Shown one piece after another: positions 1-64,000 of a stretch of 64,000 nucleotides of DNA. The notes below the pieces were generated by a model. It searched no databases. It was not told the origin of the DNA and saw only the letters and a program-made list of their open reading frames with translations. Positions within the stretch are counted from its first letter, which is position 1, and each line of letters opens with the position of its first letter. A program made the position numbers and the translations under genes. Origin of the DNA: Alphaproteobacteria bacterium (GTDB lineage: Bacteria > Pseudomonadota > Alphaproteobacteria > Micropepsales > Micropepsaceae); contig JACADY010000066.1 in assembly GCA_013389115.1 (NCBI GenBank), positions 17,775 to 81,774 of the forward strand. The letters run 5' to 3'.

Positions 1-170
1 CACCGGCCTTCATGTGCCCGATGAAACCGGCGGCCTCTTCCAGTTCCGCACCGAATTTGCTGGCGGACATGCGTTCATGCCCTGGCAGGGCACCCCCATA
101 GACCTGACGACCTACTCTCTTAGGTCGTATCCCATCGTTTCTGCTTATTACCGGTTGTATTAAGTAGAGG

Positions 171-3100
171 TTACGAAGTGCTTAGCGTCACGCTGCGCCG
201 CGCGGCCGTGCCACGGCCGTGAAGCTCGCTCAGTTGCGCGATGTTGAGGCTGAGCGTTGTGAAACCGGTCGTGCCAAAATCCTCAAGCTGCTGGTCAGCG
301 GTATAGAGGATCGTGGGGCTGTCGGCCGACACTGTGCGCTTGACGGCGCTGCCATCCAGAATATCGATCTCATAGCGCTCCAGAGTCTCGCCGAGCGGGA
401 CCTCGCTCACCTCCCAATTGTCGCCGCCAATGCGCGTGCGCCTGATCCAGGTGATGCGGATGTCTCCCGTCGCCCTATCGCGCGCGGCCCTTACATGCAC
501 TGGGCTCAAGGGGCGCAGGCCCAGCCCCGACAATGCAAGCTCCCTGCTTGTGAAGGCGGGATCGGAGACGGCGAGCGGCCCTGGTCCATAGCGCCAGAGG
601 AAGGCGCGGTGGAGATCATCGAGCGCGATCCTCAGCGGCAAGACCGCTTCGTTCAGCAGCACGAAACGAGCGCCCGCGCCAAGCTCCGGCTGCATCTCCG
701 GCTCGCTGCCCGCGCAGCCGCGCAAGAGCCCGGAGAGGCGCCAGGTGCGCTCGCCCACCAGCGTCGCATCGCGGAACTGGATGATCTCCCAGGTACCCGC
801 ATCGTTGCGCAAGGCGGCAGCGTTGAGGCCGGAGAGGACATCGATCGGCTCTCGCGATTGCAGCGTGCCGCCATAGAGCCTCACCTCCACCCTATTCGCT
901 TCGTCCCAGCCCTGGGTAGGGCCGGCGGAAAGCGGGGTCAAGGTTTCGCCCATCACGGCGGAGGCGCCGAGCCGGCCCATGAGCGTGAGCGATGAGCCCG
1001 TCACGCCGCGATAGAGCGCAACCGTTCCAGGCCAGGGCTTGGCGAAGGCCGCGATAAAGGGCTCGTGCGCGGCCTCGGCACTCTCAAAAAACGGCAGGTC
1101 GAGGAATTCGAGCAGCACCTCGCCGTAAAAGGGCGCAAGCGCAGCGGGAAGGCCACGCGGCGGCCCCAGGGTGATCTCATAAAGGCTCTCATCCGTCGCG
1201 GTCGCCTTGATGCTGCGCGCGCCCGCATCGGTGATGGCGTCGATCCGGACCTCGATCGTGCGGGTGGGCAGCGAGAGGGTGAGGACATCGCCTGGATCGA
1301 GCGCCAGCGCGGAAGGCGGCAGGGCGAACGCGACCGTCTCGCGCGCGGCCCAGGCCTCTTGCAGCCAGATATCGGCAAGGCCCTGCGCGAGAGAGGATTC
1401 CATCGCGACGGCGAGCGAAGCCTCCGCCACACGCGTCGCGGCGCCCGCCTGGCGGCGTGCCTCAACGGCCGCCTTGCGGAAGTCGGACAAGGATTCGATG
1501 AAGGTAAGCTTGGCGATGAGCGGCAGGTCCGCTTCCTGCGCGCGCGTGATCGTGTATGTCTCGCCGTTTTCCTGTGCCTCGATGAAGCCGTCCGGCTTGA
1601 GCAGCGCAAGGCTCGCAGTTCCGCGCGGTCGGAATTTCAGCATGCCTTGCGTCTCCACGGCGTCAAAGCGAAAGGCGAGCATCAAAGGCTCGATCGCATC
1701 GCGCGGCGCCATGATGCGGTCAAGCACATAGCCATCGACATGCGCGCTCAAGGCCGAGACATCAAACGCATCAAGGCGTATCGCGGCGCAGAGTTCGGCG
1801 ATGATGTCGCCTACCGCGACCCTTCCTGCCCGCCCGGTGAGCCAATGGCCAAGCTGCCACTGCGCGGCGTCGCGCCAGACCTCATCGCGCAGCGGAAAAT
1901 CGGGAAAGGGCCGCGCATCCCAGCACCAGACATGGATGCGGTGCGTGTCGATCATCGGTCCGCCGTAAAGGTTCGATACGGGATTGCGGCCCTCCTCACT
2001 CCAATACCCAAGAAGCGCTTCGAGGAAACGGCGCTGAATGAGGTCATCGCGCCTTCCGTTCGAGAAATACGGCAGGCGGCTTTCGGAGGATTTGGGATCG
2101 TAGAAGACGCTCGGCTCGTTGCTGCCCTTGTCGATGGCCGGACAGCCCGTTTCCATAAACCAGATGGGCTTTGCCTGCGGCACGAAGGGCGTCGGCACGG
2201 CCGCGCGCACACCGCCAAGGCGTGGATGATGCGCCTTGCTCCACCAATTGCGCAGGTCCTTCTGGCGGTAGATCCAGGGCTCGCCATAGTCGCCGTCGGT
2301 GATGGGTGTGCGCGCCTCGCTGATCCGGGCCGCTTCGTCGGCATAGTACCAGTCATAGGCTTCGCCCGCCTCGATATTCGCCTTCAGATAGGCGGTATCG
2401 GCCGGGGATGCGGCGAGCGCGGCGTCGCGATGGCTCCAGCCATCACGCCAGTCGGAGAGCGGCGCATAGAAATCGATGCCGAGAAAATCGATATTCGCAT
2501 CGGCCCAGAGCGTATCGAGGGGGAAGTAAACATCGCCCGAGCCGTCCTGCGGCACATAGCTGCCATACTCGGTCCAGTCCGCCGCATAGCCGAGCTTGAC
2601 CGCGCCCCCTAAGATCGCGCGCACATCGCCTGCCAGGCTTTGCAGCGCCTCCACCGCGGGAAAGTCATTGGCGGCTCCGCGCACCGTGGTGAGCGCCTTC
2701 AACTCGCTGCCGAGGAGAAAGGCATCGACGCCGCCCGCCACGGCGCACAGATGCGCATAATGGAGCACGAAGCGGCGATAGCTCCATTCCTCCGCCCCCG
2801 CATACTGCACCGTGCCGGATCCGACCGCGAATGCCGTGCGCGCGGCAGTGCCGAAGAAGGCCTCCACCTGCGCTGTTGCCTGCGCCGTCGCGTCGGGCGT
2901 GCCAGCGACGCCTGGTGCGGGGTCAATCGTGATGCGACCGCGCCAGGGAAAGGCAGGCTGGAAGCTCCCTTCCGCGTAGGGGCTCGGCCGCGCATTCCCC
3001 TCTGGAATATCCATGAGGATGAAGGGGCAGAAGACAACACTGTAGCCGCGCGCCTTTAGCTCCCCGATCGCCTGGATGATGCTGTCATCCGACGGCGTGC

Positions 3101-4136
3101 CGCCGAGGAGCGGACCGTCCTCGTCGCTCGAAACGATGAGGGCGGCCTGGCGGGCGATGCCATCGACGCGCCAGCTCTGCGGCGAGGTCGTCTTGTCGTG
3201 GCGCTCGACCTTCGGCCTCAGGCTGCATACGCCGCAGCGCAAATCATCGCCGAACCAGGCGACAATGAGCATGACAGAGCGGCAGGCGGGAAGCTGGGCC
3301 GCCAACTGGTCCAGCGACTGGACGAGATTGGGCAGGCCTGCGCCGTTCTGGACATTCTCCGCCTCTGTCTCGCCGGGCCCTGTTTTTCGGGCGACCCGGT
3401 CGGTCGCATAGGCGAATTCGCCCGAGCCCGGGATCAGCGCGACGCCTTCGATGCGCGAGGCCATGCCCTCGCCCGTCACCGCCGGGTGGCGGAAGACCTC
3501 GAAGTTGAGCTGGGGAACGCGATTGCCGAACTCCTCAAGAGGCAAATCCTCAAAGACGATATAGGCAAGGCCGCGATAGGCAGGCGCCTGCGCCTCGCCC
3601 TCGATCGCCTCGATGAGCGCATCGGGAAGCTGGTCCTCCGTACCCTGATATATTCTATAGGTGTACCTGGACAGGTCGATCGGTTTGCCGTCCGCCCAGA
3701 CGAGCCCGATGCCGCCGATGACGCCTTCGCAAAGCCCGACGGCGAAACTCGCATAGTAGAAATGTTCGGTGACACTGGCGCCGCCGGTACTGGCGCCGCC
3801 GCCCTTGCCGCCCGATGATGGCTGCGAAGTCTTTGCGACCTCCTTGAAGTTTGCGGCCCAGATCACCTGGCCTGCAAGCCGCGCGCGGCCGAAAACGCGC
3901 TGGATGGGCGCGCCCTCCGCCGATGTCTGCAATTGCAGCTCCTGAAGGCGCGGCCCCTCGATGTGGCGGGCGGGCGCGGAGGGCCAGAGCAGCCGGTCGA
4001 CTTCGCCGCCAATGAAGGAGCCGACGGCACCGCCGATGGCCTGGCCGCTGAGCGTCTGCCCCAAAACGGTGAGGCCGGCAGGCAGCAGGTAATTGCCGAG
4101 CGCGGCGCCGGCCGCGGTCAGGATCAAGGTCGCCAT
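171..4136 (-). CDS. GTA distal tail / host-specificity protein, RcGTA g15-like (1321 aa)
   Basis: Single 1321-aa ORF closing the head-tail string. Gly/Ala-rich hydrophobic N-terminus (MATLILTAAGAALGNYLL...). Size and terminal position match g15-type proteins. Starts 2 nt after the g14-like stop. Confidence 0.85.
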   Translation of the reverse strand: MATLILTAAGAALGNYLLPAGLTVLGQTLSGQAIGGAVGSFIGGEVDRLLWPSAPARHIEGPRLQELQLQTSAEGAPIQRVFGRARLAGQVIWAANFKEVAKTSQPSSGGKGGGASTGGASVTEHFYYASFAVGLCEGVIGGIGLVWADGKPIDLSRYTYRIYQGTEDQLPDALIEAIEGEAQAPAYRGLAYIVFEDLPLEEFGNRVPQLNFEVFRHPAVTGEGMASRIEGVALIPGSGEFAYATDRVARKTGPGETEAENVQNGAGLPNLVQSLDQLAAQLPACRSVMLIVAWFGDDLRCGVCSLRPKVERHDKTTSPQSWRVDGIARQAALIVSSDEDGPLLGGTPSDDSIIQAIGELKARGYSVVFCPFILMDIPEGNARPSPYAEGSFQPAFPWRGRITIDPAPGVAGTPDATAQATAQVEAFFGTAARTAFAVGSGTVQYAGAEEWSYRRFVLHYAHLCAVAGGVDAFLLGSELKALTTVRGAANDFPAVEALQSLAGDVRAILGGAVKLGYAADWTEYGSYVPQDGSGDVYFPLDTLWADANIDFLGIDFYAPLSDWRDGWSHRDAALAASPADTAYLKANIEAGEAYDWYYADEAARISEARTPITDGDYGEPWIYRQKDLRNWWSKAHHPRLGGVRAAVPTPFVPQAKPIWFMETGCPAIDKGSNEPSVFYDPKSSESRLPYFSNGRRDDLIQRRFLEALLGYWSEEGRNPVSNLYGGPMIDTHRIHVWCWDARPFPDFPLRDEVWRDAAQWQLGHWLTGRAGRVAVGDIIAELCAAIRLDAFDVSALSAHVDGYVLDRIMAPRDAIEPLMLAFRFDAVETQGMLKFRPRGTASLALLKPDGFIEAQENGETYTITRAQEADLPLIAKLTFIESLSDFRKAAVEARRQAGAATRVAEASLAVAMESSLAQGLADIWLQEAWAARETVAFALPPSALALDPGDVLTLSLPTRTIEVRIDAITDAGARSIKATATDESLYEITLGPPRGLPAALAPFYGEVLLEFLDLPFFESAEAAHEPFIAAFAKPWPGTVALYRGVTGSSLTLMGRLGASAVMGETLTPLSAGPTQGWDEANRVEVRLYGGTLQSREPIDVLSGLNAAALRNDAGTWEIIQFRDATLVGERTWRLSGLLRGCAGSEPEMQPELGAGARFVLLNEAVLPLRIALDDLHRAFLWRYGPGPLAVSDPAFTSRELALSGLGLRPLSPVHVRAARDRATGDIRITWIRRTRIGGDNWEVSEVPLGETLERYEIDILDGSAVKRTVSADSPTILYTADQQLEDFGTTGFTTLSLNIAQLSELHGRGTAARRSVTLSTS

Positions 4137-4138
4137 CG

Positions 4139-4573
4139 CTATTCACTCACCTCGGGAAAGGCAAAGGCAAAGGCCACGCGCCGGCGCCACCAGTGCGAGA
4201 GCGCCGTCTCCATAACCGCGTGGCCGGCATAGGCATGGATCATCCTTCCAGGTGCGGTGAGAATGGCGGCGTGCTTGGCCGGGCCATTCATCCGCATACG
4301 GAAGAGGATGACATCGCCCATGATCGCACCGCCTGGTTCGATCGGAACGAGGTGACGGCGGGCGGCGTCGCGCAGCAATTCCCTGCCCCCGAACTCGGCC
4401 CAATCGGCCGAGTAGGCGGGCGGACGCTCGGGCTCGCCCTGCAGGAGCGCGCGATAGACGCCGCGCACGAGGCCGAGGCAGTCGGTGCCGAGGCCCTTCG
4501 CGCTTGCCTGATGCACATAAGGTGTGCCGAGCCAGCTTCGCGCCTCGGCGACGATTTCATCGCGGGTGATCAT
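4139..4573 (-). CDS. NlpC/P60-family cell-wall peptidase, RcGTA g14-like
   Basis: 144 aa with Cys-nucleophile context GTDCLGLVRGVY and downstream His residues (KHAAIL, IHAYAGH). 4-nt overlap with the upstream DUF2163 gene. Confidence 0.85.
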   Translation of the reverse strand: MITRDEIVAEARSWLGTPYVHQASAKGLGTDCLGLVRGVYRALLQGEPERPPAYSADWAEFGGRELLRDAARRHLVPIEPGGAIMGDVILFRMRMNGPAKHAAILTAPGRMIHAYAGHAVMETALSHWWRRRVAFAFAFPEVSE

Positions 4574-5460
4574 CTGTTGCGGCTTGCCCCGTCATTGCCG
4601 TCGCCCTTTGACGGGAAGGTGATGACCCAGTCCGTGCCGGGCATGTGCGGACAACCACGGAAGTTGAGACGGTTGGCGAACTTGTCACGACAGGTTGCGA
4701 ATTGCTTGTCGCAGCCCGCCACCAGCTTGAAGCCATCGCCCGTAGCGACCGGATCGGGCATCGCCTGCCACAGTTCCAGCGTCACGGCATCGCCGTTCTT
4801 CGTGTGGCGCTTCACCTCGCCGATGCGGCCGGCATTCGCACCCGTTTGCCAGGCAATCCGTCCGCGTGCGAACCAATCGGGCGCAAAGCCTCCAAGGCCG
4901 TTCACCGAAAAGATGCGCCGGCTCACCTGTGTCTCAACCGTGCCAGCGGCACTGAAGGCGGGCGCATCCGTGTCGACCTTGCACCGCGCATCGCCCAGCT
5001 CGGCATCGCAGCCATATTGATAGAGCCGGCCCACCGCCTGGTTGAGACGATGCGCAAGGCCGCGCAATTCCGCCGTGAAGCCCGTGGGGCCGTGCCTCAC
5101 CTCGCCCAACGTCGCCTTGCGCAGGAGCAGGCGCTCATCCACGTTGCGCCAATTCACGCGGTAGATTTCAACGCTCGCCTCGTCATAGAGGCCGGCGGCG
5201 AGATCCTGGGCGCCGAGCCCCGAAGCGCAAAGCGCGCCCGCCACATCCTGATTGTCGATGCTGAGGCCGAGCCCTGACTCCATCGCCGTCGCCGTGAAGC
5301 CGCTTGCCGCCTCAAAGACGAGGCCGTCAATGGCGAGCGGCTGGTCATGATCGGTGAAGCCCATCAACACGCCATCCTTGCGCGTCAGCTTCCAGCAATG
5401 GCAGAGCGTCGTTGCGCCGCTCTCAAGATGCGCCTTCAGACCTTCGGGAATGTGCTTCAT
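4570..5460 (-). CDS. DUF2163 / phage BR0599-like baseplate hub protein, RcGTA g13-like
   Basis: 296 aa. N-terminus MKHIPEGLKAHLESGATTLCHCWKLTRKDG... is typical of g13 homologues. 4-nt overlaps on both sides. Confidence 0.85.
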   Translation of the reverse strand: MKHIPEGLKAHLESGATTLCHCWKLTRKDGVLMGFTDHDQPLAIDGLVFEAASGFTATAMESGLGLSIDNQDVAGALCASGLGAQDLAAGLYDEASVEIYRVNWRNVDERLLLRKATLGEVRHGPTGFTAELRGLAHRLNQAVGRLYQYGCDAELGDARCKVDTDAPAFSAAGTVETQVSRRIFSVNGLGGFAPDWFARGRIAWQTGANAGRIGEVKRHTKNGDAVTLELWQAMPDPVATGDGFKLVAGCDKQFATCRDKFANRLNFRGCPHMPGTDWVITFPSKGDGNDGASRNR

Positions 5461-6092
5461 GGCAGGCGCAGCTCGATGATGGGGATGGACGGGATCTCGC
5501 CCGCGCCAAAGGCGGCGAGATCGATCTCAAGCAGGTCGGTGTCGAAACGCACCGGCACATCGAATTCAAAACCCGCCGTTACGGGCACGCCTTCGCTTGG
5601 CGGGACCGCGAAGGTGATGAGGCCCGAGGCGGGGTCGAGCGTGAAGTCGATGCCCTCCATCGCCTCTTCAGGCCCACGCGCGACACGCACGCTACCCGCC
5701 ACGGGCTTGCTGATCCGGCGCGCATAGGTGACAGGGCCCGAGACATAGGTCTTCACGAGCTGAAATTCCCGCACCGCGCCATCGCCCACGCCCAGCGCGC
5801 AGTCAATGGGCGTTATGGCGGCACGCGGCGGACAGGATTTCCAGTCGGCAGCGTCCTTCCACCGAAAACCGTTGAGGCGGCCCTGGCGCGCCTCGAAGAA
5901 GGCGATCACGGCGTGGACGTCATCGAGCGAGCGCAAGGCATAGCCCGCGTTGTAGCGGCGGCGGGAATCGCGCCAAAGCGCGTTGCGCTCCTAATAACCA
6001 GAGGAAAGCGTAACGATCTCGGTGCGCCGCTCCGGCCCGCCCGTCGCGCCGAAGGCGATGGCGGAGGGGAAACGGATTTCGTGAAAGGCCAT
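5457..6092 (-). pseudogene. DUF2460 distal-tail protein, RcGTA g12-like, interrupted by an in-frame TAG at 5991-5993
   Basis: Reading from ATG 6092 gives MAFHEIRFPSAIAFGATGGPERRTEIVTLSSGY*ERNALWRDSRRRYNAGYALRSLDD..., continuous with track ORF 5457-5936 in the same frame. The stop replaces the Glu of the conserved SSGYE(Q/E)RN motif (GAG to TAG). High GC3 is kept on both sides. Confidence 0.8.
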
Positions 6093-6096
6093 GGGA

Positions 6097-6660
6097 TCAA
6101 AGGTTCCGGCTGCCGCGCGAGAGGGCGCGCGACATCATCGCGGCCACTTGCGATTCCGAGCGCAGGAAGCTCTCGGCGTTGTTCGTGCGGATGTTCATGA
6201 CGATGGGGGTGCGCGATGCGCCTGCGCCGCCACCCGGCACGATCGCGCCATGGCCGCTCGGCATGAACAATTCCGGTCCGCGCTCGCCAACCCAATAGGC
6301 CGTACCGGGAGAAACGGGACCGCCCAGGGCGCGGCCGCCGCCAAAGCTGAACAGCGCGCCGAAGATGCCATCGAGAAAATTGCCAAGCGGCTTCGTCACC
6401 AGATTTTCAACCGCGATGCGCGTCAGATCGGCGAGGATGGAATCGACGAGGCCGGAGAAACTGAACTTGCCCTTTAGGATCGCGTTCTCAAGCGCGCTCG
6501 TAAAATTGCCGAAAGTGGCGGTGAACGCCTCGTCCATCAGCCGGGCTGCCTCAAGCGCAGGCTCGCCAAGGGCGGCCAGCGCATCCGATGCGGCCGCAAG
6601 CCCCTTCGTCAGCGGGGAAAGATCGGCGCCGATCGCGATATTCAGGCCTTCGATGTTCAC
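6097..6660 (-). CDS. Short tail tape-measure protein, RcGTA g11-like
   Basis: 187 aa with GTG start overlapping the upstream stop (GTGA). Ala/Leu-rich helical N-half and Gly-rich C-half. Sits between the chaperones and DUF2460. Confidence 0.75.
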   Translation of the reverse strand: MNIEGLNIAIGADLSPLTKGLAAASDALAALGEPALEAARLMDEAFTATFGNFTSALENAILKGKFSFSGLVDSILADLTRIAVENLVTKPLGNFLDGIFGALFSFGGGRALGGPVSPGTAYWVGERGPELFMPSGHGAIVPGGGAGASRTPIVMNIRTNNAESFLRSESQVAAMMSRALSRGSRNL

Positions 6661-6875
6661 GGTTTCTGCTCCTCTTTGTCGGGAAAGCGGCGCATGAGTT
6701 CCTCAAGCTCGGGACGTGTCAGGGGCGATTTTGCGCGCTGGCCGTGACGCTCAAGAAAGCCGTCATGGCAGGCGGTCCATTCCGCGAGGCTCATGCGCCA
6801 GAACTCGCCGGGCGAGAGCCCCATGAGGCCAAGGCCCACCTCCATCCAGCGCCGCCAGGGAATGCCCTCGCCCAT
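6657..6875 (-). CDS. Tail assembly chaperone-like small protein, RcGTA g10.1 / rcc01693-family-like
   Basis: MGEGIPWRRWMEVGLGLMGLSPGEFWRMSLAEW... ATG at 6875 lies 2 nt after the g10-like stop, in the -1 frame relative to g10. The track uses TTG 6881. Confidence 0.75.
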   Translation of the reverse strand: MGEGIPWRRWMEVGLGLMGLSPGEFWRMSLAEWTACHDGFLERHGQRAKSPLTRPELEELMRRFPDKEEQKP

Positions 6876-6877
6876 GC

Positions 6878-7213
6878 TCAAGGCTTTGCCTGCTTTTGCG
6901 CGGCGGCTAGGCCGGCGGCGGCGAAGGTGGCGGCGATCGCCGTTGCGGCCGCCTCCAAATCCAGCGGCATACGCGCGATCTCCTCATCCCTCATCTCGGC
7001 GCCGCCGCCGCGCAGCAAGGCACCAAGAACGACGAGGAGGTCGCGCGCGCTGGGCTGCGAAAGGCGCTGATGCAAGGCGGCAAGGCCCTGCGCGCCGAGC
7101 CCCGCCTCGATCTCTGCAAGCGCCCCCAAGGTGAGGCACAGGCGGTGTGCCGCGCCGTTCAGTTCAAGCGCGACTTCGCCTCTTGCGGCGTTGACCATCG
7201 CTTCCTCCCTCAC
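6878..7213 (-). CDS. GTA tail assembly chaperone, RcGTA g10-like
   Basis: 111 aa, ...GEVALELNGAAHRLCLTLGALAEIEAGLG... typical of the 'gene transfer agent family protein'. 4-nt overlap with the major tail gene. Confidence 0.8.
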   Translation of the reverse strand: MREEAMVNAARGEVALELNGAAHRLCLTLGALAEIEAGLGAQGLAALHQRLSQPSARDLLVVLGALLRGGGAEMRDEEIARMPLDLEAAATAIAATFAAAGLAAAQKQAKP

Positions 7214-7623
7214 GCGGCCGTAAAGGCGAGCGGCCCCGTCGAGGCCAGGGTCAGGGAAAGGGTGAGCTCTCCATCATGCGCGCCGCCATATTCAAGCGCC
7301 GTGATCAGGAACGGGCCCTGCAGCGTGCCGAAATCCGGGATCACGATCTGATAGTTGCGCGCGCTCTGCTGAAAGAAGGCGAGGCGCATTTCAGCATCCG
7401 CCGCGTCATCCTTGAACACGCCCGCGCCCGAAATGGCGGCCGATTTGATGCCGGCCTCCGGCAAGGCCTCGCGCCAGCCATCGAGGCTGTCCTGGTTCGT
7501 CACATCGACGAGCGTGGCATTGAGCGTGATGCTGCGCGTGCGCAAGCCGCCGATGGCGGTGAAACTCTCCGGATCGCCTGCGCCGATCCTGATGAGGCAG
7601 GCCCTTGCCTTCTTGATCGTCAT
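7210..7623 (-). CDS. Major tail protein (TP901-1-like), RcGTA g9-like
   Basis: 137 aa. Position and sequence character (MTIKKARACLIRIGAGDPESFTAIGGLRTRSITLNATLVDVTNQDS...) match GTA major tail proteins. Confidence 0.85.
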   Translation of the reverse strand: MTIKKARACLIRIGAGDPESFTAIGGLRTRSITLNATLVDVTNQDSLDGWREALPEAGIKSAAISGAGVFKDDAADAEMRLAFFQQSARNYQIVIPDFGTLQGPFLITALEYGGAHDGELTLSLTLASTGPLAFTAA

Positions 7624-7646
7624 ATCCTTGCTCCCTTGTCCTTAGA

Positions 7647-8060
7647 TCATGGGTTGCGCTCGATGAGCGCGCGGTATCGGGCAAGGCCGTGATAGGTCTC
7701 GCCATCGCTTTCAAGGAGCGCGTCGCTCCATTGAAAGGTGAGGTTCGCGAGGCGCTGCCCCTCCATGGGGAGGGTTGCGCCTTCCATCAGTGCGCGGAGC
7801 ACCGAAAGGATCTCGCGCGCCTCGCGGCGCCCGCCGCCGCGCGACCACAGGTGAAGGGTGATGAGGATTTCGCTTGCCTCCGTCGCGCCGGCGCCTGCCT
7901 CGCGCTCCTGCATCTCGCCCAGCGTCAGATAGGGGAAGCGCGCGCCCGCGGGCACATCGTCATAGATGCGCGGGGGATCGCCCAGCGCCGCCTGCAGCGC
8001 CGGCGCGGCGCTCAGCGCGGCATAGAGCGCCTTTTGCAGGCCCCAGCTTGCATGGCTCAT
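7647..8060 (-). CDS. DUF3168 tail terminator / tail completion protein, RcGTA g8-like
   Basis: 137 aa, LQKALYAALSAAPALQAALGDPPRIYDDVPAGARFPYLTLGE... typical DUF3168 N-terminus. Confidence 0.8.
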   Translation of the reverse strand: MSHASWGLQKALYAALSAAPALQAALGDPPRIYDDVPAGARFPYLTLGEMQEREAGAGATEASEILITLHLWSRGGGRREAREILSVLRALMEGATLPMEGQRLANLTFQWSDALLESDGETYHGLARYRALIERNP

Positions 8061-8356
8061 GGCAGTTTCCCTTCAAGGCTTTGGCGCAGCGCGGCGGCAA
8101 GCGTGTCGCGGATCGCGCCTTCCTGTGCCGCCAGCACGGCTTCGACCGCGCCCAGATGGGCGCTCATCGAAGCGGGGAGCGAAAGCGTGAGGCCTTCTTC
8201 TTCCTCTTCGAGGGTGAGGTGCGCGGCCAGACCACGGCCCAGCGATGCGGCAAGACCCTCGCGCAGGCGCAAGGCGATGCCGGGCCAGGCCCTGGCTACG
8301 GCGCGCTTGCAGGCTTCCTCAACGGCGCGCAGCGCGGGATCGGCCGGCGCCCTCAT
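8057..8356 (-). CDS. Hypothetical 99-aa protein inserted between the g7-like and g8-like genes
   Basis: ORF joined by ATGA overlaps at both ends (8353-8356 and 8057-8060). Ala/Leu/Glu-rich. No family recognised by eye. Confidence 0.55.
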   Translation of the reverse strand: MRAPADPALRAVEEACKRAVARAWPGIALRLREGLAASLGRGLAAHLTLEEEEEGLTLSLPASMSAHLGAVEAVLAAQEGAIRDTLAAALRQSLEGKLP

Positions 8357-8673
8357 GAGGGCTCGCCCTGCATGGCGGTGATGCGCTGATAGCCGCTTTG
8401 CGGCACATCCTCGCGCACGGCCAGGATCGCGAAGATCCGCTCGCCAAGGCGAAGGCGATGGGCGGGCGTCACCTCCGCCTCGATGCGCATGGTGATCTCA
8501 TAGCGGGTGCGCGGCTCGCGCCCCTCGCCGGAGGAGACTTCCTCTCCGCCGAGCGCGTCGATCTCGGCCCAGAAGGTTGCGACCGGCATCCAGGTTTCGA
8601 TGACGCCGCCGCCTTCGTCCGCGACGCTCTCCTTGCTCTCGATCGTCACGCGGTGGCGCATGGGGCCGATCAT
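8353..8673 (-). CDS. Head closure / head-tail adaptor (SPP1 gp16-like), RcGTA g7-like
   Basis: 106 aa, MRHRVTIESKESVADEGGGVIETWMPVATFWAEI... matches the head-tail adaptor family. Confidence 0.85.
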   Translation of the reverse strand: MIGPMRHRVTIESKESVADEGGGVIETWMPVATFWAEIDALGGEEVSSGEGREPRTRYEITMRIEAEVTPAHRLRLGERIFAILAVREDVPQSGYQRITAMQGEPS

Positions 8674-9239
8674 GCGAGACGCCTTGCGCGGAAAGGATCG
8701 ATGAGCGCGGCGATGGCTCTTCCGGTTTCGGCGCTGATGCCGCCCTCTCCACGGTTTTCGTAGAAGGCGGCGATGAGGAGCTGGATCGCCTGGCGCAGCG
8801 GCTCTGGCACATGCTGCGCCGTATCGCCATAGCCGGCGCTGAATTCAAGCCTCAAGCCAAGCGCGGGCCGCAACGCGGATGAGAGGTAAGGCTCTAAGAG
8901 CACGACGCGCCCCGGATCGGAGGCGGTATCGACCCAGAACTCGCCCAGCGCCATCGCGATCTCCGCGCCATCGGCACCGACATGGGTTGCGCTTAAAAGC
9001 GCGCGCAAGGGCGGGCGCGGCATGCGGATGGGCGCCTCCGGCCAGTGGTCGAGCGTCAGGCGCCAGGACTGTGTCATCAGCGCGCGGCCCGTCATCTCCT
9101 CAACCGTGCGGCGCGCGGCGGTGATGAGGCCGGCGATGAGCGCGTCATCGGCATCCGTCGCGACACGCAGGAAGGATTTCGCCTCTGCCAGCGTCAGTGG
9201 CTCTGCGGCAGGCGCCGTCAGCAATGCAAGCCCGCTCAT
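8670..9239 (-). CDS. Head-tail connector (phage gp6-like), RcGTA g6-like
   Basis: 189 aa, LTLAEAKSFLRVATDADDALIAGLITAARRTVEEMTGRAL... classic gp6-like DNA-packaging/connector motif. Confidence 0.85.
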   Translation of the reverse strand: MSGLALLTAPAAEPLTLAEAKSFLRVATDADDALIAGLITAARRTVEEMTGRALMTQSWRLTLDHWPEAPIRMPRPPLRALLSATHVGADGAEIAMALGEFWVDTASDPGRVVLLEPYLSSALRPALGLRLEFSAGYGDTAQHVPEPLRQAIQLLIAAFYENRGEGGISAETGRAIAALIDPFRARRLA

Positions 9240-9265
9240 GGGGTCTCAGTTATCCTTTCGTCCGT

Positions 9266-9306
9266 ACAAAGAAAAAGGGCGGAAGCGGTTCTTTCCGCCT
9301 CCGCCC
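9266..9306 (-). terminator. Intrinsic terminator between the capsid (g5-like) and g6-like genes
   Basis: On the minus strand GGGCGGAGGCGG-aaagaa-CCGCTTCCGCCC (12-bp stem, one mismatch) is followed directly by TTTTTCTTTG. It lies 23 nt after the capsid stop (9329) and 27 nt before the g6 start (9239). Confidence 0.7.
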
Positions 9307-9328
9307 TGCGCGGAAATCCTTTTAGCGG

Positions 9329-10648
9329 TCAGGCGCTGGCGAATTTCAGCAGCTTGAAGGCCTCGAAATTCTGCACGCCGCCGCCCACGCGCTTGGTCGT
9401 GTAGAAAAGGATGTATGGCTTGGCGGTGAAGGGGTCCCGCAGCACGCGCACGCCGACGCGATCGACAATGAGGTAGCCGCGCGCGAAATCGCCAAAGGCG
9501 ATGGCGTAAGCATCGGCCGCGATGTCGGGCATGTCCTCGGCCTCAACGACCGGATAGCCAAGGAGCGAGGCGGGCTGGCCAGCGGTCGCGCCGGGCTGCC
9601 AGATATAGTTGTCGCTGCCGTCCTTCATCTTGCGGATCACCGCCTCGACACTGCGGTTCATCAGCCAGCGCGCATTCTGGCGATAGGTCTGCTTTGGCGC
9701 ATAGACAAGGTCGAGCAGGCGGTCGACCGGATCCGTGGCGGCGAACGCGCCGGTGCCGCCGCTCAAGAGAAAGCCCGTCTTGCCCCAGGCGTAGGATGCA
9801 TCCGCGACCTTTTCATAGGAGAGAATGCCGCGCGGCTTCGCCGTGCCATCGCCGTTGATGAAGGCCGCGCCTTCCTGCGCGGCGAACTCGCATTGCACCT
9901 CGCTCGCCAGCCATTCCTCGATGTTGATGAAGGCGTCATCGAGCAGCGTCTGCGTCGCGGCCGGCATCGCGTAGAGCTCCATTGCGGGGAACTCGATCAT
10001 CTTCAGGCTCGATGCCGCCGTCTCGGTGCGCGCCGCCTCCTCGCCGACCCAGCCCGAGGTGAGTTCGCCAAGGCTCATCGGCTTGCGGAACGTGCCCGCG
10101 CCGATCTGGCGCACGCTCGCGATCGCGCGCATGGGCGAGACATCCTTCAAGATGCGGTCGATCGCCGCCTCTGTCTCCTGCGGCACGACATAGCCGCCAT
10201 CCTCGTTCGTGCCGGCCGCGAGGCTTTTCATCTCAAAGCCCGTCAGCTCATGCGCATCGCCCTTGCGCACATAACGCTCGAAGGCGGCCTTGTGCTCGCG
10301 CGCCAAGGGGCCTTCCTTGCGCAGGCGGTTGATGCCGAGGGCATGCGTCTCTGGCCCCGGCAGAGGCGGGCGGCGCAGGCTCAGCGACAATTCATCGAGG
10401 CGCGACTTCTGATCGGACAGCGCCTTGTTGATGCGGTTCACCTTGTCCTCGGTGACGGCATCGGGGCTGAGCCGCTGCTCGATCTCGCCAAGGCGCTCGT
10501 CGTTTGCCGCCTTGAATTCCTCAAAGGATTGCAGGAACTGATCGAACGCGTCGAGCAGCTCACGCGAGGGGGGCGCCGCGTTCTCGCCAAGCGCCTTGTT
10601 CTCCAGCGGGTCCAAAGGCCCGCCTCGTACGTCCAAGTCCATATCCAT
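9329..10648 (-). CDS. HK97-family major capsid protein, RcGTA g5-like
   Basis: Start set at ATG 10648 (MDMDLDVRGGPLDPLENK...) behind a GGAGGG Shine-Dalgarno. N-terminal coiled delta-like region, then the HK97 fold region. The longer track ORF runs through the protease gene. Confidence 0.9.
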   Translation of the reverse strand: MDMDLDVRGGPLDPLENKALGENAAPPSRELLDAFDQFLQSFEEFKAANDERLGEIEQRLSPDAVTEDKVNRINKALSDQKSRLDELSLSLRRPPLPGPETHALGINRLRKEGPLAREHKAAFERYVRKGDAHELTGFEMKSLAAGTNEDGGYVVPQETEAAIDRILKDVSPMRAIASVRQIGAGTFRKPMSLGELTSGWVGEEAARTETAASSLKMIEFPAMELYAMPAATQTLLDDAFINIEEWLASEVQCEFAAQEGAAFINGDGTAKPRGILSYEKVADASYAWGKTGFLLSGGTGAFAATDPVDRLLDLVYAPKQTYRQNARWLMNRSVEAVIRKMKDGSDNYIWQPGATAGQPASLLGYPVVEAEDMPDIAADAYAIAFGDFARGYLIVDRVGVRVLRDPFTAKPYILFYTTKRVGGGVQNFEAFKLLKFASA

Positions 10649-10683
10649 GACCCTCCAATTGGCTTTCACTGATCGCTTCTGTT

Positions 10684-11220
10684 TCACTGATCGCTGTTGG
10701 CCGTGTGAAGCGCAGGCGCGCCTTGGGCGCCCTTCACCCGCAGCACGCGCGCGCCAGGCAGCATCGGGAAGGTCACGACCGAGACTTCCCAAAGATCGAT
10801 TTCCAGTATCGTGCGCACGCCGGTTTGCTGATCCGTCTGTCCACGGACGGTCCTGAAGCCGATCGAGAGGCCGTCGATGGCGCCCGCGCGCATCAGGGCG
10901 AGGACGTCGCGCCCCCTTGCGCTGTCGAGCACCAAGCGGCCGCGCACGTAAAGGCCTCTCGCATCCTCGATGATGCGCTCCCACACGCCGATCGGCTCAT
11001 GCGCCAGGTGCTGATAGAGCATCTTGATGCCGGCGGGCGGACGGCGCAGCAAAGTGCGACGGAAGGCGCCCGGCGCGACGCGGTCATGGGTCTGATCAAC
11101 GATGCCGAACAGTGAGGCATAACCCTCGAACAACCCTTGCGCACTCAATTGCTTGAAGGTGAAAGCCATGTCGCGGCTTTCCCGCCCGCGCCTGCTGACG
11201 CGAGTGACGTTCAGTCCCAT
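10684..11220 (-). CDS. HK97-family prohead protease, RcGTA g4-like
   Basis: 178 aa, FEGYASLFGIVDQTHDRVAPGAF...GLSIGF... typical of the prohead serine protease. GGAG lies 5 nt upstream of ATG 11220. Confidence 0.85.
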   Translation of the reverse strand: MGLNVTRVSRRGRESRDMAFTFKQLSAQGLFEGYASLFGIVDQTHDRVAPGAFRRTLLRRPPAGIKMLYQHLAHEPIGVWERIIEDARGLYVRGRLVLDSARGRDVLALMRAGAIDGLSIGFRTVRGQTDQQTGVRTILEIDLWEVSVVTFPMLPGARVLRVKGAQGAPALHTANSDQ

Positions 11221-11348
11221 TGTCTCTCCTCTACTTTTTGGCCGCGCCAGCGCATTTCCCGATCACGTGAAATGGGGGAATGCTCGCTGACCTTTGCAGC
11301 ATCGCGCCTCTTTTCGGCGAACCGGCCCCACTTCGCCGAGAAGCGCAT
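11211..11348 (-). CDS. Small basic ORF (45 aa) at the position of RcGTA g3.5
   Basis: Not in the track because it is under 60 aa. ATG 11348 directly follows the portal stop (TAG 11349-11351). Product is MRFSAKWGRFAEKRRDAAKVSEHSPISRDREMRWRGQKVEERQWD. Its TGA overlaps the protease start (ATGGGACTGA). Confidence 0.4.
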   Translation of the reverse strand: MRFSAKWGRFAEKRRDAAKVSEHSPISRDREMRWRGQKVEERQWD

Positions 11349-12578
11349 CTAGTCGTGCACGCGGGCGCCTTGCGGCAGGCGGCCATAGCCCACAGCCGCG
11401 CGTTTCTCATCGAGGGTGAGGAAGCTGGCGCCGTTCACGCGCTGCCACAGGGATTCGCGCTCAAGCGAGAGCGCCTCGATGCCGTCGAGATCAAGACCAA
11501 GGCGCACGCCCGGCCCATAGAGCGGCCCCAGGAAATTGCCGATCGCCTCGGCGGTCTTGGCCGCGACCGGCAGAACGGTATGGCGCCAGAAGGCGAGGTT
11601 CGCCTCGCGGTAGTTCGCGTAGGTCGCATCGCCGGGGATGCCGAGGAGCTGGGGCGGCACGCCAAAGGCAAGCGCAATCTCGCGCGCCGCGACGTGCTTT
11701 GCCTCGATGAAGTCCATCTCGGCCGGCGACAGGCTCATCGGCTTCCAATCGAGCCCGCCTTCGAGCAGCAAGGGGCGACCGGCGTTGCGGGGACCCTGAT
11801 AATGCTCGGCCAATTCCTCCTTGAGCCTTGCGAACTGGTCGCTGGAGAGCTGGCCTTCGCCATTGCCGCCGCCATAGATGAGCGCGCCGCTCGGCCTTGC
11901 GGCATTGTCGAGCAGCGCCTTATTCCAGGCGCCGCCCGCATTGTGGATGTCGATGGCAAAGGCGGCCGCTTCGAGCGGGCTTTGCCCATAATAGTCACTG
12001 AGCGGATTGAAGAGCGCGACATGGAGGACAGGCATGAAGCCCGTCGCGCCGTCGCGCTCGAAGCGCACGCTTTGTCCGCCTGCCTCGTATTCATAGGCAT
12101 CGGGCCAGCCGCGCGGACCTGGAACGATGCGCATACGGTCGGGGCGCAGCACGTAAAGCTCGCGCGGGGCGCCTTCGAGCGTGACGGCTTCGAGATAGGC
12201 GTTGCCGGCGGTCTGCAGATAGCCGTACCAGGCTTCGAGCAGCGTCGCGCCGCCCGCAACCGGGTTTGGCGCGCGCAAGAGGGTCTCCAGCGGATGGCCC
12301 GGCGCTTCGCTCGCGCCCACATAGACGATGAAGGGCACCGAGGCGGCAGCCTCCGCGATCATGCGGATGCAGCGATAGGCGATCGGATTGCGAGCCATCC
12401 CTTCCCGCGCCAGCGACGCATAATCGCGCGGCGTCCAGATCGGGCGCCCCGTTGCGTGACAGGCAATGAGGGGGCCGGCGCGGCTTGCCTTCGTTTCGGG
12501 CGGGGCGGCGGTGGGCTTGCGCCACAGCCTGCCGATCGCGCCCTTCCAAAAGGGAAGGCGCGTTTCCTTCTCAGCCAT
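11349..12578 (-). CDS. Phage portal protein (HK97 family), RcGTA g3-like
   Basis: Start set at ATG 12578 (MAEKETRLPFWKGAIGRLW...). The upstream part of track ORF 11349-12929 translates REP repeats and is not credible. Confidence 0.9.
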   Translation of the reverse strand: MAEKETRLPFWKGAIGRLWRKPTAAPPETKASRAGPLIACHATGRPIWTPRDYASLAREGMARNPIAYRCIRMIAEAAASVPFIVYVGASEAPGHPLETLLRAPNPVAGGATLLEAWYGYLQTAGNAYLEAVTLEGAPRELYVLRPDRMRIVPGPRGWPDAYEYEAGGQSVRFERDGATGFMPVLHVALFNPLSDYYGQSPLEAAAFAIDIHNAGGAWNKALLDNAARPSGALIYGGGNGEGQLSSDQFARLKEELAEHYQGPRNAGRPLLLEGGLDWKPMSLSPAEMDFIEAKHVAAREIALAFGVPPQLLGIPGDATYANYREANLAFWRHTVLPVAAKTAEAIGNFLGPLYGPGVRLGLDLDGIEALSLERESLWQRVNGASFLTLDEKRAAVGYGRLPQGARVHD

Positions 12579-12619
12579 CGATTGGGGTTCCTTCTCTTTC
12601 TTCTGGAACGGAGTGCGTG

Positions 12620-12807
12620 GGTTCGTGAAGGGTGAGGCCTTCTGCTCCCTCCCCTTGCAAAGGGGAGGGCAAGGGATGGGGATCGCATTCTTGGTAGGAG
12701 CCTGCCCCCCTCCCGCGCCTCCCCCTTTCAGGGGGAGGAGAAAATGAGGGTGCCGCCTCACTCTTCGAGGGCCGCGAAGCGCGGCCACCTCTGGGTGAGG
12801 ATTTTTT
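12620..12807. repeat. Block of GC-rich REP-like hairpin repeats in the TerL-portal spacer
   Basis: Hairpins CCCTCCCCTT-gca-AAGGGGAGGG (12647-12669) and CCTCCCCC-tttca-GGGGGAGG (12718-12738). Also the about 45-nt element CCTCACTCTTCGAGGGCCGCGAAGCGCGGCCACCTCTGGGTGAGG (12756-12800) followed by ATTTTTT. 12701-12751 is about 90% identical to 17991-18040. Confidence 0.8.
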
Positions 12808-12808
12808 C

Positions 12809-14152
12809 TTAGAGGCGGCGCAGGCGCGGGGTGATCGTCGGCGCGGACAAATCGCTCAGCGCCCAGACCAGCGCATCGAGGCGGTCGGGGCTTTCTTGCG
12901 CCTCTCCCTCCCCGCTCACGGCCGCACACATCTGATCCTCAAGCAAGGCGAGCGATCCCACATGGGAGACGCGGCCCTGCTCATAGAGTGCGGCAATTGG
13001 CTCGGCCCGCGCGATCTTGCCGCGTGAGGCCCGCACCGATGTCACGGGTACCGATGGATCGACCTGGCGCAGCACGCTTTCCACCATCTCGCCACCCTGG
13101 TTCACCTCGATCACGATGCGGTCGGCGGCGAACATGCGGAATGTCTCGATCGTCCGCGCCGCCCATTTCTGCGGGCTGAGACCACCGGCCGAGCGGTCGG
13201 CCAGCACATAATAGCGCCCGTCCTCGCCCTTGCCGGCGGCGATGATCCCCGTTTCGCTTGCCTCCTCGCCCGAGCTTGCGGGTGGATCAACGCCGATGAC
13301 GATACGGGTGAGCGGCGGGTTATCGCGCACGCGCGCGGCATCGAGCATGGCCCTTGTCCACAGCGCGCCTGGCGTATCCTCCAGGAGATCGCCGTCGATC
13401 TCCTGGCGGGCAAGCCTCGTGCCACGATAGCGCTCCTTGACCCACGCAAGGAAGGATGGCGACAGGTTCGCCCTGTTCGCCATCGTACCGGCGCGCGTGA
13501 CGACCGTGCCTGGCGCCTCCAACAGGTTCTTCAGTGCACGGATGTTTCGCGGCGTCGTCGTGATGACGGCGCGCGGCCGCTCACCCAGACGCAGGCCCAG
13601 TTGCAGCATGTCGAAGGCCTCCTGGGGATAGCGCCACTTGGCGAACTCATCCGCCCAGGCATAGTCGAATTGCGGCCCGCGCAGGCTGTCGGGCTCCTCG
13701 GCCGAGAAGAGCTGCGCCACCGCGCCATTCCGCCAGAGAAGGCGCCGCCGCGAGACCTCGAATTCCGGCCGCTCGCCGCCATCGATCCGCAAGAGGCCGG
13801 AGACGCCCTCGACCATCACCTCGCGGGCATCCGCCTGCGTCGCGGCGATGAGCGCGATGCGGGCCGCCTTGCCCTCGCGCACCACCTTTGCGACCGCCTC
13901 GGCACCGGCGCGCGTCTTGCCCGCGCCGCGCCCGCCCATGAACACCCAGAGGCGCCAGTCGCCCCTCGGCGCGCGCTGTTCGGGCCTTGCCCAGAAATCC
14001 CAATCAGCGAGAAGGGCCGCCGCCTCGGCCTCGCTCAGGCTTGCGAGGAACGCGCTTTTGACGCTTGCCGGCTTCAAGATCAGCGAGGCGGCGCTCAAGC
14101 GCGAGGCGCGCGGTGGCTTGCGTTTCAACGTCCTTGGGTTCTTGCCGTTCAT
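12809..14152 (-). CDS. Terminase large subunit, RcGTA g2-like
   Basis: 447 aa with Walker A GGRGAGKT and the conserved N-terminal LSEAEAAALLADWDFWARPEQ. High GC3 from ATG 14152. Confidence 0.9.
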   Translation of the reverse strand: MNGKNPRTLKRKPPRASRLSAASLILKPASVKSAFLASLSEAEAAALLADWDFWARPEQRAPRGDWRLWVFMGGRGAGKTRAGAEAVAKVVREGKAARIALIAATQADAREVMVEGVSGLLRIDGGERPEFEVSRRRLLWRNGAVAQLFSAEEPDSLRGPQFDYAWADEFAKWRYPQEAFDMLQLGLRLGERPRAVITTTPRNIRALKNLLEAPGTVVTRAGTMANRANLSPSFLAWVKERYRGTRLARQEIDGDLLEDTPGALWTRAMLDAARVRDNPPLTRIVIGVDPPASSGEEASETGIIAAGKGEDGRYYVLADRSAGGLSPQKWAARTIETFRMFAADRIVIEVNQGGEMVESVLRQVDPSVPVTSVRASRGKIARAEPIAALYEQGRVSHVGSLALLEDQMCAAVSGEGEAQESPDRLDALVWALSDLSAPTITPRLRRL

Positions 14153-14378
14153 GTTCCGCCGTCAGCTTGCTCAGGCGCTCAAGTGTGGCGGTGAGGACGG
14201 CGAGCGTCTTTCCATCGCGCTCGCGGTCGGCCGCCGATCGGTCGGGCGCCTTCATGTTCTTTTCAACTTCCTTGATCTGACGGCCAAGGATGCGGCCAAT
14301 GCGCGATGCCATCTTCGCGTACTCCCAAACGCTTTTGCCGGCCGGTGCCTTGCGCGCCGCCGTTCTAAACCTGGTCAC
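14004..14378 (-). CDS. Candidate small terminase / RcGTA g1-like protein
   Basis: First ORF of the cluster. GTG 14378, or ATG 14312 (MASRIGRILGRQIKEVEKNM...) with GGGAG upstream. Charged, coiled-coil-like. Its 3' end overlaps TerL by up to 149 nt in another frame. Confidence 0.5.
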   Translation of the reverse strand: MTRFRTAARKAPAGKSVWEYAKMASRIGRILGRQIKEVEKNMKAPDRSAADRERDGKTLAVLTATLERLSKLTAEHERQEPKDVETQATARLALERRLADLEAGKRQKRVPRKPERGRGGGPSR

Positions 14379-14529
14379 AATTCTGGAGATGGGCTAGAAG
14401 ATGGGGGCGAGCGTTGCGCTTGCAAGGGGGGTGGCCGAAAAATCTTGAAGCCTGCGATAGGGCGCCCACACGCCGCCTTTGCGCGGCCCTAAATTCGCCT
14501 TCATGACCGTGTTGTTGTCTCATGCGTGA

Positions 14530-16575
14530 TTGTGGCCCAAAAGCCTTATCCACCGCACAATGCGGCAAAGCGAAAAAGAGCGAGGGTTCATGGGGATGGC
14601 TGCCATGAGGTTCAACGGCTGGGCGAAGCTGGCGCTGCGCGCCATGATGGTCGGCGCGGGCGGTACGCTTGCGGCGGGCATTGCCGCGTTTTTCGGGCTT
14701 TACCTCTATTTCACCTGGCGGCTCGATCCGGCCATCGATCTTGCCGCGCTTAACCGCTCGCCCAGCATCACCTTCACCGATGAAGAGGGCCATGTGATCG
14801 CCTCGCGCGGGCCGGCGTTCGGCACCTATCTGCCGCTCGATCAGATCCCGGCCTATCTCAAGGGCGCGTTCCTTTCGGCGGAGGACCGGCGCTTCTACGC
14901 GCATTGGGGGATCGACCCGAAGGGGCTTGCCCGCGCCATGATGGCCAATTGGTCGCGCGGGCAGATGGTCCAGGGCGGCAGCACGATCACGCAGCAGCTC
15001 GCGCGCTCGCTGTTCCTCAGCAATGAGCGCTCGCTCGAGCGCAAGCTTGAGGAGATGTTCATCGCCTTCTGGCTCGAATGGCATTTCAGCAAGGACAAGC
15101 TGCTTGAGACCTATCTCAACCGCATCTATCTGGGCGGCGGCGCCTATGGCGTCGATGCGGCGGCGCGGCGCTATTTCGGCGTGACGGCGCGGGAGACGAC
15201 ACTTGCCCAGGCGGTGATGCTGGCCGCGATGACGCGGGCGCCGGCGCGGTTCGCGCCGACGAGCGATCTTGAGGGCGCGCGCACAAGGGCGGCGCTGGTG
15301 CTCGATGGCATGGTCTTGGAAGGCATGCTGACGCAAGGCGAGGCCTTTGCCGCGCGGGCGGTCCCGGCGGGGCCAGGCTCCGACATCGCGCATGCAAGCT
15401 TCAACTATTTCGCGGATGCGGCGAGCGATGCGCTCACGGCGCTCAACCTGCCGGTGTCGCAAGGCGATCTCGTCGTGCGCACGACGCTCAACCGCGATCT
15501 GCAGCGCACGGCGCAGGAAATCCTCACCCAGACGCTTACCGAGCGGGGCGATGAGAAGTCCGCCGGCCAGGGCGCCATCGTCGTCATGGACAAGGAAGGC
15601 GCGGTGCGCGCGCTGATCGGCGGGCGGGACTATCTCGACAGCCCCTTCAACCGCGCCACACAGGCCAGGCGCCAGCCGGGATCCGCCTTCAAGGCCTTTG
15701 TCTATCTCGCCGCCTTCGAGCGCGGGCTTGATCCCTATACGATCCGCTATGACGAGCCCGTCGATATCGGCGGCTGGCGGCCGCAGAATTTCTCGAACGG
15801 CTATTCGGGACCGGTCACGCTCGATGAGGCCTTCGCCAAGTCCATCAACACGGTCGCGGCGCAACTGGGCGAAGAGGTCGGACAGCACAACGTCGTTGCG
15901 ACGGCGCAGCGGCTTGGCATCACCTCGGCGCTTGAAGGCAATCGCTCGATCGCGCTGGGGACGTCGGAGGTCACGCTCATCGATCTGACGCAGGCCTATG
16001 CGCCCCTCGCCGCGGGCGGGATGCGGGTGCAGGCGCATATGATCCTCGATGTGCGCAAAAGCGATGGCACAGTGCTCTATGCCTATGAGCCGCCGCCAGC
16101 GGAGCGCATCGTCGCGACGCGCGTCGTCAACGAGATGAATTTCCTCATGGCTGATGTGGTGCGGCACGGCACCGGCAAAGGCGCGGCCCTTGGCGGGCGG
16201 GATGTGGGCGGCAAGACCGGCACGACGCAGGAGCACCGCGATGCCTGGTTCATCGGCTATACGGCCGACTATGTCGCCGGGGTGTGGATCGGCAATGACG
16301 ACAACGCGCCGATGGACAAGGTCGTGGGCGGGCAAATGCCGGCGCAGATCTTCGCCAAGGTGATGACGGCGGCGCATGAGGGCATGCCGCTCGCCGCGCT
16401 GCCAGGCAGCAATTCCTATGATGCGCCCGTCGCGGCCGACTATGGCCGGGAGCGGTGGGGCGATCCTTATGCCGAGACGCAGCGGGAGGATGGCCCCATG
16501 CCTTACGACTATCCCCCGCCGCGGCGCGAGGAGGATCTTGGCGATGCCATCATCGATTTCCTCTTCGGCGACTAA
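14530..16575 (+). CDS. Class A penicillin-binding protein (PBP1A family; transglycosylase + transpeptidase)
   Basis: GT51 motifs EDRRFYAHWGIDPKG and GGSTITQQLAR. Transpeptidase motifs SAFK, SNG, KTGTT. Start uncertain (GTG 14530 or downstream ATGs). Confidence 0.9.
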   Translation: MWPKSLIHRTMRQSEKERGFMGMAAMRFNGWAKLALRAMMVGAGGTLAAGIAAFFGLYLYFTWRLDPAIDLAALNRSPSITFTDEEGHVIASRGPAFGTYLPLDQIPAYLKGAFLSAEDRRFYAHWGIDPKGLARAMMANWSRGQMVQGGSTITQQLARSLFLSNERSLERKLEEMFIAFWLEWHFSKDKLLETYLNRIYLGGGAYGVDAAARRYFGVTARETTLAQAVMLAAMTRAPARFAPTSDLEGARTRAALVLDGMVLEGMLTQGEAFAARAVPAGPGSDIAHASFNYFADAASDALTALNLPVSQGDLVVRTTLNRDLQRTAQEILTQTLTERGDEKSAGQGAIVVMDKEGAVRALIGGRDYLDSPFNRATQARRQPGSAFKAFVYLAAFERGLDPYTIRYDEPVDIGGWRPQNFSNGYSGPVTLDEAFAKSINTVAAQLGEEVGQHNVVATAQRLGITSALEGNRSIALGTSEVTLIDLTQAYAPLAAGGMRVQAHMILDVRKSDGTVLYAYEPPPAERIVATRVVNEMNFLMADVVRHGTGKGAALGGRDVGGKTGTTQEHRDAWFIGYTADYVAGVWIGNDDNAPMDKVVGGQMPAQIFAKVMTAAHEGMPLAALPGSNSYDAPVAADYGRERWGDPYAETQREDGPMPYDYPPPRREEDLGDAIIDFLFGD

Positions 16576-16666
16576 AGCCCGCCGCCACCGCCGCCTCGCC
16601 CCTATCGGCCGCGCCGGAATTCGCGCTAGACTTTGCTGCAACTAGAACGATACGGGGGGACACATC

Positions 16667-17254
16667 ATGACGTGGCCGCGGCTTTCGCGCATTCTCATCT
16701 ATGCTGGCGCGCTTGTGCTGGGCGTGATTTTAGGCTTGGGATCGCTCTATGCGGGTATCTCCTCCTCGGCGCGCGGGGTCGTGCAGAACGGGGTCTGGCT
16801 CACCGATCTCAATACGGGCAGCACGGCGGCCGGTCCCTATACGCGGGCCAATGTCGCGATGTATGGGCTCCTTGCCCTCAATCGCAGTGAGGCCATTTAC
16901 TATTTCGCCGACCGGGACGCGAGCGGCGATGCGCTTTCCGGGCGGTGCTCCTACGTGATCGAGGGGCGCGACCCGGATGCGCGCTGGTGGTCGATCACCG
17001 TCTATGGCACGGACGGGTTTCTGATGGCGGCCTCGAAAGGACGGTTCTCGGCCTCGAGCGCCCTTATCGCACGGCGCAATGATGGCTCGTTCTCCATCGC
17101 GCTCAACGCACAAGGGACAGGCGAGAACGGCCTGCCGACAGGCGGGGGCGAATTCACCATGGTGCTGCGCCTCTACAACCCGGGACCCGATATCCAGAAG
17201 CGGCCGGGCGAGACCGTACTTCCTCAACTGAGGCGCGTGTCATGCAACGGCTGA
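16667..17254 (+). CDS. DUF1214 domain protein
   Basis: 195 aa with an N-terminal TM segment. Sequence character resembles DUF1214. Overlaps the following DUF1254 gene by 13 nt. Confidence 0.7.
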   Translation: MTWPRLSRILIYAGALVLGVILGLGSLYAGISSSARGVVQNGVWLTDLNTGSTAAGPYTRANVAMYGLLALNRSEAIYYFADRDASGDALSGRCSYVIEGRDPDARWWSITVYGTDGFLMAASKGRFSASSALIARRNDGSFSIALNAQGTGENGLPTGGGEFTMVLRLYNPGPDIQKRPGETVLPQLRRVSCNG

Positions 17255-17793
17255 TCCCCTTTGTCGGCCCCGCGATCGTGATGATCGCCGCGGCCATTCT
17301 CACCCATGTCATCGTTCTTTTCAGCATCCCTCATGTCATCATGGGCGCGGTGTTCGCGCGGACAGAGACGGCGGGCGCGGTCAATGCCATGGCGCATGGG
17401 CCGCGGGCGGACGAAAATTTCCGCGCCATCATCCGTCCCTCGCCGGATCTGCTCTATTCGATCTGCGTGTTCGATCTCAGCGAAAAGCCGCTGCACATCC
17501 AGGCGCCGGTGCCGAAGGACACGTACTGGTCGCTGTCGGTGTTCGCGGATAACAGCGACAATTTCTTCGCCGTCAATGACCGGCAGGTGCCGCTCGACAT
17601 CGCCGAGCTCATCGTCTCGGCGCCCGGCCAACGGGCGAAGACCGATTTGCCGCAGGTCACATCGCCAAGCGTGAAGGGGCTTGCGCTCGTGCGGGTGCTC
17701 GTCTCGGACGAAACCAAGCTCGAAGCGCTCGAAGCGCTACGGCGGCAATCGACCTGCGCGCCCTTCGAGGCGCCAGCTCCCGCGCCGGGGTGA
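17242..17793 (+). CDS. DUF1254 domain protein
   Basis: 183 aa with an N-terminal TM segment. ...SPDLLYSICVFDLSEKPLHIQAPVPKDTYWSLSVFADNSDNF... is typical of DUF1254. Confidence 0.7.
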   Translation: MQRLIPFVGPAIVMIAAAILTHVIVLFSIPHVIMGAVFARTETAGAVNAMAHGPRADENFRAIIRPSPDLLYSICVFDLSEKPLHIQAPVPKDTYWSLSVFADNSDNFFAVNDRQVPLDIAELIVSAPGQRAKTDLPQVTSPSVKGLALVRVLVSDETKLEALEALRRQSTCAPFEAPAPAPG

Positions 17794-17819
17794 GGATGAC
17801 GGATAAGGTGGATGGTCGG

Positions 17820-17900
17820 CCTTCGCGGGCCATGATGGTTGAAGGGACCCCTCACCCTTCGCGGGCCATGACGGTTGAAGGGACCCCTCACCCTTCGCGG
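17820..17900. repeat. 36-bp tandem repeat, 2.25 copies
   Basis: CCTTCGCGGGCCATGATGGTTGAAGGGACCCCTCAC at 17820-17855 recurs at 17856-17891 with one T/C difference. A 9-nt partial third copy occupies 17892-17900. Confidence 0.9.
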
Positions 17901-17943
17901 CTCGGCTTCGCCTCGCTCCTCAGGGTGAGGACAATACATAAGG

Positions 17944-18040
17944 CCTCGTCCTGAGGTGGCCGCCTTCGCGGCCCTCGAAGGATGAGGGACCTTGCCCCCC
18001 ACCCGAGCCTCCTCCTTTCAGGGGGAGGAGAAAAGAGGGT
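17944..18040. repeat. REP-like elements: inverted copy of the about 45-nt CCTCAC...GTGAGG element plus the GGGGGAGGAGAAAA hairpin element
   Basis: 17944-17988 is the reverse-oriented homologue of 12756-12800. 17991-18040 matches 12701-12751. Confidence 0.8.
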
Positions 18041-18130
18041 TCCACAACCTGCGCCGCCGCTTCGCGCCTCACTTTGCCGGCGGATGAAGATGCACTAGCT
18101 TCATCCCAGCCATTTCCGGGGGGACGATCC

Positions 18131-19135
18131 ATGCGTGCAATTCTTCTGATGCTGACGCTTCTGCTCGTGGGCAGTACGGCCCGCGGCGAAGAGGCGCGCG
18201 TCACCGTCACCTTCCTCACCGACTGGAAGGCGCAGGCCGAGCATGGCGGCTTCTACCAGGCGCTTGCCGAGGGGCGCTATGCCGCGCGCGGGCTCGATGT
18301 CCAGATCATCCAGGGCGGGCCCTCCATCAACATTCCCCAATTGATGGCGGCAGGCAGCGCGCAGTTCGGCATCGGCTCGAACAGTTTCATCCCGCTCAAT
18401 CTCGTCGAGGCGGGGGCGCCCGTCAAAGCCGTGGCGGCCATCTTCCAGAAGGACCCGCAAGTGCTCATCACCCATCCGCGCGCGGATGTGAACAGCATCG
18501 CCGACATGAAGGGCAAACCCATCATGGTGTCGGATGCGACGATCGGCGCGTTCTGGATCTGGCTGCGCGCGAAGTTCGGTTTCAGCGATGACCAGATCCG
18601 CAAGTACACGTTCAACCTTGCGCCCTTCCTCAGCGATGAAACGGCGATCCAGCAAGGCTATCTCTCAAGCGAGCCCTATCTCATCGAAAGGGAGGGCGGC
18701 TTTGAGCCGGAGGTCTATCTGCTCTCCGATGAAGGCTATCCCGGCTATGCCTGCTTCATCCTCGCCTCGCAGGCGATGATCACGGAGCACCCCGAAATCG
18801 TGCAGGCCTTCGTCGATGCCTCGATCGAGGGGTGGATGAGCTATCTCTATGGCGATCCCTCGCCCGCCAACGCGCTCATCCTGCGCGACAATCCGGAGAT
18901 GACAACGGACGTGATCGCGTCCGCGATCGCCAAGATGCACGAATACGGCATCGTTGATTCTGGCGACACGGCAGGGCTCGGGATCGGAGCCATGAGCGAT
19001 GCGCGGATGGAAGAGTTCTTCACCCTCATGGCGCAGAACGGCGTCTATCGGAGTGATCTTCCGTATACGGAGGGCTATACGCTCCAGTTCGTCAACAAGG
19101 GCGCCGGGCGGGCGATGGGACCCAAGGGTCCGTGA
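18131..19135 (+). CDS. ABC transporter substrate-binding protein (NMT1/THI5-like; nitrate/sulfonate/taurine type)
   Basis: Signal peptide MRAILLMLTLLLVGSTARG. ...TFLTDWKAQAEHGGFYQA... is typical of the NMT1-like SBP family. Start set at ATG 18131. Confidence 0.8.
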   Translation: MRAILLMLTLLLVGSTARGEEARVTVTFLTDWKAQAEHGGFYQALAEGRYAARGLDVQIIQGGPSINIPQLMAAGSAQFGIGSNSFIPLNLVEAGAPVKAVAAIFQKDPQVLITHPRADVNSIADMKGKPIMVSDATIGAFWIWLRAKFGFSDDQIRKYTFNLAPFLSDETAIQQGYLSSEPYLIEREGGFEPEVYLLSDEGYPGYACFILASQAMITEHPEIVQAFVDASIEGWMSYLYGDPSPANALILRDNPEMTTDVIASAIAKMHEYGIVDSGDTAGLGIGAMSDARMEEFFTLMAQNGVYRSDLPYTEGYTLQFVNKGAGRAMGPKGP

Positions 19136-19878
19136 GCATCATCGCCCGGCTCGAGGGCGCCTCCAAGGCATTCGAGGGCGGCATCCTCGCCCTCGATGGG
19201 CTCACGCTCTCCATCCCCGAGGGCGGGTTCGTCTCGCTGCTGGGGCCATCCGGCTGTGGCAAGAGCACGGCCTTGCGCCTGCTTGCCGGGCTGGAGGCGC
19301 CGAGCGCCGGCCGGCGCGAATGGCCCGGCGGCAAGCCGCAAATGGGCTTTGTTTTCCAGGACGCCACGCTGATGCCCTGGGCCTCTGTCTTCGACAACGT
19401 GGCCCTGCCCTTGCGGCTCTTGCGGCGCCCCATGGCGGCGGACGAGATCGCGGCCGCGCTGGAGCGCGTCGGCCTTGCGGCGTTCGCACGGGCGATGCCG
19501 CGCAGCCTGTCGGGCGGCATGCGGATGCGCGCCTCGCTCGCCCGTGCGCTCATCACACGGCCGCAACTGCTGCTGCTCGATGAGCCCTTCGCCGCGCTCG
19601 ATGAGCTGACGCGCGAGGATCTCAATGATGCGCTGCTTGCGCTCCACACGGCGCAGCGCTTCAGCGCCGTCTTCGTCACACACAGCGTCGGCGAGAGCGT
19701 CTATCTCTCGAACCGCATCATCGTCATGAGCCCGCGGCCCGGCCGCGTCATCGCCTCGTTCACGAACGATGATCCCCTGCCCCGTCCGCGCGGCTATCGC
19801 AGCAGCGCGGGGTTCGCGGCACGCTGCGGAGAGATTTCCTTTGCCCTGCGCGCCGGCATGAAGGAAGCGGTCGCATGA
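19132..19878 (+). CDS. ABC transporter ATP-binding protein
   Basis: Walker A GPSGCGKST, signature LSGGMRMR, Walker B LLLLDEP. GTG start overlaps the SBP stop. Confidence 0.9.
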   Translation: MSIIARLEGASKAFEGGILALDGLTLSIPEGGFVSLLGPSGCGKSTALRLLAGLEAPSAGRREWPGGKPQMGFVFQDATLMPWASVFDNVALPLRLLRRPMAADEIAAALERVGLAAFARAMPRSLSGGMRMRASLARALITRPQLLLLDEPFAALDELTREDLNDALLALHTAQRFSAVFVTHSVGESVYLSNRIIVMSPRPGRVIASFTNDDPLPRPRGYRSSAGFAARCGEISFALRAGMKEAVA

Positions 19879-20663
19879 AGCGCGCCTTCAGCCTCTTTTT
19901 GCCGCTGATCGTCGCTGCGCTTTTCCTCGGCCTCTGGGAAGGCGCGGTTACCGCCTTCGCGATCAAGCCCTTTGTGCTGCCCGCGCCGTCCGCCATCGGC
20001 CTTGCCCTCTGGCGCGATGCGGGCTCGCTCGGCCTCTCCGCACTCGTGACGCTGCGCATTACTGTCATTGCCTTTGCGCTCGCGCTCGTCATGGGGGTCG
20101 GGCTTGCCGTGCTCTTCGCGCAGAGCCGCCTTATCGCGCGATCACTCTATCCTTACGCCGTCGCGCTGCAGGTGACGCCCGTCGTTGCGATCGCGCCGCT
20201 CATCCTCATCTGGGTGGGGCTTGAGCATGCCCAGCGCGCGCTGCTCATTCTTGCGACCATCGTTGCCTTCTTCCCCATTCTTTCCAACACGACACTGGGG
20301 CTCAAATCCGCCGATCCCAATCTCGTGGCTCTCTTCGATCTCTATGGGGCGGGGCGATGGCAAAAGCTCTGGCGGCTGCAATTGCCGAGCGCGCTGCCCT
20401 TCATTCTTGCTGGCGCGAAGGTCGCGGGCGGACTTGCGCTTATCGGCACGGTCGTCGCCGAGTTCGTCGCGGGCAGCGGGACCTCGGCGGGGCTTGCCTG
20501 GCGGATCATCGAGGCGGGCAACCGGCTGCAGGTGCCCAAGATGTTCGCCGCGCTTTTTGTGCTCTCGGCATTGGGTCTTGCCATCTTCGCCGTTCTGTCA
20601 TGGATCGAGTGGCTGGCCTTGCGCGGTTGGCACGAAAGCACGCTTGACAGGCGGGAGGGGTGA
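19875..20663 (+). CDS. ABC transporter permease
   Basis: 262 aa, multi-TM. 4-nt overlap with the ATPase gene. Confidence 0.85.
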   Translation: MKRAFSLFLPLIVAALFLGLWEGAVTAFAIKPFVLPAPSAIGLALWRDAGSLGLSALVTLRITVIAFALALVMGVGLAVLFAQSRLIARSLYPYAVALQVTPVVAIAPLILIWVGLEHAQRALLILATIVAFFPILSNTTLGLKSADPNLVALFDLYGAGRWQKLWRLQLPSALPFILAGAKVAGGLALIGTVVAEFVAGSGTSAGLAWRIIEAGNRLQVPKMFAALFVLSALGLAIFAVLSWIEWLALRGWHESTLDRREG

Positions 20664-20763
20664 AGGGCGGGCGCTCTTTGCTGGCGGATGCCCTCACCCT
20701 TCGGGGTCCTGCGAAGGAAGAGGCGGCTTGGCAAGCGGCGCCAAGCCCGGCATCATTCGCGGC

Positions 20764-21306
20764 ATGACCGATGCCGCCTCCGCCATGCCGGCCACGCCTG
20801 CGCCCTCCTTGCGCCAAGGATTGCGCGGGCCTGCCTATGCCGCGATGTGGCTGCTGCTCTGCCTTTCGATGGGGCTTATCCTTGCGGGGATCGTACTGCC
20901 CTCGCTCTATGTCGAGCAATACTGGATGCTGAGCGGCGAAATCGCGATCATCGATGGCATCGGCTCGTTCTTTGCCCGCGGGGAGACATTCCTTGGCGGC
21001 GTGCTCGTGATGGTGACGATCGTCTTTCCCCTGCTGAAGGTCGCAACGGGCGTCATCCTGCTGCATGTGGCGCCGCCCGTGCCGCGCGCGATGGGAGCAC
21101 TTCTGGGCGTCCTGCTTTGGCTCTCCAAGTGGTCGCTCACCGATGTCTTCATTTTCGCGTTCATCATCCTCGTTCTCAATCAACAGCTTGTGAGCGAAGC
21201 CCAGTTGCGCGAAGGCGCCTATGTCTTCGCGCTGGGGATCGCGCTTTCGACGCTTGCGGTCTTCCTGTTGCGGATGATTGTGCGGCGCGGCGCAGAAAAT
21301 CATTGA
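20764..21306 (+). CDS. Paraquat-inducible protein A (PqiA)-like membrane protein
   Basis: Start set at ATG 20764 (MTDAASAMP...). Four hydrophobic segments. ...LSKWSLTDVFIFAFIILVL... resembles the PqiA family. The upstream part of the track ORF overlaps the permease. Confidence 0.55.
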   Translation: MTDAASAMPATPAPSLRQGLRGPAYAAMWLLLCLSMGLILAGIVLPSLYVEQYWMLSGEIAIIDGIGSFFARGETFLGGVLVMVTIVFPLLKVATGVILLHVAPPVPRAMGALLGVLLWLSKWSLTDVFIFAFIILVLNQQLVSEAQLREGAYVFALGIALSTLAVFLLRMIVRRGAENH

Positions 21307-21380
21307 CCCCCGTGTCATGACTCCTTAAACGACGCAGCCTTATTTCTTAGCTTCCGGCCCGAAAAGGTGCTTCGACAGAG

Positions 21381-22595
21381 ATGGTCAAGGTGGTGCGGCG
21401 TCTTCCTTCGCCTCGGGGGGCAGCCCTTCTGCCGCAGTTCACCAGCATCGGCGCGCTGATCGGCGCGCTGCGGCCGGCCGCGCCTGTCTATGCGCTCTTC
21501 CCAAATCGCTTCCAGCGCGCGGCCGCCACATTCCTTACCGGGTTTCCAGGCGAGACCATGTATGCGGTGAAGGCGAATCCGGCGCCGGCCGTGCTCGACC
21601 ACCTGCATCAGGCGGGCATCCGCCATTTCGATACTGCGTCCTTGCGCGAGGTTGAGCTCATCAAGCGGCGCTATCCCGGCGCGACGTGCTATTTCATGGC
21701 GCCGGTGCGGCCCTATGGCGCCGCGGGGGCGGCGTTCCATCACTACGGCCTACGCGACTTCGCGCTCGACAGCGAGGAGGAACTCTCCCGCGTGCTTGAG
21801 GAGACGGGGCTCAAGGGAACGCCGCGGGCGCGGGAGCTGACGCTCTATGTGCGCCTCGCCGCACCCAGCGACGGCGCCGCGATCGAGCTGTCGAGCAAGT
21901 TCGGTACGACGGTCGCGGAAGGCGCCGATCTCCTCAAGCGCATCGCGGCGGAAGGGGCGACGCCCGCGCTCACCTTCCATGTCGGCTCGCTGTGCCTCAA
22001 GCCGGCGGCGTTCGAAAAGGCGCTGGCGCTCTGCGCGGAGACGATCCGGCAATCGGGCGTCAGCATCGCGGCGATCGATGTTGGCGGCGGCTTCCCCGCG
22101 CCCTATCCGGGGCAGGCCATGCCGCCGATGGGCGAGTTCTTCGCCGCCATCGCCAGCATGCGCAGCCGCCTGCCTGTCGCTGAGGATTGCCACCTGCGCT
22201 GTGAGCCGGGGCGCGCGCTCGTTGCAGAGGGCATGTCAGTCATCACCCAGGTGATGCTGCGGCGCGAGCGCGAGCTTTATCTCAATGACGGCATCTATGG
22301 CAGCCTCGATGAGCTCAGCCTGCCCAATTGGAACGTCGATTATCCGCTCGATGTCTATGCCGCGCAGGGCGAAGGCGACCCGCAGCAGCGGGAGGCGAAG
22401 CGCGTGCCCTTCCTCGCCTGGGGGCCGACCTGCGACACGCTCGACAAGCTGCCCCGGCCCTTGATGCTGCCTGAGGATATCGCAACCGGGGATTGGGTCG
22501 TCTTTGGCATGATGGGCGCCTATTCCTGCGCGCTTCGAACCGGGTTCAACGGATTTTACCCCGACCAGTTCGCGGACGTGATTGAGGGCGCGTAA
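21381..22595 (+). CDS. Type III PLP-dependent decarboxylase (ornithine/lysine decarboxylase-like)
   Basis: PLP-lysine motif YAVKANP, GGGF motif (DVGGGFP), C-terminal ...CDTLD.... Start uncertain. Confidence 0.85.
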   Translation: MVKVVRRLPSPRGAALLPQFTSIGALIGALRPAAPVYALFPNRFQRAAATFLTGFPGETMYAVKANPAPAVLDHLHQAGIRHFDTASLREVELIKRRYPGATCYFMAPVRPYGAAGAAFHHYGLRDFALDSEEELSRVLEETGLKGTPRARELTLYVRLAAPSDGAAIELSSKFGTTVAEGADLLKRIAAEGATPALTFHVGSLCLKPAAFEKALALCAETIRQSGVSIAAIDVGGGFPAPYPGQAMPPMGEFFAAIASMRSRLPVAEDCHLRCEPGRALVAEGMSVITQVMLRRERELYLNDGIYGSLDELSLPNWNVDYPLDVYAAQGEGDPQQREAKRVPFLAWGPTCDTLDKLPRPLMLPEDIATGDWVVFGMMGAYSCALRTGFNGFYPDQFADVIEGA

Positions 22596-22672
22596 ACCCT
22601 GTTGCGCTGATCCTTTGTTAACCGCTGGCAGGCACTCTCGATGCGGATCAGCACATTCGCAACTGGGATTTC

Positions 22673-23785
22673 ATGACCGCCCCTGGCAGCCATCTTAACC
22701 GCTTGATCGAACTGGCGCGGGAGCCATCGAGCGACAAGCGGCGCGAGCTCCTGCGCGACCTCACCGACCTCTTCATCGCGGAAGAGGATCAATATACAAG
22801 CCAGGAATCGGAGCATTTCGGCGCGATCATGGGCAAGGTCGCCGTGGACATGGACCTTGCGGTCCGTCAGCGCCTTGCGGATAAGCTGGCGGATGCGAAG
22901 GCGGCGCCGCACCAGCTCATCATGCAGCTCGCCCAGGATGCGATCGAGGTTGCCAAGCCCATCTTGATGCGCAGCCTTGCCCTTCAGGAAGAGGACCTCG
23001 TCACTCTCGCCAAGAGCCGGGGGCAGGACCATCTCAAGGTCATCTCCACGCGCCCCCATGTGCCAGAAGCGGTGACGGACATCCTCGTTGCGCGCGGCGA
23101 TGACAGCGTGCTCGAAGCGCTTGTCAGCAACGATACGGCCAGGATCTCGCGCCAGGGCATGGAACGGGTGGTCGTGCGCGCCGAGCGCAATCCGCGCCTC
23201 CATGCGCCCGTCAGCGCGCGCAAGGATCTGCCGCCCGATCTTCTCAATGAGATGTATTTCTTCGTCTCCTCGAGCCTCAAGAAGGCGATTCTCGAGCGGA
23301 TGGCGAATATCGACCCCAAGGAAATCGACAAGGCCCTGTCGCAATCAGGCTTGCGCGCCGTTGAAGGCGCGTTGCCGGCCAGCACCGGCCTTTCGCCTGC
23401 TGAGAAATACATCCTGCAGAAGTCGCGCGATAAGCAGCTCAACGAGGCGCTGCTCCTGCAATTGCTGCGCAGCCGGCAGACGGCCGAGTTTCTGCTCGGC
23501 TTTGCGCGCCTGACAGAGCTTGACCCCAAGACGGCACAGCGCGTGCTTTCCGATCACACGGCGGAATCGCTCGCGATCGCCTGCAAGGCCTCGCGCTTCG
23601 ACCGCTCGACGTTCTCAACCTTCGTCCTGCTTGCCAATCCCACCCGCACGCGCACGGCACAGGAGACCTCGGACCTGCTTGCGCTCTATGACAAGGTGCC
23701 GGCCGAATCGGCACAGCGCGTCATGCGGTTCTGGAAGGTGCGCCGCCAGGCGCTGCAGCAAGGCGCGCAGGCAGCGAGCGCCTGA
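22673..23785 (+). CDS. DUF2336 domain protein (paralog 1)
   Basis: 370 aa, helical-repeat character. ...DAIEVAKPILMRSLALQEEDLVTLA... is paralogous to 33608-34675. Confidence 0.7.
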   Translation: MTAPGSHLNRLIELAREPSSDKRRELLRDLTDLFIAEEDQYTSQESEHFGAIMGKVAVDMDLAVRQRLADKLADAKAAPHQLIMQLAQDAIEVAKPILMRSLALQEEDLVTLAKSRGQDHLKVISTRPHVPEAVTDILVARGDDSVLEALVSNDTARISRQGMERVVVRAERNPRLHAPVSARKDLPPDLLNEMYFFVSSSLKKAILERMANIDPKEIDKALSQSGLRAVEGALPASTGLSPAEKYILQKSRDKQLNEALLLQLLRSRQTAEFLLGFARLTELDPKTAQRVLSDHTAESLAIACKASRFDRSTFSTFVLLANPTRTRTAQETSDLLALYDKVPAESAQRVMRFWKVRRQALQQGAQAASA

Positions 23786-23823
23786 GCGCCGCATCGCTTG
23801 ATGGTGACGAGGGCGTGACAGCA

Positions 23824-23858
23824 GCCGCGAAGGCTCGCACCTCTGGGTGAGTTTTTTT
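23824..23858. repeat. Truncated REP-like copy followed by T7
   Basis: GCCGCGAAGGCTCGCACCTCTGGGTGAG + TTTTTTT matches the right half of 12771-12807. It lies between convergent genes and may help termination, but its own stem is weak. Confidence 0.6.
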
Positions 23859-23927
23859 GCATTGGACCTCATCCCGAGGCGGCTGCCCCGGCGAGGACGC
23901 CCTCGCCAAAGCCCGCGAAAACATCAC

Positions 23928-25520
23928 TCAACTCCGCTCGCGGGTCTTGTTGAAGCGCACGCGCGGGTGCTTCTCGCCCACATAGCCCAGTTCCCAATTG
24001 CTCTTGGCGAGAAAGACGGGCGCGCCGTCGCGGTCCTCGGCCATCTGGCCGCCCTGGGCGCTCATGAAGGCGTCGAGGTCCGCATGGCTGTCGGCGGCGA
24101 TCCAGCGCGCGGTTTCGTATGGCGAGGGCTCCAGCAGCACATCGAGTTCGTATTCGGCGGCGATCCGGCTTTGCAGCACGTCGAGCTGAAGCTGGCCGAC
24201 CACGCCCACGATCCAGGCGGCCGAGCCGAGGCGCGGCTTGAACACCTGAACGACGCCCTCCTCGGCCAGGCTTTCGAGCGCGCGGCCCAGATGCTTGGCC
24301 TTCATCGGATCCCGCGGGCGCACGCGGCGCAGGATTTCGGGCGCGAAATTCGGGATGCCGGTGAAGACGATGTCCTCACCCTCGGTCAGCGTGTCGCCGA
24401 CGCGCAGCACGCCGTGATTGGGAATGCCGATGATGTCGCCGGGCCAGGCCTCATCCACCAATTCGCGCTCCTGGGCGAAGAAGAGGATCGGGTTGTGCAC
24501 ACCCAGCACCTTGCCGGTGCCCGACTGGCGCAGCTTCATGCCGCGCCTGAACCGGCCTGAACAGATGCGCATGAAGGCGACGCGATCGCGGTGGTTGGGG
24601 TCCATGTTCGCCTGAACCTTGAAGACAAAGCCCGTGACCTTGGCTTCGGCCGGCTCGACCTTGCGGCTTGCGCTCATCTGCTCGTGAGGCGGCGGCGCGA
24701 AGGCGGCGATGGCGCGCAGCAGCTCGGAGACGCCGAAATCCTTCAGTGCACTGCCGAAAAAGACTGGCGTCATGTGACCGGCACGATAGGCCTCAAGATC
24801 GAAGGCGGGACAGGCGCCTTGCGCCAGCTCCAGATCCTCGCGCAGCTTGGCGAGGTCCGCGGCCGGCACGAGCCCGGCTATCTCATCGCCTTTCAGCGGA
24901 ACGGGGGCCTTCGCCACGCCCTCGCGCGCGAAGGGCACGAAGCGGTCGTTCACAAGATCGGCGATGCCGCGGAAATTGAGGCCCATGTTGACGGGCCAGG
25001 CAAGCGGCGTCGGATCGAGCGCCAACTTGCGCGCGATCTCGTCCATCAGCTCGAAGGCGTCCTGCGCCTCGCGGTCCATCTTGTTGATGAAGGTGATGAT
25101 GGGAATGTCGCGCAGGCGGCAGACCTCGAACAGCTTGAGCGTCTGCGCCTCGATGCCCCTTGCGGCGTCGAGCACCATGACCGCGCTGTCGGCGGCGGTG
25201 AGGGTGCGATAGGTGTCTTCCGAGAAGTCCTGGTGACCGGGCGTGTCGAGCAGGTTGAAGGTCACGCCCTCAAAGCCGAAGGTCATCACCGCGGTCGTGA
25301 CCGAGATGCCGCGCTGCTGCTCGATCTTCATCCAGTCGGAGCGAGCGCGGCGGCGGTCGCCCTTGGCCTTCACTTCACCGGCAAGGTGAATGGCGCCGCC
25401 CTTCAAGAGCAGATGCTCGGTCAGCGTCGTCTTGCCGGCGTCGGGATGCGATATGATCGCGAAGGTGCGCCGCTTCGATGCCATATGGCCGGGCGAAAGC
25501 TCGTCGGGAGCCTGGGACAT
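23928..25520 (-). CDS. prfC: Peptide chain release factor 3
   Basis: 530 aa translational GTPase: AIISHPDAGKTTLTE, DTPGHQDF, NKMD. Overall RF3-like layout. Confidence 0.92.
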   Translation of the reverse strand: MSQAPDELSPGHMASKRRTFAIISHPDAGKTTLTEHLLLKGGAIHLAGEVKAKGDRRRARSDWMKIEQQRGISVTTAVMTFGFEGVTFNLLDTPGHQDFSEDTYRTLTAADSAVMVLDAARGIEAQTLKLFEVCRLRDIPIITFINKMDREAQDAFELMDEIARKLALDPTPLAWPVNMGLNFRGIADLVNDRFVPFAREGVAKAPVPLKGDEIAGLVPAADLAKLREDLELAQGACPAFDLEAYRAGHMTPVFFGSALKDFGVSELLRAIAAFAPPPHEQMSASRKVEPAEAKVTGFVFKVQANMDPNHRDRVAFMRICSGRFRRGMKLRQSGTGKVLGVHNPILFFAQERELVDEAWPGDIIGIPNHGVLRVGDTLTEGEDIVFTGIPNFAPEILRRVRPRDPMKAKHLGRALESLAEEGVVQVFKPRLGSAAWIVGVVGQLQLDVLQSRIAAEYELDVLLEPSPYETARWIAADSHADLDAFMSAQGGQMAEDRDGAPVFLAKSNWELGYVGEKHPRVRFNKTRERS

Positions 25521-25562
25521 GGTGGGCGCAACTCCTTCGGGGACAGCAGAAGAGCCGCGGGT

Positions 25563-25934
25563 TTAGCGTAAGGCGCCGCCGGGGGGAAGGCTCGTGTCGG
25601 CGATGGGATCACCGAGAAAGGCGCGCCGCGCGCGGTCCTCGATTTCGATCACCCAGAGATCGGGGTCGCGGGAGAGACGCCGCGCGATGGCGGCCTCGGC
25701 ATCGGCCTCCTTGACCGGGGCGGGGCCCGTGACCCTTAACCACACGCGGGCGCCCTTCGCGTCCGTTGCGCGGGCGAGCACCTCAAATCCGCCGGCGAGA
25801 TCGTTCAGCTTCAAGAGAATGTCGCCGGCATCCGGATCGCCCTTGCGCACAACCACCGCATAGGCCCCCGCCACCATGCAGATGCGGATATGCGCCTTCA
25901 CCCAGATCTCCGATTTGAGCCGGGGCTCGGACAT
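25563..25934 (-). CDS. DUF1491 family protein
   Basis: 123 aa, LKSEIWVKAHIRICMVAGAYAVVVRKGDPDAGDILLKL... typical of DUF1491. Confidence 0.7.
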   Translation of the reverse strand: MSEPRLKSEIWVKAHIRICMVAGAYAVVVRKGDPDAGDILLKLNDLAGGFEVLARATDAKGARVWLRVTGPAPVKEADAEAAIARRLSRDPDLWVIEIEDRARRAFLGDPIADTSLPPGGALR

Positions 25935-25940
25935 CGCGCG

Positions 25941-27656
<1,716 letters not shown>

Positions 27657-27831
27657 CTCATCAGGCGGGAGATTGGATCAGGCGCCCGCGCGGCGTCATG
27701 CTCTGGTCACATCATTAATGAAGAGTGAATCCAATGCTTCGCCTTGAAGCTCGTGCGTTTGTATGATCCTAACCGTGATGCGTTAGCGTTCGCACGCTGT
27801 CTCATTCCATTCATCCCGCGAGATTTCGCCC

Positions 27832-28839
27832 ATGACGTTCACCGGACGGTTCCTTGCCCTGGGCCTTACCCTTTGCGCGGCCAGCCTTGGCGCCTGCGAA
27901 ACGATGAGCCTGGGGTCCGAGGCGCCCGCGCCCATGCCCGCCGTCGCCGCAGCTTCCGTTCCCGCCGCACCGCCGCCGGTGTTCGATGCGGCGCTCGCGG
28001 CCGAAGTGGCCAGCGTCACGCCCATTCCCTCGCCGCGCCGGCGGGCGAAAAATGCACCCTCGCCCTCCAGCCAGCCGGAAGCCGCGATCCCCTCCTCCAG
28101 CAAGGGCTCGCTGGCGCGCTATGCCGCCTATCAGAAGACGGCGGGCGAGCTGACGCGGCAATCCTATCCCTCGGCGAAGAGCCTCAATGCGGCGACCGGA
28201 AAACTGAACGGCTTCAAGCCGGAGGAGCTTGCGGAAGGCTGGATGCTGCGCAACGCCGCCGCGGCGGCGGGCGTCGCGACCTTCAGGGACGGCGTCAAGC
28301 AGGCGGCGGAGGCCGAGGGCCGCGAGGCCTTTCTGCAATCGATCGCTCGCAACCCGGAGCGCCTGCGCACGCTGCCGGGCGGCGAAGACGCGGTCAAGGC
28401 TGTCTATACGGCGATCCGGGTCGATGTGACGGCCTTACGCGAGATGGGCGCGACGTTCCGCCAGACCTGGCTGCGCATGCAGCGCAAGGCAAGCCTTGAG
28501 ATCTCCCGCCCCGTTTCGGCCGTTTGCGGCTCTGGCGCGCTCGCCATTGGCGGCTCGGTTCTTCCCTTCGAGGTCGGGCCGCAGCAAAAGGCCGCGCTCA
28601 TCGACCGCACGCTGGCGCTCGCGGCGGGGAGCGTGCTTGGCGCAAGCGAGGGGCCGCAGGCGCGTTTCGCGCGCGATGCCACGGTGTCGCAGTGCGTGCG
28701 CTTTGCCCGCCTCAACCTGCGCCAATGCCTTGCCGCCAAGCACGGCGCCGCAGAAGCTGCGTTCTGCCTTGACCGGCATGGTGCGGAGGAAATGGCAGGC
28801 TGCCTCGAATGGGTGCTGCCGGGTGTGAAGACGCCCTAA
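27832..28839 (+). CDS. Hypothetical lipoprotein
   Basis: Lipobox LGAC after a signal peptide (MTFTGRFLALGLTLCAASLGAC), then a Pro/Ala-rich linker. No family recognised. Confidence 0.6.
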   Translation: MTFTGRFLALGLTLCAASLGACETMSLGSEAPAPMPAVAAASVPAAPPPVFDAALAAEVASVTPIPSPRRRAKNAPSPSSQPEAAIPSSSKGSLARYAAYQKTAGELTRQSYPSAKSLNAATGKLNGFKPEELAEGWMLRNAAAAAGVATFRDGVKQAAEAEGREAFLQSIARNPERLRTLPGGEDAVKAVYTAIRVDVTALREMGATFRQTWLRMQRKASLEISRPVSAVCGSGALAIGGSVLPFEVGPQQKAALIDRTLALAAGSVLGASEGPQARFARDATVSQCVRFARLNLRQCLAAKHGAAEAAFCLDRHGAEEMAGCLEWVLPGVKTP

Positions 28840-28892
28840 GCGCCGCGACGCGGCCCTGTGAAGGCGGGGCGGTCCGCCCCTCAACCCTGCCC

Positions 28893-28920
28893 CTCCCCAC
28901 GAATAGGGGAGCGGTTTTTT
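28893..28920 (+). terminator. Possible intrinsic terminator after the lipoprotein gene
   Basis: CTCCCC-acgaata-GGGGAG, then CGG and TTTTTT. Short 6-bp stem, embedded in a REP-like repeat block (28861-29040). Confidence 0.4.
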
Positions 28921-29149
28921 ATGGCAACCACCTCCCCTCAGGGGAGGTCGACGCGCCCTTTAAGCGCTTCGGGAGGGGTCTTCTCGCGAAGCACGGATGG
29001 CCCGGTCCTTTGCTTTCGCGGGGATGCCGGGCGATGACGGTTGGGGGCCTCCCACCCATTAACCTTCAATCAATGCAAGTTTAGATATTGTTTTCACGCG
29101 ACCTCAAAGGGGGACGCGTAGGGTCGCACCGTTCCAGTGAGAGAGCGGC

Positions 29150-29479
29150 GTGATGTTCACCTTCTTGTTGCGTTCTGCGTTCTGGCTTTTCATCGTCGTG
29201 CTGCTGCTCCCTAAGGATCAGCGGCCGATCGCGCTGACGGGCCTGCAAATCCCGGAGACGCTCGGCGATCCGCGCCTCTTGATCGCGCAGCAAAAGCCGA
29301 TCCTGGTGCCGCCCGACAGCTTCTGCGACCGGAATTTCGATCTGTGCCTTTCCACCCTCACGGCCGTCGATGACAGCGTCGCGCTCGGCGTTGATGCCCT
29401 CGAGCAATTGGGAAGCGAGATCAAGAAGAACGATCTGCCCGAGCGGGCGGTGCAACTCGTCCGCCCACGGAGTGAATAG
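29150..29479 (+). CDS. Small membrane-anchored protein (DUF5330-like, tentative)
   Basis: 109 aa with N-terminal hydrophobic segment FTFLLRSAFWLFIVVLLLP. Family assignment is from memory only. Confidence 0.5.
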   Translation: MMFTFLLRSAFWLFIVVLLLPKDQRPIALTGLQIPETLGDPRLLIAQQKPILVPPDSFCDRNFDLCLSTLTAVDDSVALGVDALEQLGSEIKKNDLPERAVQLVRPRSE

Positions 29480-29481
29480 GC

Positions 29482-30279
29482 CTAATTCTCGTTCTTATCC
29501 TCTTCCTCTTCTTCGGCGCGCCAGGCGGTAAGCCCGGGCCTTCCCGTTCCAGATACCATGCCATAGTGCCGCGCGAGACGGTCGAGCGCGATCTGCAGCA
29601 CGACCTTGCCAGAGCGCTGCGGCCAACCAAGCCCACCTTCCGCCATTTCCAGGCCCTTGAGATGGCAACACACGGCCATGACGATGTCGCCAAGGCCCGG
29701 GCCTAGCGCCGCCATCGCCTTTTCGACCCGCCGGCGCGCGGCAAGGGCGATGAGCGGCAGCTCGGCGCGCGCGGGGCCTCTTGGACCTGCGGTCACGGGC
29801 ATGCCCCAATCGGCGGTGACACGCTGGGCGAGCGCCGCCTTCGTGAAATCCTCGCGCAGCCGCTCGCCCGCCGCGAAGGCAAGCTCGTCGATCATGGGCC
29901 GGCCATCGGGCCCTTTGCGCCGGCGCAGCCAGGCGAGCGGGGATTCGGCGGTGTTCACCTGCACTTTCCTTTGCACGCCATCGGGCGCGAGGATCTCGCG
30001 CTCCTCGATGTTTGCCTGCGCATCGGGAGCAGTGAGGCGCTCAAGATGGGCGCGGCCCTCACGCGTCAGGCGGCAGGCGCCGTCCTCACCCTTGCCGACC
30101 CAGCCGCGCGCCAGGGCGAAGGCAAGCACGGCGGGCGCCACATGCGTCGTTTCGGCATGTCCGGCGACCGCGATCACGGCCTCGCCCTCTGCCTCCCGCA
30201 CCAAGGCGCCGGGCAGAGAGAGGCGGCGCAGCAAATGGCGCAACTGACGGGCATGGGTTTCGGCGGCGGCGCGGCTCAT
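29482..30279 (-). CDS. DUF6456-like protein; candidate GafZ / GafA C-terminal-half homologue
   Basis: 265 aa. ATGA overlap with the upstream DnaA-IV-like gene. C-terminal HTH-like segment GWPQRSGKVVLQIALDRLARHYG and an acidic tail. The functional call is an inference. Confidence 0.55.
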   Translation of the reverse strand: MSRAAAETHARQLRHLLRRLSLPGALVREAEGEAVIAVAGHAETTHVAPAVLAFALARGWVGKGEDGACRLTREGRAHLERLTAPDAQANIEEREILAPDGVQRKVQVNTAESPLAWLRRRKGPDGRPMIDELAFAAGERLREDFTKAALAQRVTADWGMPVTAGPRGPARAELPLIALAARRRVEKAMAALGPGLGDIVMAVCCHLKGLEMAEGGLGWPQRSGKVVLQIALDRLARHYGMVSGTGRPGLTAWRAEEEEEDKNEN

Positions 30280-30620
30280 GTGCGGGCCAGCGCCGTAATG
30301 CCGGTGACGACGCGGGCGGCAGCCTCGATGCAGGCGATCGCCTCGTCAAAGTCGGGATCCTCGCGCGCGTCCTCGACCAGATGGCAGGCATGGGTGACGG
30401 TGGTGCGATCGCGCCTGAAGGCCTGTGCGACCTTGCTCAACGACAGGCCGAAGCCGACATGGGCGATGTACATGCCCACCTGGCGGGCAAAGGCGACGGT
30501 CGCGCCGCGCCGCGTATCGGCCCGCATCTCCTCGATGGGGACATCGAAGGCGGTGGCGGCAAGCCGCAGCGCCAGGTCGGCGCGGCGGGCTTCGGGGGAA
30601 ACGTGCAGATCAGTGGACAT
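30276..30620 (-). CDS. DnaA domain IV-only HTH protein; candidate GafY / GafA N-terminal-half homologue
   Basis: 114 aa. RRGATVAFARQVGMYIAHVGFGLSLSKVAQAFRRDRTTVTHACHLVED aligns by eye with E. coli DnaA domain IV ([39 protein letters not shown]). No AAA+ module. Confidence 0.65.
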   Translation of the reverse strand: MSTDLHVSPEARRADLALRLAATAFDVPIEEMRADTRRGATVAFARQVGMYIAHVGFGLSLSKVAQAFRRDRTTVTHACHLVEDAREDPDFDEAIACIEAAARVVTGITALART

Positions 30621-30670
30621 CGATACACCTCTTTACGAGATGCGTTAGTTTTCCATCGATCTTGTGCACA

Positions 30671-30679
30671 TGAGGATAA
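30671..30679 (-). promoter_or_regulatory. DnaA-box-like 9-mer (TTATCCTCA, 8/9 to TTATCCACA)
   Basis: Plus strand reads TGAGGATAA. It lies 51-59 nt upstream of the DnaA-IV-like gene in the divergent intergenic region. Single copy. Confidence 0.25.
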
Positions 30680-30760
30680 CTTTCCTATTATCACCCCCGC
30701 GCGGCTGAGTCGGAAAACCGGACGCGCCCGGCCAGGACCCCGCAATTTCTCGAGGAAACC

Positions 30761-31330
30761 ATGCGCAATCGAATCCGTTTTCACCGGCGCCAGCGCGGCA
30801 TGACGCTCAAGGAACTCGCGGAGCGAACGGGGACAACCCCGCAGACCATTTCGCGGCTCGAGACGGAGGTCATGACCGTGTCGGTTGATTGGCTGGAGCG
30901 GCTGGGCGAGGCGCTCGGCGTCCACCCCTCGATGCTGATCGAGGGACCGGAGGCGCCGCCCATCACCTTTGCGGGCAATGTGCTCGAAGGCGGGCTGGTG
31001 CGGCGCGGGCCGCGCGAGAGCGAGGAATTCGCCTTCGCGCTGCCGCAGGCGCCCTCGCTTGCGGTCAAGATGACGGAGACGGCGGGACCTTATCTGGCCG
31101 GGGAGACGCTTGTCTGTATACGGATTACCGGCGAGGGGCTTGGCGCGGCACTCGGGCATGACTGCCTTGTCGGGCTCGCCGATGGCCGGGCGATGCTGGC
31201 GCGGGTCATCAAGGGCAACAAGGAGAGTTTTACGCTAGTCCCGCTCAATTCAGGCGGGGGGGTGCTTTATCATCAGCGCCTGCGCTGGGCGGCGAAGGTG
31301 GCCATGCGGCTTCGCTCGGTAGCAGCGTAG
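30761..31330 (+). CDS. XRE-family HTH regulator with C-terminal S24 (LexA/CI)-like domain
   Basis: N-terminal HTH MTLKELAERTGTTPQTISRLE. The C-terminus aligns with lambda CI (GHDCLVGLADGRAMLARVIKGNKESFTLVPLN vs [31 protein letters not shown]). SD GAGG lies upstream of ATG 30761. Confidence 0.8.
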   Translation: MRNRIRFHRRQRGMTLKELAERTGTTPQTISRLETEVMTVSVDWLERLGEALGVHPSMLIEGPEAPPITFAGNVLEGGLVRRGPRESEEFAFALPQAPSLAVKMTETAGPYLAGETLVCIRITGEGLGAALGHDCLVGLADGRAMLARVIKGNKESFTLVPLNSGGGVLYHQRLRWAAKVAMRLRSVAA

Positions 31331-31409
31331 AGTCGCGCGGCGAAGCCAGGCTTTGAGGGGTGGGGGCTCTCTTCCTCCCCTTACAAAGGGAGGGAGTGGA
31401 TTTGCGCCA

Positions 31410-31451
31410 CCTCACCCTTCGAGGGCGCTGACGCGCCACCTCAGGGTGAGG
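31410..31451. repeat. REP-like element, cleanest copy
   Basis: CCTCACCCT TCGAGGGCGCTGACGCGCCACCTC AGGGTGAGG has a 9-bp outer stem and an inner GGCGC/GCGCC stem. It is preceded by a CTCCCCTT-aca-AAGGGAG type hairpin at about 31373-31396. Confidence 0.8.
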
Positions 31452-31477
31452 CAGCACAGGGAACGTGGCTCGCGGCC

Positions 31478-31888
31478 TTAGCGGCGCGAGGGTTTCGCCT
31501 TCTGGCCGAGGCCCATCTTCTTTGCGAGCGCAGAGCGGGCCTTCGAATAATTCGGGGCCACCATCGGATAGTCGGCGCCAAGCCCCCAGCGGCGGCGATA
31601 GTCGTCGGGGGTGAGGCCATAGCGGCTTTGCAGGTGACGCTTCAGCGAACGGAACTTCATCCCATCCTCAAGACAGATGATGAAGTCCGGCGTCACAGAT
31701 TTCTTCGGGTTAATGGCGGGCTTCAGCGGCTCTTCAGGTTGAACCACGACATCGCGGGTGAGTTCATTGAGGGTATTGTGAATCTCTGAAATGAGACCTG
31801 GAATGTCGGACGGGCGCAGCATGTTGTTGCCAACATAGGCGGCCACGATCTCAACCGTCAGATCCATCAGATCGTTCTGCTTTTCCAT
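31478..31888 (-). CDS. mucR: MucR/Ros family zinc-finger transcriptional regulator
   Basis: MEKQNDLMDLTVEIVAAYVGNN...PDFIICLEDGMKFRSLKRHLQSRYGLTPDDYRRRWGL...YPMVAPNYS is a near-canonical Ros/MucR sequence. Start set at ATG 31888; the track uses TTG 31897. Confidence 0.92.
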   Translation of the reverse strand: MEKQNDLMDLTVEIVAAYVGNNMLRPSDIPGLISEIHNTLNELTRDVVVQPEEPLKPAINPKKSVTPDFIICLEDGMKFRSLKRHLQSRYGLTPDDYRRRWGLGADYPMVAPNYSKARSALAKKMGLGQKAKPSRR

Positions 31889-32076
31889 GACGCTCAAACT
31901 CTTTCGATCAATCAGAGGAAGATGGGCAAACTATTCGAGTGCTATAGAAACGCAATATGCTTGATATTCGGATAATGAAGAATGGGCCGCCGTTAACCGT
32001 GATCGACGGCTTTTTGTTGGCGATATTTGTGGCAACCGCCTCTTTTTTGTCGCCAGAGTAGCAGTTATCCGACTAC

Positions 32077-32769
32077 TCAACCATTCGTGCAGGGGCAACC
32101 GCCCAGGATGCTTTCATCCAGTTTGGAAAAGTAAGCATCAAGCGCCTCGCCGATGATCTCCTGACTCGGCCGGTGCAGCGCCGCTGCAGCCAGCTTGAGG
32201 CGGATATAGCGGCTGCGTTTCAGGCGCACAGAGACATGGAACTTGCGGGCATCGGCCGCATCGCCCGGACAATCTGTACAAGGAGCCGCGGACGCCTCGG
32301 GCGCGGCCTTTTGCATGGCGGGCGATATTGGCGCGGGCGACGCTGGCGTGGGTGCGGGCGAAGCCGGCACGGGCGCACGATCACCCGCGAGCGGCACTTC
32401 TTCGATGGGTGCCGATGGCAATGGCATTTCCCCTGGCGCGGGCGCTTCCTCTTTTACGCCAAGTTCTTCCTCGATGCGCATGCCAGCAGCCTTGGCGATC
32501 CGATCACGGATCATCGTGAGGCGTTCGCTCAACGGGCCTGCAGCGGGCGCTGGCTCTGGCCTATTCGGCGCGGGCTTTGCCGTCTGTGGCCCGCGCTGTG
32601 CCTGCGCGCCTGCGACGATGGCGGGGGTGCGCGTCAGCGCATAGGCGCGCGGCGCCAGATCATCGGCGAGGGCCACCGTCGCCGCGGGATGGGCTTCGCC
32701 CTTTCGCGCAAGCAGTCCGGCAGTGAGAGCGGCAAATTTCGGCTTCGAACTCGATGCATCATCCGTCAT
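32077..32769 (-). CDS. Hypothetical protein with Pro/Ala-rich middle and C-terminal ribbon-helix-helix-like motif; partner of the ParA-like ATPase
   Basis: ATG 32769 overlaps the ParA-like stop (ATGA). C-terminus is KFHVSVRLKRSRYIRLKLAAAALHRPSQEIIGEALDAYF (beta strand then helices, RHH-like). Confidence 0.6.
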   Translation of the reverse strand: MTDDASSSKPKFAALTAGLLARKGEAHPAATVALADDLAPRAYALTRTPAIVAGAQAQRGPQTAKPAPNRPEPAPAAGPLSERLTMIRDRIAKAAGMRIEEELGVKEEAPAPGEMPLPSAPIEEVPLAGDRAPVPASPAPTPASPAPISPAMQKAAPEASAAPCTDCPGDAADARKFHVSVRLKRSRYIRLKLAAAALHRPSQEIIGEALDAYFSKLDESILGGCPCTNG

Positions 32770-33509
32770 GTAAACGCCCGACGACCAAACACGGGCGCAG
32801 AGCGCCCCAACGCATTGACATTCCTCTGCCCCTGCCCGCGCGCCGCATCGTCCATCCACGTCCCTTGCGGCGTATCAAGGCGCGCGATGCGCGAGGCCAG
32901 ATAGTCCCAGAGCTGTGCAATCTCGAGCGCGGATTTGCCGGCCGGATCGACCTCCATCACCGTGCGGCCGTCGATCATCGAGGCCGCGAAATCGAGACGG
33001 TTGTGGACGGTGACGGGTGCGACGGTGCCGTGCTGCGATAAGGCGATCGCGGCCTCCATCGTGATCTTGGCGCGCGCGGTCGCGGCGTTGACGACGAAGA
33101 CGAGCTGCTTCTTGCGCGATTCAACGATATCGACCGTGGGGCCGACAGCACGCAGATCATGCGGGCTTGGCCTTGTCGGCACGACGATCAGATCGCCGAA
33201 GCTCACCACCTCGGCAATCGCCTTGGTGACGGCGGGCGGCGTATCGATCACCACAAGGCGGATGCCTTGCGTGCGCGCCATGTCGAGGTCGTGAAAGAGA
33301 TTGGTGAAGGCGGACTGGATGAAGAAGGGCGATTCAGAGGCGCGCACATTCCACCACTTCGCCAGGCTGCCTTGCGGATCGGTGTCGATGAGGGCCACGG
33401 GACCGGCCCCCGCGCGATCGGCCTGCACCGCGACATGGCCGGCAAGGGTCGTCTTGCCCGAGCCGCCCTTCTGCGAAGCGAAAACGACGACGCGCATCTG
33501 TGGCGACAT
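32766..33509 (-). CDS. ParA/MinD-family P-loop ATPase
   Basis: Deviant Walker A SQKGGSGKTT, DTDPQGS, VVIDTPP. Confidence 0.85.
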   Translation of the reverse strand: MSPQMRVVVFASQKGGSGKTTLAGHVAVQADRAGAGPVALIDTDPQGSLAKWWNVRASESPFFIQSAFTNLFHDLDMARTQGIRLVVIDTPPAVTKAIAEVVSFGDLIVVPTRPSPHDLRAVGPTVDIVESRKKQLVFVVNAATARAKITMEAAIALSQHGTVAPVTVHNRLDFAASMIDGRTVMEVDPAGKSALEIAQLWDYLASRIARLDTPQGTWMDDAARGQGQRNVNALGRSAPVFGRRAFT

Positions 33510-33607
33510 GGCCCTTCAACCTTCCCTTTGGCATGAGACGGGAAGCAGGCAGCCTCCACGCCACGCATTGAGCGTACCGAAAACGGCTTTAATGGCGGGT
33601 AAAAGCG

Positions 33608-34675
33608 TTAAGCCGCCTGCGGGCGCGACTGCCTGTCCCAATACTGAACGGTCAATTGCGCCTGGTCGCGGCCAATCAGGTCATAGACATGGGCGACATG
33701 CTCAAGATGGCCAGTCGGCCTTGCCCGGCCAAAGCGCTTATAGTCGGTCAAGAGCACGAGCGAAGTGAACTCGGTACGGTTGGCGCCGATGGCGCGGGCC
33801 GCGATGGCCAAGGCTTCGCCGCCCGAGTCCTGCAGGATCTTTTTGGCCGTCGCGCGGGTCGTCTGCAGCAGGGCGGAGAAATTCTGCATGAACACGGACA
33901 TTTCGCCAGCGCGCAGGGACTTTAATAGTTCGTTTACGGAAGATCCGCGGGGTGGCGGCAGGCGCCGGCGATGCGCCGCTTCATCGGCCGCGATGGAGCC
34001 CAAGGTTTCGTCGAGCAGCTTCTCCGTCATGGGAAAGCGCTCAAGAATGTTGCGGCGCAAGGCGGCGGACACCCACCAGAACATCGCCTGGGCCGCCTCG
34101 CCCGGCAGATCCTCACGCAGCAGCAACGGGCGGCGCAAGGCCTCATTGCCCTCGCTGCGCGCGGCGAGCACGGCAAGGACGGCGGCGCCGGGATGGGCGG
34201 ACAGATTCTGAACGAGCGCAAGGTCTACCGATGGCTCCTGCGCCTCGATGAGCGCACTGCAAACGGTGGCCGGAATGTTGCGGCGCGCGGCAATCGTCTC
34301 ACGGTGCGCGGTTTCGCCCGCGCGAATGACCGCAATCAGATCCTCCTCGCGCAGGGCCTCGCTGTTCAAGAGCAAGGGGCGCGCAACCTCAATGTCATCG
34401 CAGGCGAGATGGCGCAATAGACCTTCGGGAACATCCTTCCTGCCGGCCATGCGCGCGGCAAGTTCGGCCCGGATCTTCGTTTCCACCTCGCTCACCAGCG
34501 TGAGCAAAATTTCATCGAGCAGATGCTTGACGGTAGGCGCCAATTGACCGGCAGGCCCAAGCGCGAGCTCGCCCATCTGCGTGAACAGATCCTGGCGCGC
34601 GCCGGCATTCCTTTGGCGCGCGAGGCGCTGCAAAGCCGCCAGTTCAGCCTCATCGAGCTTCAATGCCGCGGACAT
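33608..34675 (-). CDS. DUF2336 domain protein (paralog 2)
   Basis: Start set at ATG 34675 behind GAGGAGAGG. ...DDIEVARPLLLNSEALREEDLIAVI... parallels paralog 1. Confidence 0.7.
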   Translation of the reverse strand: MSAALKLDEAELAALQRLARQRNAGARQDLFTQMGELALGPAGQLAPTVKHLLDEILLTLVSEVETKIRAELAARMAGRKDVPEGLLRHLACDDIEVARPLLLNSEALREEDLIAVIRAGETAHRETIAARRNIPATVCSALIEAQEPSVDLALVQNLSAHPGAAVLAVLAARSEGNEALRRPLLLREDLPGEAAQAMFWWVSAALRRNILERFPMTEKLLDETLGSIAADEAAHRRRLPPPRGSSVNELLKSLRAGEMSVFMQNFSALLQTTRATAKKILQDSGGEALAIAARAIGANRTEFTSLVLLTDYKRFGRARPTGHLEHVAHVYDLIGRDQAQLTVQYWDRQSRPQAA

Positions 34676-34815
34676 GCCTCTCCTCGCCTTCAGCGACAAA
34701 TTCGCATGCGGGCCGCGCCCTTCGCGATTACACCAGTGTCATCCGCATATGGCTGCCGCTGTGGCGACAACTATGCTAGGGTAAAGTTTAAAGAAAACTT
34801 TCAGCGAGTAGACCC

Positions 34816-35112
34816 ATGCGCTTACACCTTGGCCTTGCGGCGGCCTTGTTCCTGTCCGCGTGTTCAACCGGCACCGATCCGGCGCTCAGCGAGGACCCAG
34901 CCTATCAGCTTGGCTATGGCGATGGCTGCACCACGGCGCAGGTAATCGCGCAAGGCGGAGCGAAGGCCGTGCGGCGCAATCCGGACTATGCCGGTTCAGA
35001 CGCCTACAAGGCGGGCTGGGGCGCCGGCTATGGCGCCTGCGGCGGCACTCAGGAATCCTTGCGCCGGCCCGGCGATATCCGCCAGGACGATGTCGGCGGA
35101 CCGATGCGCTGA
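34816..35112 (+). CDS. Small lipoprotein
   Basis: Lipobox FLSAC after MRLHLGLAAALFLSAC. Gly/Tyr-rich, 98 aa. Confidence 0.6.
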   Translation: MRLHLGLAAALFLSACSTGTDPALSEDPAYQLGYGDGCTTAQVIAQGGAKAVRRNPDYAGSDAYKAGWGAGYGACGGTQESLRRPGDIRQDDVGGPMR

Positions 35113-35148
35113 GACTTACAGGCGATCACGAATTCATCGGGGGGAGAC

Positions 35149-35415
35149 ATGTTTCGCGCCATCAGCAGCCTCATGCTCATGTTCGTCATTGCGCCGCTCG
35201 GCGCGATTTACTACGTGTACGGAGAGATCGAGCCCTGCCGGGTGCTGGCCAAGGAATATACGTATCGCGACCTGCGCGAGGGCAGCGTGCTCGACATGAT
35301 CGGTGTCGATATCGAAAAGCTGCACAGGATTGAGACCAGCCAATACAGCTCCAGCGAATGCGCCGGCAAACTTGTCGATGCATGGGTCGAGCGGCTGGGA
35401 GGGAATGGCGAATAG
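35149..35415 (+). CDS. Small membrane-anchored hypothetical protein
   Basis: 88 aa with an N-terminal TM (ISSLMLMFVIAPLGAIYYVY). Ends 3 nt before the next gene. Confidence 0.5.
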   Translation: MFRAISSLMLMFVIAPLGAIYYVYGEIEPCRVLAKEYTYRDLREGSVLDMIGVDIEKLHRIETSQYSSSECAGKLVDAWVERLGGNGE

Positions 35416-35418
35416 AAG

Positions 35419-36246
35419 ATGGCGCGCGTGAAGCCCGCGGATGACCTCAGCGAAGTCAAGACACTCTGGCCGGGAGAATCGGATGGCCTGCTCAAAGAGT
35501 TGCACATCCTCACCCGCGACGGGCGGCTCAATCAGGATTCTCGGCGCAAGCTGAAGCAGGTGCTGCACCTCGTTCAGCTGTTGCGCCCGGCGGTCGAGGA
35601 TCTGCTTTCCCGCCACGAGGAACCCGTCATCGCCGATCTCGGGGCGGGCAAGTCCTATCTCGGCTTCATCCTCTATGACATCCTGCTGCGCCAGGCCGCG
35701 CGCGGACGGCTTATCGGCATCGAAACCCGGCCCGCGCTGAGCGCGCATTCCGAGGCCCTCGCGCAATCGTTCGGCTTTGCGCGCACCTCCTTCATCACCG
35801 CGCCCATCGCGGAAGCGCGCGTTGCGGGGCCTGTGCATCTCGTCACGGCGCTTCATGCCTGCGATACCGCGACGGACGATGCCATCGCCTTTGCGCTTGC
35901 CCATCAGGCGGCCTATATCGCGCTTGTGCCTTGCTGTCAGGCGGAGCTGGCGCGGGCGCTGGAGGGGCACGGCGATCATCCGCTCTATCAGCTATGGCGC
36001 CATCCCTTGCACCGGCGGGAATGCGCAAGCCACCTCACCAATGTGCTGCGCGGGCTGTGGCTTGAGACGCATGGCTACAAGATCCGCGTGACCGAGCTCA
36101 CCTGCCTTGAGCATTCGATGAAGAACGAGCTCATCCTTGCCGAGAAGGTCCAGCAGCGTAACGGGCTTGCCGAGCGGGCGCTCGGCGCGCTCCTCGCGCA
36201 ATTGCCGGCGCGGCCCCAATTCCTTCAGGCGTTCACGGCGGGTTGA
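35419..36246 (+). CDS. SAM-dependent methyltransferase
   Basis: Motif I VIADLGAGKSYLG; 275 aa. The 3' end overlaps the convergent antiporter gene by 22 nt. Confidence 0.75.
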   Translation: MARVKPADDLSEVKTLWPGESDGLLKELHILTRDGRLNQDSRRKLKQVLHLVQLLRPAVEDLLSRHEEPVIADLGAGKSYLGFILYDILLRQAARGRLIGIETRPALSAHSEALAQSFGFARTSFITAPIAEARVAGPVHLVTALHACDTATDDAIAFALAHQAAYIALVPCCQAELARALEGHGDHPLYQLWRHPLHRRECASHLTNVLRGLWLETHGYKIRVTELTCLEHSMKNELILAEKVQQRNGLAERALGALLAQLPARPQFLQAFTAG

Positions 36247-38696
36247 GCGCTTGCGCCCTGCCTTGCCCCCGCCGCGGCAGTGATCGCGTCGCGCAGTCCC
36301 TCATCGCCCGCGAGCAGGCGGTCGAAATCGCGCCGCTTGAGCACAAGAAGATTGGTGAAGGTCTCGGCGATGACATCGGCGTTGCGCGGCTGATCGGTCA
36401 ACAGCGCGACCTCACCGAAAAACTGTCCATCGCCGAGCGCGACGGGCACGGGCTTCAGCATCACCTGCACGCGGCCGGCGGTGATGAAATACATGCTGTC
36501 GCCGCGCTCGCCACGCTTGATGATCGTCTCGCCCGGCGTCACGACGAGAGGGCGCAGCGCATGGCCAAGCGCAATCAACTGCGCCCCGCTCAAATGGAGG
36601 AATAGCGGCACCTTGCTCAGCATGGCGGTTAGGCGCAGGCCGAGGTCGAGCTTTGGCCGGCGCTGCAGGTTGAGGGCGCGGCTGGCGAGATCGGCCTTCA
36701 GATCCTCGAACACTTCCTCGCTGATGAGCGCCTGTGCGCGCTGAGCACGATATTCTGCCTCTTCCAACCCGACGCTCACGCGGTTGAGGAAACGCCGGCG
36801 CAGGAGGTTGGCAAAATCCGGGTACTGAAGATCGAGCGAGGCGATGGCGCCGCGCAATGAATCGGCGCGCTGCTTCAGGCTTTCCTCCATGCGCGCCGCC
36901 ATGTCGCGGCCGATGACGGGGGAGAGCTGAACAGTCACGAAATGGCGCAGGTCATCGATCAGCTTTTCCTTGACGAGGAAAAGTTCGAAGCGGGCCGCGA
37001 TCTGCGATGCGATGGGGGCCTCAAGCCTGAACCGGTGCTGGAGAAAGAGCGCCAGCTTGAAGCGCCAGGAAGGGCGATAGAATTGCTGCCAGGCGCGATC
37101 ATAGCCCGCGATGCCGCCCGTGCGCACGCTTTCAAGCGCGATGCCCGCATGCTCGATCATCGCATCGGCGATGTCGCGATTGATGGTGCCGCGATCCAAA
37201 TAGGTGATGGCCAGTTCAGCCTCGCGATTGGCGAGCGCGAGAAGGCCGACCTGAAGGCGGATCTCCGGCGTCAGAGGCGTACGATCGTCTGATGCCTCGC
37301 TGGGACAGAACTCGGCGATCGCCGCCTGCGAGACAAAGCCGAGCCCCTTGGCCATGCGGCCGACCTCGGCGCTGACGCGGGTGCGCGAGATGCGCGTGAC
37401 GTGATCGCGGATCAGCTTTTCCTGCGGGTCAAGGACATTGAGGCGCAGCGCCCGCATCAGGGGCCGCAAGGTCGGCGCATTGATGAGCAGCGTCGAGAGG
37501 ACATAGCCGACCGCAAGGACGAGGATGAAGCGCCTTGTCTCCACATCGAGCGCCTCGTTGTCGCTCAAGGAAAGCGCCAGCGCGACCGTCACCGCGCCGC
37601 GCATCGCGCCCCACAGGAGGACGAGCTTGTAGCGGGTTTCGACGGGCCCTGCGATCCCCATCCTATTCAAGAGCGGCATCAGCAGAAAAAGGATGGCCGC
37701 GCGCGTGAGGAGCGCTGACACATATAGCGCGAGGAGGGCGAGCGCGTTCTCGGCCGTCATGTCCTTCAGCGCATCGGGCGCGACCATGGCCGCGAACACG
37801 AAAATGAGCGTCGAGGCCCAAAAGTCCAGCTGGCGCCAGATGGCGTTCAAGGATTCCCAGGTGCCAGGCGAGACGCGGGTGCGTGCCTCGGCGGCGAAGG
37901 TGATGGCGGCGACGACGACCGCGATGATGCCGGAAACCTCCAGATATTTGTCGGCGACGACGAAGGTGAGATAGCTCAAGACGAGCGTGAGTGTGATCTC
38001 GGTCAAGGCAGCGCCGCGCAACAGCGGCACGAGCCATGCCGCGCCCATGGCCGCAAGCCCGCCGAACACCGCGCCTCCGACAAGTCCCCAGATGAAGGAC
38101 AATGTGCCGGCAATAAAATCCGGCTCTGTCCCTTGCATCGCCATGTCGAGCAAGAGCACGAAAAGGGCGATGGCGGCGGCATCGTTGAAGAGGCTTTCAC
38201 CCTCCACGATCGTCGAGAGGCGGCGGGGCGCCCCGATATCCCTGAAGATGCTGAGGACGGCGGCGGTGTCGGTGGTGGCAACGATGGCGCCGAGCAGCAG
38301 GCACACCGTCAGCCCCATCGCGCTGACTAGGTGGACCGAAAAGCCAACCGCCAAGGTGCAGGCCATGACCGCGACAACCGCGAGCAACGTGATGGGCGCA
38401 ATCTCATCGATGAGGCGGCGCACATCGACGGAGAGCCCGCCTGCAAAGAGCAGCGGCGGCAACAGCCCATAGATGAGGACGTCGGAGGAGACATGGAAAC
38501 GCGACAGCGCCCGCAAGAGATCGCCCGCCGCGCCGGGCAGCGTGATCCCCGCTTGCAGCAAAATCCCCAGCACCGCGCCAAAAAGCGCAAGGAGGACAGT
38601 ATAGGGGAGATAGAGCCGGCGGGAGGTTGGGACGAGCAGGCTCGCCAAGCCCAGCAATGCCGAAAGGCCGAATACGGCCAGGACAAATCCATCCAT
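36225..38696 (-). CDS. Na+/H+ (CPA1) antiporter fused to a C-terminal cyclic-nucleotide-binding domain
   Basis: 823 aa. About 12 TM N-terminal half, long helical linker, cNMP-binding signature GQFFGEVALLTDQPRNADV. Confidence 0.85.
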   Translation of the reverse strand: MDGFVLAVFGLSALLGLASLLVPTSRRLYLPYTVLLALFGAVLGILLQAGITLPGAAGDLLRALSRFHVSSDVLIYGLLPPLLFAGGLSVDVRRLIDEIAPITLLAVVAVMACTLAVGFSVHLVSAMGLTVCLLLGAIVATTDTAAVLSIFRDIGAPRRLSTIVEGESLFNDAAAIALFVLLLDMAMQGTEPDFIAGTLSFIWGLVGGAVFGGLAAMGAAWLVPLLRGAALTEITLTLVLSYLTFVVADKYLEVSGIIAVVVAAITFAAEARTRVSPGTWESLNAIWRQLDFWASTLIFVFAAMVAPDALKDMTAENALALLALYVSALLTRAAILFLLMPLLNRMGIAGPVETRYKLVLLWGAMRGAVTVALALSLSDNEALDVETRRFILVLAVGYVLSTLLINAPTLRPLMRALRLNVLDPQEKLIRDHVTRISRTRVSAEVGRMAKGLGFVSQAAIAEFCPSEASDDRTPLTPEIRLQVGLLALANREAELAITYLDRGTINRDIADAMIEHAGIALESVRTGGIAGYDRAWQQFYRPSWRFKLALFLQHRFRLEAPIASQIAARFELFLVKEKLIDDLRHFVTVQLSPVIGRDMAARMEESLKQRADSLRGAIASLDLQYPDFANLLRRRFLNRVSVGLEEAEYRAQRAQALISEEVFEDLKADLASRALNLQRRPKLDLGLRLTAMLSKVPLFLHLSGAQLIALGHALRPLVVTPGETIIKRGERGDSMYFITAGRVQVMLKPVPVALGDGQFFGEVALLTDQPRNADVIAETFTNLLVLKRRDFDRLLAGDEGLRDAITAAAGARQGASAQPAVNA

Positions 38697-38756
38697 TCTT
38701 ATTCGTTCCGCGATCCCTTTCGCACACTATCCCGCATCGCCGTGCGTTCGGCTATA

Positions 38757-38776
38757 GTGATCCCATCGAGGATCAC
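38757..38776. promoter_or_regulatory. Inverted repeat GTGATCC-N6-GGATCAC just upstream of the MFS gene
   Basis: Perfect 7-bp arms. Overlaps a TATAGT hexamer (38753-38758) and ends 12 nt before ATG 38789. Confidence 0.3.
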
Positions 38777-38788
38777 GAACCGGCTCCC

Positions 38789-40093
38789 ATGAATCCGCCC
38801 GACACATCACCACCCCGGACCGAGGAGGTTCGGGGCCCCGTCCTTGCACCCCTTAGCCATGCCGAACCCGCGCGCTCGCGGGCGCAGCTCGACCTTAACT
38901 GGTATGTGGCGGGGATGGCCTCCTATTTCGCGGCGGCGGGGGCGCAGAGCGTGCTCTTCGCCTGGCTCATCACAATCCCCTTGGGTAAACCCGCCGACGC
39001 GGTCGGGTTTGCCCAGATGATGATCATGCTGCCCCTGCCGCTATTCATCCTTCTTGGCGGGGCGGTGGCCGACAGGCGGGAGCTGCGCGACCATTTCATC
39101 AAGATGCAGGCCCTGATGTTCGTGCCGACGGTTTATCTCATCGGGCTCATCCTCCTTGACCTTGTCAGCTATGAGGCGCTCATCGTCTATGCGCTCGGCC
39201 TAGGCACCGCCGCTGCCTTCACCATGCCCGTGCGGGATGCCGCCCTGCCGGCCATCGCGGCGGCGTCGGGTGCGGACCTCTCGCACGCGGTTGCGCTTTC
39301 GACGGGGCTGCAATTCGGCGGGCAGATCGCCGGCCTTCTGATCGCGGGACTTGCCACCTGGGTGGGGCCGCTGCCGATCCTTGGCTTTGTCTTTGCCGGG
39401 TTCGCCTTTGCCGTCTACACCGCGACGCGCCTGCAGGTGCAGCCGCCCGTGCGGGCGCGCTCGCCCCTTTCGGTTGCAGCCATCCTCGGGGAGGTGCGCG
39501 AGGGCATTCTTGAAACGGTGATGCATCCGCAAATCCGGCCCGTCAGCCTTTTGATGCTGGGCATGAGCGTTCTCTTCATGGGCGGGTTCATGGTGATCCT
39601 GCCCATCATGAGCCGCGACATCTATGGCGGCGGCTCAATGAAGCTTGCGATGACGAATGTGTCGTTCATGGCCGGGGTCGCGATCGCCACCGCCCTCTTG
39701 ATGACGCGCCCGCCGGTGACGCGGCCGGGGCGCGCGATGCTGCTCGCGCTGCTGGTCACTTTCGGCGCGCTCTCTGTGATGCATCTCGCGCCGCCGCAAT
39801 GGCTGCACTATAGCGCCATCCTCGTTTGGGGACTGGCGGCGGGGGTGTCGATGACCATGAGCCGGGCGATCGTGCAGGCGGCCGCGACCCCCAGCCACCG
39901 GGCGCGGATGATCTCGGTCTATCAGCTCGCCATGATGGGCGGCTCACCGCTCGGCGCCTTCCTCATCGGCCTCATCGTGGCACGGATCGGCGTGCTCGAT
40001 GCGATCCTAGTCATGATCGGCCTTGGCGTAGCGCTTTGGCTGGCGATGTTCTTCTTTTCATCGCTCTGGACGATGGCACGGGAGGGGGGCTAA
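38789..40093 (+). CDS. MFS transporter
   Basis: 434 aa with about 12 hydrophobic segments. Start set at ATG 38789 (MNPPDTSPP...). Confidence 0.8.
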   Translation: MNPPDTSPPRTEEVRGPVLAPLSHAEPARSRAQLDLNWYVAGMASYFAAAGAQSVLFAWLITIPLGKPADAVGFAQMMIMLPLPLFILLGGAVADRRELRDHFIKMQALMFVPTVYLIGLILLDLVSYEALIVYALGLGTAAAFTMPVRDAALPAIAAASGADLSHAVALSTGLQFGGQIAGLLIAGLATWVGPLPILGFVFAGFAFAVYTATRLQVQPPVRARSPLSVAAILGEVREGILETVMHPQIRPVSLLMLGMSVLFMGGFMVILPIMSRDIYGGGSMKLAMTNVSFMAGVAIATALLMTRPPVTRPGRAMLLALLVTFGALSVMHLAPPQWLHYSAILVWGLAAGVSMTMSRAIVQAAATPSHRARMISVYQLAMMGGSPLGAFLIGLIVARIGVLDAILVMIGLGVALWLAMFFFSSLWTMAREGG

Positions 40094-40117
40094 GGGCGCA
40101 TTCAGTTGGGGGCGCTC

Positions 40118-40163
40118 CCTCACCCTTCGAGGGCCGCGAAGTGCGGCGCCTACAAGGGTAAGG
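40118..40163. repeat. REP-like element copy
   Basis: CCTCACCCTTCGAGGGCCGCGAAGTGCGGCGCCTACAAGGGTAAGG is homologous to 12756-12800 and 31410-31451. Confidence 0.75.
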
Positions 40164-40238
40164 TCTTATGCAACACGCCTCATCCCGAGGTGCCAGCCCA
40201 TCGCCAGCCGGTTCGCGCCCTTGGCTTGCCCCGACTCA

Positions 40239-41144
40239 TCACGAATATGGCCGCTCCTGCCACCAGGGAAAGAAATCCGGCATGTCGCTGGAGACCTTGT
40301 CGGGATAATGGGGTTGGCGCTTTTCGAGGAACGACATCACGCCTTCCTTCGCGTCCGCCTGCTGGCCGCGCGCATAGACGCCGCGGCTGTCGACCTTGTG
40401 CGCCTCCATCGGGTGGTCCGCGCCCAGCATCCGCCACAGCATCTGGCGGGTCAGGGCGACCGAAACGGGGGCGGTGTTGTCGGCGATCTCGCGGGCGATC
40501 TCCATCGCTTTGGGCAGCAACGCGTCGGGCTTGACGAGGTGGGTCACGAGGCGGCGCTCATAGGCCTCCCTCGCGTCGAAGACCCGGCCTGAATAGCACC
40601 ACTCCGCCGCCGTCGCGATGCCAACGATGCGCGGGAGGAACCAGGACGAACAGGCCTCCGGCACGATGCCGCGGCGGGCAAAGACGAAACCGAATTTCGC
40701 ATTCTCAGAGGCGATGCGGATGTCCATCGGCAGCTGCATGGTGATGCCAACCCCGACGGCCGGTCCGTTCACCGCCGCGATCACCGGCTTCAGGCATTCG
40801 AAGATCTTCAGGCTGACGAGACCGCCGCCATCGCGGATCGCGGGGTTCGACCAGTCGATCTCCCCTCCCCGCCTGACACCCTGGCGGTCCGGGCGGTCGT
40901 CACGCGCCTCGTAGTCGAAGGTCTTTGCGCCCGCGGAGAGATCGGCGCCCGCGCAGAAGGCCCGCCCCGCCCCCGTCACGATCACGCAGCGCACGGCGTC
41001 ATCCTTGTTTACGCGGTCGAAGGCATCGATCAGCTCATTCATCATCGTGCCCGTGAAGGCGTTGAGCTTGTCCGGCCGGTTCAACGTGATGGTCGCGATG
41101 CCTTCTTCCACGGCATAGAGAATGTGCTCGTATGGTTTTGTCAT
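40239..41144 (-). CDS. Enoyl-CoA hydratase/isomerase (crotonase) family protein
   Basis: Start set at ATG 41144 (MTKPYEHILYAVEEGIATITLNRPDKLNAF...). Oxyanion-hole region VIVTGAGRAFCAGADL. Confidence 0.88.
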   Translation of the reverse strand: MTKPYEHILYAVEEGIATITLNRPDKLNAFTGTMMNELIDAFDRVNKDDAVRCVIVTGAGRAFCAGADLSAGAKTFDYEARDDRPDRQGVRRGGEIDWSNPAIRDGGGLVSLKIFECLKPVIAAVNGPAVGVGITMQLPMDIRIASENAKFGFVFARRGIVPEACSSWFLPRIVGIATAAEWCYSGRVFDAREAYERRLVTHLVKPDALLPKAMEIAREIADNTAPVSVALTRQMLWRMLGADHPMEAHKVDSRGVYARGQQADAKEGVMSFLEKRQPHYPDKVSSDMPDFFPWWQERPYS

Positions 41145-41293
41145 CCTTGCGCTTCCTTCTTGTTTTCCATTGCTCGATGCCGACAGATTAGATGAACCTT
41201 CGCGCACATCCATCCCCTTCGCGCGACTTTACGCAGCGCTGGCGCTCCCCTATCTCTGAAGCAAACACAATGAGAGGGAGCGGGAGGAAGAAG

Positions 41294-42835
41294 ATGCATC
41301 ACCCAAGCGTTCACGCACGCACGACGCCCGACAAGCCTGCCTTCATCATGGCGGAAAGCGGCGAGGCCGTTACCTATCGTCAACTCGACGCGCGCTCGAA
41401 CCAGGCGGCGCACTTATTCCGCCGGCTCGGCCTCAAGACGGGCGATGGCATCGCCATCATGATGGAGAACAATTCGCGCTTTTTTGAAATCTGCTGGGGC
41501 GCGCAGCGATCCGGCCTATACTATACGTGCCTCTCTTCGCGCCTGACGGCGGGCGAAGCCGCCTATATCATCAAGGATTGCGGCGCCAAGGCGTTCATCA
41601 CATCCGAGGCGCTCGGCGCGACGGCGCGGGAACTCGCGCCGCTCATTCCTCATATCGCGCTCTATATGGTGGGTGAGGCGAGCTTGCCCTTCCAATCCTG
41701 GTCAAAGGCGACGGGCGCCATGCCCGCCACGCCCATCGCGGATGAGGCCTCGGGCGCGGACATGCTCTATTCCTCCGGTACGACCGGACGGCCCAAAGGC
41801 GTCAAGGTGCCGCTTTCGGGAGTTCCCATCACCGAGGGCGGCTCTCTGGTCACGCTCGCAAGCGTGCTTTTCGGCGCCAATCAAGACACGGTCTATCTCT
41901 CGCCCGCGCCCCTCTATCATGCGGCGCCCTTGCGCTACACCATGGCGATCCAGCGCCTTGGCGGCACCTGCATCATCATGGAGCATTTCGATGCCGAGCG
42001 GGCGCTCGCCCTCATTGCACGCCACAAGGTGACGTTGAGCCAATGGGTGCCGACCATGTTCGTCCGTATGCTGAAGCTTCCCGAGCGCGTGCGCACCCAG
42101 TATGACCTCTCCTCGCACAAGGTGGCGATCCATGCTGCCGCGCCCTGCCCTATCGAGGTCAAACGCCAGATGATCGCATGGTGGGGGCCGATCCTGCACG
42201 AATACTATGCGGGCACGGAGGGCAACGGGTTCGTCTATACGAACGCGCAGGATTGGCTTACCCATCCCGGCACGGTCGGCCGCGCGGTGCTGGGCGAAAT
42301 CCATATCTGCGATGAGAACGGCAGGGACGTTCCCTTGGGCGAGGAAGGCACAATCTACTTCGCCAACGGCCCCCAATTCGAATATCACAACGATCCCGGC
42401 AAGACGAAGGAGAGCCGCAACGCCAATGGCTGGTCGACGCTGGGCGATGTCGGGCGGCTCGATGCGGACGGGTTCCTCTACCTCACCGACCGCAAGGCGT
42501 TCATGATCATTTCGGGCGGGGTCAATATCTACCCGCAGGATGCGGAAAACCTTCTCATCAATCACCCCAAGGTGGCGGATGTCGCTGTGATCGGCGTGCC
42601 AAACGAGGAATTCGGCGAAGAGGTGAAGGCTGTCGTGCAGCCCATGCACTGGGAGGATGTGGGGCAGGCGCTCGCGGATGAGCTCATGGCCTATTGCCGT
42701 GAGAATTTGTCAGCGATCAAATGTCCGCGTAGCATCGACTTTGAACAGGAACTTCCGCGGCATCCGACGGGCAAGCTCTATAAGCGCCTGATCCGCGACC
42801 GCTATTGGGGTAAACGTGACAGCCGGATCGTCTGA
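41294..42835 (+). CDS. Acyl-CoA synthetase (AMP-forming)
   Basis: AMP-binding motif YSSGTTGRPKGV, ...EYYAGTEG..., C-terminal GKLYKRLIRDRYW. SD GGGAGGAAG lies upstream of ATG 41294. Confidence 0.9.
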   Translation: MHHPSVHARTTPDKPAFIMAESGEAVTYRQLDARSNQAAHLFRRLGLKTGDGIAIMMENNSRFFEICWGAQRSGLYYTCLSSRLTAGEAAYIIKDCGAKAFITSEALGATARELAPLIPHIALYMVGEASLPFQSWSKATGAMPATPIADEASGADMLYSSGTTGRPKGVKVPLSGVPITEGGSLVTLASVLFGANQDTVYLSPAPLYHAAPLRYTMAIQRLGGTCIIMEHFDAERALALIARHKVTLSQWVPTMFVRMLKLPERVRTQYDLSSHKVAIHAAAPCPIEVKRQMIAWWGPILHEYYAGTEGNGFVYTNAQDWLTHPGTVGRAVLGEIHICDENGRDVPLGEEGTIYFANGPQFEYHNDPGKTKESRNANGWSTLGDVGRLDADGFLYLTDRKAFMIISGGVNIYPQDAENLLINHPKVADVAVIGVPNEEFGEEVKAVVQPMHWEDVGQALADELMAYCRENLSAIKCPRSIDFEQELPRHPTGKLYKRLIRDRYWGKRDSRIV

Positions 42836-43568
42836 CAAACCCGCGCCGCTCATCTTCCCACGCACCGCCGATGGCCTGCTCGTGCGGGAGAGCTTCACGC
42901 CGGAGCGCATCGCGCAGTGGCAGGCCGAAGCGGCGAGACTGAACGATGGCATGCCCTTCCTCAGCCATGAGGAGCGGGAGGCATCGCGGGCCTCCCATTT
43001 CGCGGACCATCCCCCGGGCAAGGATGTCTGGGTGTTCGGCTATGGTTCGCTCATGTGGAATCCGGCGATCCATGTGGAAGAGAGCCGCATGGCCACCTTG
43101 CAGGGCTATTCGCGCTCGTTCTGCCTGCTTCTGAAGATGGGGCGCGGTTCGCCGGAAAATCCCGGGCTCATGCTCGCCATCGATGAGGGCGGCGCTTGCA
43201 CGGGCATCGCGCACCGGATCGCCAGCGAGCGCGTCGAGAGCGAAACCAACATCCTGTGGATGCGCGAGATGCTCTCGGGCGCCTATATTCCGCGCTGGGT
43301 CGAGCTTGAGGTCGAAGGAGAACGGCAGCGCGCCTTCACCTTCATCATCAATCGCGCCCATCCGCGCTATACGGGCCATCTGCCGATCGAGCAGGTGGCG
43401 CGGCAGATCGCGCATGCCGAGGGCGTGCTCGGCAAGAACAGCGACTATCTCTTCCGCACGATGGGCGAACTCGAGCGGCTTGGCGTTCATGATGCGCCGA
43501 TCGCCGAAATCCATGCGCGCGTGCGGGCGCTGACAGCGGATCAACAAGCAGCACAGGAAGGAAACTAG
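42816..43568 (+). CDS. chaC: ChaC-family gamma-glutamylcyclotransferase
   Basis: VWVFGYGSLMWNP, ...GYSRSFCL..., ...LWMREM... align along the whole length with E. coli ChaC, including its N-terminal extension. GTG start overlaps the synthetase end by 20 nt. Confidence 0.85.
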   Translation: MTAGSSDKPAPLIFPRTADGLLVRESFTPERIAQWQAEAARLNDGMPFLSHEEREASRASHFADHPPGKDVWVFGYGSLMWNPAIHVEESRMATLQGYSRSFCLLLKMGRGSPENPGLMLAIDEGGACTGIAHRIASERVESETNILWMREMLSGAYIPRWVELEVEGERQRAFTFIINRAHPRYTGHLPIEQVARQIAHAEGVLGKNSDYLFRTMGELERLGVHDAPIAEIHARVRALTADQQAAQEGN

Positions 43569-43571
43569 ACG

Positions 43572-44027
43572 ATGGTGAAAACCGTCAATTTCTCCGACAT
43601 CACCAGCATGGTCGGCCAAGAAACCGGCGTCTCGGAATGGGTGAGAATCGACCAGGCGCGGATCAACCAATTCGCCGAGGCCACGGGCGATCATCAATGG
43701 ATCCATGTCGACACGTCGCGCGCGGCAAAGGAGTTGCCGGGCGGCAAAACCATCGCGCATGGCTATCTCACACTGTCTTTGATCCCGATGCTCTCGGCGC
43801 AGATCATGCGCATCGACGGCGTCAGCCGCGGCATCAACTATGGCTCGAACAAGGTGCGCTTCACGAACATGGTGCCGGTGGATAGCCGCGTGCGGGCGCG
43901 ACAGAAACTCATATCCGCCGAACCGAAGGCGGGCGGATTGCAGCTCACGAATGAGGTGACGATCGAAATCGAAGGCATGGAGAAGCCGGCCTGCATCGCC
44001 GAAACGATCAGCGTGGTGTTTCCCTGA
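43572..44027 (+). CDS. MaoC-like (R-specific enoyl-CoA) dehydratase
   Basis: 151 aa hot-dog fold. ...FAEATGDHQWIHVD...AHGYLTLSL... is the MaoC signature. Confidence 0.88.
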   Translation: MVKTVNFSDITSMVGQETGVSEWVRIDQARINQFAEATGDHQWIHVDTSRAAKELPGGKTIAHGYLTLSLIPMLSAQIMRIDGVSRGINYGSNKVRFTNMVPVDSRVRARQKLISAEPKAGGLQLTNEVTIEIEGMEKPACIAETISVVFP

Positions 44028-44042
44028 AGGCGGGCGGCGGCG

Positions 44043-44112
44043 CCCTTCGAGGGCCGCGAAGGACGAGGCTGAGGGACAAAGTGGATGGACCGGTTCCCGC
44101 CTTCGCGGGCCG
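44043..44112. repeat. REP-like partial copies
   Basis: CCCTTCGAGGGCCGCGAAGG (44043-44062) plus GTGGATGGACCGGTTCCCGCCTTCGCGGGCCG. The latter is related to 17808-17830 and 47031-47055. Confidence 0.7.
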
Positions 44113-44116
44113 CGCA

Positions 44117-46078
44117 TCAGTGATGCCCGGGCTCGCGGATCACGATCCGCTTGGCGCCGGGCTCGCGCGCCGAAAAGCGGGCAAAGCGGTTCTGCGCATC
44201 GACGCGGCTCACCATTCCTTCCGCCTCGATGACGAAGCCGCGCGGATATTGCCGGCGAGGCACGAATATCTCGGTCGGCTCCAACACGTTCGGATCGGCA
44301 TCGAATGCGAAGGTGAAAACCTTCGTCTCGCGGTTGAAATGCATCTCGCGCGGCACGCCCTGGCAGGCGCGCACCCAGGGGCGCACGATGCCGTCAAGCG
44401 CGCGGCCGCCAGAATCCGGGTCCTTGCCGTCCGTGTGCTGATCAATACTGAAGATCGAGAGATCTTCCTGGTTCCAGCCATCGCCGATGGCGGGGTCGTT
44501 TCTGTTCGTGGCGGTGTAGTTCCACAAGGTCCAGTGCAACATCAGCGCGTCCATCGCGTCGAGCTGAAGGCCAAGCGCGGTCGCGTGCCTTGCCCAGGGC
44601 GCCTGCCCCCGATCGCCCGCCGCCCAGGCCGCATAGGCGGCGCCCGCATCCAGGTCGAAGGGAATGCCGAACTCGCCCACAAGGGTCGGCGCGCCGCCTG
44701 GCAATGTCGCGCTCGCCTCCTTCAGCCGCGCGAGCTGCTTGACATACATGTCGCGAATTGCTTCCGCGCCTTCAATCATGCGCCCCTCATGGAGATCGAA
44801 CATCTCCGGGTACATGAACGTCTTCGTCGTCAAGGTGACGACGTCATACCAGTGGCTCGCATTCACGGTCGCGGGCGGCATGCCGGGGGGAAAGCCGCGC
44901 ACGCCCTTGAAGGCGTCGAACTCGGCAAAGATCATCCAGGTGGGATTGACGGCGCGTATCGTCTCGGCCACGCGCCGGAAAAAGGGCAGCATGTGGTCGG
45001 CTTCGTGATGCACGTCGCGGGTGAAGAATTCCTCATCCAGCGCCGTCACCTTGTCCCCTTCGCGGGCATAGGCGCCAGCAAGCGCAAAGGGGCATTTTAC
45101 GCCGTCGCGCCAGATGCGGATGCAAGCCTCATTGACGCGGGCGCTGCCTTTCTTGCGCATCGCCATCACCTCAAGATCGAAGCCCATTTCCGGAATTTCT
45201 CGCGTTACGCCATCGGCGACGAGCAACGCATCGAGCGGTGACCAGGCCGGGCCTAGCGGCACGGGCTGAGGATTGGCGTTGCTGGGCTTCATGTGCTGGT
45301 CGCTCATCGGGCGGCCAATGAAGCCGGAGCCCGGCTCGTTCAACGTGTCGAAGCCGAGCACATGGGAGAAGCCCGCAACACGCTCCGCAACGGCGCGCAT
45401 GGCACCGAGATAATGGCTTTGCAGAAAATCCTGAACATTCCGTCCGCGGACCATCATGGCGGGCGTGAATCGCGCGCCCGCAAAGAACAACGTCCAAATG
45501 ATCCCGTTCACGGGGAGGCGATAGTTGCGGGTCCAGCTCATGGTGGGATAGCGGTCTTCCTGCCGCCCGCCCTGCGCATAGTCATAGCGATGCTGCATGA
45601 CATGCGCCGCGCCGCTTGCATCAAAGCGGGTCATGTCGAGCCCCAATTCGTCGAAGATCCAGCCGGGCGCGCCGTCGCCGCCCGTCATGCGGCTCCACAC
45701 ATCCTGGTGAAAATCGATGAAGACGTAGAAGCCATGCTCGCCGGCCTTGCGCACGACCTCCTGAAAATAGTCGAGATAGGCCTCGTCGTACTGGCCGGGG
45801 CCTGCATGCTCGACGGCCTCCCATGTCGTCAGGAGACGCAAGCAGGTGAAGCCCCAATGCGCCAGGCGGCCCAGATGCGCATCCGCCTCGTTCAGGGGAA
45901 AGGGGCGGCCGATGAAGCTGACCTCGCAGTGATCGGTGAAGTCGCTTGGAAAATTCGTGCCGCCATCGGGGTAAGGGACCTTGCAATCGCCGCCCAGATT
46001 GACCCCGCGCAGGAGCACGCGCCGCCCACCGGGCTCCTTGAACCAGTGTCCCTCAAAAGTCAGGCGGGGCAGCGTCAT
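44117..46078 (-). CDS. Glycoside hydrolase family 5-like protein (653 aa)
   Basis: N-terminal (beta/alpha)8 region with ...GFTCLRLLTTWEAVEH... and ...FIDFHQDVWS... (GH5 endoglycoceramidase-like). Long C-terminal extension. Confidence 0.7.
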   Translation of the reverse strand: MTLPRLTFEGHWFKEPGGRRVLLRGVNLGGDCKVPYPDGGTNFPSDFTDHCEVSFIGRPFPLNEADAHLGRLAHWGFTCLRLLTTWEAVEHAGPGQYDEAYLDYFQEVVRKAGEHGFYVFIDFHQDVWSRMTGGDGAPGWIFDELGLDMTRFDASGAAHVMQHRYDYAQGGRQEDRYPTMSWTRNYRLPVNGIIWTLFFAGARFTPAMMVRGRNVQDFLQSHYLGAMRAVAERVAGFSHVLGFDTLNEPGSGFIGRPMSDQHMKPSNANPQPVPLGPAWSPLDALLVADGVTREIPEMGFDLEVMAMRKKGSARVNEACIRIWRDGVKCPFALAGAYAREGDKVTALDEEFFTRDVHHEADHMLPFFRRVAETIRAVNPTWMIFAEFDAFKGVRGFPPGMPPATVNASHWYDVVTLTTKTFMYPEMFDLHEGRMIEGAEAIRDMYVKQLARLKEASATLPGGAPTLVGEFGIPFDLDAGAAYAAWAAGDRGQAPWARHATALGLQLDAMDALMLHWTLWNYTATNRNDPAIGDGWNQEDLSIFSIDQHTDGKDPDSGGRALDGIVRPWVRACQGVPREMHFNRETKVFTFAFDADPNVLEPTEIFVPRRQYPRGFVIEAEGMVSRVDAQNRFARFSAREPGAKRIVIREPGHH

Positions 46079-46140
46079 GCGCGGTTTCCTCTTCTCGTTT
46101 TCTTCCTTGGCGTCTTCCTAGCATTTTCACACTTGGCCCT

Positions 46141-46422
46141 TCAGGGAGAAGGGTTGAAGTGGCTCCAGACATTGAGCGCACCGATCGCGATGAAGGCTAG
46201 CCCGGCCAGAAGCTTCAAGGGAAGTGCGTCCAGATACTCTCTTGCCATCGTGCCCACGAACACGGCGATCGCAGAAGTCACGATGAGGGCGGCGCTGCTT
46301 GCAACGAAGATGAGAGCGGGGCTGAGCTTGCCATCGGCGGCGAAGAGCGCCGTTGCCAGTTGCGTCTTGTCGCCCATCTCGACCAGCAGCACCGAGAGAA
46401 ACACAGTCAGTATCGCCGTCAT
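46141..46422 (-). CDS. UPF0016 (GDT1/TMEM165) family half-size membrane protein
   Basis: 93 aa, 3 TM, signature EMGDKTQ. Confidence 0.8.
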   Translation of the reverse strand: MTAILTVFLSVLLVEMGDKTQLATALFAADGKLSPALIFVASSAALIVTSAIAVFVGTMAREYLDALPLKLLAGLAFIAIGALNVWSHFNPSP

Positions 46423-46526
46423 CGGATCCTTATCGCCCGCTCACTTGCGGGCCTCCTGCATTGGTGGTGGACAGCGCGCTTCCTAGCACCGAAACTTCGG
46501 GCGGCGAAAACAGAAAGGAGAGCCCC

Positions 46527-46997
46527 ATGGCCAGCATAACGGCTTGCCTCTGGTTCAATGGCCGGATCGAGGAAGCGGCCGCTTTCTATGTCTCGGTGTT
46601 CAAAGACGCGAAGATCACGAGCCGCTCCCACTACGGGGAAGGCGCCCCAAGCCCCAAAGGCACGCCCATGGCGGTGACGCTCGATATCTTCGGGCAGCCC
46701 TTCATGCTCCTCAATGGCGGGCCGCATTTTAGCCAGAGCGAGGCCGTCTCGTTCATGGTTCCGTGCGAGACCCAGGACGAGGTCGACTATTACTGGAGCC
46801 GGCTGACGGCGGATGGCGGGCAGGAAAATGTCTGCGGCTGGCTGAAGGACAAGTTCGGCGTCTCCTGGCAGATCGTGCCCAGCATCATCTCCCGCGTCAT
46901 GCAGGAGCAGAATGCCGCCAAGACCGAGCGGCTGATGAAAGTCGTCATGGACATGCGCAAACCCGATGTCGCCGCGCTGACGGCGGCGGTGCACTAA
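46527..46997 (+). CDS. VOC-superfamily protein (PhnB / 3-demethylubiquinone-9 methyltransferase-domain-like)
   Basis: MASITACLWFNGRIEEAAAFYVSVF...DKFGVSWQIVP is the typical family signature. SD AAAGGAGAG lies upstream of ATG 46527. Confidence 0.8.
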   Translation: MASITACLWFNGRIEEAAAFYVSVFKDAKITSRSHYGEGAPSPKGTPMAVTLDIFGQPFMLLNGGPHFSQSEAVSFMVPCETQDEVDYYWSRLTADGGQENVCGWLKDKFGVSWQIVPSIISRVMQEQNAAKTERLMKVVMDMRKPDVAALTAAVH

Positions 46998-47027
46998 AAG
47001 CGCCCACGAGAGATGCGGCGGTCAGAC

Positions 47028-47095
47028 AAGGTGGATGGCCCCCGTTAGCGGGCCCTGACCCATGGGGGGGGTCACCCTCACCTTTCAGGAGGCAT
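47028..47095. repeat. REP-like elements upstream of the sulfatase gene
   Basis: AAGGTGGATGGCCCCCGTTAGCGGGCC...GGTCACCCTCACCTTTCAGGAGG is related to the GTGGATGG and CCTCACC motif families seen at 17808, 44081 and 12756. Confidence 0.65.
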
Positions 47096-47208
47096 GGCCG
47101 TTCGCTTGGTCTCGACGGGGGCGGCGAGGCCTTGTACATTCAAAAAAAAGCCCGTCGCGGGGTTCGCCTCCACAGGCCGGCGGGATTTGGCTTTCGGGGG
47201 AGATCGTT

Positions 47209-49233
47209 GTGCTGTCGTTACGTTTCTGGCTCGGATTGGGCGTGGGAATCGCCCTCTGCGCGCTCGTTGTTCTTGGCACCCTATCCTTCTTCGGCAGCCT
47301 GATCGGGCCGATGCTGATCGCCGCCCCCGCCATTCCCGTTCCCCCCGTCATTGCGCCAGCCGAGGCCACCAAGATGTCCATGCAGGAAGCCCGCGACCTC
47401 GTTGCCAACGATGACCGCAAGGATTTCGAATTCGCCGAGCGCGGCTTCATCGCGACCCGCAGCGACCCTATCATCCGCCGGGCCGATGGCGGGGTGGTCG
47501 TTGATCTCTCCTCCTATGACTTTCTGCAAGGACAGGCGCCCGAAAGCGTCAATCCGAGCCTGTGGCGGCACGCGCAGATCCTCACCAAGCACGGCCTCTT
47601 CAAGGTCATGGACGGCATCTATCAGGTGCGCGGCTTCGACATCTCGACCGTGACCTTCATCGATGCGGGCGAGGGGTGGATCGTCGTTGACCCCCTGACC
47701 ACGATGGAAGCGGCGAAGGCGGCCTATGACCTCGTGAGCGAGCATCTGGGGCAAAGGGCGATCCTCGCCGTCATCTATTCGCACAGCCATGGCGATCATT
47801 TCGGCGGCGCGGCGGGCATCATCTCGGCCGAGGACGCGCGCACGGTCCGGGTGAAGGTGATCGCGCCCGATGGCTTCCTAAAGGAGGCCGTGTCGGAAAA
47901 CATCATCGCAGGACCCGCCATGAGCCGGCGCGCGCGGTACCAATTCGGCATGACGCTGCCGCGCGGGCCCGAGGGCGAGGTCACCTCGGGCCTTGGCCCT
48001 GGCGTTTCACGCGGCACCATCTCGATGATCGCGCCCACGATCGACATCACGACGACCGGCCAGGAATTGACCATCGGCACGGTGACGCTGGTGTTCCAGG
48101 TGACGCCGGGAACCGAGGCGCCGGCCGAGATGAATTTCTATCTGCCGCAATTCCGCGCGGTGTTCATGGCCGAGAACGCGAACCTCACCATGCATAATCT
48201 GCTGCCGGCGCGGGGTGCGCTCGTGCGGGATTCCAAGGCATGGGCGGACTATCTCACCGAATCCATCCGCCTTTTCGGCGACAAGAGCGAGGTCATGTTC
48301 GCCGCGCATGGCATTCCGCGCTTTGGCCAGGCCGAAATCGTCGCGTTCCTGAAAAAGCACCGCGACGCCTATAAGTTCCTGCACGACCAATCCGTGCGCC
48401 TGATGAATGGCGGCCTGACGGCGGCGGAGATCGCCGAGGTTCTGGCGCTGCCCTCGGTGCTGGCCCGGGAGTGGTACAATCGTGGCTATTACGGCACGAT
48501 GAGCCATAATTCGAAGGCGATCTATCAGCGCTATATGGGCTGGTTCGACGCCAATCCGGCCAATCTGTGGCCCTTGCCGCCCGAGCCCGCCGCCAAGCTC
48601 TATGTCGAGGCCATGGGCGGGGCCGAGGCGGTGATGGCGCGTGCCAGGGAAGCGGCCGCAGCGGGCGATTATCGCTGGGCGGCGATGCTGCTCAATCACC
48701 TCGTCTTTGCCGATGCCGGCAACGAGGCGGCGCGGAGCTTCCTCGCCGAGGTCTATACGCAGCTCGGCTTCCAGGCCGAGGCGGGGACGTGGCGCAACAT
48801 CTATCTCACCGGCGCCCAGGAGCTGCGCAGCGGAGTGCTGCGCCTTCCGCCCGCGACGGTGAGTGCGGAGATGCTGGATGCGACTACAACGGCGATGCTG
48901 CTCGACTTCGCGGCCGTGCGGGTCAATCCTGAAAAGGCGCTCGCGCAGTCCTTCGCCCTCAACATCGAGATCACGGACCGGGGCGAACGTGTACTGGTGA
49001 CGGTCGAGAACGGGGTTCTCATCCACGAAGAGGGGGTGAGCGACAAGGCGGCCGGGGCGAGCGTGCAAATCACGCGCGGCGACCTCGTCAAGTGCCTGTT
49101 CGGGGGCAGCGCGGTGGCGGCGGTGATCAAGGCCTCGGGCGGCGTCACCATCACGGGGGACGCGGCCCTGTTCGATGCGCTCGTCTCGCTCATCGAGCCG
49201 GTCGATGCCAATTTCAATATCGTGACGCCCTAA
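47209..49233 (+). CDS. MBL-fold alkyl/aryl-sulfatase (SdsA1/BDS1 family)
   Basis: Metal motif HSHGDHFGG, dimerisation and SCP2-like C-terminal regions. Start proposed at GTG 47209 behind GGGGGAG with a signal/TM segment. Track start 47062 lies inside the repeats. Confidence 0.85.
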   Translation: MLSLRFWLGLGVGIALCALVVLGTLSFFGSLIGPMLIAAPAIPVPPVIAPAEATKMSMQEARDLVANDDRKDFEFAERGFIATRSDPIIRRADGGVVVDLSSYDFLQGQAPESVNPSLWRHAQILTKHGLFKVMDGIYQVRGFDISTVTFIDAGEGWIVVDPLTTMEAAKAAYDLVSEHLGQRAILAVIYSHSHGDHFGGAAGIISAEDARTVRVKVIAPDGFLKEAVSENIIAGPAMSRRARYQFGMTLPRGPEGEVTSGLGPGVSRGTISMIAPTIDITTTGQELTIGTVTLVFQVTPGTEAPAEMNFYLPQFRAVFMAENANLTMHNLLPARGALVRDSKAWADYLTESIRLFGDKSEVMFAAHGIPRFGQAEIVAFLKKHRDAYKFLHDQSVRLMNGGLTAAEIAEVLALPSVLAREWYNRGYYGTMSHNSKAIYQRYMGWFDANPANLWPLPPEPAAKLYVEAMGGAEAVMARAREAAAAGDYRWAAMLLNHLVFADAGNEAARSFLAEVYTQLGFQAEAGTWRNIYLTGAQELRSGVLRLPPATVSAEMLDATTTAMLLDFAAVRVNPEKALAQSFALNIEITDRGERVLVTVENGVLIHEEGVSDKAAGASVQITRGDLVKCLFGGSAVAAVIKASGGVTITGDAALFDALVSLIEPVDANFNIVTP

Positions 49234-49240
49234 GGGCGGC

Positions 49241-49315
49241 TGGCTGGGGCGCCAGGATTCGAACCTGGGAATGGCGGAATCAAAATCCGCTGCCTTACCA
49301 CTTGGCTACGCCCCA
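49241..49315 (-). tRNA. tRNA-Gln (anticodon UUG)
   Basis: Minus strand: TGGGGCG TA GCC AAGTGGTAA GGC A GCGGA TTTTGAT TCCGC CATTC CCAGG TTCGAAT CCTGG CGCCCCA G CCA. Full cloverleaf with encoded CCA. Confidence 0.9.
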
Positions 49316-49505
49316 ATCGACGCCCGTTCGCCCGGGAGCGGCGAAAGACAACTCACCCTTACGCAACCGCAATTCCGGACGGAAACCGGTTTCCGCTTAT
49401 GCTGGAATTGCGGTTGAGGGCGCGGACCATAAAGAGCGCCGCGCAGGAAGGCAATGGCAGGCCCGTCTGGGCGGTATCAATTCGCGGGCGCCTTTGCTCT
49501 TGCGC

Positions 49506-49534
49506 TTGCAGGCGGCACCCCCGCCCGCTATAAG
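49506..49534 (+). promoter_or_regulatory. Sigma-70-type promoter candidate for tRNA-Pro
   Basis: TTGCAG (49506-49511), 17-nt spacer, TATAAG (49529-49534). The -10 hexamer ends 12 nt before the mature tRNA 5' end. Confidence 0.45.
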
Positions 49535-49546
49535 CCCACGCTCGTT

Positions 49547-49623
49547 CGGAGAGTAGCTCAGCCTGGTAGAGCACTGCTTTCGGGAGGCAGGGGCCGGAGG
49601 TTCGAATCCTCTCTCTCCGACCA
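49547..49623 (+). tRNA. tRNA-Pro (anticodon CGG)
   Basis: CGGAGAG TA GCTC AGCCTGGTA GAGC A CTGCT TTCGGGA GGCAG GGGCC GGAGG TTCGAAT CCTCT CTCTCCG A CCA. Full cloverleaf. Confidence 0.88.
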
Positions 49624-49735
49624 TTCATTCGTGCCCCCTCCCCGTTTCCTTTCATCCACCCTCCGCACTTCAAGCCCTTTCCGGGCCGGGAGCGGGAAAC
49701 GACCCGCTGCTATTCCCACATAGAATTTGTGCCGA

Positions 49736-49749
49736 TTGATCCAAATCAA
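49736..49749. promoter_or_regulatory. Perfect FNR/FixK-type box TTGAT-N4-ATCAA
   Basis: TTGATCCAAATCAA is centred about 75 nt upstream of ATG 49818 of the diiron ferritin-like gene. Confidence 0.55.
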
Positions 49750-49817
49750 CGCGGAAGGCTGACGCACGCGTCACGTTTGTCCCAGAGGGAGCCCAAAACG
49801 CCCAATAGGGAGAAAAC

Positions 49818-50948
49818 ATGACGCGCGAGATCCTCACCCGGCAGATCACAAAAGACCGCATCTATGACACGGTCGATCCGCAAGACTTCCAGGCCATGAT
49901 CGATGTCGAACGCTATGGCCAGCGCACCTCCGCCTTCGACAAGATCATCTCGGCGACGCATGACCATTTCTGGGATCCGGTCGATACGAAATATATCGAC
50001 TTCGACCAGCCCTTCGATATGGAAAATGCCTATCTCGTCGATCCCAAGCTCGTCGCCGCCTCGCGCACCGCGATCTGGGATGAGTTGGACGAAAAGCGCC
50101 GGATCAAGCTTGCCAATCTGGAGACGTGGTGGTCGATGTCCTCGGTCCTGCACGGCGAACAGGGCGCGCTCGCATTGTCGGCCTCGCTTTGCCACATCCT
50201 CAAGGATCCGGGCGCGCAGGAATATGCCGCCAACCAGGCGCGCGAAGAGGCGCGGCATGTGACCGCCTTTGCGCGCTATGTGAAGACGCGTTGGGGTAAG
50301 CCCATTCAGGTCGGGCCGGCGTTGGGCAATCTGCTCACCGAAATGGTGAATTCCGATCTCGCATGGAAAAAGATCGTCGGCATGCAGCTGCTGGTCGAGG
50401 GGCTCGCGATGGGTGCCTTCGCCACCTTCTATCAGGAGGCGCGCGATCCGGTGATCGTGAAGCTTTGCCAGCTCGCCATGACGGACGAAGCCTTTCATCA
50501 CAAATTCGGCAAGATCTGGGCGGATCGTACGATCCCCAAATTGTCGGAAGAGGAACGCAACGCCATCGAGGATTGGGCGGCGCAGGTGTTCCAGACGCTG
50601 CTCTTCAACCTCGCCTCGCCCGAACAGAAAAAGCCCATCTATGCGATGGTCGGGCTCGACTGGCAAAGGGTGCAGTCGGCGTTCCTCGAGGCGCTGACCG
50701 ATGAGCGGCTGCGCGAGGACATGCAGCACTCGACCAACATCTTCCGTGTGCTGATCAAGACGCTGGTGAAGGCCGGGATCGTCACCAAACGGACGGCGCT
50801 GATCTATACGGCCTATGTCAATGTCGATGAGCTTCGGCATGAAAGCGATGAGATGGTCGGCGATGCGATCGCCGAACAGGGCATCGACTTCCTCAAGCAG
50901 ATCAATGCCGCCAAGGCGAAGACGGGCAGCGTGCTCGCGGCGGAGTGA
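49818..50948 (+). CDS. Ferritin-like diiron-carboxylate protein (AurF / diiron oxygenase-like)
   Basis: 376 aa with two E...ExxH pairs: HGEQGA...REEARH and LLVEGL...TDEAFHH. SD GGGAG lies upstream. Confidence 0.75.
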   Translation: MTREILTRQITKDRIYDTVDPQDFQAMIDVERYGQRTSAFDKIISATHDHFWDPVDTKYIDFDQPFDMENAYLVDPKLVAASRTAIWDELDEKRRIKLANLETWWSMSSVLHGEQGALALSASLCHILKDPGAQEYAANQAREEARHVTAFARYVKTRWGKPIQVGPALGNLLTEMVNSDLAWKKIVGMQLLVEGLAMGAFATFYQEARDPVIVKLCQLAMTDEAFHHKFGKIWADRTIPKLSEEERNAIEDWAAQVFQTLLFNLASPEQKKPIYAMVGLDWQRVQSAFLEALTDERLREDMQHSTNIFRVLIKTLVKAGIVTKRTALIYTAYVNVDELRHESDEMVGDAIAEQGIDFLKQINAAKAKTGSVLAAE

Positions 50949-50985
50949 CAGGTTCAAGGGGGAGGGGGCCCCTCCCCTTCACTTG

Positions 50986-51017
50986 GGGCGGCTCTCCCAT
51001 GAGCCGCCCTTATTTTT
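50986..51017 (+). terminator. Intrinsic terminator after the ferritin-like gene
   Basis: GGGCGGCTC-tcccat-GAGCCGCCC (9-bp perfect stem) followed by TTATTTTT. It is preceded by the palindrome GGGGAGGGG-g-CCCCTCCCC (50959-50977). Confidence 0.7.
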
Positions 51018-51288
51018 GGCCCCCGGGCACATAGGGTCCCTTGTAGATCACGAGCGGATCATCCTTTTCGCGCGGCACTGTCTCAACCGGCGTTTCGCGC
51101 AGCCAAGCCTTGCCGGGCACGGGGGCATCGTATTTCCAGTTCGTCGCCATGGGCAGGCGCGCCGCGATCGCAGCGGCATTGTCGAGCCCAGCGAAATCTG
51201 GCGGCGCCCCCTTCCTTGGCAGCTTCTGGGCGCGTGCCTTCGTGATGGCCGCCATCGCCCCTTGATCATCGCCCGCGCGCGCGCGCAA
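51010..51288 (-). CDS. Hypothetical protein
   Basis: 92-aa ORF with high GC3. The more likely start is ATG 51255 (MAAITKARAQKL...). No family recognised. Confidence 0.45.
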   Translation of the reverse strand: MRARAGDDQGAMAAITKARAQKLPRKGAPPDFAGLDNAAAIAARLPMATNWKYDAPVPGKAWLRETPVETVPREKDDPLVIYKGPYVPGGQK

Positions 51289-51691
51289 TCGCCAGATTGT
51301 AAAAGTAAAGGACGTTGTCCTTATCCTTCGCGATCGCCGCCTCGAAGTCCGGGATCGCGCCCGTGGGATCGTTCATGTAGAGTTTGGCCGCACCGCGTCC
51401 GTTCAAGGCGTCCGCGTAAGTTTCACGCATGTGCAGCGATTCTTCGAAATGGACGATCGCCAGAGGATAGTCGCCCAGGTCGATGAGCGCGATCCCCAGC
51501 CCCGCAAAGGCCCAGGCGGCCGTTCCTTCGCGCATCCAGGGGGCGACCAGGATGTTCTGGCACGCGCTCAACCGGAGTTCGGGTGAAACTTCGACGCCTT
51601 CGCAACCCGTCACGTTCTTCTTGTCGAGTGCGAAAGAGGGCTCAGCCCCCAAAGCCGCAAGCAGCAGCGCCAACGCAAGCCTGACCCGCAT
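51266..51691 (-). CDS. Secreted TPR-repeat protein
   Basis: Signal peptide MRVRLALALLLAALGAEPSFA. TPR-like repeats (...YPLAIVHFEESL..., ...GAIPDFEAAIAKDKDNVLYFYNLA...). Confidence 0.7.
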   Translation of the reverse strand: MRVRLALALLLAALGAEPSFALDKKNVTGCEGVEVSPELRLSACQNILVAPWMREGTAAWAFAGLGIALIDLGDYPLAIVHFEESLHMRETYADALNGRGAAKLYMNDPTGAIPDFEAAIAKDKDNVLYFYNLAIARARGR

Positions 51692-51774
51692 GTGAGCCCC
51701 CGCCCCTCATCTGTCCCGGCCAACATGGTAAAACAATTCCCGTGCCTGCGCCATTCAATCGATGGCGCCAAAGC

Positions 51775-52050
51775 TCAGCTGCGCCGACGGTCGGCGGCGA
51801 TGGCGTGGGCGCAGAGGCCTGGCATCGGCCCAAGCGGCGCGCCATCCTCCTTGCCCTCGACCGGAATCATCGCGCCGGTCTCATCGATGCGGAAGTACTT
51901 GATCCCCAAGAGAGTGCATATGGGGATGAGGCCCTCTTTTGTGGGCCCAAGCGCCTGACCATGCACGGGCCACGCAACGCCCATCGCGAAGGCCAGAAGG
52001 GCCAACACGCGCAGAGTGTAAAGGCGGCGCAGCAGGGGCATCAGAACCAT
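51775..52050 (-). CDS. Small secreted hypothetical protein
   Basis: 91 aa with signal-like N-terminus LRVLALLAFAMGVAWPVHG and high GC3. Confidence 0.45.
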   Translation of the reverse strand: MVLMPLLRRLYTLRVLALLAFAMGVAWPVHGQALGPTKEGLIPICTLLGIKYFRIDETGAMIPVEGKEDGAPLGPMPGLCAHAIAADRRRS

Positions 52051-52083
52051 TGCCTTTTCTCACCCAAGGCCCGTCTTGGTACC

Positions 52084-52097
52084 TTGAGGCAGATCAA
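52084..52097. promoter_or_regulatory. FixK/FNR-like box TTGA-N6-TCAA (9/10 to TTGAT-N4-ATCAA)
   Basis: TTGAGGCAGATCAA sits inside the larger inverted repeat CCTTGA-N6-TCAAGG. It is about 80 nt upstream of ATG 52171, in the divergent spacer with ORF 51775-52050. Confidence 0.35.
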
Positions 52098-52170
52098 GGC
52101 GAAAGCTTGCATCGGACGGCCCACCCCTGTCCAATCGTCGCAAGGATAACGAAAAGCAAAGGGTGGAACC

Positions 52171-53723
52171 ATGCATGGCGGGTTGATCAGCGGCGCGCGG
52201 ACCCTTGGTCTTTCGGCGCTCCAGGATCGCGCGGCGCGGGCGGCGAGCGGGTTCGCGGCGCTGGGCGTGACCCGCGACTCCTCGGTTGCGCTGATGCTGC
52301 GCAACGACTTCGCGTTCTTCGAAGCCTCGGGCGCCATCGGGCAATTGGGCGCCTATCCGGTGCCCGTCAACTGGCACTACACGGGCGAGGAGGCGGGCTA
52401 TATCTTCCAGAATTGCGGCGCCCGGGCCATCGTCATCCATGCCGATCTCGTGCCGCAGGCGGAAAAGGGCTTCCCCCAAGGGGTGCCCGTCTTCGTCGTG
52501 CCAACGCCGCCCGAGATCGCTGCGGCCTATCAGATCGCGCCGGGACTCTGTGCCGTTCCTCAAGGCATGACAGATTGGAATTCGTGGGTTGCATCCCATG
52601 CCCCGCGCGCGCCCCAGCCGATCGAGCCGCCTTCCGCCATCATCTACACCTCGGGCACGACGGGGCGGCCCAAGGGCGTGCGGCGCGCGGCCCCCAGCCC
52701 GCAACAATATCTCGCGACGGTGCGCACCATCGCCGGCGTGTTCAGCCTTTCCAGCGCCATTCTCGCGCAGGATACAACGCCCATCACCACCATCATCCCC
52801 GGGCCGCTCTATCACTCCGCGCCCAATGCCTATGGCGGGTTTGCCGTGCGCGCGGGCGCCCGGATCATTCTCATGCCGCGCTTCGAGCCTGAGGAACTGC
52901 TTGCCACCATCGCGCGGGAAAAGGTCACGCATATCCAAATGGTGCCGACGATGTTCGTGCGCCTGCTCAAGCTGTCTGAGGCCGTCAGACGGCGCTATGA
53001 CCTGTCCTCGCTGCGCCATGTCGTCCATGCCGCGGCGCCCTGCCCTATGCATGTCAAGCGCGCCATGATCGAATGGTGGGGCCTGTCATCAACGAGTATT
53101 ACGGCTCAACCGAGACCAGCGCTGTCACCTTTTGCACGGCCGAGGAGTGGCTCACCCATCCCGGCACGGTCGGGCGGCCGATGGCGGATGTGGGGCTGAA
53201 GATCCTGCGCGAGGATGGCAGCGCGGCGCCCCAGGGCGAGGCGGGCGATGTCTATTGCCGGCTCCTCTCGGGCACCGATTTCACCTATCACGGCGATGAC
53301 GCGAAACGGCAATCGGCCGAGCGCGATGGACTCATCTCGGTCGGCGATATCGGCTATCTCGACAAGGATGGATTCCTGTTGCTCTGCGACCGCCGCAATC
53401 AGATGGTCATATCGGGGGGCGTCAACATTTATCCCGCCGAGATCGAGTCCGAGCTGTTGAAGCTGCAAGGGGTCGCCGATTGCGCCGTGTTCGGCATTCC
53501 GGACGAGGAATTCGGCGAGAGCCTTGCCGCCGTCATCCAGCCGCAGCCCGGCGCGGACCTCTCCGCCGAGGGTGTGCGGCGCGACCTCGCGCTTCACCTC
53601 GCCAAATACAAGATTCCCAGAGTGATCACGTTCGCGGCCGAACTCCCGCGCGAAGATTCAGGAAAGATATTCAAACGCCAATTGCGCGCGCCTTATTGGG
53701 AGAAGACGGGACGCCAGATCTGA
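52171..53723 (+). pseudogene. Acyl-CoA synthetase (AMP-forming) split by a 1-nt frameshift near 53080-53084
   Basis: ORF 52171-53199 carries YTSGTTGRPKGV and ends its homology at ...MIEWWG. ORF 53073-53723, in the -1 frame, continues with PVINEYYGSTE...HPGTVGRP...GKIFKRQLR. The intact paralog at 41294 reads MIAWWGPILHEYYAGTEG across the same point. Confidence 0.8.
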
Positions 53724-53809
53724 GCGAAACAAATTGTAATGCAACTCACTTACCCTATGGGAAGCATCTGTGGCATCATGACTGCGTGTTGTTCTCAAGG
53801 GGGCGTTCA

Positions 53810-54811
53810 ATGAAGCCGCGGATTGCCTTTGCCACGTGCCTCATCCTTGCGGGAACGGTGGAGCTTGCCCGCGCCGAGGATGGCGAGAAGCCGGGCGTGT
53901 TCTCATTTCTCCTCGAAAACGATACGTTCGCGGACAGCGACAAATACTACACCAATGGCGTCAAGCTCTCTTATCTCGCGCCGGATGACCCGCTGCCGTC
54001 CTGGCTCGACCCCGTCGACCGGATGGGGCGCCCCGTCTATGGCGATGAGGCGCGCGTGCGCTGGGGCTTTGCGATCGGGCAAAGCCTCTATACGCCCAGC
54101 GACACGTCATTGACCGTGCCTGATCCGACGGATCGGCCCTATGCGGCCTGGCTCTATGGCGCGCTCTCGCTCGTTGCCTATTCAGAGGGCGAGAGCATCG
54201 ACACGATCGAGCTGCATATGGGGGTGGTCGGCCCCTCGGCGCTTGGTGAAGAGGTGCAGAACGGATTTCACGACCTCATCAATGACGGCGAGGCACAGGG
54301 CTGGGACTACCAGCTCGAAGACGAGTTCGGCATCATGGTTCTTGCCGAGCATCGCTGGGTGAGCCAGACGCTCATCGATTTCGACAGCGGCCTTGGACTT
54401 GATTTCAGCCCCCATGTCGGGATCGCGCTCGGCAATGTGCAGACCTATGCGGCGGCGGGGGCGATGCTGAGGTTCGGACAAAATCTCAGCTCGGATTTCG
54501 GCGCGCCGCGCATTCGCCCCGCGCTCAGCGGCTCGGCCTTTTTCGACGGGACGCAGGATTTTGCCTGGTACGTCTTTGCAGGCGTCGAGGGGCGTGCGGT
54601 CGCTCAGGATATTTTCCTCGATGGCAATACGTTCAGCGACTCGCCCCCCTCCGTCGACAAGAATTGGCTCGTTGGCGATGTTCAGGCCGGCGTCAGCCTC
54701 ATCCTCTATGGCACGCGCATCACCTATTCCTATGTGCATCGAACCGAGGAATTCGAAGGCCAGGAAGAGGCGGCCGAGTTCGGTGCCATCAGCATTTCGC
54801 GGTCATTCTAA
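53810..54811 (+). CDS. Outer-membrane lipid A deacylase LpxR-family (DUF2219) protein
   Basis: Signal peptide MKPRIAFATCLILAGTVELARA. ...FLLENDTFADSDKYYTNGVKLSY... is the family motif. Beta-barrel-like, ending with Phe. Confidence 0.7.
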   Translation: MKPRIAFATCLILAGTVELARAEDGEKPGVFSFLLENDTFADSDKYYTNGVKLSYLAPDDPLPSWLDPVDRMGRPVYGDEARVRWGFAIGQSLYTPSDTSLTVPDPTDRPYAAWLYGALSLVAYSEGESIDTIELHMGVVGPSALGEEVQNGFHDLINDGEAQGWDYQLEDEFGIMVLAEHRWVSQTLIDFDSGLGLDFSPHVGIALGNVQTYAAAGAMLRFGQNLSSDFGAPRIRPALSGSAFFDGTQDFAWYVFAGVEGRAVAQDIFLDGNTFSDSPPSVDKNWLVGDVQAGVSLILYGTRITYSYVHRTEEFEGQEEAAEFGAISISRSF

Positions 54812-54861
54812 TAAGGGTCGAACCCCCTCCTCCTTCAAGGGGAGGGAGCCGATGGCGGCAG

Positions 54862-55473
54862 TCAGACGCTCGCGCTCGGGCGTGCCTTGACGCGCTCGAT
54901 CCACGCCTTGATCCACATCGCCTCTGGGTTGATCTGCTGGCCGACGACCTGGCCGAAATTCAAGAAGCAGTAGAGCAGGATGTCGGCATAGGTGAAGCGA
55001 TTGCCGCAGATCCATTGGCGGCCTTGCATCATCTTGTCGAACCAAAGCTGCCGGTTTTGCGCAATGCGCTTGAGGCCCGCGGCGATCTCGGGCTCGACGG
55101 GGATACGGCCGGTAAAGATGGGCAGGCCTTCCGCATTCCTGAACCCGCCCGCCAACGGCTCGATGATGTTGAGATCCACGCGGCGCGCCCACATGCGGGT
55201 TTCCGCCCGCTCCTTCGGCGTCGTGCCAATGAGCGGCGGATTGGGATGCAGCTCCTCCACATACTCGCAGATGGCCGTGATCTCGGAAATGAAGGTGCCG
55301 TCGTCGAGCTCCAGCGCGGGCAATTGCCCGGCGGGATTACGCGCAAGGTGCGTCGCCTCGCGGTTCTCGCCCTTCATCAGATCAACCGGCACTTTGGGGA
55401 TTTCGATGCCTTTTTCGGCGAGGAACATCCGCACGGCATGCGGATTGGGCCCAATCGAATTATATAGCTTCAT
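54862..55473 (-). CDS. Glutathione S-transferase
   Basis: MKLYNSIGPNPHAVRMFLAEKGIEIP...GQLPALELDDGTFISEITAICEYVEE is a thioredoxin-like GST N-domain, followed by a helical C-domain. Confidence 0.85.
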   Translation of the reverse strand: MKLYNSIGPNPHAVRMFLAEKGIEIPKVPVDLMKGENREATHLARNPAGQLPALELDDGTFISEITAICEYVEELHPNPPLIGTTPKERAETRMWARRVDLNIIEPLAGGFRNAEGLPIFTGRIPVEPEIAAGLKRIAQNRQLWFDKMMQGRQWICGNRFTYADILLYCFLNFGQVVGQQINPEAMWIKAWIERVKARPSASV

Positions 55474-55572
55474 TGATGCGTCCTTCCCGAACATGGTTTT
55501 TGCGGGAGGAAGCCTCGCCTGCCTTCAGGCTTTTCGCAAGGCAGCGATTGACCACGAAAAAGGATCGGCACG

Positions 55573-56508
55573 ATGGCAACGCCCCTGCCCTTCAACCGGG
55601 ATCTGACCTTTACCTATGGTGAAGCGGACAGGCTTTCCCCGCTCGTGCGGCGGGTGATCGCGCGCAACCCCTCACCCTTCACCTTTCACGGTACAGGCAC
55701 CTATATCATCGGGCACGGACGCGTCGGCGTCATCGATCCTGGGCCGCTCGATGCGGCGCATGTCGATGCGATCCTCAACGCGACGCGGGGCGAGACGATC
55801 ACGCATCTCCTCATCACGCATACGCATAACGACCATTCCCCGGCCGCCGCGCCGCTCAAGGCCCGCACCGGCGCGCTCACCTATGCCTATGGTCCGCATG
55901 GCTCGCTCCTGCCCGATGACGGCATCAAGACGGAAGAGGACGGGGATGGCGGGTTCATGCCCGACCATGCGGTCCGCCACGGCATGCGCATCGCAGGCGA
56001 GGGATGGACCGTGCAATGCATATTCACGCCCGGGCATACCTCCAATCACATGAGCTATGCGCTTCTTGAGGAGAACGCGGTGTTCCCCGGCGATCATGTG
56101 ATGGGCTGGTCGACGACCGTCGTCTCACCGCCCGATGGCGACATGAGTGACTATATGAACAGTCTTGCCCATCTCGCCTCGCGCAATGACAGCGTCTATT
56201 ACCCCACACATGGCGCGCCGATCGGCGGTCCCAACGACACGTTCAAGCGCAATCCGCAGGAATTCGTCCGTGGGCTGATTGCCCACCGGCTCGACCGGGA
56301 GGCGCAGATCGGCGCGTGCCTTTCGCGCGGGGTCGGGCGCATCCCCGACATGGTGAAGGAGATCTATGCGGCGGTCGATCCGCGCCTTCACCCCGCCGCG
56401 GCGCTGTCGGTGCATGCCCATCTCATCCGCATGGTCAAGGATGGGCGCGCAAGGACGCCGGGCGAGGCCGTGCTCAGCGCGATTTACGGACCTGGCACGA
56501 CGCGCTGA
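55573..56508 (+). CDS. MBL-fold metallo-hydrolase
   Basis: HTHNDH motif and a downstream His/Asp (TPGHTSNH). 311 aa. Confidence 0.85.
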   Translation: MATPLPFNRDLTFTYGEADRLSPLVRRVIARNPSPFTFHGTGTYIIGHGRVGVIDPGPLDAAHVDAILNATRGETITHLLITHTHNDHSPAAAPLKARTGALTYAYGPHGSLLPDDGIKTEEDGDGGFMPDHAVRHGMRIAGEGWTVQCIFTPGHTSNHMSYALLEENAVFPGDHVMGWSTTVVSPPDGDMSDYMNSLAHLASRNDSVYYPTHGAPIGGPNDTFKRNPQEFVRGLIAHRLDREAQIGACLSRGVGRIPDMVKEIYAAVDPRLHPAAALSVHAHLIRMVKDGRARTPGEAVLSAIYGPGTTR

Positions 56509-56834
56509 GCAGAGGGGGTACCCGCTTCCTTCGGCATGAAGGGGATCATCGTCACGAGTCCTAATAGGCAGAGCACCAAGCCTAGCAGCGCAAGGAAGGT
56601 GCCCGGCACTTTGCGGTCAAGCAGCCGCCATGCGAGAAAGGTTGCAGCCGAAAAAAGTCCCGCCACGCAGATCGCCGCCCCGGCAAAGACAAGGCCAGGG
56701 ACGCTTTCCGGCTTCAAATAGGCCCATGCATCGCCCATCACAGCTAGGACGATCAGCAGAAATCCAAAGATGCCGGCTGCAAGCGCTGTATGCGCCGTAG
56801 CCCTCGCAAATTGCCGCGCGCCCGGCCCCTTCAC
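56484..56834 (-). CDS. Small integral membrane protein
   Basis: 116 aa with 3-4 hydrophobic segments. 4-nt overlap with the upstream ligase gene. Confidence 0.55.
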   Translation of the reverse strand: MKGPGARQFARATAHTALAAGIFGFLLIVLAVMGDAWAYLKPESVPGLVFAGAAICVAGLFSAATFLAWRLLDRKVPGTFLALLGLVLCLLGLVTMIPFMPKEAGTPSAQRVVPGP

Positions 56835-58465
56835 GCGGCCGCGCTGGGCAGGCGGTAGGACTTGAACTTTTCGCGCAGTTCCATCTTCTGAATCTTTCCC
56901 GTTGCGGTGTGCGGGATCTCATCGAGGAACACGACATCATCGGGCATCCACCATTTGGCGATCTTGCCGTCGAGATAGGTGAGGATCTCCTCCCGCGTCG
57001 CCGCCATGCCCTTCTTCAGTACACAGATGAGCAGCGGGCGCTCATCCCATTTGGGATGGGCAACACCGATCACCGCCGCCTCGGCAACCGCCGGGTGGCC
57101 GACCGCGATGTTCTCGATCTCGATCGAGGAGATCCACTCGCCGCCCGATTTGATCACATCCTTCGCCCGGTCGGTGATCTGCATGAAACCGTCGGGATCG
57201 ATGGTGGCGACATCGCCCGTATCGAAAAAGCCATCGGCATCGAGCACATTGCCGCCCTCACCCTTCAGGTAACCGCTCGCGATCGCAGGCCCGCGCACCT
57301 TGAGGCGGCCAAAGGCCTTGCCGTCACGCGGCAGTTCACGACCCGCATCATCGGTGATCTTCATCTCGACCGTGAACATCGGCCGGCCCTGTTTCAGCTT
57401 GACCTTGAGGAGCTCCTCATAAGGCCATGCGGCCATTTCCGGCTTCATCATCGCCAGCGTGCCGATGGGCGACAATTCCGTCATGCCCCAGGCATGCATC
57501 ACCTCGACGCCGTAGTTGCGCTCGAATTTCTCGATGATCGCCTGCGGACAGGCCGAGCCGCCGATGGCGACGCGCTTCAGTGTCGAGAGCTTCGCGCCCG
57601 TCTGCTCCAGGTGCTGAAGCAGCATCAGCCAGACGGTCGGCACCGCGGCGCTGAACGTCACCTTCTCGGTCTCGAGCAACTCAAAGACCGAGGCGCCGTC
57701 GAGCCGCATGCCCGGCATCACCAGCGAGGCGCCGACCTGCAGCGCGGAGAAGGCGATCGACCAGGCATTCGCATGGAACATCGGCACGATGGGCAGGATC
57801 ACATCGGAGTTCTTAAGGCCAAGGCCGTCGCCTGCGTTCACGGCAAGCGCGTGCAGGACGTTCGAGCGGTGCGAATAAAGCACGCCCTTGGGATTGCCCG
57901 TCGTGCCGCTCGTGTAGCAAAGCCCGCAGGCGGTGTTTTCATCGAGGCGCGGCCAAACGTAGTCGGCATCGGCGGCGGCAATGAAATCCTCATAGGCGAT
58001 GGCGCCCTTGAGGGTGGTCTTGGGCATGTGGCCTGCGTCGGTCAGAATGACGTAGCGCTCAATCGTCTTCAGTTCGCCCGCCAGCTTTTCCAGGAGCGGC
58101 ACGAAGGTGAGGTCGGTGAAGAGGATCCGGTCCTCGGCGTGGTTGGCGATATAGGCGATCTGACTGGGGAAGAGGCGCGGGTTGATCGTGTGGTAGACGG
58201 CGCCCATGCCGGCGATGCCGTACCAGGCCTCAAGGTGGCGCCAGGTGTTCCAGGCGAGCGTTCCGACACGGTCGCCCTGCTTGATCCCATGCGCGAGCAG
58301 TGCCTTGGCGACGCGCTTCGCGCGAAACTCGACCTCGCGATAGGTGATGCGGTGCATCGGCCCCTCGATCGAGCGCGTCACGACCTGCTGGTCGCCATAG
58401 TAACGCCCGCAATGCTCCATGATCTTGGAGACAAGCAACGGCCAATCCTGCATCAGTCCCTGCAT
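56831..58465 (-). CDS. Long-chain fatty-acid-CoA ligase (AMP-dependent synthetase)
   Basis: 544 aa with [12 protein letters not shown], ...GWGMTE..., C-terminal TATGKIQK. Confidence 0.9.
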
Positions 58466-58516
58466 GGTCTATGCCCTCCCAGGCTCATTTCCCCAGCCGA
58501 TTATCTTGGCGCCAAT

Positions 58517-60073
58517 CTAGGGAGCGGGCGGCCGAGCGGCAATGGTTTTAAGGCTAGCAAAGGCTTCCGCCGCCGTTTGCGCGGGCGTTTGGCTCGCATC
58601 GATGATTGTCCAGGCGGGGGAACGCGGCGGCTCGGCAAAGCCGAGCTGGCGGGCGAGAACCTCGCGCGTTGCGTCTGACGCATCGCCCGTGCGCGCATCG
58701 ACGCGCCTTCCCAGCACGTCGGGCGGGGCCTCAAGCCAGAGGGCGAGCAGCGGCACGCCCATGCCTGCCGCCAAATCCACGATTTCCTGCCGCTCATGCT
58801 CATGGGCCATGACGGCGTCGATGATGACCGCGTGCCCGGCCTTCAGGGCCTTTGCGGCATCGGCGCGGATCCCCTCATAGACCTCGTCCGTGACCGCCGG
58901 CGCATAGGCGCTCTCGGGCAGGCGATCGAGGGGCGAGAGGCCGAAGCGGCGCTTGCGGCGCTCATCGCTGCGCAGCACCAGGGCGCCGGGGGCGGCCCCC
59001 AGCTCTGGCGCAAGCGTGCGGGCGAGGGTTGATTTTCCGCATCCGGACAATCCCGATACGGCCGCAAGGATCGGCTCTCTCGGGCGAAGAAAGGCGCGGG
59101 CGAGCGAGAGATAGTCCTCAGCCAGCGCGGCATGGCCCTGGCGCGCATTCACATGGGCGCGCACCCCGGCCCGCAAAGACAGAAACAGCGGCATGGCCTT
59201 AAGGCCATCGAGCGCGGCCGCGCGCTCCTCAGGCACCCCCATCGTCAGATATCGGTTGAAGAGGCGGTTCGCGGCCAGCCGCTCCTTCCGGTGCCACAGA
59301 TCCATCAGCAGGAAAGCCAGATCGTAGAAGATGTCGATCCGGGCGAAGGCGTCGTTGAATTCGATGCCATCGAAGGCAACCGGATGTCCGCCGATGAGCG
59401 CGATGTTGCCGAGGTGCAGATCGCCGTGGCAGTGCCGCACATAGCCCGCTTCCCGGCGCGCTTCGAGGAGCGGCGCCACGCGGGCCAGGCAGCGGCCTCC
59501 CTCAGCCTCGAGGGCGGCAGGTCCCTCCTCGCCGCCAAAGCTTGCAGCAAAGAGGCGGTGCTGGCCCGCGTTGATGGTGAGGGCTTCCTTGATCCTTGCC
59601 GCGCCGCCGAACGTCCTGTCGGGGGCCGCGTTCGCATGGAATCCGGCCAGGTGATCGGCGAGTTCATCGATGATCGCGTCTGTCAGCGCGCCGCGCGCGG
59701 CAACACGATCCAGCAAATCGTCTTGCGCGAAGCGGCGCATGACGATCACGTATTCGACGGGCTCACCAGTCCCATCGAGGGCCAGGTCGCCAGACGCCTC
59801 GCGCGTGATGACCGCCAAGCGCTCATAGAGGGCGGGCGCCGTTCGCCGGTTGAGCGCGATCTCCGCGGCGCAGCACAGCCGTCGCCGTTCGAGCGTCGAG
59901 AAATCAAGATAGCCATAGTCGACAGCCTTCTTGATCTTGTAGGCGCGCTCGCCGCTCAGAAACACGATGGCGGCATGGGTCTCGATGCGCGTGATGGGCG
60001 CCACCAAAGCGCCGCCCCCGCCCGCGGCGAGAAATTCGGCGGCTTCGCCCGCTTCCGGCATCGGGGGCCCCAC
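58517..60073 (-). CDS. Bifunctional aminoglycoside-phosphotransferase-like kinase / P-loop (AAA) ATP-binding protein
   Basis: N-terminal APH-like region (HCHGDLHLGNI) and C-terminal P-loop GLSGCGKSTLAR. Start is GTG 60073 or ATG 60061. Confidence 0.8.
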   Translation of the reverse strand: MGPPMPEAGEAAEFLAAGGGGALVAPITRIETHAAIVFLSGERAYKIKKAVDYGYLDFSTLERRRLCCAAEIALNRRTAPALYERLAVITREASGDLALDGTGEPVEYVIVMRRFAQDDLLDRVAARGALTDAIIDELADHLAGFHANAAPDRTFGGAARIKEALTINAGQHRLFAASFGGEEGPAALEAEGGRCLARVAPLLEARREAGYVRHCHGDLHLGNIALIGGHPVAFDGIEFNDAFARIDIFYDLAFLLMDLWHRKERLAANRLFNRYLTMGVPEERAAALDGLKAMPLFLSLRAGVRAHVNARQGHAALAEDYLSLARAFLRPREPILAAVSGLSGCGKSTLARTLAPELGAAPGALVLRSDERRKRRFGLSPLDRLPESAYAPAVTDEVYEGIRADAAKALKAGHAVIIDAVMAHEHERQEIVDLAAGMGVPLLALWLEAPPDVLGRRVDARTGDASDATREVLARQLGFAEPPRSPAWTIIDASQTPAQTAAEAFASLKTIAARPPAP

Positions 60074-60076
60074 GTA

Positions 60077-61009
60077 TCAGGCGCGAGCGAGGGCCGACAC
60101 GCGCTCAGGATAGCCGGCCGGGTCCTGATGGATCGTCACATCCGCATCGGGATAGAGAAGCTTCACGCGGTCTTCCACTTCGTCGGAAATGCGGTGCGCG
60201 CGCGACAAGGGCATGTTGCCGTCAAGTTCAACATGGAACTGGATGAAGATATCGGAGCCCGCGCGCCGCGTCCGCAGATCGTGCATCTGGCGCACGTCGG
60301 GATGGGCAAGGACGGCGGCCTTGATGCGCTCGCGCTCGCCATCTTCGAATTCGCGGTCCATGAGCTGGTCATAGGAGCCGCGGAAGATCTCCCATGCGCC
60401 ATAGGCAATGAGGCCGGCAATGATGATGCCGCCAAGGGCATCCGCGTTCGCCCAGCCAAAGATGCCTGATAGCACGAGCGCGAGGATGACGATCGCGTTC
60501 ATGGCGAGGTCCCCCGCATAGTGGAGGTGATCGGCCGCGACGGCGATCGATCCCGTCTTTGCGATCACGTGCCGCTGAAAGAGGACGAGGGCCAAGGTGA
60601 GCGCCAGCGACACGCCGATCACCCATAGCGCCATCGATGAATGAGCGATGGTGACGGGCGCAATCAGGCGGCCGATCGATTCAAGCAGCAGAAAGGTCGC
60701 TGATCCCGCGATCACGGCGGCCTGACCCAGGCCCGCGATCGGCTCCGCCTTGCCGTGGCCGAAGCGATGCTCATGATCGGCGGGCGCGATGGCCTGGCGA
60801 ATGGCAAGAAGGTTGATGCCCGAAGCGACGAGGTCGAGCGCTGAATCAAGCAGCGAGCCCAGCATCGCGACCGAGCCCGTCAGTGCCCACGCGCCCAGCT
60901 TCATCACGATGAGGATGAGCGCAACGCCGACCGCCGCCAGACCCGCATAGGTCTTCAGGTGGTTCGCCCTTGCCGCAGTCGTCGCCTGAAGTCCTTCCTG
61001 CGCGGTCAC
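60077..61009 (-). CDS. Cation diffusion facilitator (CDF) family transporter
   Basis: Six TM segments with DSALDLVAS and HYAGDLAMN metal-site motifs, plus a cytoplasmic C-domain. GTG start overlaps the pdxH stop. Confidence 0.88.
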
Positions 61010-61635
61010 GGGAACAGCCTTTCGGTGTTCCAGGGCTCTCCGGGCCGCGCGCGGCGGTGGAGGATCCGCTCATGCAGGCGGAAGGGCCTATCGCGCCAGA
61101 ACTCGATCTCGCTGGGCGTGAGGCGGAAGCCCGACCAGTAAGGCGGGCGGGGCACCGTGAGCAGGCCATAGCGCGCGGCATATTTGGCGACTTCCGTCTC
61201 AAGCTCGAAGCGGCCCTTCATCGGACGGGACTGGCGCGAGGCCCAGGCGCCGATCTGGCTGTCCTTGGGACGGGAAGCAAAATAGGCGTCGGCCTCGCCT
61301 TGCGTCACTTGCGCAATGGTGCCGCGCACGCGCACCTGCCGGCGCAACGATTTCCAGTGAAAGCAGAGGGCGGCCTTGGGGTGCGCGAGGAGCTCGCGGC
61401 CCTTGGCGCTCTCGAAATTGGTGAAAAAGACAAAGCCGTCAGGTCCGTGCCCCTTCAAGAGCACCATGCGCACATTGGGAAGGCCATCGGGATCAACGGT
61501 CGCAAGCGCCATGGCATTGGCATCGTTGGGCTCGCTGCGGGACGCCTCGGCCAGCCACTCGGCAAAGCGCGCAAAGGGGTCGGGGCCCAATTCAAGGGCT
61601 TCCTCGCCCGGATTTCCTGAAGCGTTAACCGACAA
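61006..61635 (-). CDS. pdxH: Pyridoxamine 5'-phosphate oxidase
   Basis: ...[27 protein letters not shown]...[10 protein letters not shown]...[15 protein letters not shown]...W..ERLFP is canonical PdxH. Confidence 0.92.
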
Positions 61636-61822
61636 GAGCGTGCTCTCCTGGGAACATGGGGGGGAAATATAGGTGCTGCAGGTGCGAAAGTCGCTTGAGA
61701 ACCCCTCTCAATGCCGCCTCAAGCCTTCGTCATGCATTGCGTCTTTAAGGTCTTCACCTACATAGTGTCCTGCTGGCAAGGCCCCTTGATCCCTGCCTGC
61801 TTTGTCCCGGTTTCGAGCACAG

Positions 61823-62749
61823 ATGAACGATCCCTACTCCATTCTTGGCGTTTCGCGCGGCGCGAGCGAGGCGGATATCAAGAAGGCATTCCGGACGCTC
61901 GCCAAGAAACATCATCCCGACGCCACCGGCAAAAAAGACGCGGCGTCGATGAAGCGCTTTCAGGAGATCACGGCGGCCTATGAGCTGCTTTCCGATTCGC
62001 AAAAGCGGGCCCAGTTCGACCGCGGCGAAATCGATGCCAATGGCCAGCCACGCGGATTTGGCGGGTTCGAGGGCGCTGGCCCCTTCCAGCAGCGCGAACA
62101 TGGCTGGGGCTTTGGCGCGGCAAAGGAAGAGGACCGCTCGCGCTTTGAGGATCTGTTCGGCGACATTTTCGGCGGTGCCTTTCGCAAGCAGCAAAAGGCA
62201 CGGACCACGGGCGCGAAGGGCGCCGATATCAGCTACACCGTCACCATCACCTTTGAGGAAGCGGCGCTGGGGGGCACCAAGCGGGTGACCATGCCCGACG
62301 GCAAACGGCTCGATGTCAAGATTCCAGCCGGCGTGCGCGAGGGCCAGCAGATCCGCCTCAAAGGGCTCGGCGAGCCAGGCCAAGGCGGGGAAGCGGGTGA
62401 TGCGCTTATCGAGGTCGCCATCAGCCCTCATGCCCATTTCCGGCGGGAGGGACGCGACATTCATCTCGATGTGCCTATTTCGCTTGGCGAAGCGGTGCTC
62501 GGCGGCAAGGTCGAGGTGCCGACGCTCACCGGCCCCGTTGCCATGACGATCCCACCCAATACAAGCTCGGGCGCCATTTTCCGCCTCAAGGGCAAGGGTG
62601 TCGCGGCCGCCGGCGGCGAAGCGGCGGGCGATCAGTACGTCAAGGTGCTCATCGTGCTGCCCGAGGGGGGCGATCCCAACCTCACCGCCTTCATCAAACG
62701 GGCAAGCTCGCCCGGATTTGATCCGAGGGCGAAGTTCAAGAAGGGCTGA
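61823..62749 (+). CDS. DnaJ-class co-chaperone lacking the zinc finger (CbpA-like)
   Basis: J-domain DPYSILGVSRGASEADIKKAFRTLAKKHHPD, G/F region, DnaJ C-terminal domains. No CxxCxGxG repeats. Confidence 0.85.
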   Translation: MNDPYSILGVSRGASEADIKKAFRTLAKKHHPDATGKKDAASMKRFQEITAAYELLSDSQKRAQFDRGEIDANGQPRGFGGFEGAGPFQQREHGWGFGAAKEEDRSRFEDLFGDIFGGAFRKQQKARTTGAKGADISYTVTITFEEAALGGTKRVTMPDGKRLDVKIPAGVREGQQIRLKGLGEPGQGGEAGDALIEVAISPHAHFRREGRDIHLDVPISLGEAVLGGKVEVPTLTGPVAMTIPPNTSSGAIFRLKGKGVAAAGGEAAGDQYVKVLIVLPEGGDPNLTAFIKRASSPGFDPRAKFKKG

Positions 62750-62842
62750 GGCCCTTTGCGCAGGCGTTTGGGCCTGTCAAATTGACCGGGTCGGCCGAAC
62801 GTGTAGGATGCGCGGCCCTTTTTGCGGCAGGTCGAGGAAGAT

Positions 62843-63691
62843 ATGAGCGATTCCAGCAAGTTAATGGCGGGCAAGCGCGGCCTCATCATGGGGGTTGCGA
62901 ATGACCGCTCGATCGCCTGGGGCATCGCGAAGGCCGTGCATGGGCAAGGCGCGGAACTCGCCTTCACCTATCAGGGCGATGCGCTAAAAAAGCGCGTGCT
63001 GCCGCTTGCCGAATCGCTCGGCTCAAAGCTCGTGCTGCCTTGCGATGTCACCGACGCGGCCAGCATGGATGCCGTCTTCGCCGCCCTTGCCATGAGCTGG
63101 GGAACACTCGATTTCGTCGTGCATGCGATCGCGTTTTCCGACAAGGAACAGCTCAAGGGGCGCTATGTCGACACGACGCTCGACAATTTCGCGCTCAGCA
63201 TGAACATCTCCTGCTTCTCCTTCACCGCGATCGCGCAGCGGGCGGAAAAGTTGATGCCGAAGGGCGGCGCGCTGCTCACCCTTTCCTATTTCGGCGCTGA
63301 AAAGGTCATGCCCCATTACAACGTCATGGGCGTCGCCAAGGCGGCGCTCGAGGCTAGCGTGCGCTATCTCGCCGAGGACCTTGGAAAACAGGGCATCCGC
63401 GTCAACGCGATCTCGGCTGGACCCATCAAGACACTCGCGGCCTCGGGCATTGGCGATTTCCGCTTCATTCTCAAGTGGAACGAACTGAACGCGCCGTTGC
63501 GCCGCAACGTCACGATCGATGAGGTCGGCAATTCGGGGCTCTATCTGCTTTCTGATCTCGGGCGCGCGGTGACGGGTGAGGTTCACCACGTGGACGCGGG
63601 CTATCACCTTGTCGGGCTCGCGGCGGTCGACAAGGCGGGCGAGACGGCGCAATTGCTCTCAACCCTCGCCGATGATGACACGGAGATGTAG
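62843..63691 (+). CDS. fabI: Enoyl-[acyl-carrier-protein] reductase (NADH)
   Basis: LIMGVANDRSIAWGIAK, catalytic YNVMGVAKAALE, ...NAISAGPIKTLA.... Confidence 0.92.
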   Translation: MSDSSKLMAGKRGLIMGVANDRSIAWGIAKAVHGQGAELAFTYQGDALKKRVLPLAESLGSKLVLPCDVTDAASMDAVFAALAMSWGTLDFVVHAIAFSDKEQLKGRYVDTTLDNFALSMNISCFSFTAIAQRAEKLMPKGGALLTLSYFGAEKVMPHYNVMGVAKAALEASVRYLAEDLGKQGIRVNAISAGPIKTLAASGIGDFRFILKWNELNAPLRRNVTIDEVGNSGLYLLSDLGRAVTGEVHHVDAGYHLVGLAAVDKAGETAQLLSTLADDDTEM

Positions 63692-63718
63692 GCGTCCTCT
63701 CGCGCCGCTCTCAGGCTC

Positions 63719-64000
63719 ATGTCCCATAACAGTTTCGGCCATCTTTTCCGCGTGACGACCTGGGGCGAAAGCCACGGGGCCGCGCTTGGCTGCACGATCG
63801 ATGGGTGTCCGCCCGGCCTTCCTTTGCGCGAGGCGGACATTCAGCCTTTCCTTGACCGGCGCGCGCCTGGAACCTCCAAATTCGTCACCCAGAGGCGCGA
63901 GCCGGACCACGTGCGCATCCTCTCCGGCGTGTTCGCCGATGAGCGCACCGAGGGCCAGCGCACGACGGGCACGCCCATCCAGCTCATGATCGAGAATGTC
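63719..64000 (+). CDS. aroC: Chorismate synthase (5' part; runs off the window)
   Basis: [36 protein letters not shown]... is the canonical AroC N-terminus. Absent from the track because no stop lies inside the window. Confidence 0.9.

Follow-up and report, generated by a model that had tools for sequence, protein, structure and literature searches.

The DNA analyzed here, referred to as the window, is a stretch of 64 kb. According to its list of open reading frames, the region 29482-31330 contains gafY and gafZ on the minus strand and, facing them on the plus strand, a gene for an XRE-family regulator, which is a candidate linked repressor of gafYZ. The reading frames of gafY and gafZ share the nucleotides ATGA, such that the gafZ start lies within the gafY stop. 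The spacer between gafY and the XRE gene has a GC content of 54%, compared to 64.5% for the whole window, and its gafY-proximal 80 bp reach only 45%. The three genes, the ATGA overlap, and the 140-bp spacer, together with the MucR/Ros gene beyond the XRE gene, had been listed by a first-pass annotation made from the sequence alone, and all of them are present where it had placed them (Table 1).

Table 1. Features of the gafYZ locus and of the RcGTA-type cluster in the 64 kb window.
Feature	Position	Strand	Remarks
RcGTA-type head-tail cluster	171..14378	-	Pfam matches; presumed GafYZ target
GGTGGATAAGG	14544..14554	-	DnaA-box-like; precedes the listed GTG start (14378) of the first GTA ORF by ~165 bp
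gafZ	29482..30279	-	265 aa, DUF6456 protein; central and C-terminal part of GafA
gafY	30276..30620	-	114 aa, DnaA-domain-IV-like HTH protein; N-terminal part of GafA
ATGA overlap of gafY and gafZ	30276..30279	-
Divergent control region	30621..30760	.	exactly 140 bp, between gafY and the XRE gene
RBS of gafY, GAGGTGT	30625..30631	-
Palindrome TTTACGAGATGCGTTAG	30632..30648	.	10/12 match to TTTACG-N5-CGTAAA; candidate XRE operator
Inverted repeat GGATAACTTTCC	30674..30685	.	GGAA-N4-TTCC with one mismatch; gafY strand reads GGAAAGTTATCC; RogA-type operator-like
XRE-family regulator gene	30761..31330	+	189 aa; HTH_3 and C-terminal cI/LexA-like beta-domain
mucR/ros	31478..31897	-	Pfam ROS_MUCR 8.7e-48; conserved syntenic neighbor

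The gafYZ Pair and the RcGTA-Type Cluster

Both products of the pair are recognized by Pfam: the gafY product matches Bac_DnaA_C (2.5e-14, residues 21-80) and the gafZ product matches DUF6456 (2.5e-50, residues 107-240). For the gafY product, a sequence search of the PDB found DnaA domain IV structures (3e-8 for 3pvp to 2e-5), and the PRK06030-type model of NCBIfam scored 4e-22, which is under the model cutoff. An AAA+ domain is absent from the pair, as had been claimed before. GafA is known from R. capsulatus (Fogg 2019). Its sequence, taken from Table S2B of PMC9638019, is matched by both proteins in a collinear manner if compared by BLASTP: the gafY product aligns to GafA residues 20-65 (30% identity, E 0.004) and the gafZ product to residues 113-379 (41% identity, E 1e-45). 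The domain content is collinear as well, with the 114 aa protein representing the N-terminal HTH and the 265 aa protein representing DUF6456 plus a putative sigma-4-like C-terminus. The latter assignment is based on an AF2 model (pLDDT 78), whose C-terminal helices resemble the -35-binding domains (sigma region 4) of SigD and SigL in a local Foldseek search (TMt 0.70-0.87, prob 0.97-0.98; best match 3vfz_A with TMt 0.87 and prob 0.97), while the E-values reach only 0.3-0.8 because the domain is short. Foldseek with the whole gafZ protein gave nothing significant, and a PDB sequence search with it gave no matches.

Among 63 metagenomic loci, gafY directly precedes gafZ in 51, and 494 adjacent GafY-GafZ pairs have been described in alphaproteobacteria (Gozzi 2022, PMC9632790). 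Judged from these sequence comparisons, the pair is a split GafA and thus the local GafY/GafZ equivalent, which bears out the assignment of the first-pass annotation. By itself, this is routine annotation. The split form is not new, since it was published in 2022 for Hyphomicrobiales, together with an upstream regulator given as 'mucR or HTH' (PMC9638019), and the functions of GafA, GafY, and GafZ have been published as well (PMC9638019, PMC9632790, PMC11150451).

The 14-kb RcGTA-type cluster, about 15 kb from gafYZ in the same window, is real, as had been claimed: Pfam detects GTA_TIM (5e-148), Phage-tail_3, Rcc01698_C, BR0599, tape measure, tail tube, connector, capsid, S78 prohead protease, portal, and TerL. 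On the GTA strand at its 5' end, neither Caulobacter-type terGTA (150-bp tandem repeats) nor terminators were found. The DnaA-box-like element GGTGGATAAGG also lies ~230 bp upstream of an alternative downstream ATG of the first GTA ORF, if this ATG is read by eye. Given as it stands, the element is weak evidence and possibly a chance occurrence; in the regions preceding 37 other GTA clusters it shows no conservation. The related hexamer GGATAA, which occurs both in the spacer (30674) and at the GTA promoter (14545), was considered as a general GafY box and rejected, as it was present in only ~6 of 37 non-redundant, TerL-anchored GTA 5' regions with either strand scored. Within the window, GGATAAS has 11 copies compared to 5.4 expected, a number reached by 3 of 100 shuffles.

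The Divergent XRE-Family Regulator

The N-terminus of the XRE protein matches Pfam HTH_3 (2.4e-11). Its C-terminal part had been labeled S24-like, a label that fails by sequence and holds by predicted structure: Peptidase_S24 of Pfam gave no match at E<=0.1 and a PDB sequence search matched the HTH alone, whereas the top Foldseek matches of the AF2 model (pLDDT 87) are lambda cI 3bdn (E 5e-6), 7jvt, LexA 3jso, and 2ho0, with the lambda-186 hybrid repressor among them. The cI C-terminal domain 2ho0 aligns with a TMt of 0.58. In an alignment of 120 family members, no Ser or Lys is conserved in the C-terminal domain (column maxima 37% for Ser and 11% for Lys). Invariant residues of the family are G72, G109, G132, G142, R148, and W176. 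An Ala precedes the invariant G72 in the window protein alone, while other members carry I, L, V, or M there, and an Ala-Gly or Cys-Gly linker cleavage site is not a feature of the family. As modeled, the C-terminal domain is an S24-type beta-domain that lost the Ser-Lys dyad, and a protein lacking this dyad is therefore incapable of (RecA-stimulated) self-cleavage. With cI-like proteins, activation is possible as well as repression.

At 50% identity, the family falls into ~100 clusters, and its named members belong to the Parvibaculaceae and to Neomegalonema; the cultured marine bacterium Pyruvatibacter mobilis carries such a gene. In 9 of 10 sampled members gafZ is divergently adjacent, the single exception being one locus (P0121/L014) where the XRE gene is not located beside gafZ. 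The gap between XRE gene and gafZ spans 187-249 bp in 7 metagenomic loci, if measured between HMM-aligned ends. Seen from the other side, the XRE gene occurs at 7 of 46 gafZ loci and, with a share of only ~15%, does not belong to GTA control in general. At one locus (L179), it faces a contiguous gafZ-terS-terL-portal array without any gap. A common arrangement of this kind is ruled out, as gafZ is directly upstream of TerL in none of 80 TerL-anchored loci. Taken together, the XRE proteins are an uncharacterized, phage-repressor-like family that is nearly always encoded beside a gafYZ-type activator and is likely its off-switch.

Sequence Elements Upstream of gafY

The palindrome TTTACGAGATGCGTTAG precedes the gafY ATG by 12-28 nt, abutting the RBS, and is the sole match to TTTACG-N5-CGTAAA at <=2 mismatches in the 64 kb window. 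At >=10/12 matching positions, the palindrome is present in 9 of 14 XRE-gaf spacers (shuffle mean 0.12) and in 0 of 38 gafY upstream regions without an XRE neighbor. Its half-site variants follow the subfamilies of the XRE recognition helix, a covariation that is confounded by phylogeny. This co-occurrence of motif and gene suggests that the XRE protein may bind the palindrome. At three loci (L008, L012, and L013), it immediately follows the conserved TTATCCCCG, apparently, in our reading, within the spacer between -35 and -10 elements. A scan of the 140-bp control region detected no sigma-70-like promoter and no terminator, and where the operators lie with respect to the transcription start is consequently a guess.

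The inverted repeat GGATAACTTTCC, which overlaps a DnaA-box-like GGATAAC, resembles the published operator of the Caulobacter repressor RogA, GGAA-N4-TTCC (PMC9632790). At <=1 mismatch, this motif occurs in 19 of 49 non-redundant gafY promoters (shuffle mean 3.9, maximum 9), whereas GGAA/TTCC at the spacings N2, N3, and N5-N7 stays inside the shuffle range in these promoters. Such RogA-type operators are found in 16 of 38 gafY promoters without an XRE neighbor, compared to 3 of 11 with one. Since the gafY promoter in the window carries such a repeat too, an unlinked RogA may act on it as well; a true RogA gene was not found elsewhere in the 64 kb window by tblastn. Among the k-mers before gafY, the DnaA-box-like CGGGGATAA shows the strongest enrichment. 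Furthermore, GGATAA is present in 34 of the 49 promoters (4.7 expected) and CGGGGATA in 20 (0.4 expected). The GGATAA element may serve the autoregulation of GafY, be bound by DnaA, form half of a RogA site, or overlap the -35 region.

Discussion

The production of GTAs is lethal to the producing cell. Consequently, how gafA or gafYZ is kept off, and how it is released, is the central open question of GTA regulation. To our knowledge, RogA of Caulobacter is the only dedicated GTA repressor characterized so far. The XRE family represents a second, sequence-distinct candidate family with a dead-autopeptidase architecture. With a probability of roughly 0.6, we propose that the locus combines a split GafA activator with a linked, non-cleavable cI-like regulator that represses gafYZ via the palindrome. 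By homology to Caulobacter, gafY would activate the GTA promoters, and transcription of the 14-kb RcGTA-type cluster would be subject to antitermination by gafZ loaded onto RNA polymerase. A dimer of the XRE protein would bind TTTACG-N5-CGTAAA in the stretch that presumably separates the promoter elements of gafY from its RBS, and would thereby turn gafYZ and the lethal GTA programme off, which corresponds to the role that RogA plays in trans in Caulobacter. That the regulation is negative we infer. The first-pass annotation had already suggested a previously undescribed, genetically linked repressor. This is plausible in the light of the 9/10 linkage, the cI/LexA-like fold without the dyad, and the family-specific palindrome at the gafY promoter. 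The gene itself, however, already appears as a neighbor, labeled HTH and without a name, in a synteny figure of 2022.

If compared to known systems, the locus is close to the split gafA of Hyphomicrobiales (Sherlock & Fogg 2022, PMC9638019), which likewise consists of two genes preceded by mucR and an HTH gene. The synteny of mucR with split gafA has been noted in that work, and we found MucR upstream in the same orientation at 18 of 33 gafZ loci, counting only loci with >=2.5 kb of flank. However, sufE, which usually follows downstream and is present in 35 of 57 loci, is missing from the window. With GafY and GafZ of C. crescentus (Gozzi 2022, PMC9632790; Tran & Le 2024, PMC11150451), the pair shares, by published description, the organization as an operon of two genes, in which the DnaA-IV protein precedes the DUF6456 protein, a promoter with GGAA-N4-TTCC-type repeats, and, as presumed target, an RcGTA-type cluster at another chromosomal location. 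In contrast, rogA is located ~1 Mb from its target in C. crescentus (CCNA_00080 vs. CCNA_01111/2), while here the regulator gene is next door, and the terGTA-like 150-bp tandem repeats have no counterpart at the 5' end of the window cluster. Further XRE proteins, RtrA, RtrB, CdxA, CdxB, and TgrL of Caulobacter and phiCbK, directly repress the gafYZ promoter (PMC10688885). These are small, unlinked to gafYZ, and, according to that paper, without a C-terminal domain, whereas the protein described here, encoded beside gafY, ends in a cI-like domain. The predicted fold matches full-length lambda cI and LexA, and the arrangement resembles the cI-cro switch: the gene is divergent from the genes that would launch particle production, and the short spacer that they share contains a palindromic site. 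Yet, the Ser-Lys dyad is absent, the partner is an activator/antiterminator pair rather than Cro, and the window contains one clear palindrome instead of a tripartite operator.

RogA deserves closer attention, as it is likewise an HTH protein with an S24-like, LexA/cI-like C-terminal domain that lacks the catalytic residues (PMC9632790). Thus the idea of a linked repressor varies a solution that is already known. One might go further and take the XRE protein for the local RogA orthologue, moved beside its target. Both proteins are tied to the gafYZ promoter, RogA experimentally and the XRE protein by position, and a RogA-type repeat is present in the gafY-XRE spacer. Furthermore, hhalign of the XRE-family profile against the true RogA, for which the C. 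vibrioides protein found by primer match served as reference (213 aa, MAT...IVWVSQ), gave a probability of 87% (E 4e-6, 165 columns, 21% identity). However, the two belong to different sequence families: RogA matches Pfam Peptidase_S24 at 1.2e-17, a domain not detected in the XRE protein, and the BLASTP alignment of the two (18 aa, E 0.069) lacks significance. On these two grounds we rejected orthology. In addition, the HTH of the XRE protein is of the HTH_3 type and that of RogA of the Xre-like-HTH type, the TTTACG-N5-CGTAAA palindrome differs from the RogA operator, and RogA-type operators are enriched chiefly at gafY promoters without an XRE neighbor. We therefore regard an orthologous relationship as improbable.

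Somewhat less improbable, though still clearly behind repression, is the scenario of an XRE protein that is linked to gafYZ without repressing it, acting as activator or anti-repressor, as autoregulator only, or on an unrelated gene while being held in place by synteny. Proteins of the cI type activate PRM, and no promoter has been mapped in the gafY-XRE spacer. Since the neighborhood with a PAS-HisKA kinase, sufE, and mucR is itself syntenic in Parvibaculaceae-like loci, the XRE-gafZ linkage may in part be inherited gene order, and one family member is located away from gafZ. Nevertheless, the linkage survives differing flanks (Neomegalonema L010, L015, and L179), the genes always diverge from a short spacer, and the palindrome in the window is on the gafY-proximal side, beside the RBS. 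Moreover, a tight repressor would be expected by analogy with RogA, because GTA production is lethal. Very improbable, finally, is a function of the pair in replication control. Such an HdaB-like role was originally proposed for the Caulobacter GafY homologue, and HdaB was the initial name of CCNA_01111 (cited in PMC9632790); GafY belongs to the DnaA domain IV proteins, some homologues are annotated as 'DNA replication initiation ATPase' by NCBI, and the DnaA-box-like elements that dominate the k-mers before gafY would then be true DnaA sites. However, the HdaB phenotypes have been reinterpreted as consequences of GTA induction (Gozzi 2022, PMC9632790), and the gafZ product is 41% identical to GafA, an experimentally proven GTA activator. 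The lack of an AAA+ domain, the RcGTA cluster in the same window, and the L179 locus, where gafZ directly heads the terS-terL-portal operon, argue in the same direction. Genome-wide co-occurrence of GafYZ with RcGTA clusters has been reported as well (PMC9632790).

Repression of gafYZ by the XRE protein, which we prefer, is cheap to test, since the gene lies beside its presumed target, an operator can be predicted, and cultured carriers such as P. mobilis exist. A more far-reaching version is tentative and, in our view, rather doubtful: the XRE protein might be a dedicated, cis-encoded, non-cleavable repressor which, together with gafZ and with or without gafY, forms a relic of the immunity/late-control switch that the GTA ancestor possessed as a prophage. 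The L179 locus would then reflect the ancestral state, while elsewhere the switch would have parted from the structural genes and RogA in trans or a DUF6477 neighbor would have taken the place of the linked repressor. The phage-style switch layout, which the first-pass annotation took to be retained, finds some support in the contiguous genes of L179, but such contiguity is rare. If the far-reaching version is true, a phage lysogeny switch survived the domestication of the GTA and was rewired afterwards, with several non-orthologous dead-S24 repressors arriving at one promoter by convergence.

Besides the XRE family, the wide conservation of GGAA-N4-TTCC and TTATCCCCG before gafY in uncultured alphaproteobacteria extends the Caulobacter model. 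Both TTATCCCCG and the RogA-type sites are candidate sites for the recognition sequence of GafY.

The gafYZ pair

Two overlapping minus-strand genes facing an XRE-type regulator had been read in the first-pass annotation as the local equivalent of GafY and GafZ, the split form of the gene transfer agent (GTA) activator GafA. ORF calls and Pfam searches confirmed the layout described there, namely both ORFs, their overlap, the divergent XRE gene, MucR/Ros and the GTA cluster. The latter also comprises Rcc01698_C, BR0599, tape measure, tail tube, connector, capsid, S78 protease, portal and TerL genes.

Coordinates of the gafYZ locus, its candidate regulatory elements and the GTA cluster in the window
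Feature	Position	Strand	Description
RcGTA-type head-tail cluster	171-14378	-	Pfam matches including GTA_TIM (5e-148)
GGTGGATAAGG	14544-14554		DnaA-box-like; upstream of the GTA cluster
gafZ	29482-30279	-	265 aa; Pfam DUF6456 2.5e-50
gafY stop/gafZ start overlap	30276-30279	-	ATGA
gafY	30276-30620	-	114 aa; Pfam Bac_DnaA_C 2.5e-14
Palindrome copy TTTACGAGATGCGTTAG	30632-30648		12-28 nt upstream of gafY ATG, adjoining RBS
DnaA-box-like copy	30672-30680		gafY-XRE spacer
RogA-type repeat GGATAACTTTCC	30674-30685		gafY-XRE spacer
XRE-type HTH gene	30761-31330	+	189 aa; HTH_3 2.4e-11; divergent, 140 bp from gafY
MucR/Ros gene	31478-31897	-	Pfam 8.7e-48; beyond the XRE gene

The assignment of the pair holds as well. 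In BLASTP against the complete GafA of R. capsulatus, as printed in Table S2B of Sherlock & Fogg 2022, the gafZ product aligned with residues 113-379 (41% identity, E 1e-45) and the gafY product, in collinear arrangement, with residues 20-65 in the DnaA-like HTH at the N-terminus (30% identity, E 0.004). The gafY product also matched solved DnaA domain IV structures (3e-8 to 2e-5). As a whole, an AlphaFold model of the 265-aa gafZ product (pLDDT 78) matched no PDB entry significantly, whereas its C-terminal helices were placed on sigma-factor region 4 (TMt 0.87 for 3vfz_A, 0.78 for 3vep_D and 0.70 for 3hug_K) with probabilities of 0.97-0.98, but E-values of only 0.3-0.8. The 114-aa and 265-aa proteins are thus a split GafA. 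This main inference of the first-pass annotation is correct yet not new, since in Caulobacter the halves of GafA are known as GafY and GafZ, and 494 adjacent pairs have been reported in alphaproteobacteria (PMC9632790). Transcription is activated by GafY together with IHF, and GafZ is an antiterminator working with NusA, NusG and NusE (PMC11150451). In public annotation, GafZ homologues are named 'ATPase' (source MAG) or 'DNA replication initiation ATPase (modular protein)' (Filomicrobium), which is misleading as these proteins lack an AAA+ domain.

The divergent XRE family and its linkage to gafZ

A word-indexed search yielded at least 1,465 members of the XRE family, and an exhaustive profile search (E<=1e-30) gave 117 clusters at 50% identity, including a few multi-HTH artefacts. 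Named carriers are Pyruvatibacter, Candidatus Phaeomarinobacter (Parvibaculaceae) and Neomegalonema. Among ten members sampled on long contigs, 36-51% identical to the window protein, nine have a divergently adjoining DUF6456 gene; a Bac_DnaA_C gene was called in between in six of these nine loci, and a GafY HMM added a seventh (L177). Conversely, an XRE-family gene occurs in 7 of the 46 loci with at least 1 kb upstream, out of 80 metagenomic loci anchored on gafZ; in each of the seven it is divergent, with 187-249 bp between it and the operon. Consequently, the XRE family is nearly always found beside gafZ, whereas most gafZ genes have no XRE neighbour.

In about 20 of 39 other gafY loci, the XRE position is taken by a small divergent DUF6477 gene, which may encode another gafYZ-associated factor; elsewhere MucR lies immediately upstream of gafY or is followed by a PAS_5 gene. 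The DUF6477 genes (about 100-190 aa, clusters of 12 and 8 among the 39) lie 77-540 bp upstream of gafY in loci without XRE, e.g., L019:4111-4491(-), L058:1707-2072(-) and some 18 more gafZ loci among L016-L095. The PAS_5-domain gene (1.6e-18) between mucR and gafY, found at L021:3474-4019(+) and in five similar loci, marks one synteny class of gafYZ loci.

In two loci the regulatory module is physically linked to the structural cluster. In L179 (1148-4573) the XRE gene faces gafZ, followed contiguously on the gafZ strand by a TerS-like gene, TerL and portal (TerL 52% and portal 55% identical to those of the window), an order reminiscent of a phage, with a repressor, a late regulator and then structural genes. 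L015 (413-5582) resembles it, TerL being 3 kb distant. Both lack gafY, have XRE divergent from gafZ and possess an RcGTA-type TerL. Such an arrangement is uncommon: gafZ was not upstream in any of 80 TerL-anchored IMG/VR loci, and the TerS-like family is absent from the window and from 80 other TerL-anchored loci.

Fold of the XRE protein and comparison with RogA

The S24-like label attached to the XRE protein was borne out by the predicted fold and not by sequence methods, as Pfam and PDB sequence searches detected the HTH alone and no Peptidase_S24. The AlphaFold model built from the family alignment (pLDDT 87) comprises five N-terminal helices and a beta-domain. Its best PDB matches were full-length lambda repressor (3bdn, E 5e-6), a lambda-186 hybrid repressor and DNA-bound LexA (3jso), with a TMt of 0.55-0.58 to the cI C-terminal domain (2ho0 and 8gmu). 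Conserved in the family are G72, G109, R148 and W176; G72 is invariant, while the preceding Ala is not kept. Since no column of the C-terminal domain exceeds 37% Ser or 11% Lys among 120 members, the Ser-Lys dyad is absent from the family.

To compare the protein with RogA, the Caulobacter repressor of gafYZ, rogA was recovered via primer oKRG128 (Gozzi S3 Table), which matches Caulobacter vibrioides DSM 9893 exactly; the adjoining ORF (213 aa, MAT...IVWVSQ) fits the published length and primers. RogA matches Pfam Peptidase_S24 (1.2e-17), in contrast to the XRE protein, and BLASTP between the two was not significant (E 0.069, 18 residues). The sole link found was a profile-sequence comparison (87% probability, E 4e-6, 21% identity, 165 columns). 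Judged by these comparisons, both proteins appear to be at best remote homologues sharing one design, not orthologues. A true RogA gene was not found within the 64-kb window.

Candidate operators upstream of gafY

The palindrome TTTACG-N5-CGTAAA, a candidate XRE operator, was present at 10 or more of 12 positions in 9/14 XRE-gaf spacers (shuffle mean 0.12, maximum 2) and in 0/38 gafY upstream regions without XRE neighbour. The window copy is the sole match in 64 kb at up to 2 mismatches, yet at least one match arose in 35/100 shuffles. Half-site variants track recognition-helix subfamilies: TTAATIS proteins pair with TTTGCG...GCAA(A/T) (L082, L178) and IPTTPQTIG proteins with T(T/G)TACC...GG(T/A)AAA (L050, L179). 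Such a pattern would be expected of a cognate operator, though it is confounded by shared ancestry.

The published RogA operator is the inverted repeat GGAA-N4-TTCC. With at most one mismatch it occurs in 19/49 non-redundant gafY upstream regions (shuffle mean 3.9, maximum 9), while N2, N3, N5, N6 and N7 spacings stayed within shuffle range, so that enrichment is confined to N4. It was found in 16/38 loci without XRE and 3/11 with XRE, the window being among the three.

In the same 49 regions (L008-L095), the top enriched k-mer was the DnaA-box-like CGGGGATAA(G/C) (TTATCCCCG on the gafY strand), independent of XRE presence, with 34/49 loci containing GGATAA where 4.7 would be expected and 20/49 containing CGGGGATA where 0.4 would. 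Several loci have TTATCCCCG separated by exactly 19 nt from a following TAnAGT hexamer that resembles a -10, and the typical gafY promoter without XRE reads TTATCCCCG-N19-TAnAGT-gtGATAGGAcattaTTCCTATCa-RBS. The element might serve GafY autoregulation at a site that overlaps the -35, be bound by DnaA itself, or represent a half-site for RogA. As 37 other GTA clusters show no conservation of GGATAA in their upstream regions, we do not claim it as a GafY box. Window-wide there are 11 GGATAAS copies (5.4 expected; 11 reached in 3/100 shuffles). GGATAAC recurs at 32064-32070(-), some 170 bp ahead of the mucR start, and at 9249-9255(-), in the spacer separating the capsid gene from the next gene of the GTA cluster.

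A proposed gafYZ-linked repressor

That the XRE protein represses gafYZ, as the first-pass annotation had proposed, is plausible in view of the predicted fold, the linkage and the candidate operator. The operon would be held off by an XRE dimer bound to the palindrome, in the promoter or leader of gafY; GafY and GafZ, once produced, would turn on the GTA cluster. Given an S24-like domain devoid of the catalytic dyad, induction could not proceed via RecA-stimulated self-cleavage. An unlinked RogA may act as well, to judge from the RogA-type repeat found in the spacer. If true, the linked repressor would be one more version of the already known RogA solution and not a new principle.

Other readings are less likely. 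Against an activator, or a regulator of something else, stand the constantly divergent orientation and the gafY-proximal palindrome of the window. A relocated RogA orthologue might account for the remote profile match, but the BLASTP result and the missing Peptidase_S24 match argue against it. An HdaB-like replication role of the pair would suit the DnaA-like HTH of gafY, but the gafZ product aligns with the GTA activator GafA at 41% identity.

Further genes near gafYZ

Past mucR (32077-34699, minus strand) lie a 260-aa Pro/Ala-rich ORF without Pfam match, a ParA/MipZ-like ATPase (32766-33509) and a DUF2336 protein (33608-34699), with no evident relation to the gafYZ finding. While sufE is present 3' of gafZ in 35/57 loci, none occurs at 28900-29481 of the window; its place is taken by overlapping, unassigned ORFs without Pfam match, 29150-29479(+), whose 109-aa product has a hydrophobic N-terminus, and 29081-29455(-). 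ORF 27832-28839(+) (335 aa) likewise lacks a Pfam match. A few kb past gafZ, at 25941-27656(-), the translation reads as a PAS-HisKA-HATPase histidine kinase. Precomputed Pfam calls place a PAS_7-HisKA-HATPase_c kinase equivalently in the Parvibaculaceae-like loci L008:320-1984, L012:1-823 and L013:250-1914, accompanied by PPK2, DUF5330 and sufE. This synteny could reflect a sensory input or may be plain gene order.
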